From positions 1,302,001 to 1,366,000 of the forward strand of contig JAMWBK010000005.1 of assembly GCA_029953675.1 (NCBI GenBank): 64,000 bases of DNA, in the 5' to 3' direction. The translations under genes were made by a program, and so were the position numbers. The notes below the pieces were generated by a model. The model saw only the letters and a program-made list of their open reading frames with translations, had not been told where the DNA came from and ran no database searches. Below, one piece after another: positions 1 through 64,000 of this stretch; the first letter of the stretch is position 1; each line of letters opens with the position of its first letter. Origin of the DNA: Rhodosorus marinus CCMP1338 (Eukaryota > Plantae > Rhodophyta).

Positions 1-624
1 GGAGAATTCGCATAGCCCTGGAAAGAAAGTGAACCGAGCTGAAGAATAACAAAAAAAAAGGGGTTGATGTTTCTGTTGGGCGTCGGAAGGACGCGCTGTC
101 GTTAGCTTTGATGGGAAGCCTGCTCCCAAAGCCCGGTGCCCAATGGAGAAGTTAATAGGACATAATGTATGGTAATCGACCGCTTTGACTTTGCAGGGGC
201 CCTTCAAAGGGATGATCCATTCTGCCAGCCTATGGAGGAACCACCAACATCGACCCGTCATTTTAGTCTAATGTTCATCACCATCTACAAAAACTGTCCC
301 ATTCTCATGTAGGACAATTTGTCCCATCCCGTGATCATTTTAAAAGGCTCTTATTTTAAAAGAAAAAGGAAAACTCTGAGTGATACGTGTTGAGATCGTT
401 TGCACGCTTTGAGAGCGTTGGCGGAGGAGCTGGCAGTCTACATAGAAGAGAAGAGTACTTAAATTGGAAGGAGAACGAGGGTTTTCTGAAGTGGGTTGCA
501 TTTTTTGGGGGGATATGTTTAGGATTTGTTGTCTTACGCGCTTTTCATTGTCTTGAGGAGGGCGCGGGGTGGGAGCGGGGGGAGGGTGGAATGTATGGAG
601 CAGTTTGATTGTTAAGGTTTGGCG

Positions 625-3600
625 ATGAGCGATGTTGAAGAGCATACAGAAGAGGCTGAAGAAGTCGCTATCCAAGGTAGGGGGTTTTTAAGAGCAGGGG
701 CTCATCTAGGCCCAGGTGTTGATCGACGATTTGTTTCGAGTTTGTTGTCTTTGCTTCTTTTTTTTTTTGCTTTTGTTTGGTTTTTTTCTGGTTGTCTTAC
801 TGGGTGAGTGGGTCTCTTGATTCTGTCCTCCCGGGGGGGGTTCTGTAGGTTGCTGCGGACGGGAGTGTGGTTGAAGATGAATCGAAACCTGATGAGGCAG
901 AGGAATCTGCTGATGCAGTCCCGGCTGTGAGATCCTCATCCGTGGTTCCTTCCGCCGCGGTGGAGAGCACGAAGGGCGAGCGCACCAGACAAGGAGCAGA
1001 CGCGGCGGTGAGGACCTCAACAATATCCGGGGATGCGTTCGAAGTTTTTGACAGAGTGCGGGCGACAGGGTCACAACCACCGCCAGAGGATGCCGCTGTG
1101 AGATCTTCCTCGTTACATGCCTCAGCTCTGCAGGAGGAAGCAAGTACCACCTCTAAGGGACGTTTGAATAGAGAACTGTTTGTCAAGGTATGCAATACGG
1201 AAATCAGGAACGAACAGACTGGATACGATCCATGAAATCCCTCAACATTTACCATCTTGTAGGCTCGTGAGGATCATGCGTACGAGGAGAGTCCAGATAC
1301 AGTCGCTGCGAGATCAGGATCAGTTCTAATAGCCACTCAACAATCCATTGATCTTGAACTACCTACTTCCGATGACCAAGGCCAGCTACCGGATCTTGCG
1401 TATCGAGCAGAGTCGATCATGGGGAAGGGTGTGGAAAGCGCCGAACTGCATGCAGGGGCTCTCGAATATCGAAGCAACGAAGCAGCCAGTCCCTCTCAAC
1501 CCAGATCAGGTGGTTTGGGGAGCGAACACGCAGTACTCGACGACCGCGCAGGCAAAGCCAGTTCTGTCTTTCTGAGCGGGAGAGAAAGCATCACCTCTCA
1601 ACACGAGGATGCGCCATTGCACGAGGCGGCAGAGAAGACTGGCTCGATCTACCTCGGGGCCAGGGACAGCATGATTCCTGAACCAGCGGAGGCTGTGTCC
1701 ACTCGCGAAGCCGCGGACTCTGCTTCTAGAACAGCCTCCGTGTTCCTGAGCGCGAGAGAGAGCGTATTTAGGCCCTCTGAGGACGAGGATGTTTCTGCAG
1801 AGGTTGCTTCCGCTGCTAAAATGGATTCAGTCTACCTGAGCGCGAGGGAAAGCATGGTACTGGAGACGCCGCTCAATGCAGATGACGCTGCTGACGCTGC
1901 GAAGAAAACAGACTCTGTACACCAAGCTTCGTGGCAAAGCTTCGCACCTGGAGAAGCCACAGTGCTCGGTAAAGCCGGCGATACAGGCGATGCAGTTCCT
2001 GACCGTGCGCAGAAAGCAGGATCTGTGTTCCAAGGCTCTTATGAGAGCATGGCTCCGGGAGCTGCTACACAGACAGTCCAAGAAGATTTTCCCTCGGATC
2101 AGGCGCAGAAAACACCATCAGTCTACCTTGATTCCAGGGAGAGCTTTGCTCAAACCCCCGCAATGCAAGCTTCAGAGCTAGAATCAACTTCGACGGAGAA
2201 ACCTGGTGAGAAGGACAGCAAGGCCCCGAGCGGGAGAGCGGCTGCGGCTGCAGCCTTGGGCGCTGGTGCTGCAGTTGCTGCTGGAGCAGCAGTGGCCGCA
2301 GGAACTGCACAGAGAGCTCCGAAACCACCAGCTCCATCATTCAAGAATACCGAGAGTGATCTGCCGCCAAGGGCAACACCTCCGGTGGGACGAGTGCCTT
2401 CGAGCCGGCGAGCGATGCCGGCGATGGCCGCGAAGGGCTCGCAGGCTCCTTCTACGGATCCATCAGCATCCCAGAGGATGACGGAGGTGCCATCCGCACG
2501 TCCCGGGCTTGCCCCCTCGGCCTCCGCAGTACGAGACGATAAAGCGTTTCGAGCCCCATCTTTCATGGGAGGGTCTGGTAGCTATGTAAGCACTACTTGT
2601 GGAAAACAGAAGCGGCGAGTATTTAACCAAGGTGCTAATTTGTGTAAGCTGAAAACTTGCCTGCTTTTTCCAGACCTCCAACGCATCCTCCTTGCAAGTT
2701 AACCCAGCAGCAGCTGTTAAGGACACGTCGTTTATGGCCGGTGGGCTTAGCTCCGAGGTGTGGGACTCGTTTGACGCCGTTTCCTTGCCCAATTGCCTCA
2801 ACAGACCATGTATTCTTCGGCTTTGTTCCTAGGTAATCGGATCGGGTGTCCAGAAACGCGAAATGCCCCGGAATGTGACCACAGAATCTGACATTTTCGT
2901 AAGCGCATGCACGAGCTCCTTCACGTTGTTTTCCGGACAGTCCATGGATCGCTAATTGGAGCGCTAATTTTTGCGTTTCGTTACTGTCAGGGAGAGGGCG
3001 ATTCTAAGATGGTGCAGCGCGTCACAACGGAGCCTCTTGTAGCGGAGGTAGATTTCCTCCTCCTCTGGACTACCACGTAGCCTTGATAGTTCACCCTTTG
3101 CTGATGATCTGCTGCTATTTCTCTACCGATGAATCCAAGGATGACAAGCAGAGAGCTCTAGACTCATCCCTTGTCGCACAAGCTTTTGCAGCCGCGCCGC
3201 TGTTCTCGTCGGAAAGAAAATCCAAGGCTCAGATTACCGTCTTGATCTGTAAGTTGAATCTCGTCTGCAGTGAATTCTGCATCCATGCCGTACAAAGATG
3301 GGACGTTCTGATAATTGTGCTTGCTCGCTCGACTCAGATTCAATGTATGGTCATGTCAAGATCATGGCTGACGCAATGTTGGAAGGACTGAGGTCGGTAC
3401 CAGGCGTAGACGTCAGTGTATACCAGGTTGCTGAGACGCTGGATGATGAGGTGCTTAAGAAGCTTCCCGCGAAAGCGACGTCCGAATTTCAGACACTAAC
3501 GGTCGCCGATGTTGAGATCTTGACGAAGGCAGACGGGATAGTGTTGGGTGTTCCCACCAGATTCGGGGCAATGCCCACACAGATGAAGGTTTGTCGAAAG

Positions 3601-3996
3601 ATTCTATCATGTATGAGGCCGAAGAACCTCAACTGATCATTTGGAGCTATCGGACCGCAGGCTATCCTCGACTCGTGCTACTTTTTATGGAGGGAGAATG
3701 GTCTCCTCGGTAAGCTTGCCACCGTTTTCATGTGCTCGGCCTCGATGCAAGGTGGTCAAGAAACGACTATGCTCTCTACCATTCATGAACTCGCACACTA
3801 CGGAATGCTGTATTTCCCAATTGGGATAAGACCGGAGATGATCCACGCCAAGGAGCCACTAGGGGGTACCTGCTACGGAGCGGGGTCCTTCACAGCGGCA
3901 AATGGAACACGCCTACCGTCGGAAACTGAGAAGCAGCTGGCTCGATACCAAGGAAACGCATTCGCTACGAAAGTTAGAGAGTTCGTCTGCACCTAA
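625..3996 (+). CDS. Multi-exon protein: long acidic, repeat-rich N-terminal region spliced to a C-terminal WrbA-type flavodoxin-like NAD(P)H:quinone oxidoreductase domain
   Basis: WrbA motifs QITVLIYSMYGH (across intron 3249-3337), ADGIVLGVPTRFGAMPTQMK, GKLATVF..S..QGGQETT, GGTCYGAG. Phase-0 GT-AG introns link the upstream ORFs in frame: 1188-1262, 2586-2672, 2758-2831, 2898-2990, 3048-3139; also 3589-3660. The start at 625 is uncertain. The WrbA domain alone (3140-3996) is high confidence. Confidence 0.65.
1530..2140 (+). repeat. About seven in-frame peptide repeats, consensus [KR]-x-x-S-V-[YF]-L-x-x-R-E-S, spaced about 28-32 aa
   Basis: KASSVFLSGRES, KTGSIYLGARDS, RTASVFLSARES, KMDSVYLSARES, KTDSVHQASWQS, KAGSVFQGSYES and KTPSVYLDSRES in ORF 1419..2702. 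Confidence 0.85.
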
Positions 3997-4027
3997 CTAA
4001 CAAAGAACCAGAACAACGAAAATGAAT

Positions 4028-4312
4028 TCATACACAGTAACTAGAACGATTCGGAGAAAGACTGTCACCTCCTTTCGTGAGCTCCGCGGCTTCCTGATAG
4101 ACCTTTTTCGAGAGGCTCAATTTGAGATTGTGTCGATCGCATAGGCTAAGCAGTAGCTCCTTCAGTCCATAGTCCCAATCTTCACGGAGTGGACTCGACG
4201 AAGAATGGGCTGAGCCTTGGCCAGTTAACATAGTGGATTTGGATGTGCCAGGTCGGCTGACATTTGTGCTTTCAATTCGAGGCCTGCTCGGCAGTTGAAT
4301 CTGCTCGGACAT
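4028..4312 (-). CDS. Probable last exon of a hypothetical protein, convergent with the WrbA gene
   Basis: 94-aa ORF with a protein-like helical segment (DWDYGLKELLLSLCDRHNL). No family recognised and upstream exons not resolved. Confidence 0.3.
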   Translation of the reverse strand: MSEQIQLPSRPRIESTNVSRPGTSKSTMLTGQGSAHSSSSPLREDWDYGLKELLLSLCDRHNLKLSLSKKVYQEAAELTKGGDSLSPNRSSYCV

Positions 4313-4764
4313 GTGGAATAAACATATTTTGGTGTACTTATCTCGCAGATAGACTCAGGCGTACAGCCCTGTTAACAGGGCCGTCTCAGAAAATGAGCAT
4401 TGAGCGAGTTGCTGGCATCTTCATTGATCGTTTCCTCTGGTAGTGTTGCTAAACTGCACTGCTAGACATGTCTCATCGACTTTGAATCTGAGAGATGTCG
4501 TCAGTTGAAAGCACGCGCTTTCTTTTGCAGTACAGGACGCTCCAGAATCCTCGGAATGTGAACTTTGCACTTGACAGGAGAACTTGGATGGACGTTTTGA
4601 TGGAGGATGTGAGCAAGTTCACTCACAGCTTGACTTTGGGAGCCCGGCTGCTTTGACAAGGGGTTCGCCTATTTGCTTTCGATCCCCCGAGTTTTGGTTG
4701 CTTTTTGCAAGTCCTGAAAATATCGATCGAATCGTTTTCGGTTTGTCCGTTTGGAAGCGAATCG

Positions 4765-6551
4765 ATGCCGGAGCTTCCTGAAGTTGAGCACGCGCGAAGG
4801 CTGCTGCAGCGGCACTTGGTGGGTAAGCTCGTTCGATCGATGACGGTGGATGTGGCCGATGATAAGGTCTTCGAGGAATGTTCCAAGACGTTCGAGAAGA
4901 TGATACTAGGAAAACGGTTCATGTCTGCGCACAGAAAAGGCAAGCTGCTTTGGCTTGAAACCGATCGGGCACCTCATGCGATCTTCCATTTAGGCATGAC
5001 AGGTGCTTTCTTCATCCGGGGTGAGGAACGTATCCGATACGTTGACACTCGAGGAGGTCATGAAAGCACTTGGCCGCCTCGATTTACGAAACTAAGGCTT
5101 CAGATGGACGACGGTACTGAGGCCGCATACACAGATCCGAGACGATTTGGGCGGATCCGGCTCTCCGATGATCCGAGAAAGTTCATATCGGACTCGAAGC
5201 TTGGATTTGATGCCCTGAACGAGCTTCCTGACGAGGCCGCCTTCCTAGAGGAGTTGCAGAGGAGGAAGCGATCCGTATCGAAGGCTCTTTTACTCGATCA
5301 GAGCTTTGCTGCTGGAATTGGCAATTGGGTAGCTGATGAGGTGAGAGCGAGAGGCCGATGCATCTCCATAACACTTGGCCATGGTTTTAACCAGATAACG
5401 TACACAGGTTCTGTTTCAGGCTAGGATTCATCCCCAGAGGCTCGTCGGTTCTCTTTCAGAATCCGAGAAGCGTCAGCTGAGGTTGTCCATTCATAGCGTC
5501 GTATCAAGTGCTGTGAACGTTGACGCGGATTCGGATAAGTACCCAAGGTCTTGGCTTTTCCACTACCGCTGGAGCAAGTCAAAGAGTGGAAGAGTCGTAA
5601 ACGACGAAGGATTGGAGATCAGGTTCGAGACCGTGGGCGGAAGAACCTCGGCGTTTGCTCCAAAGGTTCAGAAGCTTCGTTTTGGTTCCGAAGGTGCTGC
5701 TTCTGGCACCGTTTCAAAGGGGAGGGAGGTGATAGCGAAGAAGAAAATGAAGAAGACGAAGAAGAACGTAGATATCGTGGAGGAGGCAGAAGAGGAGGGA
5801 GAAGGGGAGGAGGTTGGTAGAATTAGTCCAGTTGGAAATATGAGGAGACGAAGCAGGAGGCTCGCTGCTCTTCAGGAGCATGAGGATGAGGAGGTGAAGG
5901 AAGGCCCACGTGGTGATGAGGTGAAGGTATGTGTCAAGGATGAGGAATCCTCAAAAGAAGCGGGGTTGGCTGGTTCTGACTTGGAAGAGGTTGGGACAGG
6001 TGCGAGCGAAGAGGGTGATGCGAAAGAAGAGGCCGACGTAGGGGCGAGCGGAAAATCTGCGAAAGAATCTGAAGACGATGATGATGATGAAAATTTAACA
6101 ATGATTGGAGCCCTTGCGGTTCAGAGAATGGAATCGAGAGGCGAGAATGCGGATGGCTCTTCTCGGCGACAATCAGTGACGGGTAGAGTGGAAGCAAGGA
6201 GAAAACGGAAACGCGCACCAAAGGTATTCAACAGAAAAATGGATGTAAGAAAAGCGTAAATGCCTCTGAGTCGGATGTCCTAACTTTTGTGCTGCTTTTC
6301 ATGGTTTCTTCTCGTCCAAGGCGGGAACAGATGACTGGAAGGTAGAGGTAGACCTGTTGTTTGAGCTACTTGGCGGGAGCGAGGAGGCGAAAGTGCTCAC
6401 TGTCGATAACCTTGTAGAGGCCGCCGCAAACGCCGGGGAGAGTCTAACTTCAATCCAAGCCCAGGATATGATCACGTTGTTCGATCGAACTGGCACAGGG
6501 ACCCTCACCAGACAGGATTTTGACGAAGTGGTGCTGAAGACGGGTCTTTGA
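4765..6551 (+). CDS. mutM: Formamidopyrimidine-DNA glycosylase (Fpg/MutM, zincless plant/fungal type) with an acidic linker and a spliced C-terminal centrin-like EF-hand lobe
   Basis: Starts MPELPEVE; RKGKLLW, HLGMTG, DPRRFG and the H2TH motif LLDQSFAAGIGNWVADE|VLFQARIHP (intron 5341-5407). A second intron, 6245-6320 (GTAAGA donor, CTAAC at 6280, AAG acceptor), joins in phase 0 to the exon ending DMITLFDRTGTGTLTRQDFDEVVLKTGL*. Confidence 0.88.
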
Positions 6552-6955
6552 AAGGCACGATCCGAAGTATCTCAACTTTCGTCAAATGCCAATCCTCCAC
6601 GGACTTGGGGGGCGCGTTCTACAGGCGCAACCGCCAGGGAGAATCTAACCTCGATCCAAACCCAGGATATGGTTACGGTATTCGATCGAACTGGCGCAAG
6701 GACCCTCTCGAGACAGGATTTCGACGAAGTGGTGCTGAAGACGGGTCTTTGAGAAGCGCGATCCGAAGTATCTCAACTTCCGTCAAATGCCAATCCTCCA
6801 CAGACTTGGGGGTGGGGTGGGGTTTCGATCGAACTGGCTCAGGGACCCTCACAAGACAGGATTTCCACGAAGTGGTGCTGAAGACCGGTCTTTGAAAAGC
6901 GCGATCCGAAGTATCGCAACTTCCGTCAAATGCCCTCCCTCCATGGGGACTTGCT
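6425..6955 (+). repeat. Tandem triplication of the last EF-hand coding segment plus stop codon and 3' UTR
   Basis: The unit tcgatcgaactgg...gaagtggtgctgaagac(g/c)ggtctttga...gatccgaagtatc...cgtcaaatgcc starts at 6481, 6682 and 6825 (periods 201 and about 143 bp). Confidence 0.95.
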
Positions 6956-7978
6956 GGGGCGTTCTGACTCTGACTCCGCTTCCGCCACCCAAGCACACCC
7001 GATTCCCACTTGCCTTCCGACATCCCCCAATCACGCTTTCCAAACGTCGTTAAATGAAACTTACTAAATAATTAAAATTTTCACAATTTTTCTATCCAAT
7101 CAAACGAAGAGAATCCCACTGCAGACCAGATAACGTTCTATTTACTTCCATATTTCACCTTCACACATTCATCAATAAAATCGAATGTTTTAAATCACAC
7201 TCGGGCAATCCGCACGAAATTTTGCGCCATTCTAACCCTGTCCCATCCCATCCGCCACCGCGAAAAAATCTCTTCTAAAAAATATCTCATATATTCAATC
7301 AATCATTAAATATACGCCAATAAAAACGATATAATCGTAATATTTGAGTAAAAAACATAAAATAAAATTAGTCTACCGTTCTCGGAGGTCAACCCTCTTG
7401 GATATTTTATCCAAAAAACATACACCGACTGGATATCCCATTAGTCCGAAAGAAGAGCATTATTTACCCCCCTGATGGGAATTGGAAAGGTTTGATTCAA
7501 ATGTTGTATTTAATAATAATTAATTGACAGTTGCAATGTAAATGATATTGTAGGTAAGGGGCCAGATTAATTTTGAGTTTACTTATCTTTTTGTTTAGAT
7601 AAGTCGTGCGGATTGGAAGGATAGTTTTACGTCAGTGTGTTGGACAGCTGATTCTTTGGCTCGGGGAAGGAAGGGAAAGGGAGGGAGTTTTAATTAGAAA
7701 CGGCGATGAGTTGGGAGAGATAGAGAAAGAGGTGTTGGGGTTTGGAGGGGAGAGGGGAGGGAGAGTGATGATGGTTATATAGGCACTATAGATAGTCTGG
7801 ATGAGGGATAAGGAGGAGATGAGGAGAGGAGGAGATGAGGAGGTGACGAGAGGTGAGGAGGTGTTGGGTTTAGTAGTGTTGGTGTTAGGGGTTGTGAGGT
7901 TTCCTTTGGTTGTTGGTTCGTGGTGTGGTGCTCGTTTGTTGTTCCTTTCGAGGTGGAAAGGGGGAAGTTATTGTTAGA

Positions 7979-9531
7979 ATGGGTATGGAATCTATGGACA
8001 GTGATCGGTTTAGGGTAGCCGGATTTGCGACCTGGATTGCGGTTGCACAAGGGCCCAAGGGGTCGAAGGGACAGCGGAGTACTCAGAGGCAGGTTGAGCA
8101 GCGGAAAACGACGTGGTCCTTAGGGAAGGGAGAAAGCGCTCCGCAGAAGGCTGAGAAAAAGCTTGAAAAGCGTGGGGATAGGGTCTCGACATCGGCGCAA
8201 TCGCGGGGATGGAGGAGACATCCGGGGTTGAAACTTAAGTCTGTGCCAAACTTGGACGGTGTTTACCTTCACTACCATACGGCTAGAGGCGCAGGGAAGA
8301 CCAATTCTGCCCCTCCAGTTTTGTTTCTTCCCCATGGTCCTCACGCTCCCTGGATGTTTGAGGAGAAGCTCTTACCCTACTTTGCGAGACGCGGTTTCTC
8401 AGCGTATACTTTTGATCGCCACGGCGCGGAGTATGGTGAGTTGGTGCAAGCCGCCATCGAGTGGTGTGACTAGATGTAATGCTTAACGGTTTGCGCTCGC
8501 GGAACCTGTGACTAGGACAAGAGCAGCGTTCATTTAACTTAGATGAGTTGTGTCAGGAGGTGGAAGAAGTTGCTAAATCCCTACCGAGCCCACCGGTGAT
8601 TGTGGGTCATGGTACAGGAGGGTTCATCGCACAAGCGTAAGCAAATTCCGTCAGAAGATGCCCTCGAACGTCTGGTGTTGACGAACGGGATTGCCACCTC
8701 TTCGCGTTCGCAGGCTGATTGAAAGGCGGAAGATAGACTCTCCCGCTGTGGTGCTTCTTTGCCCAGTCCCTCCGTCCGGATCAACCTCGCTTATGATCCG
8801 ACACTTCTTGAGATCACCCAGGGAAGGATTCCGGCGCATGCAAGCAGTGCTCAGGGGCACTGCTTATGACAGCGCAGAGGCTATGAGAGAAGCCTTCTTC
8901 ACAGTAAGCTTTGGCGGCAGTCCAGGCAAGCCCCGGCCAGAGTACTCGAGTCTTGAGTGTCTAATCCGACTCGTTGCACGTCATAGGATAAACTGAATGA
9001 AAGACGGCTAAGGTCGTTCCTTCGCAGAGCCCGTAAAAGAGCCGCTGTACTAGGAAAGTCCGCGCATGTCAGCTACACCCTGAAACCGCTGAATATATCT
9101 GACGAGGTAGGCTTTTTGCAACGCTGGAAACGATCCTTGACATATTGACTGAAGCGTGGATATTCTGTACTCTGTTGCAGATTGTTCAGGAATTTGAGGG
9201 TAAAGTGATGGTCCTCGGTGCGGAAAAGGACTATTGGATTGATAATGAGGCGCTGCTGGAGACAACTAGGAAGTGGATTCCGGAGCGGGTACATCCCATG
9301 GTTATACCTGATTCGGCGCACGACTTCGTTTTGGACGAAGACTGGCGAAGGGGTAAGTAAACTGTTCCCTCGAACTGTATCTTTAGCTTAGACTTGCAAC
9401 TTACGGCACCACTTTCAAACGCAGTATCTGACGTGGTTGTCGAGTGGCTGCAACGAGTAGTGGCGGCGACAGAGATTATGGATCTAATGGCTGAGCATAC
9501 ACAACCTTCGATATCTGACTTTGAACTTTAA
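7979..9531 (+). CDS. Alpha/beta hydrolase-fold protein, probably plastid-targeted, multi-exon; nucleophile Ser replaced by Gly
   Basis: PVLFLPHG..APWMFEEKLLPYFARRGFSAY, PPVIVGHGTGGFIAQ, LLCPVPPSG, VMVLGAEKDYWID and SAHDFVLDEDW across exons with GT-AG introns. Confidence 0.85.
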
Positions 9532-10783
9532 CAGCTGGCGAGACGCGTTGCGAACGACCCGCATAGGCAGCAGGCCTGCGGTATATTTAGAAAACTGCCC
9601 TGAATTGCATCAGCCCGGCACAAATTTCGTATTTATATTTCAAAAGAGATACACTTTACAACCAAAATGTATTCTCAATGCAGATCCTGTGACCTCGACC
9701 ACAATTTAGACTATAGCGTGACTTGAAATCTGCAAAACCCTACCCACAGCCAGCGGCTGGAACCACCGACAAAGGTCCAGCTCCTCACCGGTTCGCTCAC
9801 AGTTCCTCACCCAGTGCCAAAAAAACCTCTCGGCTGACACTCCAATCATTCTCATCCCTTTTCAATCAATATAATCCAGATCAATCAAATAAAAACAACA
9901 CGTGGCTGAAAACAATTAGTCATTTTTAAATCAAATAACTCTATACATATAAAGTATATACTTTAAAAGTCGCATATTAACGGTTAAGAAACGGGAAACA
10001 TTTGGCTTTTTGTGGAGGTTTGGATGTTATTGGCTTAAAATAAGAGAAAATAGAATACTCCGTAGATAGTTTAAAACGATCAAGGGAAGGGAGAGGGAAA
10101 GGGGGGGGGCTGATGGTCGGCTTTGTCGAGCTGGATAGAAGAGACGTCCTAAGAACAGGGTCTCTGTTGTGGAGACTTTTTCACTCTTTTGAGCGACTGC
10201 CTTGTTTTGCGCTACTACGAATGAGAGACTATTCTTACGTTGGTCTGTCTTCTCCTTGAGGCGTTTTTTTTTTTATCCCTGTGACGTTCTAACTAGCTCC
10301 TTCAGGTTTTTTAAGACCTCTCTCCCCTTCCCCCCCCGTCCTAGTCCCGACTTCCTGTCTCGGCTGTTTTCTTTTGCTTAGGGTAAGGCAGTGTCTATTG
10401 AGTGATGGGACAGGTGGTATTGCTAGCAATGGTTTTGAGTGGTCTGAAAATTGGGAGACCGGTTTTGGGAAAAGCGGGTGAAGGGGAGCTTTGATAAGGA
10501 TTTTGAAACGGATGATAGGAAGGACTGAGTGTAGTTTGTTAGAGGATCCGTAGGATCGATCTGGAAGGTTGATCCTCGTGTCTTTGGCTTTGGCTGGTTT
10601 TGTGTTGGTGAGTAGTTGGGATCGAGGGATTGTGGAGTTGAGCGGTTGGGCTGAGGTTTTTAAAAAGTTACTTTCTTGGTTGTCAAGATGAAGCATCTTG
10701 TGATTACTATGAACCTGTTCCTGAGGGTGAGTTTTGATCGCCGTGTTTCTCATGTGCTGGAGTGGACGCTTTGTTGATCGGGG

Positions 10784-11421
10784 ATGGGCGTGGGTGGAAT
10801 GTTCGTCGCTTTTTGGGGGGGGTTCGATCTGATGGTTTGTGGTTTCTTGGCTTGGTTCTTTGTGACATAGATTTGCTTCGGCATGACTCTGTTTACCTGG
10901 ATTCTGTTCACGTATTCCCCTACGTCTGGATACTCTCGGATAACCGTTGGATCGGCTGTGTTGCCGTTTCTGTTTTCCCTCGGAATCCCCCTCGTCATTT
11001 GGAAGGTGGATATAAGAAACGTACGCAAAGCAACACGAACTCTGAAACGGAAGGAGCTTAAACGCTCCATGAAACTAACCAGTGCTTTGCTGAAATATTT
11101 TCTAGCTGAACATCTCCAGTCTCGAGAGCTTGCGAACCTATCTCTTCGGCAACGATGATATTTTACTGGTCTTTGTCTTGCAATACTTGGCCTATGGACT
11201 GCTAGTTGGTACGTAGTGTGAGAGTGAAGATCCGTACACTGGTTGATCCAAGCTTTCCTACTTATTAACGAGTTGCGATCTCGGGAACAGGCTCCTGGAT
11301 GGCGTTGGACGGTGCACGCCTTGGAATACCAAGCTACCTGATGGTCCCTTGCCTGGCTATGACTATGTATCTCGGTCCGTTTGGAGTGTTTATGTACGTG
11401 ACGTCTTTTCTATCGTCGTAA
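10784..11421 (+). CDS. ABA4-like / DUF4281 membrane protein (4 exons; first exon uncertain)
   Basis: Exons 10871-11008, 11106-11208 and 11291-11421 give LFTWILFTYSP...LQYLAYGLLVGSWMALDGARLGIPSYLMVPCLAMTMYLGPFGVFMY, matching the family pattern HYLAFDLFVG.W...D....G....L..PCL.LT.M.GP.G. Confidence 0.8.
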
Positions 11422-12618
11422 TAGTTGTTCATGCGTATGACCTCTCAGAGCCTTGTGCCCTTCTGTTGCGCTTTTGTTGAACCAGATATGCCTGCGTGCG
11501 ATACTACCTTCGCGGAAAAGTACTGCTCTTCGATACATTGTTTGAGGAAGCTGAGAGGGCTGAGATAAGAAGAAAAGACAGGGACGTTTAGTAGCAACCG
11601 AAAGACTGTACTCGAGCTCTTTCTGTTGTGTGTCCTTGGGTCGTTCTGGAGACCGTGATATTGGCATTTGTACATCTTCGGTTTTGAAAATTCGGGCAGG
11701 GGATCTTGGCGAATGACCTTGAGGATGGCTAGTCCGGATCAAGTCGAAATCCGGCTCTCCCCTGCTTGTACAACGAGCTCAATTGACTGTCCCTGAACGT
11801 GCGTGTCGAACAACTGCTTTTTGCCCTTTTTGAGACCAGTTTGCGAAGGGGGTAGTGGGGTTGGAGTGTCTTCCCGGGAGCAACAGGTCACCGAAGTGAT
11901 AGCATGACCAGGGAAAACCGACGAGGCTACACCCCAAATAAATACACAGTTTTTTTGTAAACATGCTCTTGCGTCAGTCCGTGGAAAGAGTGCCGCAAAG
12001 ACTTCCACAAAACGGACTTCAGCCCCTCTCAATTGGCTCTCCCTCTCCTGCTCCTCCCAAATGGCTCTCCCTCTCGTGCTCTGGAGACCTTCCCACAATA
12101 GTAACCACTACCCCTGCCGATGGGCAGGTCAAACGCTGAATTAGCCTAATCTCGTTGCCTCCTCGCAACTTGCGTCCCTGTCCAGATTTAGCGTATGTTC
12201 AGTCCCTCTCCAAAGTCCAAATGTTCATTGCCCGACTCTGCTAGTCCTCAGCTTCGCCCGGCCTCCAGCGGGACAGACTACAGTGTCCCAGTATCCCCCT
12301 CCAGGACGAACATGTTGTTTTGAAAATTATTATAAGGTTTTTGGGACGTCCCATGTTGTTGTCCCAATAAATTCGGCGGCGTGATCGGATCTCATGCTTG
12401 TTCAATGAATGGCTGAGCACGCTTGAAGTGGTTAGGCTGGTCAGCGGGCTGGTCAGAGGGAGACTGAGTCTCCAGGTGCTTCTTGGAGTGTAAAGGTATA
12501 ACTGAACTGATGCTATTAAAAAGCTGAAGATCTGCAAGTTGTTGTACCGCGCCATTGTTTGCTGTGGAAGAGTTTTCAGCTTTCTTCTTCAGGACTTTTG
12601 GGTTTGGGAAGTATTGAG

Positions 12619-14618
12619 ATGGCGATCGGGTTCTTGGTTTGTCTGAACCCTTTCGTTAGGGGTTCGGATGTCCGCGGAGGTATTGTTGGGAGATACAGGA
12701 CTGGAATGAAACTTTCGGTGGCTAAGACTTCCATTGATGCTACTCTGCTGGCCGCGATGACCTGTGATGTGAGACAGGAACTGATTCCGTCGAGGGTTGA
12801 GGCGGTCTCGCAGAGAGAAAGTACCAAGGTAGCCCTGTGCCTGAGGACAGAGACCGGAAGGACCTGGTTAGATTTGTCATGGCGTTTGGGGACTGGTCGT
12901 GTGTGTAAAACTAGTAACGTACCTCCGCGAGGGAGGAAGGAGGAGGAGAAGAACTTCTCCCTCGGTGGTATTATGAGGTCGTCGTTGGTAGGCCTCGCAA
13001 TGGTCGACTGTCGACTTGCAACGGCTCTGGAGAGGACTGTCCGCCTTGATTTTGCCGAACGAATCGGTTCCGAACCAGTCTTCAGCGTTTTTGTTGAGCT
13101 CCTCGGCCCCGGGAGGAACAATCTGATACTTGCGGAGGTACCCAGCATGGAGATCAAAGGATGCGGCAGACAAGTTTCTGGTCGGAAAGCCATCAGAAGT
13201 CTTCAGACAGGGGATACGTACTCGCTCCCTTCTCCGCCTGCTTCTAGACTTCCGACGACGAGCGAGGAGCTCTCAGATTTCTGTGATCAGATCACCTCGC
13301 TCCGTGGTGAAACCCTGTCAAGAGCACTTGTCAGGTCGTACAGAGGTATATCGCCTTCCGTAGTAGAGAACATCCTGGGGGCATCACAAACGTCAGGTTC
13401 TGTTCTTGTTGAAACGCTGAGCAAGAGGGAACTGGAGCCATGCTACACGCTTTTCAAGAGATGGATCCGAGCAATGGCTGATGACAATTGTGAAGACTTC
13501 AGTCCCACGCTGGATGAGGAGGATCGCGTGGATGTCTTGAACTTCAGAGGAGGCGAGTCATCGAACACAGCTTGTGAGCTCGTGGATGTCTTTTGTACAG
13601 AGGAAGAATCATCCTCGGAGGTTGCTCAGCTGAAATCGAGTTGTTCTGCAAAGCTCAGCGGGCTAATGAAAAGGTGGAAAGCGAAAGCCGATCTGTTTCA
13701 ATCACAGTCAGAAGGACTGGACGAGTCTGAACGACTTCGTGAGGAGGCCGATATGATCATGGCTGCTGCGCATACCTGGCAAGAAGGATCAGAAACTGTG
13801 GAGTATGAAGAACTGGACGGTTCAGTGAAGTCATTTAAGATTCCACCGGGTGAGAGCGCGATAGGTGTTGCTAGGACGAAACACAAAAAGGCTCAGAAGA
13901 AGAAGAGAGCAATTGATAAGGTGAAACCGCTACTTGCGGAGGCGACCCAGAAGGTGGAGTATTATGAGACTATACTGTTCGAGCTTGAGAACCTCGGAGT
14001 CGAAGATATGGAGCTCCTGAAGGAACTCAAGCAGGACATCGAAACGCTCGTTGCAACAGAGAAGGGCATTGTGAAGAAGAAACAGAAGAACAGCAACGCT
14101 CCTCTCAACAAACAGAAACAGGCAACTAGCCATGCCATGAAGCAAGTCTACTCGTTCTCTGCCGAAGACGGCAGCGCAGTCGTCTATGTCGGGAGGAACA
14201 CTAGGCAGAATGATTTGGTACGTAAAACCGTCACGAAAAGGCTAAGCCATGTGCGTTTCCGCTAACAGCTCGGCTTTGCACGAATCTCTTCATCTTGAAC
14301 GTTAAGGTGACTTTCCAGATAGCGAAGAAGGACGACCTCTGGTTTCATGCCTCAGGAGTACCAGGGAGCCACGTTCTGCTTCAAGCGGGGCCTGGTGATA
14401 CGGTTGGGAAGGATGAGATCCAGCTCGCAGCAGATCTTGCAGCTTACTTCAGCAGAGGAAGGAAAGAATCTTCCCAGAGCGTCATCTACACACGGGCAAA
14501 GAACGTGCGGAGGGCTGGTGCTCCTGGCCTGGTCATCTATGAAAACGAAAAGTTCATATTCGGAAAACCGGATACTGTTGTCGCGCTGGTCGACAGCGAG
14601 AAGCAAGCCGCTGGTTAA
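12619..14618 (+). CDS. NFACT family ribosome quality control protein (RqcH/Rqc2/FbpA-like) with a plastid-type transit peptide
   Basis: NFACT-N (IDATLLAA, ERTVRLDF, VELLGPGRNNLIL), H2TH-like YRGISP, coiled coil, and NFACT-R (YVGRNTRQND|..KKDDLWFHASGVPGSHV, AADLAAYFSRGR); intron 14218-14306. Confidence 0.92.
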
Positions 14619-15499
14619 GGAAGGAATGCTTCCGCCTTGTGTGCTCTTTCGTCCGTTTGCGGGCTCTTGCTGAGATCATTGTCTCTGCAGTAGTCTAGCT
14701 CTTGAAGCTATTTCCAAATGATTTCTGCACCACAAACAGTAGTTGCTGTAGTTGCTGCATTTCACAGCTTGGAATGGTGGCCGCGAAAGAAGTAGAAATT
14801 GGTTCCTGTACCAATTGTTCATCTGTAGCACGTGTGCTGGTGGCGTGGCGGAATGAGTTGGAATTCTCGTGCCTTCCACTTGCGTCCTAGTATTCCAGTG
14901 CACCTAGCCGTTTGCGCCGAGGATGAGCGTTGGTCTTATCCTGGTAGTGCCAGGCACTTGTGCCCTTTAACCAGACGTAAGCAAGCGAGGCAGCTGCCCT
15001 GGAGCAGGTCAGGGATACGGGCCCTCACTCTACGCACAGCTAGGCGCTTGGAGGAGTGCGGCTCCGGAAAAATTAGTGGGACGGTAGAACAGATCAGGTC
15101 CTGCACGAAACGGAGAGGTCAACCATACTTGAATAGCATTGACCAGGCTCAGCATCCAATTGCAGAGCTATGCTTGTTCACGACTGAAAGAACGGTGGTT
15201 GTCTGAGATCCAGGTAACCGCTTCGAAGTCTCGAAACTACGAGAGCCATCGGGAGCCCGGGCTTGGGCTGTCAGCCGGATTGCTTTGGCTCAAGTCCGCT
15301 TTCATTGGGAAACCATTTCTCATTACTGAAGAGGGGAATTGCCACGCTGGGCCCGTTGAAGTCTTTCAGTTCTTAGAGAGACTTAAAATGCGTACATAGT
15401 TGTATGAAAGATGATACTATTTCGCTTACGCAACCGGATGCTTTATTATTGAAGCGTATTTACTTAAGAGTTGGATGATCAGTGAACGGCCGTGTCGAG

Positions 15500-16099
15500 T
15501 TATCGCTCAAATAAGTAGAATTCTTCCACAGGTGTGACCGGTCCTTCTGTTCTCTCGAAATCGCTTGCGTCAGCCCACCTCTCGTAGTTTTTCTCCTCCT
15601 CCAGTATTGATGCGTCTGAGATCTCCTGTTCTATGTACAGTTCCTGGACTGGAACGCCGAATCTCTCGAAGACTGCGCAGAGCCGACGCTCTTGAGGTTG
15701 GATATTCGACTTTTCCAAGAACGGTGGAGGGATGTCGACAACGTGGAAGTTCACATTCGTCTCATACTTTTGATACTGAGGCGGAATCCCTTGATTGTAC
15801 TCCTCCGTGACTTCGCAACGTTTATAGATTACTCCAGTGAACCTTACGAACGGACAACGCGCGTTCTCCGCGACCAGCCGTAGGAACTTTCGACCGCGTA
15901 GAAAACGTTTCAACCTTGCTACTTGAGCATCTTCGAGGCTAACTCCGGAGCTCCGAACCTCCACACCTTCCGACGCCTCGCCAAACTTGAATGTGTGAAT
16001 CTCCGACCGCATTCGTACCTCTGTCGTGGGAAAGCGGCAGCAACGTTTTCGGATAGGCGCTCTTCGAATACCTACAGGAGCTACTAAGAAGCCCATCAT
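15500..16099 (-). CDS. Hypothetical protein with a plastid-type transit peptide
   Basis: 199-aa ORF starting MMGFLVAPVGIRRAPIRKR (GF motif then a basic stretch); no domain recognised. Confidence 0.6.
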   Translation of the reverse strand: MMGFLVAPVGIRRAPIRKRCCRFPTTEVRMRSEIHTFKFGEASEGVEVRSSGVSLEDAQVARLKRFLRGRKFLRLVAENARCPFVRFTGVIYKRCEVTEEYNQGIPPQYQKYETNVNFHVVDIPPPFLEKSNIQPQERRLCAVFERFGVPVQELYIEQEISDASILEEEKNYERWADASDFERTEGPVTPVEEFYLFER

Positions 16100-17095
16100 C
16101 CAACTAAAACTTCAGTTTCCTCGTCTGTTCAAGAATTTCCTCCAAAGGAACCTGTTCACACAAGTGTCAGTATGCGATCTACATCAGAGCTAGCACTTCC
16201 CCCTAGCAGCCTTAGGCAAAGTCACCATTCTGAAACGCGAACTTGTTCAAGCTTATTAGTAGTCTTGTTCATTTCATCGCGAGATTTATGAAACGAAACT
16301 AAGTCTATGCAGCAAGAAGGAAGATCTGATCATGAGGAATGGTAGTCTAGAACTTATCGTCAGCCTCACGACCTCCTCTAGCATTTGCCTGTGTTGGGCC
16401 AATTCCCGATGCTCCTAAAGGTTGGAGTGGTTGACAAACAAAAACAACAGCATCGATGCATCGTGGGTTCTTCCATTCCGCAATGTCTCGTCTGCGTAAG
16501 CATGGATTTAGGTACACCTAGTCTGATGGATTCTTGAAGATCACACGTCGTATCGTTCAGGACAGTCCAGAAAATTCTCTGGCCCTAGTGTGTTATTGAT
16601 GTTTGAACCGAGCTCAGGTTGGGTGCTACCGGCTGCTGCACCAAGATGTGAGCCAAGCCCTGTTCTTGACGGAGGTGCCTGATGGGGGACTTGAAGAGCA
16701 ACTATCTTCGCCTCGGTCCGCTCACGGCAATAGGGCTGGAATTAGCTTGGCTAACGAAGCACATAGCGTCCGCCAACTCCTTTCATGACGCTAAGGTTTG
16801 AGACTCAAACGAAATGATTTGGCTCTTTACGACGCTTGCAAGCAAGCCATTTGGCTCTCCCTCACGTCCTTGTCTCACACAACCTGTGGGTAAAAAGATA
16901 ATTTACTTGCAGCGAGAGCTGTGGACAATACCACAGTCACTGACGCTGTAGAATTTCGATCCAAGAACAATACGTGGCAGCAGAGAAGACCGTCCGTCTC
17001 GTTTCGTCTCTGTCTTCCGTTGTGAGTTCCAAGCTCATGAGTCAATCAACAAACTTTGCCTTCCCTGTGGCGTGTTGTTGTTTTCCATTAGCTAA

Positions 17096-19091
17096 TCAGT
17101 AGTCAAAATTTCCCTCCTTGATCACTCGAGTACATTTGGCCATAACTTTCGAGCTCCTCGTAATCGGATCCGTCATGTAGAAATTGTCCAAGGGCGCGGC
17201 GAGGGGTACGCTTGAAACCGCAGCGGATCGACCCTCTGGGTCAACGCTGATCCCAGATCCGAACAATCTGCTTGGAAGAAAAATCAAGCTCAGCAACGGA
17301 TGACCTTGCAGCAAAGTCGGATGCAAGACTGGGAGAGAAACAAGTTTTCGTTTGAACTCGCTCTGTTTGTGCACTTGTGTACCTGTCTGAATCCTGAATA
17401 TCGCCAACCTTCTGTAGGTGCGGTGCTATTTTTCCTACTGTGGCTTCTGTGCGGTGGTCCCGAGAAGTTTCTTCGACGGGTCCAAGCAGACTCTTGAGCG
17501 CATCTGCATCGGACTTTCCGGAGCCCGGCGGGAAGAACGAAACTGAGGTCTTCTGAACTCGCCCCTCAGTGTTTACGAAAGTCGCTGCTTTCTCTGTATA
17601 AGCAGCCCCTGGTAGGACGAGATCCGCAAGCGACGCACCGTTGTCGCCATGGTGGCCTTGGTAAATCACAAAACAGTCATCAGGCAGCTCCATATTGTCG
17701 AGATCGTCCGCATTGAGCAGGAACAAGATTCGTGTCTTCTGCCATGGATTCGTCGGAGAATCCACGGTACGGAGACCCTGATACTTGTCTGCAACTCCAA
17801 TGTCCAAAGCCCCAACGGTGTTTGCGCCCATATGGAGTACATTGAATCCATCCCAGTCCTCCTTAATCATACCGAATTCGTCAGCAATTGTTCTCGCAAA
17901 ATTGAAAATAGCGTTGCCGTCGGCCCTTTGGAGAGCTCTATTGGAAACAACCAAGGAAGGCCTCTCGGCAGAGTCCAGGACACTGGAAAAGGGATGTTTC
18001 TTTTCCGCGATTTCTTTCAGTGCGCTCACTGAAGTGCCGAGGTGGTGATGAGGATAGGTCAATTTCATGGCGCAACCCACACTGGCCACAACTGTTCCGT
18101 TGTGAATCACACCCTTTCGAATTCTCGCGTTAACAATGGGGGCCTCTTTTCTTGGGTTTGTCCCTATCAGCAAGCAAGCATCTGACTGTTCAATTCCGGC
18201 GAGTGTCGAGTTGAACTTGTAGTTCTCCCTGAAGTCTGTAGAGATTGCCGGGGCTTGCTCTTGCAGGTGAACTTGACCGTTTGGAAACTTCTCGTACATC
18301 ATGTTCCTCAACGCAAGAAGAGCTTCTTCCTCGACGTATGGACCAACAATCGCGTGGACTTCAAACCCAACTCCTTCATACTTTCTCTCGATATTCATCA
18401 CAGCGTTTCGTAGAATGAAAGGAACTTTCTCCCATCCGATGCTCGCAAACTCACCGTTATTCATGCGCACCTTTAACAAAACAGATAACTGATGTCAACG
18501 AGTTGAATGAAAGCCTTTTATCGGATACGGTATTCAATACCATCGGAGTTGTGAGCCTTTGTCTCTTCAGGCCATCGTATGAGAAGCGTGACTTGTCGGA
18601 AATCCATTCTTCATTAACCGCCTCGTTGAGGCGGGGTAGCACTCTCATGATCTCCGTACCCCTAGTATCCTTCACAGTGGAAAAAGGTTGCAGGAACAAA
18701 AACAAAGACACCAATTAGTAGTTCGAAAATTATTCCATTCTCCTCTGTACCCTGCATGCTTTCTATTCACTAACGATTCGAACGTTGCTACCAACTCCAT
18801 CTAGAACATCGACGGATTCTACGGACTTCAACTCCCACGACCTCGACGTGAACGCGTACGGCTTCGAAGTGAGAGCACCAACAGCCTGAATTGGAACCTC
18901 CCCAGCTGCCACCGAACCTCTCAGACTCTACAAAAAAAGGTCAAAAAAAGGAACGTGCACAAGCCATATGAGCGGACAGGAGAAGGTCTAGGAAACAAAC
19001 CTGCGCGAGACCTAGACGCAGATGAACACTATCAACAACTGCCAAAGCTTACCCGTTCGAGAAGCGGGAGAAGACCACGAGCTCCACCCAT
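17096..19091 (-). CDS. NDUFS1: Mitochondrial complex I 75-kDa subunit, C-terminal (molybdopterin-oxidoreductase-like) half only, with its own presequence
   Basis: [94 protein letters not shown] and [19 protein letters not shown]. The modelled first exon [13 protein letters not shown] (ATG 19091, GTAAGC donor) splices in phase 0 to [19 protein letters not shown]. Confidence 0.9.
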
Positions 19092-19539
19092 GAATACACA
19101 AAAAAAAGCAAAAGAACGCTCCTTCCAAAACACAACCCTCCCTTCCCAACCCACCGTCGCCCACGAGCCCTCGAAACTCCCTCACAACCAGACGCTCAAC
19201 GAAATTTGTCCTCCAAACACTGTCTTATAGCCTCCCATACACTATCACCATTCTCTTTAAGGAGTCCACCAGTTCTCCCTCAAAGTCACAGCTCCCCTCC
19301 TCCCCCCCCCCTCCCACCAACCAATCCTTAGATCGTCATAGTGACCTCCGCCTTTTAAATCCTTCAGTACATGAAATTTCGATGGCCATTCTTTTTTTGC
19401 TTTGCTTTGGCCCTGTGCCTCAAAATTAACCAAAAAACAATCACCAGCGTTGGATCGGTAATCGAGTAACATTCGCCTTTTCTTGTAATCCTTGGCAGGT
19501 CGAGTCAAAAATAACTAAAAACAAAAATCTGGGGTCGAT

Positions 19540-19725
19540 GGGTCATTTCCGCTCTAGAGCAAAAAAAACGTCCGATTGCGTCCGATATGAGTTTGTCAGA
19601 TATGCAATTTGTAATAATTAGAAGGTTTTATCCTGTGGTTCGCGTCCGATATAGGTTTATCATACCTGAATTAGAAATTAAAAAGGCTTGTAACGGTCCG
19701 AAAACGACTTTTTTACGTCCGATAT
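19540..19725 (-). repeat. Dispersed copy of the GTCCGATA/TATCGGAC repeat family (same family as 58.8-59.4 kb)
   Basis: GTCCGAT at 19570, 19580, 19644 and 19717. The reverse complement aligns by eye with 58830-58996 (ttcagg..gataaa....tatcgga; tctga.aaac....tatcggacg.aatcggacgttttt...atgac). Confidence 0.75.
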
Positions 19726-20407
19726 CACCGGAGAAACCTCCTTCTCAACGGGTTCGACATGAACAGTCCCGTTTTCGCGAAACTCACTTCCCGTTAAGCG
19801 TCCTGTGCGATTCGATAGTGAAGCTCACACCAATACGCAATAGACACAATCCACTCAAGAACTCATCCGCCTCAAGAGCTTCACCGGTTGCCTTTTCTGC
19901 AAGTCTCCTCCCCTCTCTCACCTATCACCTGTAGCATAGATGAAGAGGACAGAGGTAGGGAGGGGCCGACCCTATCTGTGATACCCTGCTATCACCACTT
20001 GGACTTGAGAATATTAGAGATAGTGGCTATTGTACTGAGTCAGTCACCAGCTGTGTCCAGTGAGATCACCACGTCTCCTAGCATTTCAAGCTGTGGAAGT
20101 TTTCACATCACAACGACGATACACACGAGCTTAGATTCTTGACCTGTCCGGTCCTTATTTTTTTCCACTTGTCGCTAATCGGCGGTTGCCTAACTTTTAT
20201 CCATACAAATAGAAAAACCATTAAATTGATGTGACAGTCTGTCAAACCCAGAAATAATCACTATTCAATGTTACACCCAGAATTCCAACATTCTGGACCT
20301 GAGCATATTCTAAAAGACCATAAAAATTGTGTATGACAGCCTGTAAATCCCAGAAGTAATCATAATTCAATAAATGGGAGTGACAGCTTGTCATACGGAG
20401 GAGTGTT

Positions 20408-20899
20408 CCGCCGAAACAAAGTACTCAACGTACGAACAGGAGTTGTACGCGCTATCAACGGCAATCTTGCACTGGCGGGTGTACTTAGAGGGAACCCGAT
20501 TTACAGTGAGAACCGACCACAACCCGTTGAGATTCTTACACTCGCAGAAGGAGCTTACTAAACGTCAAGCGAGATACATAAACCGGTTGATGCCGTTGCA
20601 GTTCACTATCGAGTACAAGAAAGGCAAGGAGAATATCGCCGATGCGTTAAGTCGGCATGCCATCCAACACTTGGCAATTTCGTCGATCAACAGCGACCTC
20701 AACTGGCAGCATACTTCTGGTCTTCCCGGTACACCTCGCTGAATTCTGGGTCTTGGAGGTAAACCTGCTAAGAATCTCAACGGGTTGTGGTCGGTTCTCA
20801 CGGTAAATCGGGTTCCCTCCAAGTACGCCCGCCAGTGTAAGATTGCCGTTGATAGCGCGTACAACTCCTGTTCGTACGTTGAGTACTTTGTTTCGGCGG
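20408..20899. repeat. Inverted duplication in the gypsy RNase H: arms 20408-20538 and 20769-20899
   Basis: 131-bp arms with about 4 mismatches; the same peptide [30 protein letters not shown] is read on both strands. Confidence 0.95.
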
Positions 20900-21847
20900 C
20901 CGAAAATTCTTCGAAAAGTAGGCGACTGGGTGTTCGCCATCGTCAAATTTTTGAAGTAAGACAGCTCCAGCTCCTCTATTGCTCGCGTCCGTACACACGA
21001 TGAACCCTTTTCCGAAGTCAGGGTTGTGCAAAACTGGTTCGTTTGATAGTTTTGTCCGCAAACTATCGAAAGCTTTTTGCTGCCGTGCTCCCCACTGAAA
21101 CTTAACTCCCTTCTTTGTCAACTCTGTCAGCGGTGCCGCAATTAGGCTGAATCGCGATACGTAATTTCGTAGGTAGCCCGTAAAACCCAGAAAGGATCTG
21201 ACATCTTGAACATTCTTCGGGGTTCGCCAGTTTTTGAGAGCAGCTGCTTTGCCGGGGTCCGGTCGCCGTTTCCCGCTTCCAACTAGGTGATCCAAATACT
21301 TCGTCTCGGGAACTCCAAGAGTACACTTTGATAGCTTGGCAAACAATTTATGTTTGCGTACTTTGTTGAACACTATACCCAGGTGCCTTCGGTGTGTCTC
21401 CAGGTTCGGCGAATAAATGACGATATCGTCGAAGAAAATCATGACAAAGTCATTAAGCTCGTTGAAAAAGATGTGGTTCAAAAGTCTGGTGAACACTGCC
21501 GGTGCATTTGTCGGACCGAATGGCATGACAAGCCATTCGTATAGTCCGAATGGTGTTGTGAGTGCCGTCTTCTGGATATCCTCCTCTTTCACTCTTAGTG
21601 GCCAGTATCCACTCCGCAGATCGACCACACTGGGGTAAGATGCGGTACCCAACGCATCGAGGCAATCATCAATCCGCGGCGGATTCGTTTGATTCGCAAT
21701 TGTCTGCTGGTTCAATCTCCTGTAATCAATACACAGCCGCTTACCGCCATCTTTTTTGTCAACAAAAAGGCAGGGAGACGCGAAAGGAGATGAACTCGGC
21801 CGAATCAGCTTTCTCTGTAACAAGTTCTGTAGCTGTTCCTTTAGTTC

Positions 21848-22105
21848 CGTTTATTCAGAGGCTAACTACCCTGAGAAGCGAGAGACAAGACGCTGATAAC
21901 GCGCGTCCACAAACAAAGCAGAATTGGAGCGCCACAGGGTCAAAGAAAGCTCCGTTGAGCATACTATCTAAACGCCCTGGGTCGTTACGAAACAGAGCTC
22001 GCAGCCAGCGAGAACCTACACTATCTATCAAGCCAAAGCACTCAATAGTGAGGGGGACGAACCGGTATGTCACCGCCGAATCGCGAAAGGTAGGGTGTGA
22101 CATCA
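21848..22105 (-). mobile_element. 258-bp nested insertion in gypsy pol with an 8-bp target-site duplication; probable 3' end of an RLE-type non-LTR retrotransposon
   Basis: TTTAGTTC at 21840-21847 and 22106-22113. Removing the insert and one TSD copy restores [30 protein letters not shown]. The insert encodes FVPLTIECFG...VALQ and ends TGA-ATAAA. Confidence 0.75.
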
Positions 22106-22456
22106 TTTAGTTCGCGTTGGTCTGCGAGATTCTTCCGGTATGGTTGTTGAGCCACTGCTTCTGCTCCCGGTCGTAGCTCGATTTCAAAGTTAACCTCGCG
22201 CCATGGAGGTAGCTCATGAACTTCGTCGGCGAATACCGTTTCGTATGATGAGGTGATCCAAGCTTTCAACTCCATAGCTTCTTTCTTTCGTGTTGCTTCT
22301 TGGGTTTTCACATCAGGTTTCTCTTTGTCAATTTTTTCTGGTGTAACTTTTTCTGGTTTCTTTTGGGGTTGTGATATTCTGGTTTCAGGTATCATTCCGC
22401 CTGAGTTTAAGATCAGCATCTGGTTGGAGATGTCGACTCGCGCTTGATAGTTGCGC

Positions 22457-22937
22457 GGGAAGTCTTGTCCCAAGTATCCCGGGCTCGCCGCTTCTTCTAC
22501 GATATAGGGCTGCCACTCAAAGCAGTGATCACCTAGCTGTAAGTTTACGTTCACTTCGCCCAAAATCTCAATTGATGCTCCGGGGGCAGCGGTGTCCAAT
22601 CGCCCATGTTGAGTTGGGATTATCGGAGTGGCGTCTGGGATGCCCGGTAGGGCGGAATGGCTACTTCCGGTATCGATCAGGAGGGCCTGCTTCTTCCCAT
22701 TCAAGAACCCTGTGACCGTGAAGTTTGCACTGAAGGGAACCCGAACGCCTTTGTCAGCAACAGTGTCAGCGTAATCCCAACTCAACATGGGCGATAGGAC
22801 ACCGCTGCCCCAGGAGTATCAATTGAGATTTTGGGCGAAGTGAACGTAAACTTACAGCTAGGTGATCACTACTTTGAGTGGCAGCCCTATATCGTAGAAG
22901 AAGCGGCGAGCCCGGGATACTTGGGACAAGACTTCCC
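22457..22937. repeat. Inverted duplication at the gypsy gag/protease junction: arms 22457-22622 and 22772-22937
   Basis: 166-bp arms are reverse complements with about 4-5 mismatches, around a 149-bp spacer. Confidence 0.95.
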
Positions 22938-24782
22938 ACTACTGCTGCTCCTCGTTTAACTCCTGTAGTTTAGGGGGTGAAGACTTTGACACTGTCGGGT
23001 CTCTGTCAGGGTTGTTCCAACAAATCCGTTGGGTATGCCCCTTTCTTCCGCAATAATTGCAAACAACATTGGCGTAGTTACGCTTCTGCCACGCTTGCGT
23101 TCCGGGTTGGTAACTGCGTTCAGACCTGGTTCCCCTGCTTACAGTGGTCTGGGGCGTTGCCGTTTTTTTGGGGAAATTTCTCTTCCCTGCTGGAGGGTTG
23201 ACTGGCTGCCTCAGCTCCTCAATTTTCAGGGCTAGTGCCTGCGCCGCTTCGAAAGTCTGCACGTCTTGGATACATATATTTTTTTTGATGTCCGGTTTGA
23301 GGCCTTCGACGAATCTATCAAATTTCTCCTAGTCCGAGATTGCTCCAACCTGGATCAGGCATTTATTGAAGTATGCCGAATATGCTGCAACAGTCGTTTT
23401 TTGCTGCGCCTGTGCGAGTTGCTGTTTCGCGCGGATCTTAGCGTCCGCTGGGTAGAACTGGGCTTTAAGCGTATGCTCGAATCCTTCATATGTCAACGGT
23501 TTCTGGTTGTTGGGAATTAGCGACCACCAATAGGAGGCGTCACCAGCCAAATATCCTTCTGCTAAGGTGATTTTGTATTCGTCATCGTCGTCGGGCAGTG
23601 GCGCCAGTTTGAAGCAGGTTCTTAAGTGATTCAAGAACGTACTTATGATTAAGGTGTCACGTCGCCTCGTAGGCTTTCGGCTGCGGAGCCTGAATCTTGA
23701 TTAGTGATGCCATTTTCTGGTTGTCAGGTTTTGGGCTCATTCATGTTCCTCAATCGCAACTAATGCGATGAGACCAATTGCCGCGTTCTCCGTTAACGCG
23801 TATCGGGTGATCCAAAAAAATTTTAAATTCCCTTTTTGTTTTTATCTTTTATCTATCTTGGATACCCTCCTCTACTCTAATCCTAAAACGGAAGGTCGTA
23901 ACTTCCGTATTTATAGGCTTCCAGTTCATGTCCTGGGTTTGCTAGAGTACTAGTATTAGATCTAGACTTATCTATTATTAGCCTTGTTTTGGGCTAAACT
24001 CCTGACGGCTGGCTTGTTCGGTATGGACGGTAACAGTTCTGTTAGAACTCTTTGGGAGGTTTTGACATGTTCATAATTAAATTTCTAGACTGGAGAGGAT
24101 CCAATGACCACGTTGATTGAAAACCGGACGTTTTTTGACAACTGTGACTAACTGCTCTTGTTTTTTCATCGGCCTTTTTAGGCTCAGTTGCGCGGCAGAC
24201 CGAATAATTAAGGAAAAGGGTTCGGTAACTAAATTTTGCATGCCACAACTTGATTTTGGGCATATGTTTCCTGACGAATATATATATAAAATGGATTTTC
24301 TGAGATTAGGAAAGAATAGTTCTAGATTTTGTTAGTATTGTCGTTATTCATCGAACCGACCGGCATAAAAACCTTCGGAATTGTCGGTGGGGACTTTTGG
24401 TGCTGGTTGGGACAGCTGAGGTTGACCACCTGGACCAGAAACTCCAACAATGTTAGCTTCATGGCTCTTAACTATGCAATATGGTCGTCTTAATGCTATC
24501 AGAATTTTCCAAACTCTTCGGAAACTAGTTAAGTTGCGACGGTTATGCCACTCGTTTTAACCACTCAGGCGCGGAAAGTCAGCGGAGGGAGTGGCCCACT
24601 CGATTTTCGCAAGGAGCACAACAGTTTGGGCGATTCCGACGCCTCTGACTGTGTTTTAATAGGCGGTTCTTCCTCTATGTCGTCTCAATCTTGAACGTGC
24701 TACTGTTGTGTGACTAGTAGGAGCTGAATGGTTCCTTTTTGCCTCACTCATCAGAGACGAAGATAAGGAGAACATAAGGATT

Positions 24783-25819
24783 ATGCTGTACTTCATAGGC
24801 TTAGGTCTGGGCGATGAGAGAGACATTTCTCTCAAAGGACTGGATGCAGTTCGAAGCTGCAGTAGAGTCTATCTGGAGTCTTACACATCCGTTCTGCCTG
24901 GTGTAGACAAGAAGGCTCTGGTGCGCAAGTGCGCTGGCAGCGCTTTCGAAGTATGGGAGAGATGACCGAGCTGACGCATTCTCTTGAAACGCGTAGGAAA
25001 AGCTCTATGGCAAGGAGATTACGATAGCCGACCGTGAATTCGTCGAAGAGAAAGCGGAAGAAATTATTGACGGATCAGATACGGACAATGTTGCGTTTCT
25101 CGTAGTCGGTGATCCATTTGGGTAAGTCCAGCGCGGTTAAATCCAGTACTCAATTTATGATCAAGCTAGCTAAGACCGTGTTTTCGCGAACGTGTCAGGG
25201 CGACAACGCACACTGACCTCTGGATGAGGGCGCGAGAAAGGCACATCCCAACCGAGACGATCCACAACGCTTCAATTATGAACGCTATCGGCGTATGTGG
25301 CCTTCAGCTCTACCGCTACGGAGAAGCTGTTTCCATTGCGCTCTTCACCGAAAACTGGCGTCCAGATTCATGGTACGACAAGATCAAGGCAAACATGAAA
25401 CTTGGCCTCCACACGTTATGCCTGCTGGATATTAAGGTCAAGGAACCATCCCTGGAGGCTCTGGCAAGGGGCAAAAAGGTACGATAGAGCCACAACGCCG
25501 AGTTTTTTGTTCTCGACCCGTACTGATCTGGGAAGCGCTTCTATGAAAGGTGTACGAGAAGCCGAGATTCATGACCATCCCCGAGGCAATTGAACAGCTG
25601 TTGGAGGTCGAGTCGAAACGTACTGAGAAGGTCTATGGAGAGGACACCTTTTGCGTTGGTCTTGCTAGAGTAGGCGGTTCTGATCAGCTCGTCGCATCTG
25701 GCACCATGAGAAGCCTGAGGGAGTACGAATTCGGTGGACCTCTGCACTCTCTGGTAATACCTGGCGAAATGCACTTCCTGGAGGAGCAGTTCGTTAGATC
25801 GTTCTCTGTTGAAGACTAA
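24783..25819 (+). CDS. DPH5: Diphthine methyl ester synthase (4 exons)
   Basis: [67 protein letters not shown] and [11 protein letters not shown]; exons 24783-24920, 24997-25121, 25199-25479, 25550-25819. Confidence 0.97.
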
Positions 25820-25854
25820 GCGAGGAAGTCGGACTCTGCCAATTGTGTAGCAGA

Positions 25855-26314
25855 TCATATGCATAGAAAGCTTCTAGACTGAGACGTTTTCGTAGTCATC
25901 AAACTGCGGCGAAGCCGTATTGTGTAGCTCTGGTTTGGCTCTTCGTAAATAGTTTTATTGTTGTTCACATGCCCATCTCCTCCGTTTCCAAGGGAATACC
26001 CTGCTGAGGTCCTCAAAATCACTGTGCTGAACGTGATTGTGCACTTATCGGCAATAGGACTTGATCCCAGACGTAGCACTACAGACCTCCTCTTCGGACT
26101 CCTGGTAGAACGGTTTATCGCTGATCGCCAACATATCGTTTGGTAGACACAGCTGCAACATTCCGTTCCTCCCAACCAGAAGAGTCTGAGCCATTCGGAG
26201 GCCCTGCGAAGCTCTAGAACTTTGTCCACCGCCGACGTGGAAGTACCCGCTGTACTTCGTATTCTTACTTTCAGAGTCTCTGCTGAACTCCATCAATTCT
26301 CTGCTACGTTTCAT
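25855..26314 (-). CDS. Possible small hypothetical spliced gene
   Basis: Overlapping minus-strand ORFs 26045-26314 and 25855-26229 convergent on DPH5; no motif recognised. Confidence 0.2.
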
Positions 26315-28097
26315 GATTGGAAAGCCTTCACAGCTTTAAATTCTTCAGTCTTGACCTATTCCGACTTCTAGAGCTGCCTGTTGAAGCTTTACCCCATCCC
26401 AACGACGTCCATATCTACCACCTAAGCCAATCGTGACCTTCCCCAACAAGAGAAAAACTTAGATCCATTGGGGTTTTGATGCTAAATTGATTTTTGATGT
26501 TTTGAGGCGTGTTTCGTTTTTACCGCGAATATAAACCAATGAAGATCTATGTTCATGCAGAGCTTCTAAATAAGTTTTGTTATTAAATATATTTTAGCCA
26601 ATGAGTTCCGATCTGTTTCGAAGTGTTTTTGAGGCCTAAGATATGGCGCGACTGCGGGAAACCATCCGAGTGAAGATGTTTATTCGAAAACGCTCTGGGG
26701 AAGGCCAACTTTTAGCAAGCAAGCCATGGAACATGGTTGGAATGCCTTCGTCTGTGCAACTGCTAAGTGGGAGATTTGGTTTTTGAATCGTTTCGGAGGG
26801 TTTGGTGCGAGTGGAAGGGGTCTATTTTCGATACGATGGTTGAAATGCTTTCGTTGAATTGAAACCGGCGGAACATGAACGTAAAGATGGTCCCCATATC
26901 GTCCGGGTGAAATTTACTCAGAAGGTTTCTTGGCTGCCTCTCTTATCACCTCCAGAACACTACCAACCTGAGCCCTGCAAGATCCACACGACATACGCTT
27001 ATTCACCAACTATTGCGGAAAACGGCTACAGAGATATCTACTTACAGTAATTTTATGTGCTCGCATTGCCGGAAACTCGAGATGTAGCCCCACCGCCTTG
27101 CCAAGTCAAATACCAGAACCAAAACAATCGAACAACGGACGCACAAAATATTCCTCATCAGCTGCCCGGAGCATAATTCGACATCAGCAGAGAAGAATGT
27201 CACATCCCTTGCGAGAGCACTTTCCCCACGCTCTTATTTCCCAACGGTCTAGTGGATAGCACTCGACCAAAAGCAAAACCTCGGAGACTACATCGCAACC
27301 GCAAACTTAATTGAATGGTAAAGTTACCATTCAGTTCAATCATTTACGAACAGATATTGAATGTATTAGGAAGAAACAATATAGTCAATCAATAAACGTT
27401 CGGAAATAGTGGCAAGCTCATGATGCTGCTGTATAAATTTACGAAGAAAAAAGGCCGATAAAGGATGTAGAAATTCAGTTGGAAAGCCGTCGAAAAACTC
27501 CTTCGGAAGACTTCCATCCATGGGCTCCTGGTAAGTTGGTGAACGCTACTGGTTATGAAAGGATCCCGTTTTTGTCTTCCTAGTCCGTTTATATTATGAA
27601 TTGTCATCTGACGAGAGGAACTGGAAGGTTTCTTCATTGTTTCCGTCCAAGCTCTAATCCCTTATGGCATTTGCGACCGTCTTTGGAGTAGTTTTCGGCG
27701 AGATAGCCAATCATACCACACGAGTGCCTCGTTCTGAATTTGAATCTGGCACAGGAGGAGCGCTCGAGTTCTTGTTCAGCGTTTTGCTGTTTAAATATCT
27801 TTTCGACACTGTGCACGTGTCCTCTTTGCGACGTGAGCTTGAACGCACAAACTGAACATTTCAACGCAAAGCAACTTTCTATGTGCGCGATTGTGGGTAC
27901 GACCGGTTGGTTCTTGAATGCTGAACCGCATCCCGGTGCACAACCATAGAAAGGTATAAATGCTAAAGCTCTGCGCGTCGGAATAGTTTGAGCCACGACG
28001 AACAAGACCATCCGAGAACTTGGAAGACATAGAAAAGAACCATATCAATCAGTTTTTTCAAAGAGTGCTTGCTGCAGAATTAACGCGAACAAACGGA

Positions 28098-28595
28098 ATG
28101 CATTTTAAGGTTTGTAACGAGGTTGAAATTGCGCCGGAGAAGGCATGGGACCTGATAGCTGACTTCTCTCATGTTCAGCACATACATCCACTGGTGGAAA
28201 AGGTGGACCAGCTGAGTGAGAACGAAACTGGACTCAATGCAGTCAGAAGGTGCCACTTTTACAACGGAATCAAGGTTGAGGAGCAGATCGTCGAATGGAA
28301 CGAAAAAGACATGAGGTACAAGATACAAGTGGTCAAGGGCAAGATTCCAGTGAAAGACATGGTTGCAGAGCTCATCGTTGAAGAAATCTCTCCAACGAGG
28401 TCCAGAATTATTGGTAACATTCACGTCGATCCAAAATATGGAATCTTGGGACAGCTTATGGCCCGATTTGCTATGAAACCAAAATTCGGTACAGCTTTAG
28501 GGGACCTATTCTCTGGTACAGAGTATTATATGCGGACTGGTCGGGACGTGCCAGAAAACTGGCATGGACCTAAGCCAGTGATTACTGCTTCCTAA
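28098..28595 (+). CDS. SRPBCC/START-fold protein (polyketide cyclase/dehydrase-like, bacterial type), paralog 1
   Basis: 165 aa, no CDS introns; EKAWDLIADFSHVQHIHP, GLNAVRRCHFY, EWNE, DPKYG; TATAAA at 27955. Confidence 0.9.
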   Translation: MHFKVCNEVEIAPEKAWDLIADFSHVQHIHPLVEKVDQLSENETGLNAVRRCHFYNGIKVEEQIVEWNEKDMRYKIQVVKGKIPVKDMVAELIVEEISPTRSRIIGNIHVDPKYGILGQLMARFAMKPKFGTALGDLFSGTEYYMRTGRDVPENWHGPKPVITAS

Positions 28596-30533
28596 TTCGA
28601 TGTGTCAAACTTAGTGAATGAACTACAATTGACAAGCCAATTTATCTGTACTAATGATTACTGGGCATTTAGTTCGGGGTTAACCTAGTTGTTGAAAGGT
28701 AGTAGCACAGTATCAACGTAAAGAAGGTATGAACTACAAAAGAACTGTGGGCTAAGGCACGGAAAGCTTCGAGTGGCAGGTGTATTCCGAAAGAACAGGG
28801 ACCCTCAACCCCCGTGCCTAAAATCCCAGCAAACGGCGGTGCTCTTGAATTCGGAACAGTGATAAACTGATCGCATGTGATGACCCAACAAGCTTCATGC
28901 TGAAGGGATCACGGTCTATCCAGTAGAACGATGAGAAGAATTGTTTGCACCCGAAGGGAAACTGGGCATCAGTTTGGAGCTGCCCCGATCAACACGCCAA
29001 GCGTCGGGCATGACCGTTGGACGACGCGCTTCTGCGGAGTTTCTTAATGATCGCTCAGCTATTTGCGGAAACTTTCAACTGATAGCAATGAAATATGGTC
29101 AACCTGAATCCCTGCAAACGATCTGTGCAGCAGGATTGCAACGAACGGCCTAAACCGCTGCACGACCGCGGAACGAGACTGTCGCGGGGCGGGCCAGATG
29201 ATCTTTGGATCTGGAAGAAGAAAAGCCCAAATTTTTGGTATGCAACTAGGAGCGTTCAGCCACGTTCTTGCTGCTTCCCCCTTCCTCTAACCGAGCTGGC
29301 CAGGATGAGTTTCTACCATAGCCACCTCTAGACAAAGGTGTCCATGAGCTACGCTAGTGATAAGATTCTTTGTGAAGAGCCGTTAGATCCGAAGGAGCGA
29401 TATTCCCGACGAGTCCACGAACTGTAACACTGTCACGTCCTGACGAGACAGTAAAAGCACGGCCCGAGGGCTAAAGTGGAGAATCGTGACGAGATTTGGC
29501 ACGCTATCCTTAGCCTATACTACAGTAACTATGACATATCTTCAGGGGTTAGCTCGAAGGGAAGGAAAACGAAAAAACCAGAGGTAGAACTAAGAAGTCG
29601 AATCTAAGACACAAGCAAGAAGCTGGTTTACGAAGAAATTGAGCAACAGGACAAACTTCACCTAAGAACGTTTCAAGCCACCAAAATCAAAGCCACACCT
29701 GTCCGATCTCAATTCCCCAATTTCCGAATCCAGAATTAGAAATCATATAAAAACAAGTAATTTCGCTGTCCGTCAACCATATCTAATATCTTCAAAACAA
29801 CACAATATGGTAAAACAATTGTATAAACGAATAAATTATGTAGTGAAGAAATGTCGAAATGAGTTCCTCTTTAAAATATTACGATTCACATATTTCGTTA
29901 AACCTTTTTTCGAAATAAGTGAAAATACTGAATATCAAATATAATATAAATACAAAAAGTAATGTTTAGTGAATATGTTTGGGTCCTTTTTCGCATTGTC
30001 CGACAGACACCAAGTTTCGAAATGTCCGCATGAGTGTGAGGGGTAATATTTTGTGCTTAGAACTAGAGTAAAATTGTTTTCTATTTAAATTATATCACCT
30101 TGTGTATCGGCAGGCTCTTTTCTAGAGGGTTGTATCATTTTTAACACCTCCAGCAGACTTGAATCTCTGCGTACGGATATTCTCGGCTCGAACATGGGCA
30201 TTGAAGGATGAACTGGAGATCGACTAGGAAGCTGGGATGAGGAAAACCCTCCTGCGTGAAGGGCCTTATAAAGACGTTCATATCATTGCACCTTGAAGAA
30301 CTGCTATCCTCGATTTGAGGTAGATTTTCCTGCGGAGTAGAAAAGAAATCGGGCCTTGTTCCCTTGGTCGGAACCGAGTTAAGCTTTTCAGCTCTTGCGT
30401 CTCAGAGCCGAGTAGAATAAATAGATAGTGTGCACAAGAAAATTTCCAGCGGTTTCAGAGGATCAAGAGCATCAAGAGAAAACGGAGCAAGAAAAGAGAA
30501 GTAAGGCTGCGGTTGAACCCCAGGAAACGCAAG

Positions 30534-31031
30534 ATGCATATGAAAATTACGCGCGAGGTGCAGGTTTCAGCTGAGAAATGCTGGGAATTGTTGGGTGACT
30601 TCTCCAACATATACCACATCCATCCTATGGTGAAGACCTCCACTCCATTATCTGAGAACGATCGGGGTTTAGGAGCAATTAGGCAATGCGACATGTACGA
30701 CGGTAACTCGATTCAAGAGAAGGTGATAGAATGGGATGAAGAGAATATGTCTTACACCATTACTCTTATAAAGGGGAGCCTTCCCATAAATCAGATGAAT
30801 GCTAAGGTGAGCGTTGAAGCTAATGGCGGGACTCAATCGGCACTCGTTTGCGATGTGGAGTTTGATCCAAAACATGGATTTATCGGAAAGCTAATGGGAC
30901 AACTCATAATGAAGCCGAAGTTCGGTGGAGCACTCGGAGACATGCTTGGAGGAGTCAAATACTACTTGGACGAAGGAGACGACGTCCCTGAAAACTGGAA
31001 GGCCCCAGGAAAAGCAGTCATTGTTTCTTAG
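30534..31031 (+). CDS. SRPBCC/START-fold protein, paralog 2
   Basis: 165 aa; EKCWELLGDFSNIYHIHP, GLGAIRQCDMY, EWDE, GSLP, DPKHG; TATAAA at 30267. Confidence 0.9.
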   Translation: MHMKITREVQVSAEKCWELLGDFSNIYHIHPMVKTSTPLSENDRGLGAIRQCDMYDGNSIQEKVIEWDEENMSYTITLIKGSLPINQMNAKVSVEANGGTQSALVCDVEFDPKHGFIGKLMGQLIMKPKFGGALGDMLGGVKYYLDEGDDVPENWKAPGKAVIVS

Positions 31032-32848
31032 AGCACACAAGTCTACGTGGTTATAGCCGATTGTAGTGGAAGCCAAAATTTTGTATTACAGTATGCCTTA
31101 CACACGTGGGAAACATTAAAAACGCAACCAAGAAGAATTCATGCTTTGAAGACAGTCCCTCGCTCGTCTTTAAGTCTTCCCGGAAACCGTTTAATGTGCT
31201 CAGAATTGGATTCTGGCTGCTTCCGGATGGGGGGCCTTCCGCCCAAGATTCTCCCTGTTGGCAGCCTAACGAAATTTATCGTGTCTCTACCCGGAGCCTA
31301 TTTTGGTCTCCATGTCAACGCCTGGAGTTGGGTAGTGGTTCCTCGTCTGCCATCGTCACGTTCAAACTATGAATGAATGAACGCCCGAAGCCACTTTCGA
31401 GTATGTCTTTCGAGATTTCAAATAAAAAATTAAAAGCAAACAACTAGTTGCTAATAATAGATAGTCCAATATTATTTTCCATTATTCTATCATACTGATA
31501 CGTTCCGCATTAAAAAAACACCTGGTTTGGCACGCTGTAAATTTAGATAAGAACCCGACCAGACAGATATAATGCGAATAAAATTCGTAGATATATAGAA
31601 CTAAAACAAAAATCAAATGTATGGCTTATCGTTTCACGATAGTTTTAGATGTACTCGAGGGTATTTAACTTTTGCATTTGTATTTTATTATGACGAGTGA
31701 GAAGTAACTGATTTATGATGAACTCTATGGCCGATGTGAGGAGGATTTATCCTCCTGAGGTCTCCGTGCGGATCCGCTGGTCGGTTTGCGGGGAGTCCGT
31801 GGGATATAGAATTGGGAGATAGTTCGGAAAGAATTCGGATCCTTTTCGTATTGGTGTGTAACATGATGGGAAGATCGGTTCGGTTCCATGAATTTACATC
31901 ACTCAGCAACTCCAGCGCATTGGTTTTAGCAGGGTTGATGGGCTTCGCATTTCAGAGAACGGGGTTATACTCTCAATTTAGCCCAAGTTGGAGTATCAGG
32001 GGTCATATGTAGAGTTCAATCCTGGAAAACCCGAGGGGAGGGGCGGGAGAAAAGGAGGGGGTGCTGCTTAGGCAAGGCCCTTTGGTATGTATGCCCAGGA
32101 AGCGAAGGGTGGTTCCGAGAACATTAATGAACTCCCTCAACACCAGAGTGAAGAAAATTCAGTCCCTTCCTTTCTACGCCAAGCTAGAATCATACACAAA
32201 CAACATGGAGTCTAAACCCCACAATCCCGAAATGTTTTCAACCCTTTCTTACATTCAGTCAAATACAAACCAAAAATCTCTTGAAATTAGTTTTTCTTTT
32301 CATTTCAGCACGGCCATCCTGCTTGAACTTGACTGAGTTCTTGATTGAACTTGTTATTACCCTGCGTGTGGGTAGAGTTTTAAAAATTACCTGTGAGAAT
32401 AGGAAGGACGTTGGGAATAGGAGTGCGCAGAAATTGTTACCATATTACTACAGGGTTGGAGCACATCGGTAGCGTCTTCATGCCGCACAACCATCCATCC
32501 CCTGCGTGCGATGACTGATTGAGCCTTGGCCATTGAGGTACGCGTTGAGAATTCGTTGCCGCTTTGGGAGTGCTCAGACACGCAAGCCCAACTGATGCCT
32601 CTCGATGTTCAGCACCACGGTCGTATGAGCATTGTTATTCCTGGAACCCTTCAAATACGGTGAATTTAATGGGGGGCTGCACCGCAATCGTTCGGAGGTG
32701 CTCATCAACCAACGTGAATCTTGGACTTGTGTGTGCCGTGATCCGATGCGCCCGCGCTCATACTTTCAGAACCGCACAGCCTTTGCGGGTGGATGTGCGC
32801 ACCGCCTTCAGACAAGTCGCCCAGTCCGCATTTGCTTTTCACTTCGAC

Positions 32849-32855
32849 TATATAA
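32849..32855 (+). promoter_or_regulatory. TATA box of MBL copy 1 (mirrored at about 38120 for copy 2)
   Basis: TATATAA about 100 bp upstream of the ATG, conserved in both arms. Confidence 0.6.
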
Positions 32856-32952
32856 GGAAGGGAACTTGACCATAACCCATACAACATCGATAAGCCACAG
32901 ATAAGAACATAGACCAAAGACAACCAGGCGGATAAGAGGAGGAATTCAAGAG

Positions 32953-34086
32953 ATGAAGATTGCTTTTGTGGTAGTCATACTAGCGAGCACTGCCGTGGCG
33001 TTTGCAGGGAAGTGCGAGGACGCCGTTCCGGAGTGTGTGCGGAAGCTTGAGAATGGTGAGCGCTGCGACCCTCTACCTGTTCCCGACCGACTGCTGGAAA
33101 CCATTCCACAGATCCCCGACGTCGGATACAAGATCCAAAAACTTCGCAACATGGTCTACATGGTGACCGACGGCTTCTTCATTGCGATGGTGATAAAGAC
33201 CCCCAGGCAGCTCGTTGTGATCGACGCGCCGGAGAACTTCTTCGTTGTGCGAGATCCAAACACCGGAGCTGTTATCGGAAACCTCATGACAAATGCAATT
33301 GAAGACATCGCCGGAGATCTCAATCCAAAGATTGTGCGGTTCATCTATACCCATCAGCACTTTGATCATATCGGCGGCGCAAGGATCGTCTACGATTACC
33401 TCAAGAAAACCTACCCGAAGGCCGACCTGAAGGCAATGGCCCATGAGAGTATTCTCAAGCGGCTGGCCAGCGCACAGTCTAAGAGGGCACCCCTTCCAGA
33501 AGTTGTGATCATCCGGTCAAGAAGTTTGAGACTCACCAAGAATCTGAAGGTCAATCTCATCCCAACCGACGGTGGACACTCCGACTCGGACCTGCTCGTT
33601 CACATCCCACCCAAGGCTGGCATGCCGGGCATTGCGATGCTCGTGGACATTGCATTCCCCGGCTGGATCACACCGTTCGGCATTGGCTTGGTCAACGACA
33701 TCAACGAGTACATTGACCAACACGAGCGGCTGCTGGCACTGGACTGGGAAATATACATTGGAGGCCACCTGGGACAGCCTGGAAATCGGGCGGACATTGA
33801 AATATCGGAGGAGTACATCAGGGACATGGTTGACATCGCGGCGCAGTCGCTCGCGCTAGGACTGGGTCAGCCAATCCCGGAGCTTCAGGAAGCGTTTGAC
33901 CCGACAAGCCCCAACTTTGGGAACCAAATGCGAGCGATCCAGGGTGTATTCGGGATGGAAGGAATTTTCGTTGGAATTTGCGAAGCTCTTCTGGTAGAGA
34001 AATGGGGGTGCCGACTCGGTGGGGTGGACATCTTCTCTCGTGAGCACTGCTTCGCTGCTGTGACGTTCCAGAGGCTGGACAACTAG
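32953..34086 (+). CDS. Secreted metallo-beta-lactamase-fold hydrolase, copy 1
   Basis: Signal peptide MKIAFVVVILASTAVAFA; metal motifs THQHFDHIGG, GGHS, VDI and GGH; intronless, 377 aa. Confidence 0.93.
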   Translation: MKIAFVVVILASTAVAFAGKCEDAVPECVRKLENGERCDPLPVPDRLLETIPQIPDVGYKIQKLRNMVYMVTDGFFIAMVIKTPRQLVVIDAPENFFVVRDPNTGAVIGNLMTNAIEDIAGDLNPKIVRFIYTHQHFDHIGGARIVYDYLKKTYPKADLKAMAHESILKRLASAQSKRAPLPEVVIIRSRSLRLTKNLKVNLIPTDGGHSDSDLLVHIPPKAGMPGIAMLVDIAFPGWITPFGIGLVNDINEYIDQHERLLALDWEIYIGGHLGQPGNRADIEISEEYIRDMVDIAAQSLALGLGQPIPELQEAFDPTSPNFGNQMRAIQGVFGMEGIFVGICEALLVEKWGCRLGGVDIFSREHCFAAVTFQRLDN

Positions 34087-34624
34087 TCGTTTTGGTAGTT
34101 GTAGGAAGTTGTGCGCTGGCTGTCACGACTGGTACATGATCCGGAGGCTCTGAGTGCTGTTTGAACGTAGAATCCGTTTCTGGTTGTGACTCAAGAAAAG
34201 CATGAAATTAAAGTCCGTCTGATTCCTTTCAATACTCCATAGGGCCTACTGCTCTGACTTGTGAATCCGTAATAGACCGTCACCTGAGCACCGGCCACGG
34301 TTCGAGGCCAACCCTTGCTCGAGAAAGGAAAAACCCAGCTTTCATGTCGTTCCTGCTTTCAAGCATGCCAGATGATTTCCAAGATTTTGCACATCCAGCA
34401 ATGGATTAGGTGCTCGAAAAACTAGGCTCTGCTCCGTTGCTTTCTGAGAAACAGAGCAGCAGTGGGGGAGCGTTGATGATCTGTGCTCGTCGGTATTTCT
34501 TCTTTTTGTGAAACTTCCCAAGTCAAAACTAGCTGAGAACTAAATCTTCAACATGAATTTTGGGTGGTTTTCGGTAGTGGAGGAGTGTTGACGATAAGCC
34601 AGGAGCTTAAAATTCATCAAGCTT

Positions 34625-34674
34625 CTAGTTATCCAGCCTCTGGAATTTAACAGCAGTGAAGCAGTGCTCACGAG
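34625..34674 (-). pseudogene. 3'-terminal stump of a third, diverged MBL paralog
   Basis: Encodes REHCFTAVKFQRLDN* versus REHCFAAVTFQRLDN* in the intact copies; about 6 mismatches in 50 bp; ends about 25 bp before the copia edge. Confidence 0.85.
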
Positions 34675-34697
34675 CGACCGTCAGTGGTCAATGTTCT

Positions 34698-35935
34698 TGT
34701 TAGCAAACATGCACAATCGACACATCTTTTCGGTGGGTGAGTGATTGCTAAACAGCCGAAGCAACCAAAAAAGCGGCTGGGAAATTCTCACCGGCAAGCA
34801 AGAAGACTTCGAAAATATGTATCTGTTCGGCTGTCTAGCAATCGCTCACCCACCGAAAAGATGTGTCGAGCATTCAAGAAGCTAGGGATCACCCTAGACA
34901 CGACGCCCCCATACAATGATAAGAAGTCAAAGAAGTTACAAACTTACCACGGCAGGTAAGGTCAGGCGCGATAGAGAAACCCAAGTTGAACAGCTTAACG
35001 ATAATCAAGGAACCTGGTCGCTGGTGGACAGACCAAAGGATGAGCAAGTGCTAGGCAACAAATTTGTTTTCAAGCTGAAGAAGAACGACGGCGGGGAGCT
35101 GCTGAAATTCAACGGCTGGTCGCAAGAGGTTTCCAGCTCGAGAAAATACACGAAGCGTTCAGAATGAGCCAGAGAAAGCCAGTGCCAACGCCGATGACAA
35201 AGGACTATATACCAACAGATAAGTCCGGAGGCAACAAGAGTTCCCTTACCTTGAACTCGTCGGGGCTCTACTGTACATTCCTACAAGAACCAGACCCCGA
35301 TATCACTACGCCGTTAGGCCACCAGCCAGAAAGGCGCAATGCTTCAACAACGACGAGTGGTCAGCTGGAAAGCGAATATTAAGGTACTGACGAAGCACAA
35401 TCAAAACGCGTCACTAGTCTTCTCTCCAAAACAAGAACATGAGGAGATCACACTTTACATAGACGCGTTATGGGCATCACCAAAGGACCGAAAATATGTA
35501 CCGGCGCTTTTGCATACCTGACGGAAACCCGAACGTGTACATAAGCAAGGAGCAGACAATGATCGCGACTTTATCGAGCGAGGCAGAGTACATCGCGCTG
35601 ACGTACGGACTTCAGAAAGTGCAGTGGGTGAAGAACCTACTGGCAGAGTTTAACCGGTATTACCTACCAAGGCCTTCTCGGATAACACTGCCAGTCTCAC
35701 TTGGAGTATAGACCCTGAAAAACCACTACCAAAACATATCGATCTGCAAAATCAATACGCGCGACAATAACACGACCTGGGAGGCTACGAGTTCCTATTC
35801 ATCCCGACCCAGGAGCAAGCCACGGATATGCTCACGAAGGCGCTAGAGGCGACTAAGTTTAACAGCACAGAGCCAAGCAGAGAATCCTAACGGGCGTCAC
35901 TTCCGGGAGGAGTGTTAGCAAACGTGCACAATCGA
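34698..35935 (+). mobile_element. Internally deleted Ty1/copia LTR retrotransposon
   Basis: Integrase-like GITLDTTPPY, RT-like TWSLVDRPKDEQVLGNKFVFKLK, RNase H SSEAEYIAL, KHID and DMLTKAL. PPT GGGAGGAG at 35905-35912 is followed by TGTTAGCAAACGTGCACAATCGA; the same start occurs at 34698. The 3' LTR end is not resolved. Confidence 0.88.
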
Positions 35936-36838
35936 AGCGACTCCTACCACCATGAAGACTTTGTCAGAGTTCCTGATACGGTAGCCATCCCAGCGCATGG
36001 CCTTGAAACGTGTTGACGGAGACACTGAACTACCAGGCCCGAGAAAGGAAACTAGCATGTTGAATTGAGACACAGACGTGTAGACTATAAAGTGACTTGG
36101 AAGCTTTGGGGGGAAACCAAGTTGAAGCTTATATGAGCCAAGCTCATTGACATACTAGTGAGGGAGACTCTAAGATAATTAACAACAGACACAACAAGTA
36201 AAGGCACAAAAGCCTAATTTCGTCAACACCTTTTAGGTGCGAGCTCATAGTCAATTACAAATAGGTGGTAATATCCCTTCGTATCGGAAGACCGAGAAGA
36301 TTTGCACATCACGAAAAAAGCATGCATTCAGTATTGCCAGTTGCTAGAAATGCACGGATCGCTAAGCAAGTGGATCAGTGATCTTAGTTACGCCCTGCCC
36401 ACATTCCCACTCCCTCAAGTCATTTGATGTTGGATAGCGAAGATGCATCGCGAGATCCGAAGGCCAATCCAAAAAGTAGCGAACATTCCGATTCTTGACG
36501 TGCAGTTATCAGGTCATGAATAAAGGTCTAAGCAAGTAGACGTGGACGCTGCAGCTTGCATATCGTTTCCTCTTCAATCCTTCTGATGAAAAAGATCCGG
36601 GCCCAGCCGGAGTTGGCCTCTTAACCGTAGCCAGCGCTCAGGTGACGGTCTATTACGGATTCACAAGTCAGAGCAGCAGGCCCTATGGAGTATTGAAAGG
36701 AATCAGACGGACTTTAATTTCATGCTTTTCTTGAGTCACAACCAGAAACGGATTCTACGTTCAAACAGCACTCAGAGCCTCCGGATCATGTACCAGTCGT
36801 GACAGCCAGCGCACAACTTCCTACAACTACCAAAACGA

Positions 36839-37972
36839 CTAGTTGTCCAGCCTCTGGAACGTCACAGCAGCGAAGCAGTGCTCACGAGAGAAGATGTCCA
36901 CCCCACCGAGTCGGCACCCCCATTTCTCTACCAGAAGAGCTTCGCAAATTCCAACGAAAATTCCTTCCATCCCGAATACACCCTGGATCGCTCGCATTTG
37001 GTTCCCAAAGTTGGGGCTTGTCGGGTCAAACGCTTCCTGAAGCTCCGGGATTGGCTGACCCAGTCCTAGCGCGAGCGACTGCGCCGCGATGTCAACCATG
37101 TCCCTGATGTACTCCTCCGATATTTCAATGTCCGCCCGATTTCCAGGCTGTCCCAGGTGGCCTCCAATGTATATTTCCCAGTCCAGTGCCAGCAGCCGCT
37201 CGTGTTGGTCAATGTACTCGTTGATGTCGTTGACCAAGCCAATGCCGAACGGTGTGATCCAGCCGGGGAATGCAATGTCCACGAGCATCGCAATGCCCGG
37301 CATGCCAGCCTTGGGTGGGATGTGAACGAGCAGGTCCGAGTCGGAGTGTCCACCGTCGGTTGGGATGAGATTGACCTTCAGATTCTTGGTGAGTCTCAAA
37401 CTTCTTGACCGGATGATCACAACTTCTGGAAGGGGTGCCCTCTTAGACTGTGCGCTGGCCAGCCGCTTGAGAATACTCTCATGGGCCATTGCCTTCAGGT
37501 CGGCCTTCGGGTAGGTTTTCTTGAGGTAATCGTAGACGATCCTTGCGCCGCCGATATGATCAAAGTGCTGATGGGTATAGATGAACCGCACAATCTTTGG
37601 ATTGAGATCTCCGGCGATGTCTTCAATTGCATTTGTCATGAGGTTTCCGATAACAGCTCCGGTGTTTGGATCTCGCACAACGAAGAAGTTCTCCGGCGCG
37701 TCGATCACAACGAGCTGCCTGGGGGTCTTTATCACCATCGCAATGAAGAAGCCGTCGGTCACCATGTAGACCATGTTGCGAAGTTTTTGGATCTTGTATC
37801 CGACGTCGGGGATCTGTGGAATGGTTTCCAGCAGTCGGTCGGGAACAGGTAGAGGGTCGCAGCGCTCACCATTCTCAAGCTTCCGCACACACTCCGGAAC
37901 GGCGTCCTCGCACTTCCCTGCAAACGCCACGGCAGTGCTCGCTAGTATGACTACCACAAAAGCAATCTTCAT
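36839..37972 (-). CDS. Secreted metallo-beta-lactamase-fold hydrolase, copy 2 (identical protein)
   Basis: 377-aa translation identical to copy 1. Confidence 0.93.
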   Translation of the reverse strand: MKIAFVVVILASTAVAFAGKCEDAVPECVRKLENGERCDPLPVPDRLLETIPQIPDVGYKIQKLRNMVYMVTDGFFIAMVIKTPRQLVVIDAPENFFVVRDPNTGAVIGNLMTNAIEDIAGDLNPKIVRFIYTHQHFDHIGGARIVYDYLKKTYPKADLKAMAHESILKRLASAQSKRAPLPEVVIIRSRSLRLTKNLKVNLIPTDGGHSDSDLLVHIPPKAGMPGIAMLVDIAFPGWITPFGIGLVNDINEYIDQHERLLALDWEIYIGGHLGQPGNRADIEISEEYIRDMVDIAAQSLALGLGQPIPELQEAFDPTSPNFGNQMRAIQGVFGMEGIFVGICEALLVEKWGCRLGGVDIFSREHCFAAVTFQRLDN

Positions 37973-40900
37973 CTCTTGAATTCCTCCTCTTATCCGCCTG
38001 GTTGCCTTTGTTTCCTTTTTTCGCTCCGCACGGTCGAGTTCTTTTAGCCTTCACTGTTTGTCTATGTTCTTATCTGTGGCTTATCGATGTTGTATGGGTT
38101 GTGGTCAAGTTCCCTTCCTTATATAGTCGAAGTGAAAAGCAAATGCGGACTGGGCGACTTGTCTGAAGGCGGTGCGCACATCCACCCGCAAAGGCTGTGC
38201 GGTTCTGAAAGTATGAGCGCGGGCGCATCGGATCACGGCACACACAAAGTCCAAGATTCACGTTGGTTGATGAGCACCTCCGAACGATTGCGGTGCATCC
38301 CCCATTAAATTCACCGTATTTGAAGGGCTCCAGGAATAACAAAAAAATGCTCATACGACCGTGGTGCTGAACATCGAGAGGCATCAGTCGGGCTTGCGTG
38401 TCTGAGCACTACCAACAAAATTTCGTATCTCCGAACCGAAACGGGTAAAAGCCCCCACCCTGCATCACGCAAGGGATTTTCGTGCGCCAATAATACTCTA
38501 AGGGCCGTGTCACCCCACGAGGAGTATTGTAACCACTTCTTCGCACTCCCATTACCACCGTCCTTCCTATCCTCTTAGAGCTCATTCACCAAAATCTACA
38601 AACACGAACAGGCAATATCAAGTTCAATCAATAAATCAGTCAAAATCAAGTGGATGGCTGTGCTGAGATAAGTCGAAAAAAGAAAAACAAAAACATTTCC
38701 CCCTAGCGCGAGATTTCTCCTCCCATTTGATTGAATAACGGGAAGGCTAAAACGATTATAAAATGACCGATTGTTCTTGTAGTGTTTTGGTTTATAATTA
38801 GATGGATCCTCAAAAGGTTACCAAAAAATCAAACATGTTGAGGTAATGGTCAATACTGTTATGTTCTTTGGAGCCATTCTACAGGCCCGGCTGAAGTGCG
38901 TCTGAGGTTTTCAAAGCGGGTTTCTACGCGACTTGGAAAGGAAGGGGTTATGGTTTCTGGATGGGATATCTGGAGGTACTATTGATGTGACAGCATCATA
39001 CCCACTGGAAGGAATCCGCAGGCGTGCTGAGACTCGCATGGAACCTCCTGCGGGGTGAGCGACTCAATGAGGAGAGGCTAGACGTTTAGGGCTAGCGCTT
39101 TCGCGATGAAGCACGCTAAACCGGAGTCCTAGGGCGGAACATTAAGAACGATGAATGACTCCGAGCTAGACATTTTTCATCCTATCAAAACTATCCGCTG
39201 ACAAGTTGTAGAATCTTCTTACCCCTAATATCTTGCCGTTGCGCCCGCGAAGTTCAGACAGAGGTGCGTGCCTACAATTCCCACGGCTTAGGAGCACTAA
39301 TTGGCTCCTCCGTCGTAATCCGGTAGTTGTGGCGTGTTCACTTGAGTAGTTGGTACAAAGACGGCGAGCAGTAGAGGATGAATAAAGTTCAAACTGCTTC
39401 GCCGTGCCGCGAACAACAATACCCGTTCGGCGGGGGCTTTATCATGGGTATCAATTAAAACGAACGTACCCTCCGTTCGTGTCAAGCTGTTCGTCCTCGA
39501 ACCAAGCCATTCGTCGAGACGAACATGAAAATACTTAATGTTTTATGTGCCAAACCCGCTCTGCGTGACTCAACGAGGCAACAGAACTGCGGAATCGTTG
39601 CAAAATCATCATCCAACAAAACTTTACCTTCCAACTAGCACTGCGGAATGACCAAGAACACATAAGACCCTCCAGTTTTACTAGCTCTCGTAAGGCTTAT
39701 CGAAACCTAGGGAAAGCTCCAGACAACTCCTTCACCATTCAACAAAATCATAAAACAATATTTGTGAACCTTTTTATCTCAAAATATATATACACAAAAG
39801 AAAATTTACACATCACCACATAAATCATCATAATTTCAATACCCGTGTTCGCCCGTGAAGCCTAGAAATCAAGTATTTCTTAATAAAAACAAACAAAAGT
39901 TTTGTCCTTCCTAATATTATCCAAAACACCATATCTCCGATTTTGATTTGGGAAGATATAATCCAATCACAGATCGCTAAAAGAGGAAGGAAGGATTTTC
40001 ATCAAAATTGTATCAATAATTTTATGTCCTAGTAAGCAAATAAGATTTGAACATTATGAATAAATTGGGAGTTTTTTTAAGGAGGATAGAAAATATAAGA
40101 TCTTTCTACGCGAGGGAGGAGCGAAAACCAATTCTCGAAATTCTATCGCCATGTGTAATTTAGGAATTCTTGTCTAGGTTTGGACGGGCTTGAGCTGAGT
40201 TGTCTTAAACCTACGAAAGGCTTTTTCACCTTTTGTTGGGTCCAAGGTATTCCGTAATGGTCTTCATCCATTGACGAGAAGATCATCTCTGACGTCCCCT
40301 GCAGACGTGATCATCGAAATTGCTCTTAGCACCGCGTTCTGAATAAGGGGAAATTGATCCCCCAACACCCGGGAACCAGTAATGAATGACGATGCCGCTA
40401 GCGTTGTTTTCTTGTCCTGAAACCTTGCAAGTTGTTTCAGCTCGGACCAAGGATTTCTTATACCGGATCCTTGGCTTTCGCCTTACCTGCAACTCCCCCT
40501 TGAGGCGAAAGAAGGGATCGTTTCCATGACAACCAACACAGCAGCTGAAATGTCCTGTTTGGTTCCGGACGGATAGCGTCTACCAACTGCCAAACTTCGC
40601 CGGAATCGACAAAGTTAGCTCAAATGATTAAGGTCCCCGGATATCTTAGACTGTACCAAATCAAAAAATTGTGGCCTAAAGCTTTGCTTATATAGTCCTT
40701 CCAAATACCAAATATAGACCATCTATCCTTTTGTCAACTTCCTCATTTTACTGATCAGTTCCCACCATCCATCTATCGGGACCAGTACTGTTGAAAGCTT
40801 TCTCAACTCCGCGACTGACACCCGAACAAATTCTTCCGTTTTTTTTTCTGGATTGCTGAATGGCGAGAAATTGCAGATTGAGAGGATGGATTGCGAATGG

Positions 40901-41253
40901 ATGGGTGGGCAATGGCGAGCTAGTCTGGTTGTTACGGCATTTTGGGGTGGGACGTAGGGTTTGTGGTTGTGAGGCTCGATGGAAAAGGAGGATTTCTCTT
41001 GTTGATTCTAGAACTGGTTTTGTCTATGTTGCACATCACGTACGTCGTTAGATCTGCGCGTGGTGGAAGTGTTTTTGGGAGGGAGGAGAGGAGCTGGGGT
41101 AAAATCCCAGCGGTGGCCTTCTTGGTATAAAGGTGAGCCAACGGCGTAGTGGACTGTGGATGGGTCAGGAGTTTTTCAAGGTACTAGACTAGAGAGGTAG
41201 GGAGGAAAACGCCGTGCGTAAAATTTTTTTGGTCAAATTAGTTTGAGCGAGAG

Positions 41254-41751
41254 ATGGTTCATTTGGAAGTTCATCAGCTGGTTGACCTATCAGCGGAGAA
41301 GGCATGGGAGAGCGTGTCTGACTTTTCCAACGTTCAGCATATACATCCGCTTGTGAGGGATGTGGACCAGTTGACTGAAAACGGTAACGGGCTCGGAGCG
41401 GCTAGGAGGTGCCACTTCTATGACGACGGCACTCTGGAGGAGGAGATCATCGAGTGGGATGAACCGGCGAAACATTATAAAATCAAGGTTTTGAATGGCA
41501 CCCTGCCATTGAACAGCATGGTTATCACTGTCCGTGTGGAGGACGTGAACCCGAAACAGTCCCGCTTATTTGCAACGGTAGAGTTTGATCCGAAATACGC
41601 GTTCGTTGGCCAGTTGCTTGGGCGCTACATCCTGAAGCCCAAGTTGGGTGAGGTGCTCGGAAACATGCTTGCAGGAGTACAATACTACGAAAACAAAGGA
41701 TTCGATGTTCCAGAGGGGTGGAAAGCACCTCACAAGGCAGTGGTTGTATAG
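41254..41751 (+). CDS. SRPBCC/START-fold protein, paralog 3
   Basis: 165 aa; EKAWESVSDFSNVQHIHP, GLGAARRCHFY, EWDE, GTLP, DPKY; TATAAA at 41126. Confidence 0.9.
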   Translation: MVHLEVHQLVDLSAEKAWESVSDFSNVQHIHPLVRDVDQLTENGNGLGAARRCHFYDDGTLEEEIIEWDEPAKHYKIKVLNGTLPLNSMVITVRVEDVNPKQSRLFATVEFDPKYAFVGQLLGRYILKPKLGEVLGNMLAGVQYYENKGFDVPEGWKAPHKAVVV

Positions 41752-43110
41752 ATTTGGGCCAAAAGCACCTAAGTTACGACATGGCTGTATCTTACATTCG
41801 GATGTTTTCCATTAACCGAACTTCTGTTGATATGGGTTGTGAAAAGTCAATGACTTCGTGTATCTAATGTGTGTGGATATCGATAAAACTACAATTGTGA
41901 ATAGAGGCAATGCGGAGCTGGAAGGCGGTTGGTGCCACGAACGATTAATGAGAGCCCAGCCCCCCCCCCCCACTCCCCCCCGCCGCCGTGCAAAAGTCTC
42001 AGAGGTTTCCAATTTATCCACTCTTGTCATAGCGCTGAGAAAGACCTCATACGAGTCGGACCCTGTTGCTCAGCCCTTGTTGCGGCTGTTCAGGTTTCAA
42101 ACACACCGTCCCTGTGTCCAGAAAACAGGCAACGCCAACAGAAAGTCAGCCTCCAGTCCCGCCAAGTTCTTAGAAATTGGAGACAAACGACTGGGAAGCA
42201 TGGAAAACGAATCGTGCAGGGTACGAGGAGAGCAAAAGGCATATTGCCGGATCACGGAGCTCAGCCGTTCAACTCTAGCACCGATTAGTAGTCCATGCTT
42301 TCAAGGTGGGGCTCCATGCCCTTAGCTAAAGAGAGACGCTGGCGGGGCAAACAACTTGCAACCCAAAATGCAATCAATTTCCTCCGTGAAACCCAAAAAC
42401 TATTTCAATTTGAGCAAAGCGAAAAGGACCGGGAAGAAATTTTGTCCAATCGTTACCCGTGAATCTCCACCACGAGCAAAGTAGTCTTTTAAGGCAATCT
42501 ATAAGTTTCTGGGACAGAATATAAATATGAAAATAATTTCGCTGGGTGGAACACGGTAGATGATTCTTAAAGGGGAGGGACAGAAAAGTTCTGATCAAGA
42601 TATATTCCTATATATGTAATTTTTAGGAGCTTTTTGACACTAGATATGTATTTTTTACCTGGGGGAGGAATGAAACAACGGTATATCTTGTTTTAGAATA
42701 ATTTTAGATATGTTACGATATCTTTTAATTTTCATTTATTCCGAAATTATGTATTTTAGTATATTATTAGAGGATTGTTGAGTTGGAGTTGTTGAAGTTC
42801 GTCTTAGTGCAACTTCAGCACCGAAAAAGAGACTCATTCATTCAGTTCAGATTCTCTGGAGGTGCGAAAGACGGATGGGTATGATGGGCCTCAGTAGGCA
42901 GGTGGAGCCCGAAGCTAGAATGTTTTCCAGAGCCCGCAGTCAAAGGTACTGCGCTTCAGACATAAGCTCGTCTTGAGTAGATAAAAGGGGCGAGATTCTT
43001 GTACGCCGTTTGTTTGTGAGGAGCTGAGCTCTCGGGAAGAAGGGAAACGAGCAGTACGTCGGAAGCAAACTGAAAGAGATCTTCTGGTTGAACTCGTCAT
43101 AGTAGATGGT

Positions 43111-43641
43111 ATGGCTCAGATGAGAGTTGAGCAGGAACTGAATCTTCCTGTTGAAACGACATGGAAAATTCTGGCGGACTTCAGCAATGACCGCCATATC
43201 CATCCACATGTGAGAAGTGTGGAACGGATTGGTGAGCTTGAGAGGGGAGTGGGTGCTGCTCGGAAGTGTCATCTCCGTGATGGCGGTTGTATTACAGAGA
43301 AAGTAACGGCGTGGGACGAAGCTGCGAGAGAATATACGCTGGAAGTATTCAAGAGCCCCGAACCAAAGAAGCGGTTTTTTGCGACCCTCAGGGTCGAGGA
43401 GTGTGAAGCAAACAGGTCTAAGGCCGCAGTCGTGGTAGACTACGACCCGAAGTACGGATGCTGCGGTGAACTCCTCGGACGGTTCATCCTGCTGCCAAAA
43501 CTTGGTCATCTGGGCAGGGAATACCTTGACGTAACGCAGAGCTCCAGCAAGAAGAGGGAAGATGTCCCACCAAGTTTTCAAGTACCAAAAACGTCCAAAG
43601 TTCCCGAGACCATCCAGCAAAGTGTGAACACTTCGTCCTAG
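43111..43641 (+). CDS. SRPBCC/START-fold protein, paralog 4 (most diverged)
   Basis: 176 aa; TWKILADFSNDRHIHP, GVGAARKCHL, AWDE, DPKYG. Confidence 0.87.
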   Translation: MAQMRVEQELNLPVETTWKILADFSNDRHIHPHVRSVERIGELERGVGAARKCHLRDGGCITEKVTAWDEAAREYTLEVFKSPEPKKRFFATLRVEECEANRSKAAVVVDYDPKYGCCGELLGRFILLPKLGHLGREYLDVTQSSSKKREDVPPSFQVPKTSKVPETIQQSVNTSS

Positions 43642-44119
43642 GACAGCCGGCACCCTGAAGCGAACGGGGGTGACCAGTTGTGAGATGCTGCTTAAAAAAA
43701 CGTAGAAGCATGTATATTACAAAAATTACAATAATTCCCTTTCTTCACATCGTGAATTGGAAAATGTTTACAAATGATTTCGCATGCTCGGAGGGCGCTA
43801 TTTGATCGTACCTGCTAATGGGGGTGTGTGTCGAATTCTATTCCGGAAAAAGTTGATAAAATAATTTTTTATTCGAGTTTGGATGCTGTTTCTCATTGAG
43901 GAGACTAGGGGTGGTGTAAGGTTCATAGTTCCGACTGCTCAATCGTTTACAATGGAAGTGATTGAACTGTTGGATGTGGAGAATTTGATGCCCAACTCCA
44001 CGCAGCTGTGGGCGTTGGGTGCCCTTTGTCTTGAACAGGTGCTCTTTAACCCAATTTCTCTCTTTTTCCGATAGTGAGGGACGGAGTATATTCTCTTCCC
44101 TTCACTTGCTTAGTGCTGA

Positions 44120-44460
44120 TCGAAGCTGTGACGTGGAGGACCACTGAGCGGATCTGCTCGAGCGTCTTCCCCTTGCTTTTGAATCGAGAAATTTGCCCAG
44201 CTGCTGTTGGTCTCGACCAAGGACTCCAACGCGCTGGCGTTCAATACTCTCGTGGTGCGGAGCAGAAAAACAAATCTACTCAATTTCTCTCTTTCTCCGA
44301 GAATGCGGGGTCGAATATCCTCGTCTGCGCGCTTGTCTAGCGTCGATCGAAGCTGTTCTGTCGTAGGACCAACAACCGGCCCGGCGCGAGCGTCTTCGCT
44401 TGGCTTTTGAGGAGAGGAATTTTCCTATGTCCGTGGTGCTGTTGGTCTCCACCAAGGACG
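44120..44460. repeat. Diverged direct repeat of about 110 bp (44120-44235 and 44345-44460)
   Basis: Shared blocks gatcgaagctgt, ggacca, cgagcgtcttc, gcttttga and tgctgttggtctc.accaaggac. Confidence 0.75.
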
Positions 44461-44648
44461 AAAACGAGCTGTCTCAGCATGAAAATGGAATCTAGAACGT
44501 GTCAGTTTCCTTGTTCAGATGCGGTGACCGATAGTTCCTGCAGAAGAGTATATATAGTTGTCAACCACGGCACAGTCCGCCGTCGGTTCTTCTGAAGCTT
44601 GGAAGAGTAAGAGACGAAGCTGTCAGTATCGAAAACGAGTTATTAAGT

Positions 44649-45143
44649 ATGCATGTGAAGGTTATTCAAGAGCTAGATATCCCAGCAGCCAAAGCGTGGA
44701 AGCTGATGGCGGATTTCAACAATATTCAGCACGTTCATCCAATGGTGGTTAGTGTTGACCAGCTTGGCTCGAACGAACGCGGAGTGGGTGCAATGAGGAG
44801 GTGCAACTTTTACGATGGTGGTTCGATTCAGGAGAGAGTTATACTCTGGGACGACCAGAACATGAAATATCAAATTCAGTTCATGAGCGGAACGCTTCCA
44901 CTGAACTCAAACACTACTAGTATTATGGTTGAGGAAATCGACTCAGTAAAGTGCCGCATGATCTGTGACGTCGAATATGATCCCAAGTACGGGTTCATAG
45001 GGAAGATCATGGCCAGCTTGTTCCTGAGGCGGAAGTTCGGCAGCGTTCTTGGCGATATGTTGGCTGGTGTACAGTATTACGCTGAAAACCACGAGGACGT
45101 TCCAGAAGGATGGAATTCTCCAACAAGAGCGACGGTTGTCTAG
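44649..45143 (+). CDS. SRPBCC/START-fold protein, paralog 5
   Basis: 164 aa; KAWKLMADFNNIQHVHP, GVGAMRRCNFY, LWDD, GTLP, DPKYG; TATATATA at 44549. Confidence 0.9.
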   Translation: MHVKVIQELDIPAAKAWKLMADFNNIQHVHPMVVSVDQLGSNERGVGAMRRCNFYDGGSIQERVILWDDQNMKYQIQFMSGTLPLNSNTTSIMVEEIDSVKCRMICDVEYDPKYGFIGKIMASLFLRRKFGSVLGDMLAGVQYYAENHEDVPEGWNSPTRATVV

Positions 45144-45641
45144 TGTTCAGCGATCGCAAATTTGTTTCCACGATAGTAAAGAACAATTAACGAAGTTGGC
45201 GACCGCGACTTTGTTCACTTAAGAACGCTGTAACTGCTCGTCCAAAATTCTGTTCACAAACCTTTATCGTGGAGTATACAAGTATCACTATAGCTCCGCC
45301 GGCAAATCGTTTCGCGAGAAATGTCTCGAGTCAACTCGAGATGATCGCTGCTGGTTGCGGGATTGTCATACAATCCCAGTTGCGAGCGCGAATCGCTCAT
45401 GCAAGACCAAATTTACGAGGGGCGGGATAAAACGCAAATCGCGGATTTGCTTACGAACCTGTACCCTTGCTCACGGTCAGGCTCAAACGAAATTCCGTTC
45501 CCCAGCGACGCGATCCTCTGCCAAGCAATACGTTACTCAACATATTCCCCATTGATCTGCTTTGGCTCTCAAACCCGTATCCGACAAAAAAAAAAGGAGC
45601 TTCGCTAAACAAGTCGGTCGCTGCCTACCTACAAAACTCTG

Positions 45642-47050
45642 TTACTGCGCCGCAAAAGCCTTTCTCCATGCTTGAAATAATACATCCTGCTTCTCAGGTC
45701 GCCTTACGCCCAGCCTCAGGTATGTTGGCGTTCCAAAGGAAGCACACAATCGTACCGGACACCCAGCGGCCTGAGCAACATCCGAAGCCTTCTCCGCCTC
45801 CTGAAGAATCACGTAGATCAGGCTGCTTGTTAGTGTTTCAATTGGTTTGGTTTGAGTATGGCAAGGGCAGCTTACGGCCTCATCGAAACAATCAACAAAA
45901 ATGTAAGGTACCCAATCGACGCATCCAGGGTGAATTTTCCATCCCAAGCTCTTCACAAGTTCGGTCTGACGACTTTTCCACTCGTGCACGTCGTTCCACG
46001 TACGCTCCATGTATTCCGTGTCGCTCGCTGCCGCCGTGCAAAACGCCTGCGCCAGTACGGAGCACGACCACGGTGTTTGAAGCTTCTTCAATCTATTATA
46101 CCATGCAGCTCCAATGGCAATGCTTCCAAGGCGTAGGCCGGGGCATGCCCAGAGCTTGGTCCAGGAGCAGATCACGGCAAGCTACACAGAAGAAAAAAAC
46201 ACAAACTCATTTGAGTCAAGAATAAGGTTGATCAGCGCTCCGAATACGAAAAAGTCTGAGCTAATTCATCACCTGCTCCGGGTACTTCTCGATCAGTCTG
46301 AGGCCCGATACTTCATGCCAGTTTGGCCCATAGTTTGCGATGAAGCTCTCGTCGAGTACAATCATCCCCTTGGTCCTCTCTATTTCCTTTTCAATATCCT
46401 CTAGGCTCATGCAATCTCCAGTAGGGGAGTTGGGGTGAATGATTACAGTGATCTAGGACAATCACAAAGCCGATGTTAGCAGTGGAATCGTGTGGAGATA
46501 GCCGTATGGCAAAAAAGGCTCTGGCGAGAAGGTCCTACCCCGGCGTCCTCCGGTGAATCGAACGGCAAAATCTCTCTATCCGCGGCCGTAGCTGCACGAT
46601 TGTATTCCATGTAGGCCGCAACATACGGACCTGGTTTGAAGGGTCCCGGAGGCCCGGCTCTCATAATTAGATCAATGAACCTATGCAAAAGCAAAGAGCA
46701 GAACGATTGCCCTTGCAATTAGAGAATGAAACCCATCCAAAGTCTCTCAAGCCATGCTTGCAAAGGTCAGCCTACTCCGATGCCCCGTTTCCAATCAGCA
46801 ACTGATCCTTCGGGAACTTGATGAACTTGGACAGGGCAGTGAGGGCCTCCCCGCAGTCGGCGGCCGGATAGTGCAGAATTTCAGGCAGGACCTCCTTCAC
46901 CAAATCCATCGCCGAATCAGGCGGTCCTAACGGGTTAGTTGTCACCGAGAAATCCTCAACAAACTCCTCGCACAACCTCCACGTCTGACCTCCATGTACT
47001 TCCTGCGTCTCCGTGTCCCACAGATTTACTGCCCCATTCCTTTCCCCCAT
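45642..47050 (-). CDS. PLP-dependent class I/II aminotransferase-fold enzyme, CobD (threonine-phosphate decarboxylase)/HisC-like, multi-exon
   Basis: HGG, DFSVTTNPLGPP, HYP, GNGASE|FIDL, IHPNSPTG, IVLDESF, SWTKLWACPGLRLG (PLP lysine), PWS and YLRLGVR. Confidence 0.88.
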
Positions 47051-48502
47051 AACTACTCCAAAACTCAACTCCCAACAAACAAAACAAAACGAAAACCTTC
47101 AGCCTCTCCAGTACACTCCAACTACCATCTTCCGCTACTCTCCCCTCCACCTCCACTAACGAGAAGAGTAATTTGGCTGCTTAATCTGACCCCTTTTATA
47201 CCCGCTAAACTTCCGTCCCAGCTCATCTCTCACCCGCCACAAGCACCTGAAGTTTTTAAGACCATCGATTCCGATTTTTCCAGTCAAAAGTTTCCGTTTT
47301 TTGTTGAAAAAGAAAAGGGTCGGATCATTTTCCAGTCCTTTGGGGGAATTTGATGACCTCCCCAGGCTGTGTCGGCATGGACAGGAGAACTGAGAGCCCT
47401 TTTAGCCATGGAAGGGTCCTACGAAGTCTTTGAGGAAGTTTCTATGTGACCGTCTGTTCAGTGGTCATATATCTCCGAAGAGTACTGTTTTGTAGAGTTA
47501 GATATCGTCAGGTGGTGTCTTTGCCATTTTGTATTAGATGCTCAGCGCTGTGTGGATGAGGTTTATTTTGGAATGGCGTTCCCGTCAGAGATGCGTTGTG
47601 TAGAGCCCCCTTTCGTTGAAGATCAAGGTTGGCTTGTGTTTTGGTCCAATTTAAGTACAATGGGTAGCGACCCCCAAAGAGGAGCTTCCCAAATCCGTCC
47701 CTAGCGCTTGTCGTCGCGTGCTGGGAGATCTAGCTAAAATCGTTCGTGGGACAGGAAGCGAGGCTGATCCTCGTGCGATGACCTCCCAGTGGAAACACAG
47801 AATCGAGAGGAACACTGAAATGCCAATTCCAAAAACCATCCGGAAACTCTTGCCGGCCTTAAAGTAATACTTCACGGCACAAGTGCCCACTTCCATGTGC
47901 TGATAGAGTAGAACACCTCAAATCAAGTATTTCTAAAATACCTTTCCTAAGAACTAGTGACCGCTTTTGATCTAAAATATGTTCTTATGGAATATACGTA
48001 TTCTTTATATTAGATAATTGCAGTAAAGGCTTTTCTATTTTAGATACATTTCCACGTAGTTTGTCCTGCTCTTGGTAGGGTCTTGAGAATTACAGTTCGG
48101 TTTACGTTCACCATACACAATGGCCAGGGCTTGTAATAACCCAGCTGAATCCTTTTTTGGCTTTTTTAATTTTCACAAAACAAGTATCTGAGCATTTTTT
48201 GAACTCGCGGTAGGGGAGGTTCGGAACACTCGCAGAATGGCGTAGGAAATATCTTTCATCTTTTCAGGAAGTATTGAAACATCACATTCTAGTCATCGCT
48301 CTCTGATTGGATTAGCCAATCCTTAATTCGAAAGAGATGGATATAATTGGATGAAAAATATGATATAGGAGTACTAGAGTATTTGATTGGAGAAATTGCT
48401 TCCTAGAGCAAGTAAATAGCTGCGTAATTGGTTTATTAAGAGATTAGTAAAGAAGCAAGAACGGAAGCGAACCTTGTGGTATTCGAGATTGCTAGACCCT
48501 TC

Positions 48503-49581
48503 ATGTCCGAGCCACAGTTTAGGAATGAATACCTCCTTGAGGATGTAGCAATGTAGTCTTATCTTATCGTGTGGTTACCATCTCCTCTAACAGTGGTCAT
48601 TGTAGAAGCAAAGTGTCCCCCGCGCTTCAGAACAGACCCGCCGGAGAAAGCTTTGACTCATTTCGATAGACGACATGGGGAAGGGTATGTTGCAACTCTA
48701 CATGGTTCGGATTTCCGGAGAGGGCCATCCACTGGAGATGATGACGTGTACAACATGTGGATAGTCTGAGAGGTCTGATGTCTTCCGAGAACAGCTTGCA
48801 CTGCAGCGGGTACATCTGACGTGTTCGTGCAGGTGACAAAGAATCGATGAAGCCTGCTCCAGTGAAGCGTAAGAAGAACCGAGAGGGTATGCGAGAGCCT
48901 TAAACTTAACCCTTTTCAACAGATCAGACTTTGTGAATTCGCTAAGTACGGTCACGCTCTTGTAGACGCCCTTTACTCAAAGCCAGAACCGGATGGATCT
49001 GAAGCTGTGATGAGAGTTAAGAGCGCGCAGGGAGCTAACCTGTACATGCTCGAAGATACTTCAGCAGACACAGAGCTCTATGAATTGCCAAAAGCTCTCA
49101 GGTGTGGTTGGTCAGATAATCGTGGGTTTTGGGTGTTTGGTAGAGCTGACGTATATCCCTTCTTTGGCGCCCAAGGCACGTGTTGCTTATTCGACCCGGA
49201 AGCTACGTAATTGCTGGGAGGTATAACTCACCAACGAGCAAGGTTGTGGGAGAAATTTCACATGTACTTCTAAAGCAGCAAATTGATCACCTCGTACAAT
49301 CTGGGAAATGGTTTGGAAGGAATCGAAGGCTTTAGCAGCTTTGTTTGCATCTCGCAATTGTTTGACGGGAATCTGTACTTGGGCTCTGTTGCAGGCCTGA
49401 TAATTTCGCGAGCGTCGAGGACGGCTCGATAAGTACAGCGTCAAAGCAGCTGGCTGAGGACGAGGAGCAGAAGACAACCATTGTCGAAGAGGAAAGCAGC
49501 GATGATCTTCCTGAGAATACCAACCGGAGGCACTGGGATGTACAAGAGTCTAGCAGCGAAGATGAGAGTGACGAATCCTAG
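48503..49581 (+). CDS. Hypothetical multi-exon protein with an acidic C-terminal tail
   Basis: Candidate exons bounded by GT/AG: MSEPQFRNEYLLED, DKESMKPAPVKRKKNRE, DALYSKPEPDGSEAVMRVKS..., ADVYPFFGAQGTCCLFDPEAT and ...VQESSSEDESDES*. The model is not fully resolved. Confidence 0.45.
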
Positions 49582-51130
49582 GCACGTAGAGCTTCATGGA
49601 AATATCACCGCTAGTAATCCCAGACAACTGATTCAGTAGACATGAGCACACAGCATAGCTAGCTGTCGAACACAGGACTTTACGAGCATTAACGCATCTA
49701 CGATAAGGCGCAGTCAATTGCGCCCACAGCAGCAACTTACCGTGCCATACAATACGGCCGTAGGACAACTGACAAGGAAAGCTCCATACTAGTTCAACGA
49801 ATCCGAAAACGACACAAGCAGACAGCACAAAGAAACGGAAGATCCGGGCTGATCGGGATAAACCAAATGCGTCTTTCAACATTGCATTGTGTTCCGGAAC
49901 TAAACTGCGGGCTGCAAACCTTCTAGACTACAATGGGGTGCTCCTCAACAGCACCACTCTATCCCAAACTCGTTGCCTTCCAAAGACCCCTCGCCCTTGC
50001 TACAGTAACGCTTAATCATGCCAATTCGTTTACTATAAGTAAACCGATCAGTTAACAAAAATAAAATTCTCTGGTCCTACCATATGTTTAGCTAAAATAG
50101 TACCTTAATTAGGACCATTAGGGAGATGTGCGCCTACATGCCACGAGTCAAAGTTTCGGGGGTGTTAGGCTATCTAAGAGCGATCAGAAGCGTCGGGCAC
50201 TGACTTACGTGCGTGAGGCAGACACACAAGACATTGCCCTATTTGCCATACACATCGAGTTGTTTATTCAGAGAGCACAACTCTGAGAGGAAGAAGGCTA
50301 GGCTAAACTAAGAGAGCTTGCCCCGAAGACTAAGCTCGCATTGGAACGCCACGGCATGCCATACAACCGGCCAGAGTTATCACCGAGCTTCTTGGTCGTC
50401 ATCGCGCCGCGTGAGCATCCTTTTTATTTCCTAAATACATATCTTTTCTGGATGTTACCGCCAAAATTTTTAAAACGAAATCTGTATTTCGTTATCTATT
50501 CTCCAATTCACCAGTGCCAAAAAAACAAATAAAATGTACGCGATGTACAAACGCGGGCGGAGGATTCTCGGAGAACAATCACAGGAAGAAGCTCAGCTTC
50601 TGCAACGCCAAAGCATTAGGCTCGAAGCTTAGGATACAGAACTGGAAATTTCATGGCTCGCATGCCAGCCCACCCTCTCAGAAGCCCCGAGCGGAAAATT
50701 TGGGAGTTTTCCACTGCTTCGTGGTGAGGAGTTATCCTCAGGATGGGACGTAGAGGGGAAGCTCGGAATGAAACCAATTCTGCGGATGTGGCGTACCGGG
50801 GGGGGGGGTGGATTTGGAGGGACTCGGCTGGGAAATTGCTTTCGGAGCTGGGCAGTGGCACGTCTCAGTTTTCTGCTTGAATGTAGAGAGCAGCTGGTAG
50901 AGTCTTTGGAGTTCATTGGACTGAGTGGTTTGCTGTCTGAATTGAGATTGTTGTTCAGGCTTTCTTGGTGGTGGGGACTTCTAGCTTCTTCTTTCCGGAG
51001 GGGGAGAACGGAGGAGACTCTTTGACTAATAATGTTAAGTCGTTTTGAGGCTTTTGTCCATGGCGGTGCTCTTCTGAAGGATGTCAGCAACGTTCATAGG
51101 CGTTGTGGGCAAAGAAGAGCCTCTGTGTCC

Positions 51131-52074
51131 ATGCTGATCGGGAGAACGCTGCTGAACGCACCTCGTGTTGGCCAAAAATCTACTGGTCCAACTACAGAGG
51201 ACATAGCAGGTGAACTACAGGTGAGTAGAACTGATAAAAGTGTCACCTCATGTTTACGGCAGCTTGCTAAAGTCTCTTCGCCTTTTTATTTTTTTTTTAA
51301 TGCGGGTAGTCCCAAATAAAGTCCTTGTATGTGGAGTATCTGGACATTGAGGGCATGAAAGTTGACTACGATGCATTGAGGAACAGTGATGGGTTCAAGG
51401 AATACGAAACTCAGGCTCTGGGGCTGGTCGATACTGACCCCACCCGGCTGAACAGAGACCAGAGAATAGCATTTTTCGTCAACCTGTACAATGCCCTGAC
51501 GATCCACGGGATGGCTCGTGCGAAAGTGCAGCCGTCTAATTTGCCTTCGAGGTTGATTTTTTACTCCAAGACGTCCTACATGATTGGCGGTCAGCCCTAC
51601 AGCCTGAACGACATCGAGAACAACGTGTTGCGGGGCAACAAGCAGCAGGTACTAGACCCTTTGAAGTTGATGATATTCACTCCGTCAGATCCTCGATTTC
51701 GATCAATTGTTAATCCGCCTGACCCGAGGATTCACTTCGCCCTAAACTGCGGCGCCATGAGCTGCCCCCCGATTCGCTTCTACACTGCGGAGAACCTCGA
51801 ATTTGGACTTCAAGCATCAACTGAGAGCTTCATTGCGTCTGACGACAATGTGCGGATACTCCCACAGAGCAAGGTGGTCTACTTAAGCCAAATATTCAAG
51901 TGGTACAAGACAGACTTTGCGCCGTCGGGTGAAGATGTGGACCTGCTGAGCTGGGTACAGGCAAACGCTTCCTCTGATTCTGACAAGGCGAAGGAACTGA
52001 AGACCGTTCTAGACGCTGGGGAAAGCGTTGAGATAAAGTGGTTGGAGTATGATTGGAGCGTGAACTCGGTTTAA
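51131..52074 (+). CDS. DUF547 domain protein
   Basis: VDYDAL, AFFVNLYNALTIHG, YSLNDIENNVLRGN, DPRIHFALNCGAMSCPPI, YLSQIFKWYKTDF and YDWSVN; upstream exon ends GAACTACAG|GTGAGT. Start uncertain. Confidence 0.9.
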
Positions 52075-52185
52075 AGCTCGTGGTCGATCTCTTGGATATT
52101 GTTCAGCTGAGAGAGACTGTGCGACCACGACGACGCCGCGCGTTTTTTCGGATGTGTAAGTTCTAAGACTATTAGTACACGGTCT

Positions 52186-52983
52186 TTAATCAATTCTAAA
52201 ATTAGTTGTTGTAGGGGTGTTATTGTAAGGGTTATTTTGGACGTCGTCCTTGGGTTGACTTTTGCCAGCCTGCTCGTACGCCCTAAGCTGACAATTCTTA
52301 AAGTGCCATTCAGTAAATAGGGATAAAACATCGGTCGCCTCGGCCTCCGCGGAGCACTGTGAAAATTTGAAAACTGTTTCATCTACCAGCCTCTGCTTGC
52401 TGACCGTCCCGGACAGCCACCCAACCCAAAGCCCGTTCAGGGTGGACTTGAGCCGACTCCGCACGCCAGCCCTCTTTGCCTCGTTGCGCGTGACGAACTT
52501 CGCGGTCTGAAGAGTATACCGTAGGAAAAGTACTATCGAGCTTAGCTCCTGCTCGATTTCTTCTTCAGTTATGCCGAGGTTGATCAGCTTCTGCTTTCTC
52601 CGTAAAAACGCCATCTCTGCGGCGTCGATTGGCGACAGATCTGAGCTCTCCCAGTCGGCGCTCTGAGAGGCAGGCTCAACGTTGCTAGTACGAGGCCTCT
52701 TCCTGCTTCCGGACTCCTCGCTTGGATTTGGCCGTACCTCGCTCCTCGCCTGTGGCTGTTCATCCAGGTCGTCCCCTCCGGAGAGTGGACGAACTGGTTT
52801 CGTCATCTTCAAGGTCCTCCCCGCATCCCGTGTGACAAGCAGCACAGTCTTAAACTGGCTTGAATCCGGAATTTCCCTCGACCGACCCGAAATCTCCCTG
52901 CCACTCACTCCCTGATCCTGTGCAACCCGAGAGGGATCCCCCTTTACCACCCTGGCATCCTCCACACTCATCGCTTTACACAT
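52186..52983 (-). CDS. Hypothetical protein (disordered N-terminal region with an RKRPR NLS-like motif, helical C-terminal region)
   Basis: 265-aa ORF convergent on the DUF547 gene; no family recognised. Confidence 0.55.
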   Translation of the reverse strand: MCKAMSVEDARVVKGDPSRVAQDQGVSGREISGRSREIPDSSQFKTVLLVTRDAGRTLKMTKPVRPLSGGDDLDEQPQARSEVRPNPSEESGSRKRPRTSNVEPASQSADWESSDLSPIDAAEMAFLRRKQKLINLGITEEEIEQELSSIVLFLRYTLQTAKFVTRNEAKRAGVRSRLKSTLNGLWVGWLSGTVSKQRLVDETVFKFSQCSAEAEATDVLSLFTEWHFKNCQLRAYEQAGKSQPKDDVQNNPYNNTPTTTNFRID

Positions 52984-55900
52984 GCAAAAACAACACTATA
53001 CAACATCAAAAGACCACCGCGGACTAAGCACACAAGACGTACATACTCTGTACCCTTCTGTCCAGCCTACCGTTGTGACGCAATCTGTCCAACATACTCC
53101 CAAACCCTCCCTACCCCAATCTCCCCCGCCGACATCCAATACCAAGTACACGAACGCCTCCGCCCACCTCCTCCTCAACCAACCCCCAATTGTGACTTCC
53201 GACAACTTGGGCTGGCTTTTGTCCTGATGTACTCCTGCCTTCCAAACCATAACACTCATCCCCGTTTCGGATAAAAGTAAAATTTTTTCTGTTGAAAACC
53301 CCTTTCCCCTACAGCCGCTTTATTTCTACTTTTTTCCATTCGGAGACATAGCTGGAGAGGTTGACTTTCATGGACGCCAGATGTTGTCACCCCCAGGGGT
53401 TGGAGGTGGGGTGCGGGGGGGTAGGCAGGACGCCCTCCTCTGCCTCCTCAAAAATAGGCGACAGGAGAAAAAGACGAGGATAGAGAAAGAGAGACGCCCT
53501 GGGGAAACAAAATGTTTTAAAAAAAAGAAAAGAAGCCGAATGCAACAGCACATTTAACGCAAAAAAGTAAAACCAAAACGATAAGAAACCCTGGCTGCGA
53601 GAAATGGAGAGCAAGCGCTTTTTCCCTTACAACGTTTCGAATGGGAATAGTTTTTGCGGCTTCCAAAAAAAAATTCCAGCCCAGTTGGGATTGCGAAAAA
53701 AAATAAATCATAACTTTTAACAGCGATTCTGTTCTTGGTTCTCTTAATCCCTGACATCCACTTAGAAAAAGGGGTCAAAAAAGATCAACTAGGGATGAAA
53801 CCACCCCTTCCACCCTCAAACGCACCCCCCCCTGCTTGCTCCCGGTTAATATATTTTCCAAAAAAGGCTAATATTGAAAATACGTAATAAATAGAGTCAT
53901 CGTTGACAGAAAGTATTTTCTTTTCTTTTACGTGTTTTTAGATGAATGTTGCTATTCTTCTATAAATCCTGTAATAATAATTTTTTTCTTCGAAGATATC
54001 AATCTTGGAACGGGTGTTTTTCGTCCTGGGTGGGTATTTTTATTTATTTTTCTTCCCAACGACTCAGGTGATTGGATGCATCGATGAATTTTATTCACAA
54101 TAAATGAAGGTCCGCTCATCTGTCTCCATTTCACTGTCAGAACCTTCTCCTCACAACAGATGAAAAAAAAAACAAAACGGGGACTTTTCTTTTTTTTTGG
54201 AAACAGAACGGGTGTGGGAGGGAGGGGGTCCCACAACCGAACGGGAATGTTTGTACTTTTTTTGGAAACAGAGAGAGAGTAAGCGGTCTGGAGGGAATTT
54301 CTTGCTGGCCCTATATTAGAAACTATATAATCATTTGCCAAGATATTTTTTTTTTGTTTTTCCAATTCACGCTTTGAACTTTCGCGATTGAGGGTTGGTG
54401 GCGTTTTCGAAATGGGTCTGGGTCAATGATGCCACAGATATTCTAGTACGAGAATCGGGGAACATCTCATTTTTAAGGTCCTCCTCACCGTACCGTGAAA
54501 AAATGAATATTGTGGAAGTTTCGAGGGTGGACAAAAATAAAATCCAAAACCTTGTGAGGAGACACGCTCTCTGGGCCTCGTCATTCATCGGGTTCTTTTC
54601 TTTTCCCAGCTATGGAATAATATAGGGCAAAGTACTCCATTAGATGGAAATCAAGGGGGTACGGAGGACTCAAATGGATACAAAATTTGGGGATTTTTTT
54701 TTGAGTCCGTTGACAAGGATAGAGAGCGCGCTGAATAAAAAACAAACGCATAGACCCAGGGGAAGATCTATGCGTGACATGCCAATACGTATTTTTGCAT
54801 AAAATAACATAATGAATTAAGATTCTCTCACAATGGTAAAACTTTCCTAATTATCTTACCGAAGAGTCCTTAACTTGATAGGTGTAACCACACCAATAGA
54901 CAATATTACTTCATAAAATCAAGTTTTCTTCAACGGACGGTTAAAAAATGGGGCAGAAACCTCCCCCTCCTGAATACAAACCTCCGGGTTTAGTTTTCAA
55001 AATATACTAATATTTAGAAGGGAAACCGGAATCTTCACATTATCCCCTCTGCGAATTTATTTCTCCGACATTTCGAGAGTACGTTCAACCAATCATTCTT
55101 GACCTGGCCCGGAAATTAATAATTTATTTCTGAAATTCTTTATTAAGAGTTTCACATTTTAACAATTTTTCTTTGAAAATCCAGTTCCAGGGCACCAAGT
55201 GAATTCTTTAATTTTTGTGCGTATCATTAAGCAGTATGTGCACAAACAAATGAAATCAAACCATGGATTTTATTCACTTTTGAGGCTGTCTATTTTTTTT
55301 TTTATGGTTGTTTTTTTGGAAGTGACCGAGTAGTAGTCACAAAACTGGTAGCACGGTGGCAGCAGAAAATTAGGGAAGGGGAGCACCGAATGGTAGGGTT
55401 GCTGATCATTGGATTAAGCGGGGCTTCGTCGCCCGCTCATGGTGATAATGAAAAACTATTCTTTTTGGTTTATCACAACGGTCTCGGCGAGCTGAGACTA
55501 GTAGCACAGCCACGCCGGCCACGATAATGTCGTGTACCGTCGTCTTGTCCTCTCTTGTTTTTGCGTCCTACAAGAAAGCGCATTTATGGGGTGGTAGCGT
55601 ACCTTAATTCACATGTTGACTGAAGCCAATAGTTGTAGCTACAGTCTGGACTTTATCAGAAACTAGAAATCCTTACGCGTACATTTGCTGTGTGGTGGCC
55701 GGCTCCGTTGGTTACGAAATCTATTGGCAACTAACGATGCAGAAGCGTGAGGAAGAGAATTTTCTTTACGTGATCGTTTCCTGAAATTCAAAAATATTTA
55801 CTGTGCAGCAACATGATCCTTGAAGCTTACCATGATGTCAGGAACCCATTCGCTCGTAACGTGTCCCCAACGACAGGGACGAATGACTAACGTTGGTTGG

Positions 55901-57283
55901 GACCCTGCGCTTCGTTCGTCGCTATGCTCTCGAGAGCGTAAAAAAAGGCTGACTACTACTGGATATTGTGAGGCTTGAAAACTGCTCCCATAGCTCCGGG
56001 CATGTCGGCAGCGTTGCGTTCTATCTTCATTGCTGCTTTGGCATGTCAGAGAAATGCGTAATGTTGCCTGTGGATTGATGGTTCCAAGGAGCTCAGCTTT
56101 GAGTTCCTCTTAAAGCGGAAGAACTCCCGTTTGGACAATGCTCAGTTTCCTTCAATACACCGCTGCCACTGCGAATGAATGTATGTCGTTCACCTCCATT
56201 CGGCATGAGTTCATATGAAAGGACAAATTCGGACGGAAGGAGCTGAGGGTCGTATTTATCGGCGCTGATTTTTGAAGTCACGATCAAAGTTTGGTCATGT
56301 TGGTCCAAGCTCAGCCGAGTTTGCTCGTCAAAGCACACAGTGGGAAAAAAAAAATGCAGCTGGAGCTGTGTATGAATACGCGGAAAGTACTACCTCAACA
56401 GATTAGGTCTTCGTTCATCTTCCGGAAGACAAGGAGCTTCTTTAATGGCTCTGACTCAAAACACCGCACGGTGAAGAGGGATGGCTTTCCTTCAGAAGGC
56501 AAGAGTTGCCTTTTTCATCAACAGAGCAAAGATCAGGAGTGACCAGAATGGGCTCGAGAAACCCTAAAAACGTCATGACCTTCTTGAAGCCAATTGAATC
56601 AACACGTAGCTAAAGCAAAATATTACTACAAAAAAATTGAGATGAGTGTCTGCCCCCAATCTGTCCGTGTCCCTTGAAAGACGAAATGTAGAATATCAGA
56701 ATCCATGAAAATGCTCAATTTCGATCAAATCGGACGTGACGCGATTTTAAATAGGAAACATGAACGGAAATCAAAATTCTGCCATTAAAGTAAGCTTTTA
56801 ATGCACGCTGATTGGGTTTGCACTTTTACAGCTTGGCAGTCAATAAACTGATCTGTTGAGAGTTGTGGAGTTACCGAGTCTCGAGGTTCTGATGTACCAG
56901 CTGGCGTGCCTGTTGGCGTCACTTGCTTGATGTATTGGCGGATCAAAATGTGCAATTTGTGCTAGTTCTTCTTTTTTTCTCAAACGCGGTTTCGCTGTTC
57001 CCTGTCAAGGGAGATGCATCAACACGCGCCAGTCGGGTCTGTCCACGTCGCGAGCATGATGATGTGCTGAGCTTCTTAATGAAGCCTAACCCCCCGAGAG
57101 CAGCCGCTATGGATTTGCAGAGCTTAGGCGTCTCTGCATGGACCCAGCTAGACTTTCAACGCCGATCTTTTTTCTAGCACAGCTAGATCCAGAGAGATTT
57201 GCTTAGGTACGATGTCCATACTCCCACCACTCCCCCTCTCCCCAAAGTGATCTATGACACCCTCGTTAGGTGGGAGCCAGTCC

Positions 57284-58452
57284 ACTTACACCGGCGAAAC
57301 AAGAACAAAACAGAATGAAGAAACTGACGAGTTCCAGTTCCTCAAAACAGAGTTTTTTCATAACCACGTTTCTCTCCTACACTCTCTACCTCTCAATTGT
57401 GCTGCAGCCAGAACGGAACCCCCCCCACAAGATTTTTTCATCTCTGCCAACTAGCCTCTGCAGCTTGCGGTAATCCAGCCAAGCCCGCGAAAAGCCCAAT
57501 CCTGCTCCCCCATTTTTCCTAAAATAGAAAGACACCCAGCCTTTCAAGAACAAAGGAAAATCAATTACCTTTCATTTTGATTTGCAAGGGCGAATAGGGG
57601 TGGGTGTGTTGGGGTCCAACGATTCAATAAGGTTTAGAAACTTTTATTATTATAAGACAGAATAGATCCTGTACATGTTAATTACATTCAAACTGACCCC
57701 TGGTAAGACTCTGCTTTAAGAAAGCGATCTCTGACTGGATAAATATTGTCGAATTTTATTTATATTGTACTTTTGCGTTGTAATTGTATTTAGAAAAAGA
57801 TTGTTTGGAATCTGGGCTTCCGGGATGGACTCCTGTGGGGAGGGATCTGGTGATCCCCTATATTGAATGAATTTGTTCAATCGGAGACTGAAGCAAAAAA
57901 AAACCAGAAGCAAAAAAAGGCCAAGCGCGGCTAGAGCGCGCACCTCCAACATCAAAGCAGCGTTCATACGCCACAGCAAGAAACTTAAACGCGTAAACTA
58001 GGACAGACGGTCAGGGCGTTTGCGGAGCAATTTCTGAAGCCGACGAGAACCAACGCAATCCATAAACCCGAAGCACTCAATGACCAGAGGGACCAGGCGA
58101 TGAGCTATGTTAGCGTCATAGAACCGTCAGAACGGTGATTGGACACGCGTCCGATAGATTTAGTGTTTTCATGCGACCGTCCGATATCGTTTCGAAGGGG
58201 ATAGACTATTGAAAAACAGTATAAATGTACTGGGTGTCTAGTTGAAGCTCTTCGCCAAAAACAGGTCCGAAGAAAGCGCAGGGTCTTATTCCTTCGTCCC
58301 TGTCGTTGTTGATCCAAGGCTACCGCCAGAACGGCGGCAGCGCACTTGAGAGGTAGAGAGTATAGGAGAGAATGGTGGTTACGAAAAAACTCTATTTTCG
58401 CTAACTCGTCAGTTTCATCATTCTGTTTTGTTCTCGCTTCGCCGGTGTAAGT
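57284..58452. repeat. Diverged inverted repeat pair (about 57284-57415 and 58330-58452)
   Basis: acttacaccggcgaa.c.agaacaaaacagaatga.gaaactgacgagtt...ctctctacctctcaa..g.gctgc occurs in both orientations. Confidence 0.9.
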
Positions 58453-59385
58453 GGCCCGTCCGATAAATTGTCCGATATTCAATCAACGTTTGTCTACTAA
58501 TCCCTCATCTCCGGTCCAGCCATTGAATCATGATTGCTTCTCGGTATAACAATCATGTTTACTTCTCGGCATGGCAAGCTGCTATTATCATGCAATGAAT
58601 CATGACCATGCAATCTGAATACAGACTGGCAGTGGTAGCCTAACAGATTACTTCTGAACTCGACTGGCTGCCATAACATTGGTTGAGAAAGCAAAAGTCA
58701 CGATTGTGATCCCCCGGAAAGAGGTACTGATAATCTCGCGTAGATTGATGCAAATGAAATCCTAGTCGAGTCGGTCAAAATACCAGGAACCGAAAAAGAT
58801 GAAAACAATAGTTGAAAAAGTTCGAACACAATCGGTCGTTATCGGACCGTTTATCGGACGAAACCTTGTTTTCTCTTTTCCATTCAGGTCCGATAAAGTC
58901 ATATCGGATGCCCAGCTACTATTATTGCTGAATACAGGTCTGATAAACGTTTATCGGACGTAATCGGACGTTTTTATCGGACGGAGATGACAACGGTAAT
59001 ATATAGAATCATGATTATTTATCCGAATGACAAGCCGCACCTGTCACTCTCACCTATTGATTGATTGAATGAGGTTGACGTTCTCAGCTCCCACAGACCG
59101 TCATACGCAATCCAAGAACGATTATCTGGTAAATTGAGAACCACGCAGTCCCCAAGAAGAAGATTGAATTGCAATCAATATTTGTCATTGATTGAAGAAT
59201 ATCGGACACCACAAATCGGCCCTTATCGGACGAACCACGATTTGTTCTTATTTTTTATGGAGGTCCGATAAAACCGTATCGGACACTGCGCCAGAAGCTA
59301 AACTTTCTAATTGTTCCTTAATTTCATGCCCGATGTTTAATGGACAATATCGGACGTTTTTATTGGACAGAAAATGACAACGCCT
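58140..59385. repeat. Cluster of GTCCGATA/TATCGGAC motifs including 8-6-8 palindromes; two diverged direct copies (58830-58996, 59200-59385)
   Basis: GTCCGATAaagtcaTATCGGAT, GTCTGATAaacgttTATCGGAC and GTCCGATAaaaccgTATCGGAC, plus more than ten single motifs. Confidence 0.85.
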
Positions 59386-60956
59386 TATCTCTATTTTCGA
59401 GCGGTTTAGATGGGAGCGGCTCGGGCTCTCTCAAACTCACAAAAGTTGTTGAATTGGTTCAGGAGCTGGGCGTGCATCTCTTCTGGGAAAGTTTTCTTAC
59501 CTGGATGGTTTTTCAGGGTATAGGGATCTTGGGGTTCTCCTTGAATACCAGGGGTAAATCCCTGGCTACTCCGTGGAGAACCCAAAGATCTCAACACTTC
59601 AACGTGGGCGCTACCTTCTTTTCGTTTTTGTCGAAAACGTGGATATGGTTCAGAACCCATCGCCCACAATGAAAACTGTTGGATACGGCATTGAAGGTCG
59701 ACCTTGTTGTCCTGTTGTACATACCCTTAAGCGACGTTGTGAAAGCATTATCCTGCACAGTGAATTTTGGTTTGGTTAGCTTTGATAATACCATGCTTCC
59801 ACACCTTGAGCCCCGAGTCATCCAAGCCGTGTATGCTTTTATGAACTTGAGAAAATTTGCTCGCTCAACTCTGGGCGGGACGTAGCCCATAGCTGTTGTG
59901 TTTCCCGGCCTTCTACGTGATATGCATGAACGTTTAGAACGTGTAGAGTGCATTTGGAACACCTACTCTTCGATACAAGGTTACACAAGCCTATTGCTCC
60001 CTCAGATGTGATCTGGGAGGACGAAGCACCACTTGCTCAACGTGATGCTGAGAACGGGTGATTGCCTACCGGAATAGCCATACCCGTACCCTTCCAATGA
60101 GTTGGCTTTGGTCTTGCTTGGATCACGACCTCCGGTGTCTATCCATCCTCGCAGACATAAGGATTCAGAAAAAACTGCAATCTCTGTAGGAACTCTTTGT
60201 CTTCGTACCATGTCTTTCCAAGAGAGAGCCGGCATCGAAGAGGTTCAGGCCGATACATTAGCTTTAGTGAGTAAGCTGTTGCAAAAGCCTCCATCTACAG
60301 AGCTGTGGTTTCGTCCTCAAGAGGAGCTCATTACGACCCCTCACATGGATAAACTCGTCCACGCGTGCGGGATCGTCTCTGTTTGGGAAATTCGTCGAAA
60401 GCATACTGGCAAGTGAGAGCTTCTCCTCTAATGCATGCAGTGTACGGCAGGAATTCTCTACCCCCGGTGTGGACCTAGTACTGGTGAAGAGGGGTTTGAT
60501 CGGTGTTCCCTACAATCCCGGTTTCAACCAAACATGCTTCGCTGGCCTGGGCGTTGGGACCGTGGCGAAGTCGCGGAATTACACACTTCCAACTTGCCAA
60601 CTTCATCCGGAAACTTGAAAATTTTCCCATTGATGATTGGCCAGCACCCACAGGATTCGAATTTTGATGCTCAAGACTCGTCGGAACCTAAGTGGCCATC
60701 CAACGCGCAAAGGCCAAAGCCAAAGCCCCTAAAATCTACTCACGTGGATGACTTAGAGAGTCAACTAAGCACCTGGGTGTCAAGTTAAGATTCAAGTACT
60801 GCACGCTGCGTCTTTTCGAATTCCCCCACTCATCAATTGCCGATCAAAAAACAGAGCAGGTCTCCTTTCGGGCTTCGATGTTTTCGCATATGTACTTAAT
60901 TTTTTAATTCTACCATCATTTCATAACATACTCGTTGACCTGGCCGGGGCCAAAGT

Positions 60957-61434
60957 TCACGCACTTATGCTAGTAGACTTTCTCTTCTGGGCGTTGCTAA
61001 TCGCAACAGCCCGCTTAACGGCATCGTCGCTCAAATCGCTTCTGTAACCTTTGAGGGCATTCTTAACGGCCTAAGAAAAAAGCAAAATAGGAACGAGCAG
61101 AGAGTTTTTAGATGCGCAGCTCAACCACATTCTAGCGCATAAAGCTACATACTCGCACGGTGCGCCTCGTATTTCGCTTCAATCCAGTCTTGTTCCACGT
61201 CTTCTTCGGCTTGGTCGAAGCACCTTCCTTCCCGGACTTCAGAGAAAGCTCCACGCCCCCTTCGACCTCCGCAATATCGGCCGCCTTCTCGTTCGAGAGC
61301 CCAGAGTACTTGAAGCTGTTCTTGCTTGTAAGATTCCCCTTCTCGCAAGAGAACTCCGCCCCCTGAGCATTTCTAGTCTTAACCAGAAAGCAGCTGTTCT
61401 TCCTCAACACCGACCACAAAAGTTGCGAACTCAT
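60957..61434 (-). CDS. RPL28: 60S ribosomal protein eL28 (2 exons)
   Basis: MSSQLLWSVLRKNSCFLVK, EKGNLTSKNSFKYSGL; intron 61071-61152; exon 2 contains YRSDLSDDAVKRAVAI. Confidence 0.95.
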
Positions 61435-62121
61435 CCTTTCTTAATAACCCAAAACAAAACAAAACAAAAACCTTACGAACCCGCCCAACAAAAAGAAGTG
61501 CAAGCTATCCCCTCCTTCCCCTACTCCTCAGCAGCATTCCGATAAACGGACCCGATTTCTACTTACCAATCCAAACTTCCCCAAAATCGTCCCCCTTCCC
61601 CACCCACGAAAACCCATCTGTTTTCACCCAAACCGCCGCTGACCACGGCCGTCAAAAATCCAGAAGGAAGGAAAGAAAATGTTCATATTTGATTGGTAAA
61701 AACGAGACACTTGGAGATAATTAAATGGCCAACTCGACCATCAACACTAATATAATTGGATTAACAAAAACGCGTTTATATATCATTGGTCACTATTATT
61801 CAATCAATATTTAGTATAGATTGACTATGTAGTCAACTTCGTTCGGAATATGTGTACGACTGAATGGGTTGAGAACATTTCTGCTGTTTTGCTTGTTTAC
61901 AATGATTGTCAGGGTTTTATCTACCTGTTCAGCGAATGGCAAGTTTTAGATGAGGACAGGGAAGGTGATGTTCCATGGAGCTAGGTCTAGCTCCCCGCGC
62001 TAGGACAAAAAACACAAAAAAAAAAACAAGAACAAGCGCGCGCGTTTCCTTCCCTGTCTTCTGCGAGCATTGGGACACCCTTGTGGGTTCCGAAAAGGAA
62101 TAAACCGATATTGTTATCAGT

Positions 62122-63435
62122 TTAATCCATTTTTTGGTCGCAACAAAAGTCGTTCAAGAGTGAGCTCGGCAGTTCTTCTTGGTATCTTCTCATAAGCCAC
62201 GCGAAAAGATCTGGGTGCATCGCTCTTAGCGTGTCGGAGACTCCTCCTCCATAGTAGACCGGTTTGGAGGACGTTGGCGGCAGCTCAATTGGGCCACCCG
62301 TGCGAGAATGTTTGAGGAACACTTCAAGGTGGCTAATTGCCGACGCGGGTGATAATCTCAAAACGTCAAAGTTGAGGAAGAAGACGTCCTTGTACCGCAT
62401 CCACGACTCTCGATGGTACTTGAGGTACTGAATACGGTCGAGCGTCCTCAGTTCGTCTTCCATAGGTACTGATTGTCTGAGACACTGGAACCGATGGTTT
62501 TTCCTAAACGACTCACAGCTATCCAAAGACAGTTCATTTCGGTCCATCAGGAACTCCTGGAAGCTTGACGAATATCCACCTAGCCTCTTGTAATAGTTCC
62601 AAAGGCTAGCCATGTTGTCAGCAAGATCTCGATAGACATACACAATCTTTCCATTCTTTCTGTACCAAGCTAGCGCGTCACAACCAAGATGGCTGTCAGC
62701 CGGTGAGTGATCACTTACTTCCACGATCTCATACATATGACCAAAGTACTTATGCAGAAACTTGATCGCCGTGTGCGTCCCAGCTCTGCGATGGGAGACA
62801 ACGAAAATAGCTGGTTTCTTCCACTCCTCGGGTACTTCTGCATCGTACAAGAGGGCGGGATCACCAGTACATGCCAACTTTTTCTTGGACTCACGACGTT
62901 TGCTTATCCGGCTTTCCTCCGCGAATGCAACCTTAAGACGTTCTATATCCATCCTCTGTGCCATTAAATCACTCTCGAGTTTCTCAGCGTGATCCCTTAA
63001 ATATTTCTCCTTACTTGCAACATCTACAACTGGCAACTTGATCTCAGTGAATCCCCTGGGAGAGCGGTATTGACAGAGGACGAAAGCTTCAAATTTCGAA
63101 TCTGACGGAGCACGAAGCGCATGCGCAAGAAGCTCAGCAAACTTTGTCTTGTCGTTCTCCAGCTTTTTCAGGTGAACTTCAGCGTTCTGAAGTTTACTTT
63201 TCAGCAAGGAAATCGATGTCTGTCGAGATTCCAGAAAGAGATACATCTTCGTCGTCAAGAAAATCAGTAGAACAATCCCAAGCAGCGCCGTCGCCACATA
63301 AACGTTCAACTGCCGCAGAAGGCTTCGAAATGAACCACCAAAATTTCCACTCTTCCATCTCCGGCGGGGTCCCCATGTCTTTGAACCCATTCCGTCCACA
63401 AAGTTCTGAATCTGAACCCCGAAAACTTCCGCCAA
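62122..63435 (-). CDS. PAPS-dependent sulfotransferase, type II membrane topology (TM helix, coiled-coil stem, catalytic domain)
   Basis: TM VYVATALLGIVLLIFL; 5'-PSB-like FVVSHRRAGTH; 3'-PB-like KIVYVYRDLADNMASLWNY. Confidence 0.85.
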   Translation of the reverse strand: MAEVFGVQIQNFVDGMGSKTWGPRRRWKSGNFGGSFRSLLRQLNVYVATALLGIVLLIFLTTKMYLFLESRQTSISLLKSKLQNAEVHLKKLENDKTKFAELLAHALRAPSDSKFEAFVLCQYRSPRGFTEIKLPVVDVASKEKYLRDHAEKLESDLMAQRMDIERLKVAFAEESRISKRRESKKKLACTGDPALLYDAEVPEEWKKPAIFVVSHRRAGTHTAIKFLHKYFGHMYEIVEVSDHSPADSHLGCDALAWYRKNGKIVYVYRDLADNMASLWNYYKRLGGYSSSFQEFLMDRNELSLDSCESFRKNHRFQCLRQSVPMEDELRTLDRIQYLKYHRESWMRYKDVFFLNFDVLRLSPASAISHLEVFLKHSRTGGPIELPPTSSKPVYYGGGVSDTLRAMHPDLFAWLMRRYQEELPSSLLNDFCCDQKMD

Positions 63436-63480
63436 GCGAACACACCCACGCGATTCAATAAACCATTGACGGAAAAACTG

Positions 63481-64000
63481 TCAAAAGCTTAAACTCACAG
63501 GCCTCCAACTCCTCGAATAAAACTTTCGGAGGCTCTTCTCACTTGCATTCCACAAACATGGAGCGACGGAGATGACTAACTCCCCGGCTGACAAGAATCG
63601 ACTACAGATGTCCGCCCCGGCATCCACCCTTTCCCTGCTTGCATCAGGTCCACATGCGAAAACTGTTACCACAAACAGTACCCGACGCTTATAGAAGCGT
63701 TGTTAACTTGATGTGACTTGACGGCGACAACACATACCGTCATCGCCCCACTTCAACACAGCTTTAGGCTTCTTCAACTGGACAAGCGCATATATTCCGC
63801 CAGCTTAGAAATGATTGTCCTAATCGAACTCGCCCCCGCAGGTGCTGTTCCCGAAATGGTAACGAGGAGCAAGCGTCTCAGCGTGGGTTTTGCTTTTGTG
63901 CTCGGGCTCTGCTTGACACTGCCTGTTCGTGTCCACAACTCCGGCGTTTGCTTGGATAGTCCAGCGAGCCAAGTGATTGAGAGAAACACGATCTCTACTG
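63481..64000 (-). CDS. Possible 3' exons of a gene continuing beyond the window
   Basis: Candidate exons with splice signals (ccag|LKKPKAVLKWAMT|gtatgt) and ORFs 63481-63672 and 63774-63989; identity unknown. Confidence 0.25.

Follow-up and report, generated by a model that had tools for sequence, protein, structure and literature searches.

Results

A glycosylase and a centrin-like lobe share one gene. Our analysis of nuclear DNA from the red alga Rhodosorus marinus CCMP1338 revealed that an Fpg-type DNA glycosylase and a centrin-like EF-hand pair constitute one real, conserved and alternatively spliced gene. It lies within the window, which is the whole 64-kb stretch of DNA that was analyzed, and is identical to the annotated gene NDN08_001353 (GCA_029953675.1, JAMWBK010000005.1), whose coordinates match the feature exactly and whose model was produced by BRAKER with RNA-seq hints (PMC10250338). 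The NDN08_001353 sequence is already public, and its entry reads "hypothetical protein" without further remark.

Transcripts were represented by assembled contigs of sister Rhodosorus lineages (L001, L003 and L002, the last being the sole contig recovered for a third lineage), and strain CCMP1338 itself by the GenBank model (P0001). The Fpg part and the EF-hand exon occur on a single mRNA in assembled transcripts of two sister Rhodosorus lineages; L001, which is polyadenylated, and L003 run from the 5′-untranslated region (UTR) through Fpg and the EF exon to a common 3′ end. The full fusion open reading frame (ORF) of 538 amino acids is encoded by L003 (P0122) from a sister strain, a Trinity assembly in which exitron retention and terminal-intron splicing, 224 nt apart, were joined by the assembly. 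The features of the locus, all on the plus strand, are as follows.

4289 to 4764, plus strand: 5′-UTR, minimum extent (alignment of L001 and L003 begins at window position 4289)
4765 to 5340, plus strand: coding exon 1, N-terminal domain of Fpg carrying the catalytic Pro2/Glu3 (MPELPEVE), then the first part of H2TH (Pfam, alignment with AtFPG1 3TWL)
5341 to 5407, plus strand: intron 1, 67 nt, GTGAGA...ACAG (missing from all three transcript contigs)
5408 to 6223, plus strand: coding exon 2, remaining H2TH, zincless finger (to ~5620) and disordered acidic/basic linker of ~180 amino acids (Pfam, AF2)
5834 to 5875, plus strand: basic motif GNMRRRSRRLAALQ in the variable linker (near-invariant in nucleotide and protein sequence in three lineages)
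5927 to 5999, plus strand: exitron, 73 nt, GTATGT...CTGAC...ACAG (spliced in L002 and P0124, retained in L001 and L003)
6089 to 6142, plus strand: conserved predicted helix ENLTMIGALAVQRMESRG (dN/dS of the surrounding region)
6197 to 6223, plus strand: basic cluster RRKRKRAPK (sequence kept in three lineages)
6224 to 6320, plus strand: terminal intron, 97 nt, AAG/GTATTC...CTAAC...CCAAG/G (spliced in L002, L003 and the GenBank model, retained in L001)
6321 to 6551, plus strand: last coding exon, centrin-like EF-hand pair, 76 amino acids and stop (phmmer, dN/dS, AF2)
6552 to 7195, plus strand: 3′-UTR, with AATAAA at 7174-7179 (alignments of L001 and L003 end at ~7195)
6626 to 6812 and 6769 to 6955, plus strand: two decayed repeat copies in the 3′-UTR (repeat comparison)

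The boundary of exon 1 at 5340 was visible in L001, L002 and L003, and the GenBank model takes the acceptor of intron 1 at 5419, thereby losing VLFQ. With the coding sequence starting at 4765, the Fpg frame is open from 5408 through the acidic/basic linker to a stop at 6257-6259, just as the first-pass annotation had described it from the letters of the DNA.

The Fpg core. The catalytic nucleophile of Fpg is its N-terminal proline, and appendages are therefore confined to the C terminus. The protein begins at 4765 with MPELPEVE, and residues M1 to E8, as well as R271 and the GGRT motif, were near-invariant in a 45-sequence alignment. Pfam returned Fapy_DNA_glyco (PF01149) at 112.7 bits against a cut-off of 25.5 and H2TH (PF06831) at 71.9 bits against 34.7, and Fpg-like_C by itself gave 17.0 bits, under its cut-off of 27.1. 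The zincless finger (residues 241-285) contains no Cys and aligns to AtFPG1 3TWL up to residue 294; the AtFPG1 alignment spans the whole core (residues 1-294 versus 1-289, E=4.7e-70). The AF2 pLDDT was above 90 across residues 1-285 and below 50 across residues ~286-468, and the core showed a dN/dS of 0.14-0.16. Judged by its alignments, the core is a plant-type zincless-finger Fpg. By homology to AtFPG1, it would be expected to combine glycosylase and AP-lyase activity on Fapy and Gh/Sp substrates with weak activity on 8-oxoG, as this class excises Fapy and hydantoin lesions efficiently but 8-oxoG poorly (PMC10573277). Because the core aligns with AtFPG1, a member of this weak 8-oxoG class, the role in 8-oxoG repair originally attached to the gene is probably an inexact label.

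Two splicing choices set the C terminus. The junction of the terminal intron (...RKRKRAPK/AGTDDW) is present in L002, L003 and P0001 and places the donor at 6224. L003 is L001 with precisely the homologous 100 nt of this intron removed, and the same junction recurs in the third lineage (L002). A 76-nt intron starting at 6245 had been proposed at first pass; its elements, namely GTAAGA at 6245, CTAAC at 6280 and the AAG acceptor to 6320, are all present, but the donor is 6224 and the intron measures 97 nt. A main donor at 6245 was rejected on two grounds: 6224 is the site spliced in the two sister-lineage transcripts and in the RNA-seq-guided GenBank model, and L001 has no GTAAGA. As either donor preserves the frame, the products differ by seven residues (VFNRKMD) only, and 6245 may serve as a minor donor in CCMP1338. 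Exon 6321-6551 with the EF-hand pair joins in frame, as the first pass had predicted, and the tail closes with ...DRTGTGTLTRQDFDEVVLKTGL before the stop codon.

The second choice concerns an exitron at 5927-5999, overlooked at first pass, a GT-AG segment inside a coding exon that is open when retained and spliced in some transcripts. It was spliced out in L002 and in MMETSP Transcript_40924 (P0124) and retained, with an open frame, in L001 and L003. Compared with L001, the exitron is 88% identical and free of indels and stops, versus 56% identity for the terminal intron (Fisher p=5.6e-6). That the exitron is conserved, open and indel-free relative to a true intron argues that the long frame is kept.

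The fusion is one of at least three C-terminal isoforms. Only retention of the exitron combined with splicing of the terminal intron yields the 540-amino-acid fusion. When exitron and terminal intron are both kept, translation reaches the stop at 6257-6259, giving a 475-amino-acid isoform with the full linker and its predicted nuclear localization signal. When the exitron is removed, the frame shifts to VRAKRVMRKKRPT and ends at 6035-6037, giving a 378-amino-acid isoform with a short basic tail; in L002, where the exitron is spliced, the EF lobe is out of frame with Fpg. A search of metagenome contigs with a protein profile and a conserved 22-mer recovered no further isoform contigs or relatives. 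Use of the stop at 6257-6259 by Fpg mRNA, with the EF exon on a separate transcript, had been named in advance as the outcome that would speak against a fusion. The retained-intron isoform does stop there, yet the EF exon does not form a transcript of its own, and the proposal of a single gene and a single mRNA was upheld by the full ORF of L003 (P0122) and by constraint on the lobe.

The linker and a downstream reading frame. The linker showed a dN/dS of 0.45-0.75, and every indel between strains was a multiple of 3, which indicates that the long frame has been maintained. Motif GNMRRRSRRLAALQ could act as a nuclear localization signal, a basophilic kinase site or an amphipathic ligand helix. 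Further downstream, positions 6086-6223 had a dN/dS of 0.03-0.47 in the long frame and stops in the other frames. The ENLTMIGALAVQRMESRG helix is seen in an AF2 model of the last 128 amino acids, at low confidence, and not in the full-length AF2 model. The cluster RRKRKRAPK is a probable nuclear localization signal and in a weak alignment resembles the basic N-terminal extension of centrin. Homology of the ENLTMIGALAVQRM helix to the centrin inter-lobe helix (FLTVMTQKM) was also considered and dropped, as HMMER produced no alignment there.

A Met codon at 6101-6103, within the ENLTMIGALAVQRMESRG region, starts a 117-amino-acid ORF (MIGALAV...LKTGL), and the lobe might therefore be made mainly as a separate "mini-centrin", either by translation of the downstream ORF on transcripts that have lost the exitron or through an internal promoter, with the fusion being minor or unproductive. 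This ORF is kept in three lineages and has been called on exitron-spliced transcripts of two of them (P0121 and P0125), nucleotide identity is 93% at 6086-6223 versus 74% in the upstream linker, and the centrin-like basic stretch before the lobe would fit a once-independent centrin-like gene captured by read-through. However, the ATG lies behind a 378-codon ORF and many upstream ATGs, from where leaky scanning or reinitiation is, on established knowledge, very unlikely. In addition, no short transcript with an internal start was recovered, the 117-amino-acid ORF being recorded only on full-length Fpg transcripts. Finally, between the frame-shift stop and the Met the linker is open, as is the exitron; both carry at most multiple-of-3 indels and are conserved well above a real intron, a pattern to be expected only from a long frame that is translated. 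We regard a separate mini-centrin as unlikely, although it ranks first among the alternatives.

Centrin affinity of the lobe. In a search of 5.8 billion proteins, the only relative of the tail was the sister ORF P0121, and in a search of 1.84 billion representatives P0121 was joined only by multi-EF-hand repeat proteins and weak matches to centrin; tblastn found no second centrin-like gene in the 64-kb window. In these searches the tail had no close relative outside Rhodosorus, and for this reason its placement is a ranking against PDB sequences, in which the 76-amino-acid tail matched centrin-2 end to end (residues 101-171 of 172, phmmer E=4.4e-8). A longer query returned centrins as 10 of the 10 best PDB matches (E values of 5e-9 to 5e-5), with the best calmodulin reaching 26.3 bits versus 39.8 for centrin, and BLASTP against a canonical centrin gave 35% identity (E=3e-9). 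The resemblance to centrin C-lobes that had been recognized by eye was thereby reproduced, with centrin ranking above calmodulin, and derivation of the lobe from centrin is supported by these comparisons. The source lobe, be it the centrin C-lobe or the EF2/N-terminal side, is ambiguous because centrin EF2 and the N-terminal extension look like the closer counterparts of loop 2 and of the basic stretch before it.

In the full-length AF2 model, the Fpg core was predicted with confidence and the linker as disordered, and the tail formed a four-helix lobe of its own, predicted as an EF-hand pair with a pLDDT of about 52-77. AF2 run on the last 128 amino acids with three sequences had a mean pLDDT of 52 and gave the pattern H57-68, E76-77, H80-89, H96-106, E113-114 and H116-126, as for two helix-loop-helix units with short beta bridges in their loops, the lobe being of moderate confidence. 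The PDB matches of this model in Foldseek were all calmodulin or centrin lobes (probability ~1, E ~0.02), with the two families unseparated. Instead of four EF-hands in two lobes, there is one EF-hand pair only (76 amino acids), with a disordered linker upstream. Compared with the EF-hand domain pair of Pfam (PF13499 / PF13833), the tail alone scored below the gathering thresholds for EF-hand_8 (22.8 versus 28 bits), EF-hand_7 (17.5 versus 30 bits) and EF-hand_1 (17.7 versus 25.4 bits).

Neither loop holds the canonical set of Ca2+ ligands. Both loops conform to their initial description: loop 1 (GGSEEAKVLTVDN, 6372-6410) is degenerate, with no ligand residues and one residue inserted, and varies more than any other part of the EF exon, and loop 2 (DRTGTGTLTRQD, 6483-6518) has Asp at position 12. 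Loop 2 is non-canonical in carrying Thr at positions 3 and 5; it retains Asp1 and Gly6, with a hydrophobic side chain at position 8 and an acidic one at position 12, and is alike in 10/18 residues to the centrin EF2 loop, which also has Asp12. Asp at this position of an EF-hand loop favors smaller ions.

These features bear on the alternative, likewise unlikely and second in rank, that the lobe truly senses Ca2+/Mg2+ and, in response to divalent-cation signals, switches the activity or localization of the glycosylase. Consistent with a sensor, loop 2 is invariant despite 5 synonymous changes, its kept positions are those named above, and its Asp12 is shared with centrin EF2; metal binding could thus have been preserved in this odd but strictly conserved loop. 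On the other hand, loop 1 offers no ligands, has an extra residue and is free to vary, and Thr rather than Asp, Asn or Ser at positions 3 and 5 of loop 2 leaves two carboxylates, from which the canonical EF-hand rule predicts low affinity; every EF-hand Pfam model also stayed under its cut-off. The Ca2+/Mg2+ sensing suggested in the first-pass annotation is hence doubtful, and Ca2+-independent docking is preferred, as both Ca2+ loops are non-canonical.

The lobe is under strong purifying selection. In three lineages, the EF exon had dN/dS values of 0.057, 0.129 and 0.096 at a dS of 0.47-0.66 (p=3e-10, 2.5e-6 and 7e-9), a constraint on par with that of the Fpg core, and its alternative frames contained 4-7 stops. 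All helices as well as loop 2 were invariant across lineages, loop 2 of L001 differing by 5 synonymous and 0 non-synonymous changes. Constraint in the joined frame together with stops elsewhere indicates that the lobe is translated and functional.

The exon is followed by degraded relatives of itself. A tandem triplication at 6425-6955, likewise overlooked at first pass, comprises the second EF-hand, the stop and the start of the 3′-UTR; the extra copies are missing from the L001 and L003 transcripts, and in copy 2 Gly6 of loop 2 has decayed to Arg. We treated copies 2 and 3 as decaying duplicates. Their use as alternative terminal exons was rejected: an acceptor-like CTACAG precedes copy 2, but the matching copy-1 GT gives the wrong frame.

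The 3′-UTR does hold two decaying copies and the retained-intron isoform does stop at 6257-6259, but it is highly improbable that the EF exon itself is a dead centrin fragment in the 3′-UTR and the fused ORF an artifact of prediction or assembly, given a joined-frame dN/dS of 0.06-0.13 in three lineages (p down to 3e-10), the identical GT-AG junction in two lineages and the RNA-seq-guided model, the decay of true duplicates past the stop (such as Gly6 to Arg in copy 2) and spliced introns that exclude genomic-DNA contamination of the sister-strain contigs.

Discussion

We consider it likely that the locus is explained by one gene with three isoforms, the longest of which bears a putative Ca2+-independent docking lobe. 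Two splicing choices set the C terminus and yield a 378-, 475- or 540-amino-acid protein. In the 540-amino-acid form, the ~180-amino-acid disordered linker tethers the glycosylase to a single, centrin-derived EF-hand pair. Having lost its canonical Ca2+ sites, the lobe would most likely work as a clamp for a helical peptide, at most weakly modulated by Mg2+/Ca2+; this docking role, favored by analogy with centrin C-lobes, would place the enzyme on a partner helix. Such a helix might belong to another nuclear protein, candidates being the centrin-binding helices of Rad4/XPC, Sfi1 or Sac3. Alternatively, the partner helix might be internal and correspond to the linker motifs GNMRRRSRRLAALQ or LTMIGALAVQRM. 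How much of the Fpg bears the lobe would then be a matter of alternative splicing.

A bolder extension, which we hold to be improbable, is that this half-centrin on Fpg occupies the centrin-binding helix of Rad4/XPC, Sfi1 or Sac3/TREX-2, with the exitron as a tethering switch. If so, Fpg would be recruited to the nucleotide-excision damage sensor, the nuclear pore or transcription sites, which would constitute a direct structural link between base excision repair (BER) and nucleotide excision repair (NER), arisen in a lineage without centrioles. The coupling to XPC and NER that was raised at the outset is pure analogy.

Appendages of glycosylases govern where and when the enzymes act, and a conserved centrin-derived lobe on Fpg would represent a new kind. 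The EF-hand Pfam domain was absent from the best 120 Fpg homologues, and our literature search found no description of an Fpg with an EF-hand or centrin domain. A 2022 review of the non-catalytic domains of DNA glycosylases describes zinc fingers, disordered tails, Fe-S clusters and NUDIX domains and leaves EF-hand, centrin and calmodulin unmentioned (PMC9266487). With no precedent among the Fpg homologues, the tail searches or the literature, the early impression of an architecture without a known parallel holds. Should the lobe bind centrin targets, the gene would be a natural experiment that connects the centrin/XPC axis with base excision repair. It also exemplifies domain capture via a C-terminal exon, an exitron that switches a folded domain on and off, and an EF-hand lobe under selection after loss of its canonical Ca2+ sites. 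As to scope, all occurrences of the fusion come from Rhodosorus, which is not a model red alga.

Several known systems share parts of this arrangement. The C-lobes of centrin-2/Cdc31 bound to XPC, Sfi1 and Sac3 (e.g., PDB 2GGM, 2OBH, 2GV5 and 3FWB) are the best sequence matches of the R. marinus lobe, which resembles them in its C-terminal ...KT(S/G)L, its predicted four-helix EF-hand pair and the hydrophobic character of its core and cleft. Unlike centrin, it is one lobe attached to an enzyme, with at most 35% identity, two non-canonical loops and no terminal aromatic residue. NEIL3 and NEIL1, like the R. marinus Fpg, leave the catalytic N terminus free and carry interaction or regulatory modules at the C terminus, NEIL3 having RanBP and GRF zinc fingers, of which the GRF fingers can autoinhibit the enzyme (PMC9266487); the R. 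marinus appendage differs from these modules in being an EF-hand pair.

Arabidopsis thaliana FPG1/AtMMH (PDB 3TWK, 3TWL and 3TWM) shares with the R. marinus protein the PELPEVE start, H2TH, a zincless finger without Cys4 and the absence of a long capping-loop insertion, and in both genes splice isoforms differ in the C terminus and share the catalytic residues (PMC10573277). Arabidopsis FPG1 has no EF-hand domain, whereas in R. marinus an exitron and a retained terminal intron determine the C termini, one of which ends in a predicted folded, centrin-like lobe. An exitron has a counterpart in MBD4L, in which, in the account cited in PMC10573277, an intron within a glycosylase coding exon is likewise alternatively spliced and alters the non-catalytic part. 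According to that account, the MBD4L exitron removes an in-frame N-terminal segment, whereas the 73-nt R. marinus exitron, not being a multiple of 3, truncates the protein and uncouples the lobe.

Gene model and Fpg core

The protein predicted from the window gene matched best the "hypothetical protein NDN08_001353 [Rhodosorus marinus]" (P0001, the 536-aa GenBank model; 98% identity, 100% coverage), and the annotated 1787-nt gene in record GCA_029953675.1 (contig JAMWBK010000005.1) equals window positions 4765-6551 in every base. The coordinates of the first-pass annotation are therefore those of an existing gene model, which already holds the Fpg part and the EF-hand tail in one gene; the CCMP1338 genome was annotated with BRAKER 2.1.5 and RNA-seq hints (PMC10250338). 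The corrected model is as follows:

4765-5340, 5408-6223 and 6321-6551, + strand, coding exons (540 aa)
5341-5407, + strand, intron 1 (67 nt)
5927-5999, + strand, exitron within the linker-coding exon (73 nt)
6224-6320, + strand, terminal intron (97 nt)

The coding sequence starts at 4765 with MPELPEVE, and from 5408 the frame runs open until the stop codon at 6257-6259. Pfam recognised Fapy_DNA_glyco (112.7 bits vs a cut-off of 25.5) and H2TH (71.9 vs 34.7), and the match to Fpg-like_C fell below threshold. The core, which carries neither a Cys4 zinc finger nor a large insertion, aligned end to end with Arabidopsis FPG1 (3TWL; E=4.7e-70), and judged by sequence the enzyme is a plant-type Fpg. 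Enzymes of this class are efficient at removing Fapy and hydantoin lesions but, owing to a short capping loop, poor at excising 8-oxoG (PMC10573277), so the earlier attribution of 8-oxoG repair to the window enzyme is probably inexact.

Transcripts and isoforms

Splicing was read from JGI-hosted transcriptome contigs of relatives, 84-88% identical at the protein level. Contig L001 (2461 nt, encoding the 473-aa P0002) has intron 1 removed and the terminal intron retained; its ORF stops inside that intron, and the transcript continues through the EF exon to an A-rich tail at its end. In contig L002 (1687 nt, encoding the 375-aa P0003) the terminal intron is removed, and the junction, ...CGCGCTCCAAAG joined to GCAGGAACAGAC, corresponds to window donor 6224 (AAG/GTATTC) and acceptor 6320. 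The P0002 cluster comprises four MMETSP isoforms of one gene: Transcript_40926 (473 aa) retains the terminal intron, Transcript_40928 (P0122, 538 aa) encodes the full Fpg-linker-EF fusion, Transcript_40924 carries a 377-aa short form (P0124) with a downstream 117-aa ORF (P0125), and Transcript_40927 is a 290-aa fragment. L003, the contig of P0122, is L001 minus exactly the 100-nt terminal intron (GTATTC...CGTAG) and otherwise identical.

These contigs and isoforms bear out the Fpg-EF fusion on one mRNA that the first-pass annotation had proposed, the full fusion being assembled in a sister lineage (P0122/L003); its own alternative, an EF exon on a separate transcript, does not hold, since the exon lies in the Fpg transcripts L001 and L003. 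The fusion isoform P0122 is a Trinity path in which exitron retention and terminal-intron splicing are 224 nt apart. The in-frame join at acceptor 6320 had been placed correctly, but the proposed donor, GTAAGA at 6245, was rejected: the GenBank model and the spliced transcripts of both lineages use 6224, and GTAAGA is absent from L001.

The segment 5927-5999 (GTATGT...CTGAC...ACAG) is missing from L002 and Transcript_40924. It is open in frame when retained, and its removal causes a frameshift into a brief basic tail of 13 residues before a stop (window, VRAKRVMRKKRPT; relatives, VRAKRAMRKKKST and VPPKRVKRTKRPT), so that it acts as an exitron; the three lineages share the frame-shift stop at 6035-6037. 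The window gene is thereby predicted to be able to give three proteins, of 378 aa (exitron spliced), 475 aa (exitron and terminal intron both retained) and 540 aa (exitron retained, terminal intron spliced). Because the exitron-spliced form has its stop 186 nt before the last exon junction, this isoform may be NMD-sensitive.

A centrin-like lobe

The exon 6321-6551 encodes AGTDDWKVEVDLLFELLGGSEEAKVLTVDNLVEAAANAGESLTSIQAQDMITLFDRTGTGTLTRQDFDEVVLKTGL. No Pfam EF-hand model reached its cut-off on this exon (the best, EF-hand_8, scored 22.8 bits vs 28). Against PDB sequences, phmmer aligned tail residues 5-76 with 101-171 of the 172 residues of centrin-2 (E=4.4e-8), the top ten matches of a 128-aa query were all centrins (39.8 bits; best calmodulin, 26.3 bits), and BLASTP against the canonical centrin P0144 gave 35% identity over 77 residues (E=3e-9). 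The likeness to a centrin C-lobe noted earlier was thus confirmed, as was the description of the loops: loop 1 carries an additional residue and is degenerate, and loop 2 (DRTGTGTLTRQD) has Asp at position 12.

AF2 of the whole 540-aa protein, with a 45-sequence alignment, predicted residues 1-285, the Fpg core, with confidence (pLDDT mostly above 90), followed by a disordered linker (residues ~286-468, pLDDT below 50) and a four-helix C-terminal lobe (residues 469-538, pLDDT ~52-77). The last 128 aa were modelled as two helix-loop-helix units with short beta bridges and an extra helix over ENLTMIGALAVQRMESR (mean pLDDT 52), and Foldseek with this model returned calmodulin and centrin lobes only (probability ~1, E ~0.02).

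In window 6425-6955 a unit made up of the last exon's second EF-hand half, the stop and ~60 nt of 3'UTR occurs three times in tandem:

6425-6611, + strand, copy 1, functional
6626-6812, + strand, copy 2, 89% identical, beyond the stop and decaying (loop 2, DRTGARTLSRQD)
6769-6955, + strand, copy 3, 67% identical, beyond the stop and decaying

The sister-strain transcripts L001 and L003 lack copies 2 and 3.

Selection and possible mode of action

Across the three lineages (Nei-Gojobori; binomial p vs neutrality), the EF exon in the joined frame gave dN/dS of 0.057, 0.129 and 0.096 (dS 0.47-0.66; p = 3e-10, 2.5e-6 and 7e-9), vs values above 1 and 4-7 stops in the two other frames. The ratio was 0.14-0.16 for the Fpg core, 0.45-0.75 for the first part of the linker and 0.03-0.47 for 6086-6223. 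Every linker indel is a multiple of three. Nucleotide identity between the window and L001 was 56% in the terminal intron, 58% in the 5'UTR and 88% in the exitron, which shows no indel and no stop (Fisher p=5.6e-6 vs the terminal intron). Such a pattern would be expected if ribosomes translate one long frame that begins in Fpg, crosses the exitron and ends in the EF exon.

Variable residues of the EF exon are grouped in the degenerate loop 1 and the inter-hand linker; no residue differs in the four helices or in loop 2, where L001 has five synonymous and no non-synonymous changes. This invariance keeps alive the reading of the lobe as a true Ca2+/Mg2+ sensor, but the ligand pattern is unfavourable, and the absence of the canonical Ca2+ ligand set makes a constitutive role of the lobe in helix binding or docking more probable than one as a Ca2+ switch. 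That the lobe is mainly made as a separate 117-aa protein is possible but disfavoured: this ORF is preceded by one of 378 codons, the long frame is conserved, and a transcript starting inside the gene was not recovered. The selection test and the conserved splicing exclude a dead fragment or annotation artefact.

Fpg/Nei enzymes use their N-terminal proline as nucleophile, and appendages must therefore lie at the C-terminus; the C-lobe of centrins grips its targets XPC/Rad4, Sfi1 and Sac3 by hydrophobic helices. A docking lobe would bind a candidate partner protein or, alternatively, one of two strongly conserved motifs of the otherwise variable linker, GNMRRRSRRLAALQ (5834-5875) or ENLTMIGALAVQRMESRG (6089-6142), and splicing would determine how much of the enzyme is tethered, untethered or short. 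The basic stretch RRKRKRAPK at 6197-6223 probably serves as a nuclear localisation signal. The fast-evolving linker also holds two conserved RRxS motifs, RRRSRR and SSRRQSV (5834-5875 and 6143-6196), which look like basophilic (CaMK/PKA-type) phosphorylation sites.

Distribution and origin

An EF-hand Pfam domain was found in none of the best 120 Fpg homologues. The tail had no relatives outside Rhodosorus among 5.8 billion proteins or 1.84 billion representatives, and metagenome contig scans with a protein profile and a conserved 22-mer gave no match. The fusion is real and conserved, and in these comparisons it was found in Rhodosorus only. Alternative C-termini are already known in plant Fpg (PMC10573277), a review on the non-catalytic domains of DNA glycosylases never mentions EF-hand, centrin or calmodulin (PMC9266487), and we found no paper linking formamidopyrimidine, EF-hand and centrin.

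By its best overall match and its C-terminal ...KT(S/G)L the lobe is C-lobe-like. Loop 2 with its flanks (DRTGTGTLTRQDF) shares 10 of 18 residues, among them Asp at position 12, with the centrin EF2 loop (DKEGTGKITYQDF), and RRKRKRAPKAGTDDWKVEV resembles the centrin N-terminal QRKRMSPKPELTEDQKQEI; with this stretch in the query, the N-lobe alignment scored 14.7 bits instead of 8.0. Because N-lobe-, EF2- and C-lobe-like features are mixed, the 117-aa ORF may represent a centrin paralogue that collapsed to a single lobe and was taken over by the Fpg gene upstream of it, which we offer as a lead only. No further centrin-like gene was found within the 64-kb window.

Neighbouring genes and annotation

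The surrounding genes all lie on the + strand, in the order RAI1-like, an 869-aa protein without a Pfam match, Fpg, alpha/beta hydrolase and ABA4-like. The GenBank model KAJ8904839.1 places the intron 1 acceptor at 5419 instead of 5407 and therefore lacks VLFQ of the conserved H2TH motif ADEVL(F/Y)QARIHP; this looks like a small annotation error, because transcripts of both sister lineages use 5407. The 869-aa gene upstream (window 632-3996; L004 1868-5232) may be over-merged, apparently from two parts:

1419-2702, + strand, Ser/Ala-rich ORF
3298-3996, + strand, flavodoxin/WrbA-like segment, judged by eye (...GIVLGVPTRFG...)

The Fpg 5'UTR (4289-4764) is unusually long (alignment to the sister-strain transcripts gives a minimum of 476 nt), and a 64-aa upstream ORF was called on L001 and L003.

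Follow-up and report, generated by a model that had tools for sequence, protein, structure and literature searches.

The red alga Rhodosorus marinus CCMP1338 carries in its nuclear genome five genes for small SRPBCC proteins, all on one strand; this lineage-specific expansion of a gene family is real, but of a fairly ordinary kind. Our explanation as a whole, namely a lineage-specific expansion of cytosolic pocket proteins that would handle small hydrophobic molecules and would be of old bacterial origin, has in our judgement an even chance of being right. Red algae have lost much of their gene inventory, which is thought to have been partly refilled by transfer and duplication, and if our inference holds this would be another case of a red alga fixing and amplifying a bacterial gene for small-molecule handling. 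The array neither opens nor settles a long-standing question, and the public annotation already lists its genes. What it does offer is one pocket in five natural versions with an unchanging floor, which would be handy for the chemistry of a wholly uncharacterised bacterial SRPBCC subfamily of about 1900 cluster representatives.

The genes and their chromosomal setting

The window analysed was a stretch of 64,000 nucleotides of contig JAMWBK010000005.1. The first-pass annotation of this DNA had listed five plus-strand open reading frames of 164-176 amino acids without introns, and these were found where it had placed them; the public annotation (GCA_029953675.1) agrees, calling all five as single-exon genes labelled as hypothetical or SRPBCC-family proteins. 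Pairwise identity among them is 34-51%. The genome was rightly described as intron-rich, since it has 24,821 introns in 8392 genes, or ~3 introns per gene (PMC10250338). The description of a single five-gene array needs to be modified: the genes are co-oriented, but copies 1 and 2 form one block and copies 3 to 5 another, and a sixth copy (NDN08_003981), which is diverged, degenerate and also intronless, is found on a different contig. The ~10 kb between the blocks contain an inverted duplication, each arm of which carries an MBL-fold gene, together with a piece of a decayed copia element (Table 1). A sequence search of the PDB with the MBL-fold protein gave no match. Searching the window by tblastn revealed no SRPBCC copies or pseudogenes beyond the five, and no tRNA or Rfam elements were found in it.

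Table 1. Coordinates of the SRPBCC genes and of the features around them, counted from the first nucleotide of the window
Feature	Position	Strand	Description
TATAAA, candidate TATA box	27955..27960	+	143 nt before copy 1 ATG
SRPBCC copy 1	28098-28595	+	165 aa; PF10604 52.1 bits; annotated gene
SRPBCC copy 2	30534-31031	+	165 aa; PF10604 58.1 bits; annotated gene
Inverted duplication, left arm	32322..34302	+	carries MBL-fold gene; outside the SRPBCC family
MBL-fold gene, left arm	32953-34086	+	377 aa; signal peptide
Inverted duplication, right arm	36623..38650	-	100% identical over 1388 nt
MBL-fold gene, right arm	36839-37972	-	identical to left-arm MBL-fold gene
TATAAA	41126..41131	+	128 nt before copy 3 ATG
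SRPBCC copy 3	41254-41751	+	165 aa; PF10604 56.3 bits; expressed ortholog in another Rhodosorus strain
SRPBCC copy 4	43111-43641	+	176 aa; PF10604 56.1 bits; core signature kept
TATATATA, candidate TATA box	44549..44556	+	100 nt before copy 5 ATG
SRPBCC copy 5	44649-45143	+	164 aa; PF10604 51.6 bits; expressed ortholog in MMETSP0011

A TATA box about 100-145 bp upstream had been noted for most copies, and TATA-like hexamers do stand at such distances before copies 1, 3 and 5; the background rate of these hexamers is 0.55 per kb per strand. The sole TATA-like hexamer of copy 2 is at -267, and none was found upstream of copy 4. The TATAAA of copy 3 is conserved in another Rhodosorus strain, yet it falls within the transcript contig of that strain. 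No upstream k-mer motif common to the five genes was found, so there is no sign of their co-regulation.

Expression evidence comes from MMETSP transcriptomes. The ortholog of copy 3 is a transcript from the other strain with a protein identity of 92%, on a contig that runs colinear and gap-free through copy 3 and includes 266 nt before and 160 nt after it; the comparison of the two genes gave a dN/dS of 0.11 at a dS of 0.34. Copy 5 is 89% identical over its full length to a R. marinus MMETSP0011 transcript (UniRef A0A7S3E803). No transcripts matching copies 1, 2 and 4 were found.

The five genes lie inside a 3.19 Mb contig, among intron-bearing genes (NDUFS1-like, NFACT, an aminotransferase and DUF547) and gypsy and copia remains. 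With these eukaryotic neighbours, the transcripts and the purifying selection, the genes are physically integrated in the host chromosome and expressed, and they are real eukaryotic genes under selection. Bacterial-type proteins in intronless frames might also be expected from bacterial contamination or from a misassembly. However, the setting just described, the orthologs in independent Rhodosorus transcriptomes, and spacers of 1-2.6 kb between the SRPBCC genes with no bacterial neighbour leave that explanation with practically no probability, and it was rejected.

Subfamily signature and predicted pocket floor

All five copies match PF10604 (Polyketide_cyc2), for which the cut-off is 27.4 bits, with scores of 51.6-58.1 bits, and no NCBIfam model was found for any of the five proteins. 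The motifs DF..H[IV]HP, R-x-C, W[DN][ED] and DPK[YH], previously reported as shared, are indeed present in every copy. In copy-1 numbering the invariant residues are W17, D22, F23, H28, H30, P31, R50, C52, E62 and W67, and further D111-P112-K113 and D150-V151-P152. A subfamily signature, W17, [H/N]30-P31, G45, R50-x-C52, E62, P84, K113 and G118, is complete in the five copies, and apart from H30 each of its residues occurs in 86-99% of 158 relatives (R50 in 156, C52 in 150, E62 in 157, P31 in 145, G45 in 151, P84 in 154 and G118 in 155). At position 30, 63% of these relatives have H and 20% have N, with counts of 32 for N, 11 for S and 8 for A, and position 28 is K, R, N, D or A. The H-x-H-P signature that had been proposed is invariant within the array, but its first His is specific to Rhodosorus, and the constants across the subfamily are R50, C52 and E62. 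As read from these alignments, R-x-C together with Glu62 marks a large, mostly bacterial and uncharacterised subfamily of PF10604. An exhaustive search returned 1942 cluster representatives at E<=1e-3. Bacterial hosts named in other searches include Poribacteria, Methylococcaceae, myxobacteria, Shewanella and a cyanobacterial MAG.

The AF2 model of copy 3 (pLDDT 96) is a helix-grip fold with seven strands, two short helices and a helix at 116-148. Foldseek matched it with a probability of 1.00 to many SRPBCC structures, with TM values of 0.72-0.86 for 7tmu, 3cnw, 3f08, PYL2 and CSBP. Pocket positions were mapped by HMM alignment to the lachrymatory-factor synthase of onion (LFS) and from the LFS structure paper (10.1101/142687), so the equivalences are alignment-based and are not distances. 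In this alignment R50 corresponds to LFS R71 and E62 to LFS E88, and the Floor equivalents are H30 (LFS M51), V33 (L54) and C52 (V73). By homology, Arg50 and Glu62 would form a buried Arg-Glu dyad as in LFS and the PYL proteins, and His30, Val33 and Cys52 would line the floor of a ligand pocket. An internal ligand cavity is likewise inferred from homology to LFS and PYL. The wall-equivalent positions differ between copies 1 to 5 (88, M/M/M/F/N; 58, I/N/G/G/G; 76, I/I/I/L/I; 78, V/L/V/V/F), in agreement with the earlier observation of variable pocket-lining segments, and such variable walls around a conserved core fit the diversified ligand handling that had been suggested.

It had also been proposed that the conserved His and Cys residues bind a metal, and His28, His30 and Cys52 do not vary among the five copies and the MMETSP orthologs. 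Among the 158 relatives, however, position 28 is not conserved and position 30 is N, S or A in about a third. His28 aligns with LFS K49, which is not among the pocket residues listed for LFS. It stands two residues before the floor position, and as relatives have polar or charged residues at this site, its side chain is expected to point away from the floor. With a first His that is found only in Rhodosorus and at a non-pocket position, we consider a His-His-Cys metal site very unlikely, and this candidate was rejected.

Origin and expansion

In a neighbour-joining tree that includes many bacterial sequences, the five copies cluster with the MMETSP orthologs in a single group, in line with the family expansion that had been proposed. 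Copy 4 is the most diverged, with the longest branch, and its C-terminal helix and tail are altered in the alignment. Bootstrap values were 41/100 for the Rhodosorus group and 10/100 for a wider group that has the tail motif, and most relatives carry no taxon label, as is true of most of the top 150 representatives. With such weak support, the expansion history and the direction of transfer are not firmly settled. We suggest that the five paralogs of the two co-oriented blocks would have arisen by lineage-specific expansion in the nuclear genome of R. marinus, and that the gene most likely passed long ago from bacteria to an ancestor of the algal lineage.

A bacterial origin is plausible, if old and not proven. 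The subfamily is broad in bacteria and patchy in eukaryotes, which agrees with the horizontal acquisition put forward in the first-pass annotation; a weak tree, the eukaryotic relatives and the lack of a compositional trace leave it no more than plausible. The GC content (0.46-0.52) and GC3 (0.51-0.61) of the five copies are within the range of the neighbouring genes, and this comparison gave no trace of foreign origin, such as only a recent transfer would need to show. No relative above 35% identity turned up in a metagenome scan, which therefore pointed to no close donor. The nearest relatives have a derived C-terminal tail in common with the array, at least one of them is eukaryotic (L005, which adjoins RPB5), and a Madagascaria transcript is a subfamily member from a second red algal class. 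Any transfer would thus be old and not specific to the array.

These relatives, the unremarkable composition, the one relative from a cyanobacterial MAG and a tree too weak to establish nesting inside bacteria would also suit vertical inheritance from an early eukaryote or archaeplastid, or transfer from the cyanobacterial plastid ancestor, followed by loss in most lineages. We regard this as unlikely, given that six of six Rhodosorus copies are intronless in a genome of such intron density and that bacterial homologs in a TetR context (up to 40% identity) are as similar as the eukaryote-like ones (36-46%). Furthermore, the non-bacterial relatives with a readable source are red algal or eukaryote-like only; none of them was recognised as coming from a plant or a green alga.

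Proposed function and comparison with known systems

Gene neighbourhoods were surveyed at 65 bacterial or metagenomic loci, of which 14 were too short to judge and 51 could be assessed. At 34 of the 51 the subfamily gene is a singleton with a regulator of the LysR or TetR type next to it. LysR is adjacent at 22 of the 65 loci (divergent upstream in 20 of these) and TetR at 12, EamA exporters recur at 11, and OYE, ADH and SDR genes adjoin the subfamily gene at some bacterial loci; one SRPBCC-GST_C fusion was also found. The singleton context with LysR or TetR is absent at the algal locus, as expected in a eukaryotic genome. MBL genes are not recurrent neighbours at the 65 loci, and a functional SRPBCC-MBL gene cluster was rejected.

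The array proteins most likely are cytosolic and bind or transform small hydrophobic molecules. Each copy would be a small cytosolic helix-grip protein without a targeting peptide; copy 1 has no upstream in-frame ATG and no N-terminal targeting extension. The pocket of each would admit a small hydrophobic molecule, and a polar floor, with a Cys thiol beside the Arg-Glu pair and a His or Asn, would anchor the ligand or act on it. The most likely substrates would be reactive or xenobiotic lipophilic compounds, for example quinones, unsaturated carbonyls or oxylipins, an idea of electrophile detoxification that is based on the gene neighbourhoods and the one fusion only. In bacteria the gene is usually a single one, controlled by a small-molecule-responsive regulator of its own from the LysR or TetR family, and an EamA exporter is often nearby; duplication in the alga would have broadened the range of ligands.

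A possible but less probable account is that the proteins bind passively and without catalysis, as carriers or receptors, and like PR-10, CSBP and PYL proteins serve only to sequester or sense a hydrophobic metabolite or signal; the Arg-Glu pair would then be structural and Cys52 would do no more than line the pocket. Binders are the majority of SRPBCC proteins, and PYL2 and CSBP are among the best Foldseek matches. In PYL receptors the Arg-Glu dyad is conserved although it does not touch the ligand, and alanine mutants of the LFS Floor residues are still active (10.1101/142687), so that a floor position by itself is no proof of catalysis. On the other hand, the buried Cys is present in ~95% of relatives and E62 and R50 in ~99%, which is stricter than expected of a simple hydrophobic lining, and the bacterial oxidoreductase and exporter neighbours and the GST_C fusion suggest that a compound is turned over.

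A bolder idea, which we think improbable, is that the R-x-C...E floor marks an undescribed family of SRPBCC enzymes or thiol sensors, in which a buried Cys activated by the Arg-Glu pair would capture or isomerise electrophiles, the alga having received its battery from bacteria. The electrophiles would be lipophilic ones such as quinones, oxylipins and enals, and the arrangement would be conserved from bacterial singletons under LysR or TetR control to an algal array with different wall specificities.

Among known systems, the best solved-structure match to the array proteins is 2le1 (Tfu_2981 of Thermobifida fusca, 2.5e-13), followed by 7tmu (YPO0625 of Yersinia pestis, 6.4e-12) and 3f08/3cnw (Q6HG14 / 'XoxI' of Bacillus, about 1e-6). 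These are also single-domain helix-grip proteins of ~150 aa with equivalents of the Arg and the Glu (TM 0.70-0.86). However, where the array has R-x-C these proteins read R-V-F (2le1), R-R-V (7tmu) or R-H-L (3f08/3cnw), so that the Cys is absent; they are also missing the C-terminal V-P-E-x-W tail, and, being without an assigned function, they add no mechanism. Among plant proteins, the matches of LFS, CSBP and PYL to the array proteins are no better than 3.5e-5 to 4e-3. The proteins can thus be called bacterial-type SRPBCC, as proposed, from PF10604, their bacterial best matches and the weaker plant members, but the likeness to the MxaD family did not hold: they begin at strand 1 without an upstream in-frame ATG, they have no mxa/xox-like neighbours, and an MxaD / XoxI-type assignment was rejected. 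Membership in the type II polyketide aromatase/cyclases (TcmN, ZhuI) was likewise rejected, as PF03364 gave 16.8-22.3 bits for the five copies, under the cut-off of 23.4, and PKS genes are absent among the neighbours.

Allium cepa LFS (5vgl, 5gte; E 3.5e-5) has in common with the array the PF10604 helix-grip fold and an aligned Arg-Glu dyad (Arg71-Glu88), which is catalytic in LFS. The array copies have aliphatic or small residues in place of the key Tyr114 (position 88 here) and of the aromatic residues of the LFS Wall, F84 (58), Y102 (76) and F104 (78), and LFS membership was rejected for this reason. LFS catalysis proceeds without a Cys whereas the array floor has Cys52. PYR/PYL/RCAR receptors and the cytokinin-specific binding protein resemble the array in fold (Foldseek E about 1e-10, TM about 0.75) and in the Arg-Glu pair. 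The sequence similarity of PYR/PYL/RCAR is marginal (E 2e-3), neither the PYL gate SGLPA nor the latch HRL occurs in the five sequences, and the array has a His at the floor position that may correspond to the Lys with which PYL binds the ABA carboxylate; PYL membership was rejected on the missing gate and latch. We found no literature linking Rhodosorus to polyketide-cyclase or SRPBCC genes. In other red algae there is a published precedent: the Bangiales lipoxygenases (PhLOX) have an N-terminal SRPBCC domain of marine-bacterial type, for which horizontal acquisition has been proposed (PMC11507377). That domain is fused to a lipoxygenase and belongs to a different red algal class.

Array of SRPBCC genes and its genomic setting

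Five forward-strand open reading frames, here called copies 1 to 5 in order, all exceed the 27.4-bit cut-off of the Pfam model PF10604 (Polyketide_cyc2, SRPBCC superfamily), scoring 51.6-58.1 bits. The five-gene SRPBCC array proposed in the first-pass annotation is confirmed by these matches, positions and lengths included, and every motif quoted there was found in the five-copy alignment. Pairwise identity is 34-51%, and 27 columns are invariant, including (copy 1 numbering) W17, D22-F23, H28, H30-P31, R50, C52, E62, W67, D111-P112-K113 and D150-V151-P152. Using the five proteins as tblastn queries, no sixth copy or pseudogene was found within the 64-kb window. The claimed absence of introns from the coding sequences was borne out by the deposited annotation (GCA_029953675.1), in which all five copies are single-exon gene calls, and by a gapless transcript alignment for copy 3; the host genome was rightly called intron-rich, because the 31.2 Mb nuclear assembly of R. 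marinus CCMP1338 holds 24,821 introns in 8392 genes (PMC10250338).

Positions of the SRPBCC genes and other features of the window
Feature	Position	Strand	Remarks
SRPBCC copy 1	28098-28595	+	ORF, 165 aa
SRPBCC copy 2	30534-31031	+	ORF, 165 aa
SRPBCC copy 3	41254-41751	+	ORF, 165 aa
SRPBCC copy 4	43111-43641	+	ORF, 176 aa
SRPBCC copy 5	44649-45143	+	ORF, 164 aa
Antisense ORF over copy 1	28080-28424	-	114 aa
Antisense ORF over copy 4	42940-43653	-	237 aa
Inverted duplication, left arm	about 32322-34302		spacer of array
Inverted duplication, right arm	about 36623-38650		spacer of array
MBL-fold-like ORF, left arm	32953-34086	+	377 aa
MBL-fold-like ORF, right arm	36839-37972	-	377 aa, identical to left-arm ORF
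Decayed Ty1/copia-type element	34900-35711		frameshifted fragments between the arms; RVT_2 at E 5e-4, below threshold
Ty3/gypsy reverse transcriptase / RNase H ORF	20798-21823	-	RVT_1, RT_RNaseH_2; ~6 kb upstream of array
Repeated ~80-nt segment	44049-44129 and 44278-44356		229 nt apart, 71-78% identity; about 300-600 nt upstream of copy 5
Tandem repeat	6425-6943		units 201 and 143 nt, ~1.9 copies, 89-90% identity; directly downstream of Fpg glycosylase region

All five genes lie on one contig of 3,187,197 nt (JAMWBK010000005.1), of which the window covers about 1,302,001-1,366,000, among plainly eukaryotic neighbours (an NDUFS1-like complex I subunit, a TP_methylase gene, an aminotransferase, DUF547, NFACT and an Fpg glycosylase), several of which span more than their coding sequence, and bacterial contamination or misassembly was dismissed on this ground. 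Nearby lie retrotransposon remains of two kinds, from a gypsy reverse transcriptase and, as a weak RVT_2 fragment, from a copia-type element. The two antisense ORFs are absent from the public annotation and are probably spurious.

The array is discontinuous, with copies 1-2 separated from copies 3-5 by a spacer of ~10 kb that contains an inverted duplication. Over 1388 nt the identity of its arms is 100%, and farther out it is 96-99%, reflecting either a very recent duplication or gene conversion, or else an assembly collapse. The decayed element between the arms, whose peptides look copia-like, may have mediated the rearrangement. The ORF carried by both arms has no introns; its product contains an HQHFDH zinc motif and begins with a stretch that resembles a signal peptide. 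It matches only the metallo-beta-lactamase fold, weakly (Lactamase_B, 28 bits), with the VarG / subclass-B1-like models of NCBIfam far below threshold and no relative found among solved structures. It could be a second gene of bacterial type in this region, coding perhaps for a secreted hydrolase or lactonase.

Pocket floor, pocket wall and subfamily signature

An AlphaFold2 model of copy 3, built from a 27-sequence alignment (pLDDT 96, pTM 0.89), has the textbook helix-grip topology of seven strands, two short helices and a C-terminal helix (116-148). The best Foldseek matches in the PDB were YPO0625 (7tmu), 'XoxI' (3cnw), 3f08, PYL2, CSBP and Tfu_2981, at TM 0.70-0.86. Profile comparison ranked 2le1 (2.5e-13) and 7tmu (6.4e-12) before 3f08 and 3cnw (about 1e-6), the lachrymatory-factor synthase (LFS) of onion, Allium cepa (3.5e-5), and CSBP and the PYLs (about 2e-3). 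By this ranking the Rhodosorus proteins are nearer to bacterial than to plant SRPBCC members, in agreement with the bacterial type first assigned to them.

Pocket residues were mapped by HMM alignment to LFS, and an exhaustive HMMER search over 1.84 billion cluster representatives gave 1942 matches at E<=1e-3, 509 at <=1e-10 and only 8 at <=1e-30. Residues were counted in an alignment of the best 150 of the 1942 together with other matches, comprising 158 non-Rhodosorus relatives.

Conserved residues, their LFS equivalents (numbering and classes of 10.1101/142687) and their occurrence in 158 relatives
Copy 1 residue	LFS residue	Class in LFS	Relatives
W17			149/158
H28	K49	non-pocket residue	mostly K 40, R 33, N 16, D 11, A 10
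H30	M51	Floor	H 99, N 32, S 11, A 8
P31	P52	outside pocket-residue lists	145/158
V33	L54	Floor	
G45			151/158
R50	R71	buried dyad	156/158
C52	V73	Floor	150/158
E62	E88	buried dyad	157/158
P84			154/158
K113			136/158
G118			155/158

By these counts R-x-C together with E62 characterises a large subfamily, and the full H-x-H-P is peculiar to Rhodosorus. The picture suggested is of a constant polar floor (the Arg-Glu pair, Cys and His), its clustering inferred from homology, beneath a variable wall. At the positions equivalent to the LFS Wall residues F84, Y102, F104 and Y114, copies 1-5 have I/N/G/G/G, I/I/I/L/I, V/L/V/V/F and M/M/M/F/N respectively. The first-pass interpretation therefore stands for the bacterial-type family and the variable pocket-lining segments, and is unlikely to hold for a His-His-Cys metal site, since H28 is K, R, N, D or A in most relatives and aligns to a residue outside the LFS pocket.

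Bacterial gene context and origin of the algal genes

Bacterial relatives are 21-40% identical to the algal copies, and those with a named host include members from Poribacteria, Methylococcaceae, Polyangiaceae, Nannocystales, Shewanella surugensis and other Proteobacteria, besides one from a cyanobacterial MAG. Gene context was read at 65 bacterial or metagenomic loci, 14 of them too short to judge. A LysR-type regulator is divergent and immediately upstream in 20 and adjacent in 2 more, and a TetR is adjacent in 12 and within 2.5 kb in 20; 17 loci have neither. EamA-family exporters (11 loci), an AraC-cupin regulator, DUF1330 and an SDR also recur, and two TetR loci have an Old Yellow Enzyme or a zinc ADH as well. 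This context is the signature of an inducible gene handling a small molecule and, as evidence of context and not of function, lends soft support to a role with lipophilic or reactive compounds. A single metagenomic relative of 294 aa (P0080) joins the R-x-C SRPBCC domain to the C-terminal domain of a glutathione S-transferase; this fusion might, in the Rosetta-stone sense, hint at chemistry with thiols or electrophiles, and it could also be a gene-call artefact.

A neighbour-joining tree of 165 sequences unites the five copies with their two MMETSP orthologs at bootstrap 41/100, the copies branching as (c4,(c2,(c1,(c3,c5)))). The next group out contains relatives P0019, P0020, P0021, P0022, P0023, P0030, P0056, P0058, P0122 and P0098, the whole at bootstrap 10/100. 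P0021 is encoded on an MMETSP contig, convergent with a eukaryotic RPB5 gene, and P0056 on a contig of 7.6 kb in which coding density is very low. P0098 is a sixth R. marinus paralog (NDN08_003981; 6001-6537 of our extract of JAMWBK010000010.1), single-exon and of 178 aa, which keeps the C-terminal tail motif and has lost HP, R50 and E62; it is either a neofunctionalised or a decaying copy. That derived tail, [VI]-x-x-[GN]-[WF]-K-x-P, is common to the Rhodosorus copies, P0098, P0019, P0020, P0021, P0030, P0122 and P0153; about 41 relatives end instead in G-[KERQ]-x-G, as do those whose gene context is bacterial. A further member, possibly from a culture contaminant, was found in the red alga Madagascaria erythrocladioides (MMETSP1450).

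A bacterial origin of the algal genes is favoured, because the subfamily is widespread among bacteria and embedded there among regulators, has a patchy eukaryotic distribution, and carries no introns although its host is rich in them. The horizontal acquisition originally proposed thus gains from bacterial breadth and intron-free copies and loses from the weak bootstraps, with which the tree is no proof of direction, and from GC and GC3 values that match those of neighbouring genes. Vertical or endosymbiotic origin followed by loss is a minority possibility. The favoured bacterial transfer is ancient, older than the expansion, and may be common to other eukaryotes.

Expression, upstream regions and comparison with known families

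A 959-nt MMETSP transcript contig from another Rhodosorus strain (L001), whose encoded protein shares 92% identity with copy 3, is colinear with 40988-41911 without gaps; therefore neither the copy-3 coding sequence nor the covered flanks contain an intron. Nei-Gojobori counting gave dS 0.34 and dN 0.037, and the dN/dS of 0.11 indicates clear purifying selection on copy 3. For copy 5, a full-length ortholog (89% identical; UniRef A0A7S3E803) is present among R. marinus MMETSP0011 transcripts. None were found for copies 1, 2 and 4, by searches too insensitive for absence to count.

A TATA box about 100-145 bp upstream had been claimed for most copies. TATA[AT]A does occur at -143 (copy 1), -128 (copy 3) and -100 (copy 5), and three within a 46-nt band exceeds chance at a background of 0.55 per kb per strand, but in copy 2 the nearest is at -267 and copy 4 has none upstream. 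No k-mer is common to the five upstream regions. The copy-3 element is kept in the other strain, whose transcript contig continues for ~140 nt upstream of this conserved TATAAA. Between strains, identity over the whole 300-nt stretch before copy 3 is 87% (40960-41253 versus L001 1-299), and because this exceeds the ~72% that we estimate for synonymous sites at dS 0.34, the region is constrained, with the TATA element a candidate promoter element.

In this red alga an uncharacterised SRPBCC subfamily of bacterial type has undergone a lineage-specific expansion that is maintained by selection. The most likely role of the proteins is to bind or transform small hydrophobic molecules on the conserved Arg-Glu-Cys(-His) floor, in the cytosol. 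Membership of LFS was rejected, as Tyr114 and the aromatic wall are absent, and so was that of the PYL receptors, to which similarity is marginal, with no gate or latch motifs. The first-pass annotation had noted a likeness to polyketide-cyclase/MxaD-like proteins. The genes are genuine PF10604/SRPBCC members; with all five copies below the PF03364 cut-off and no PKS genes nearby they are not polyketide aromatase/cyclases, and with no signal peptide they are not MxaD-type periplasmic proteins. The nearest solved relatives are uncharacterised structural-genomics proteins that differ in lacking the Cys. An SRPBCC module of marine-bacterial type has already been published from red algae, where it forms the N-terminal domain of the Bangiales lipoxygenases (PMC11507377).
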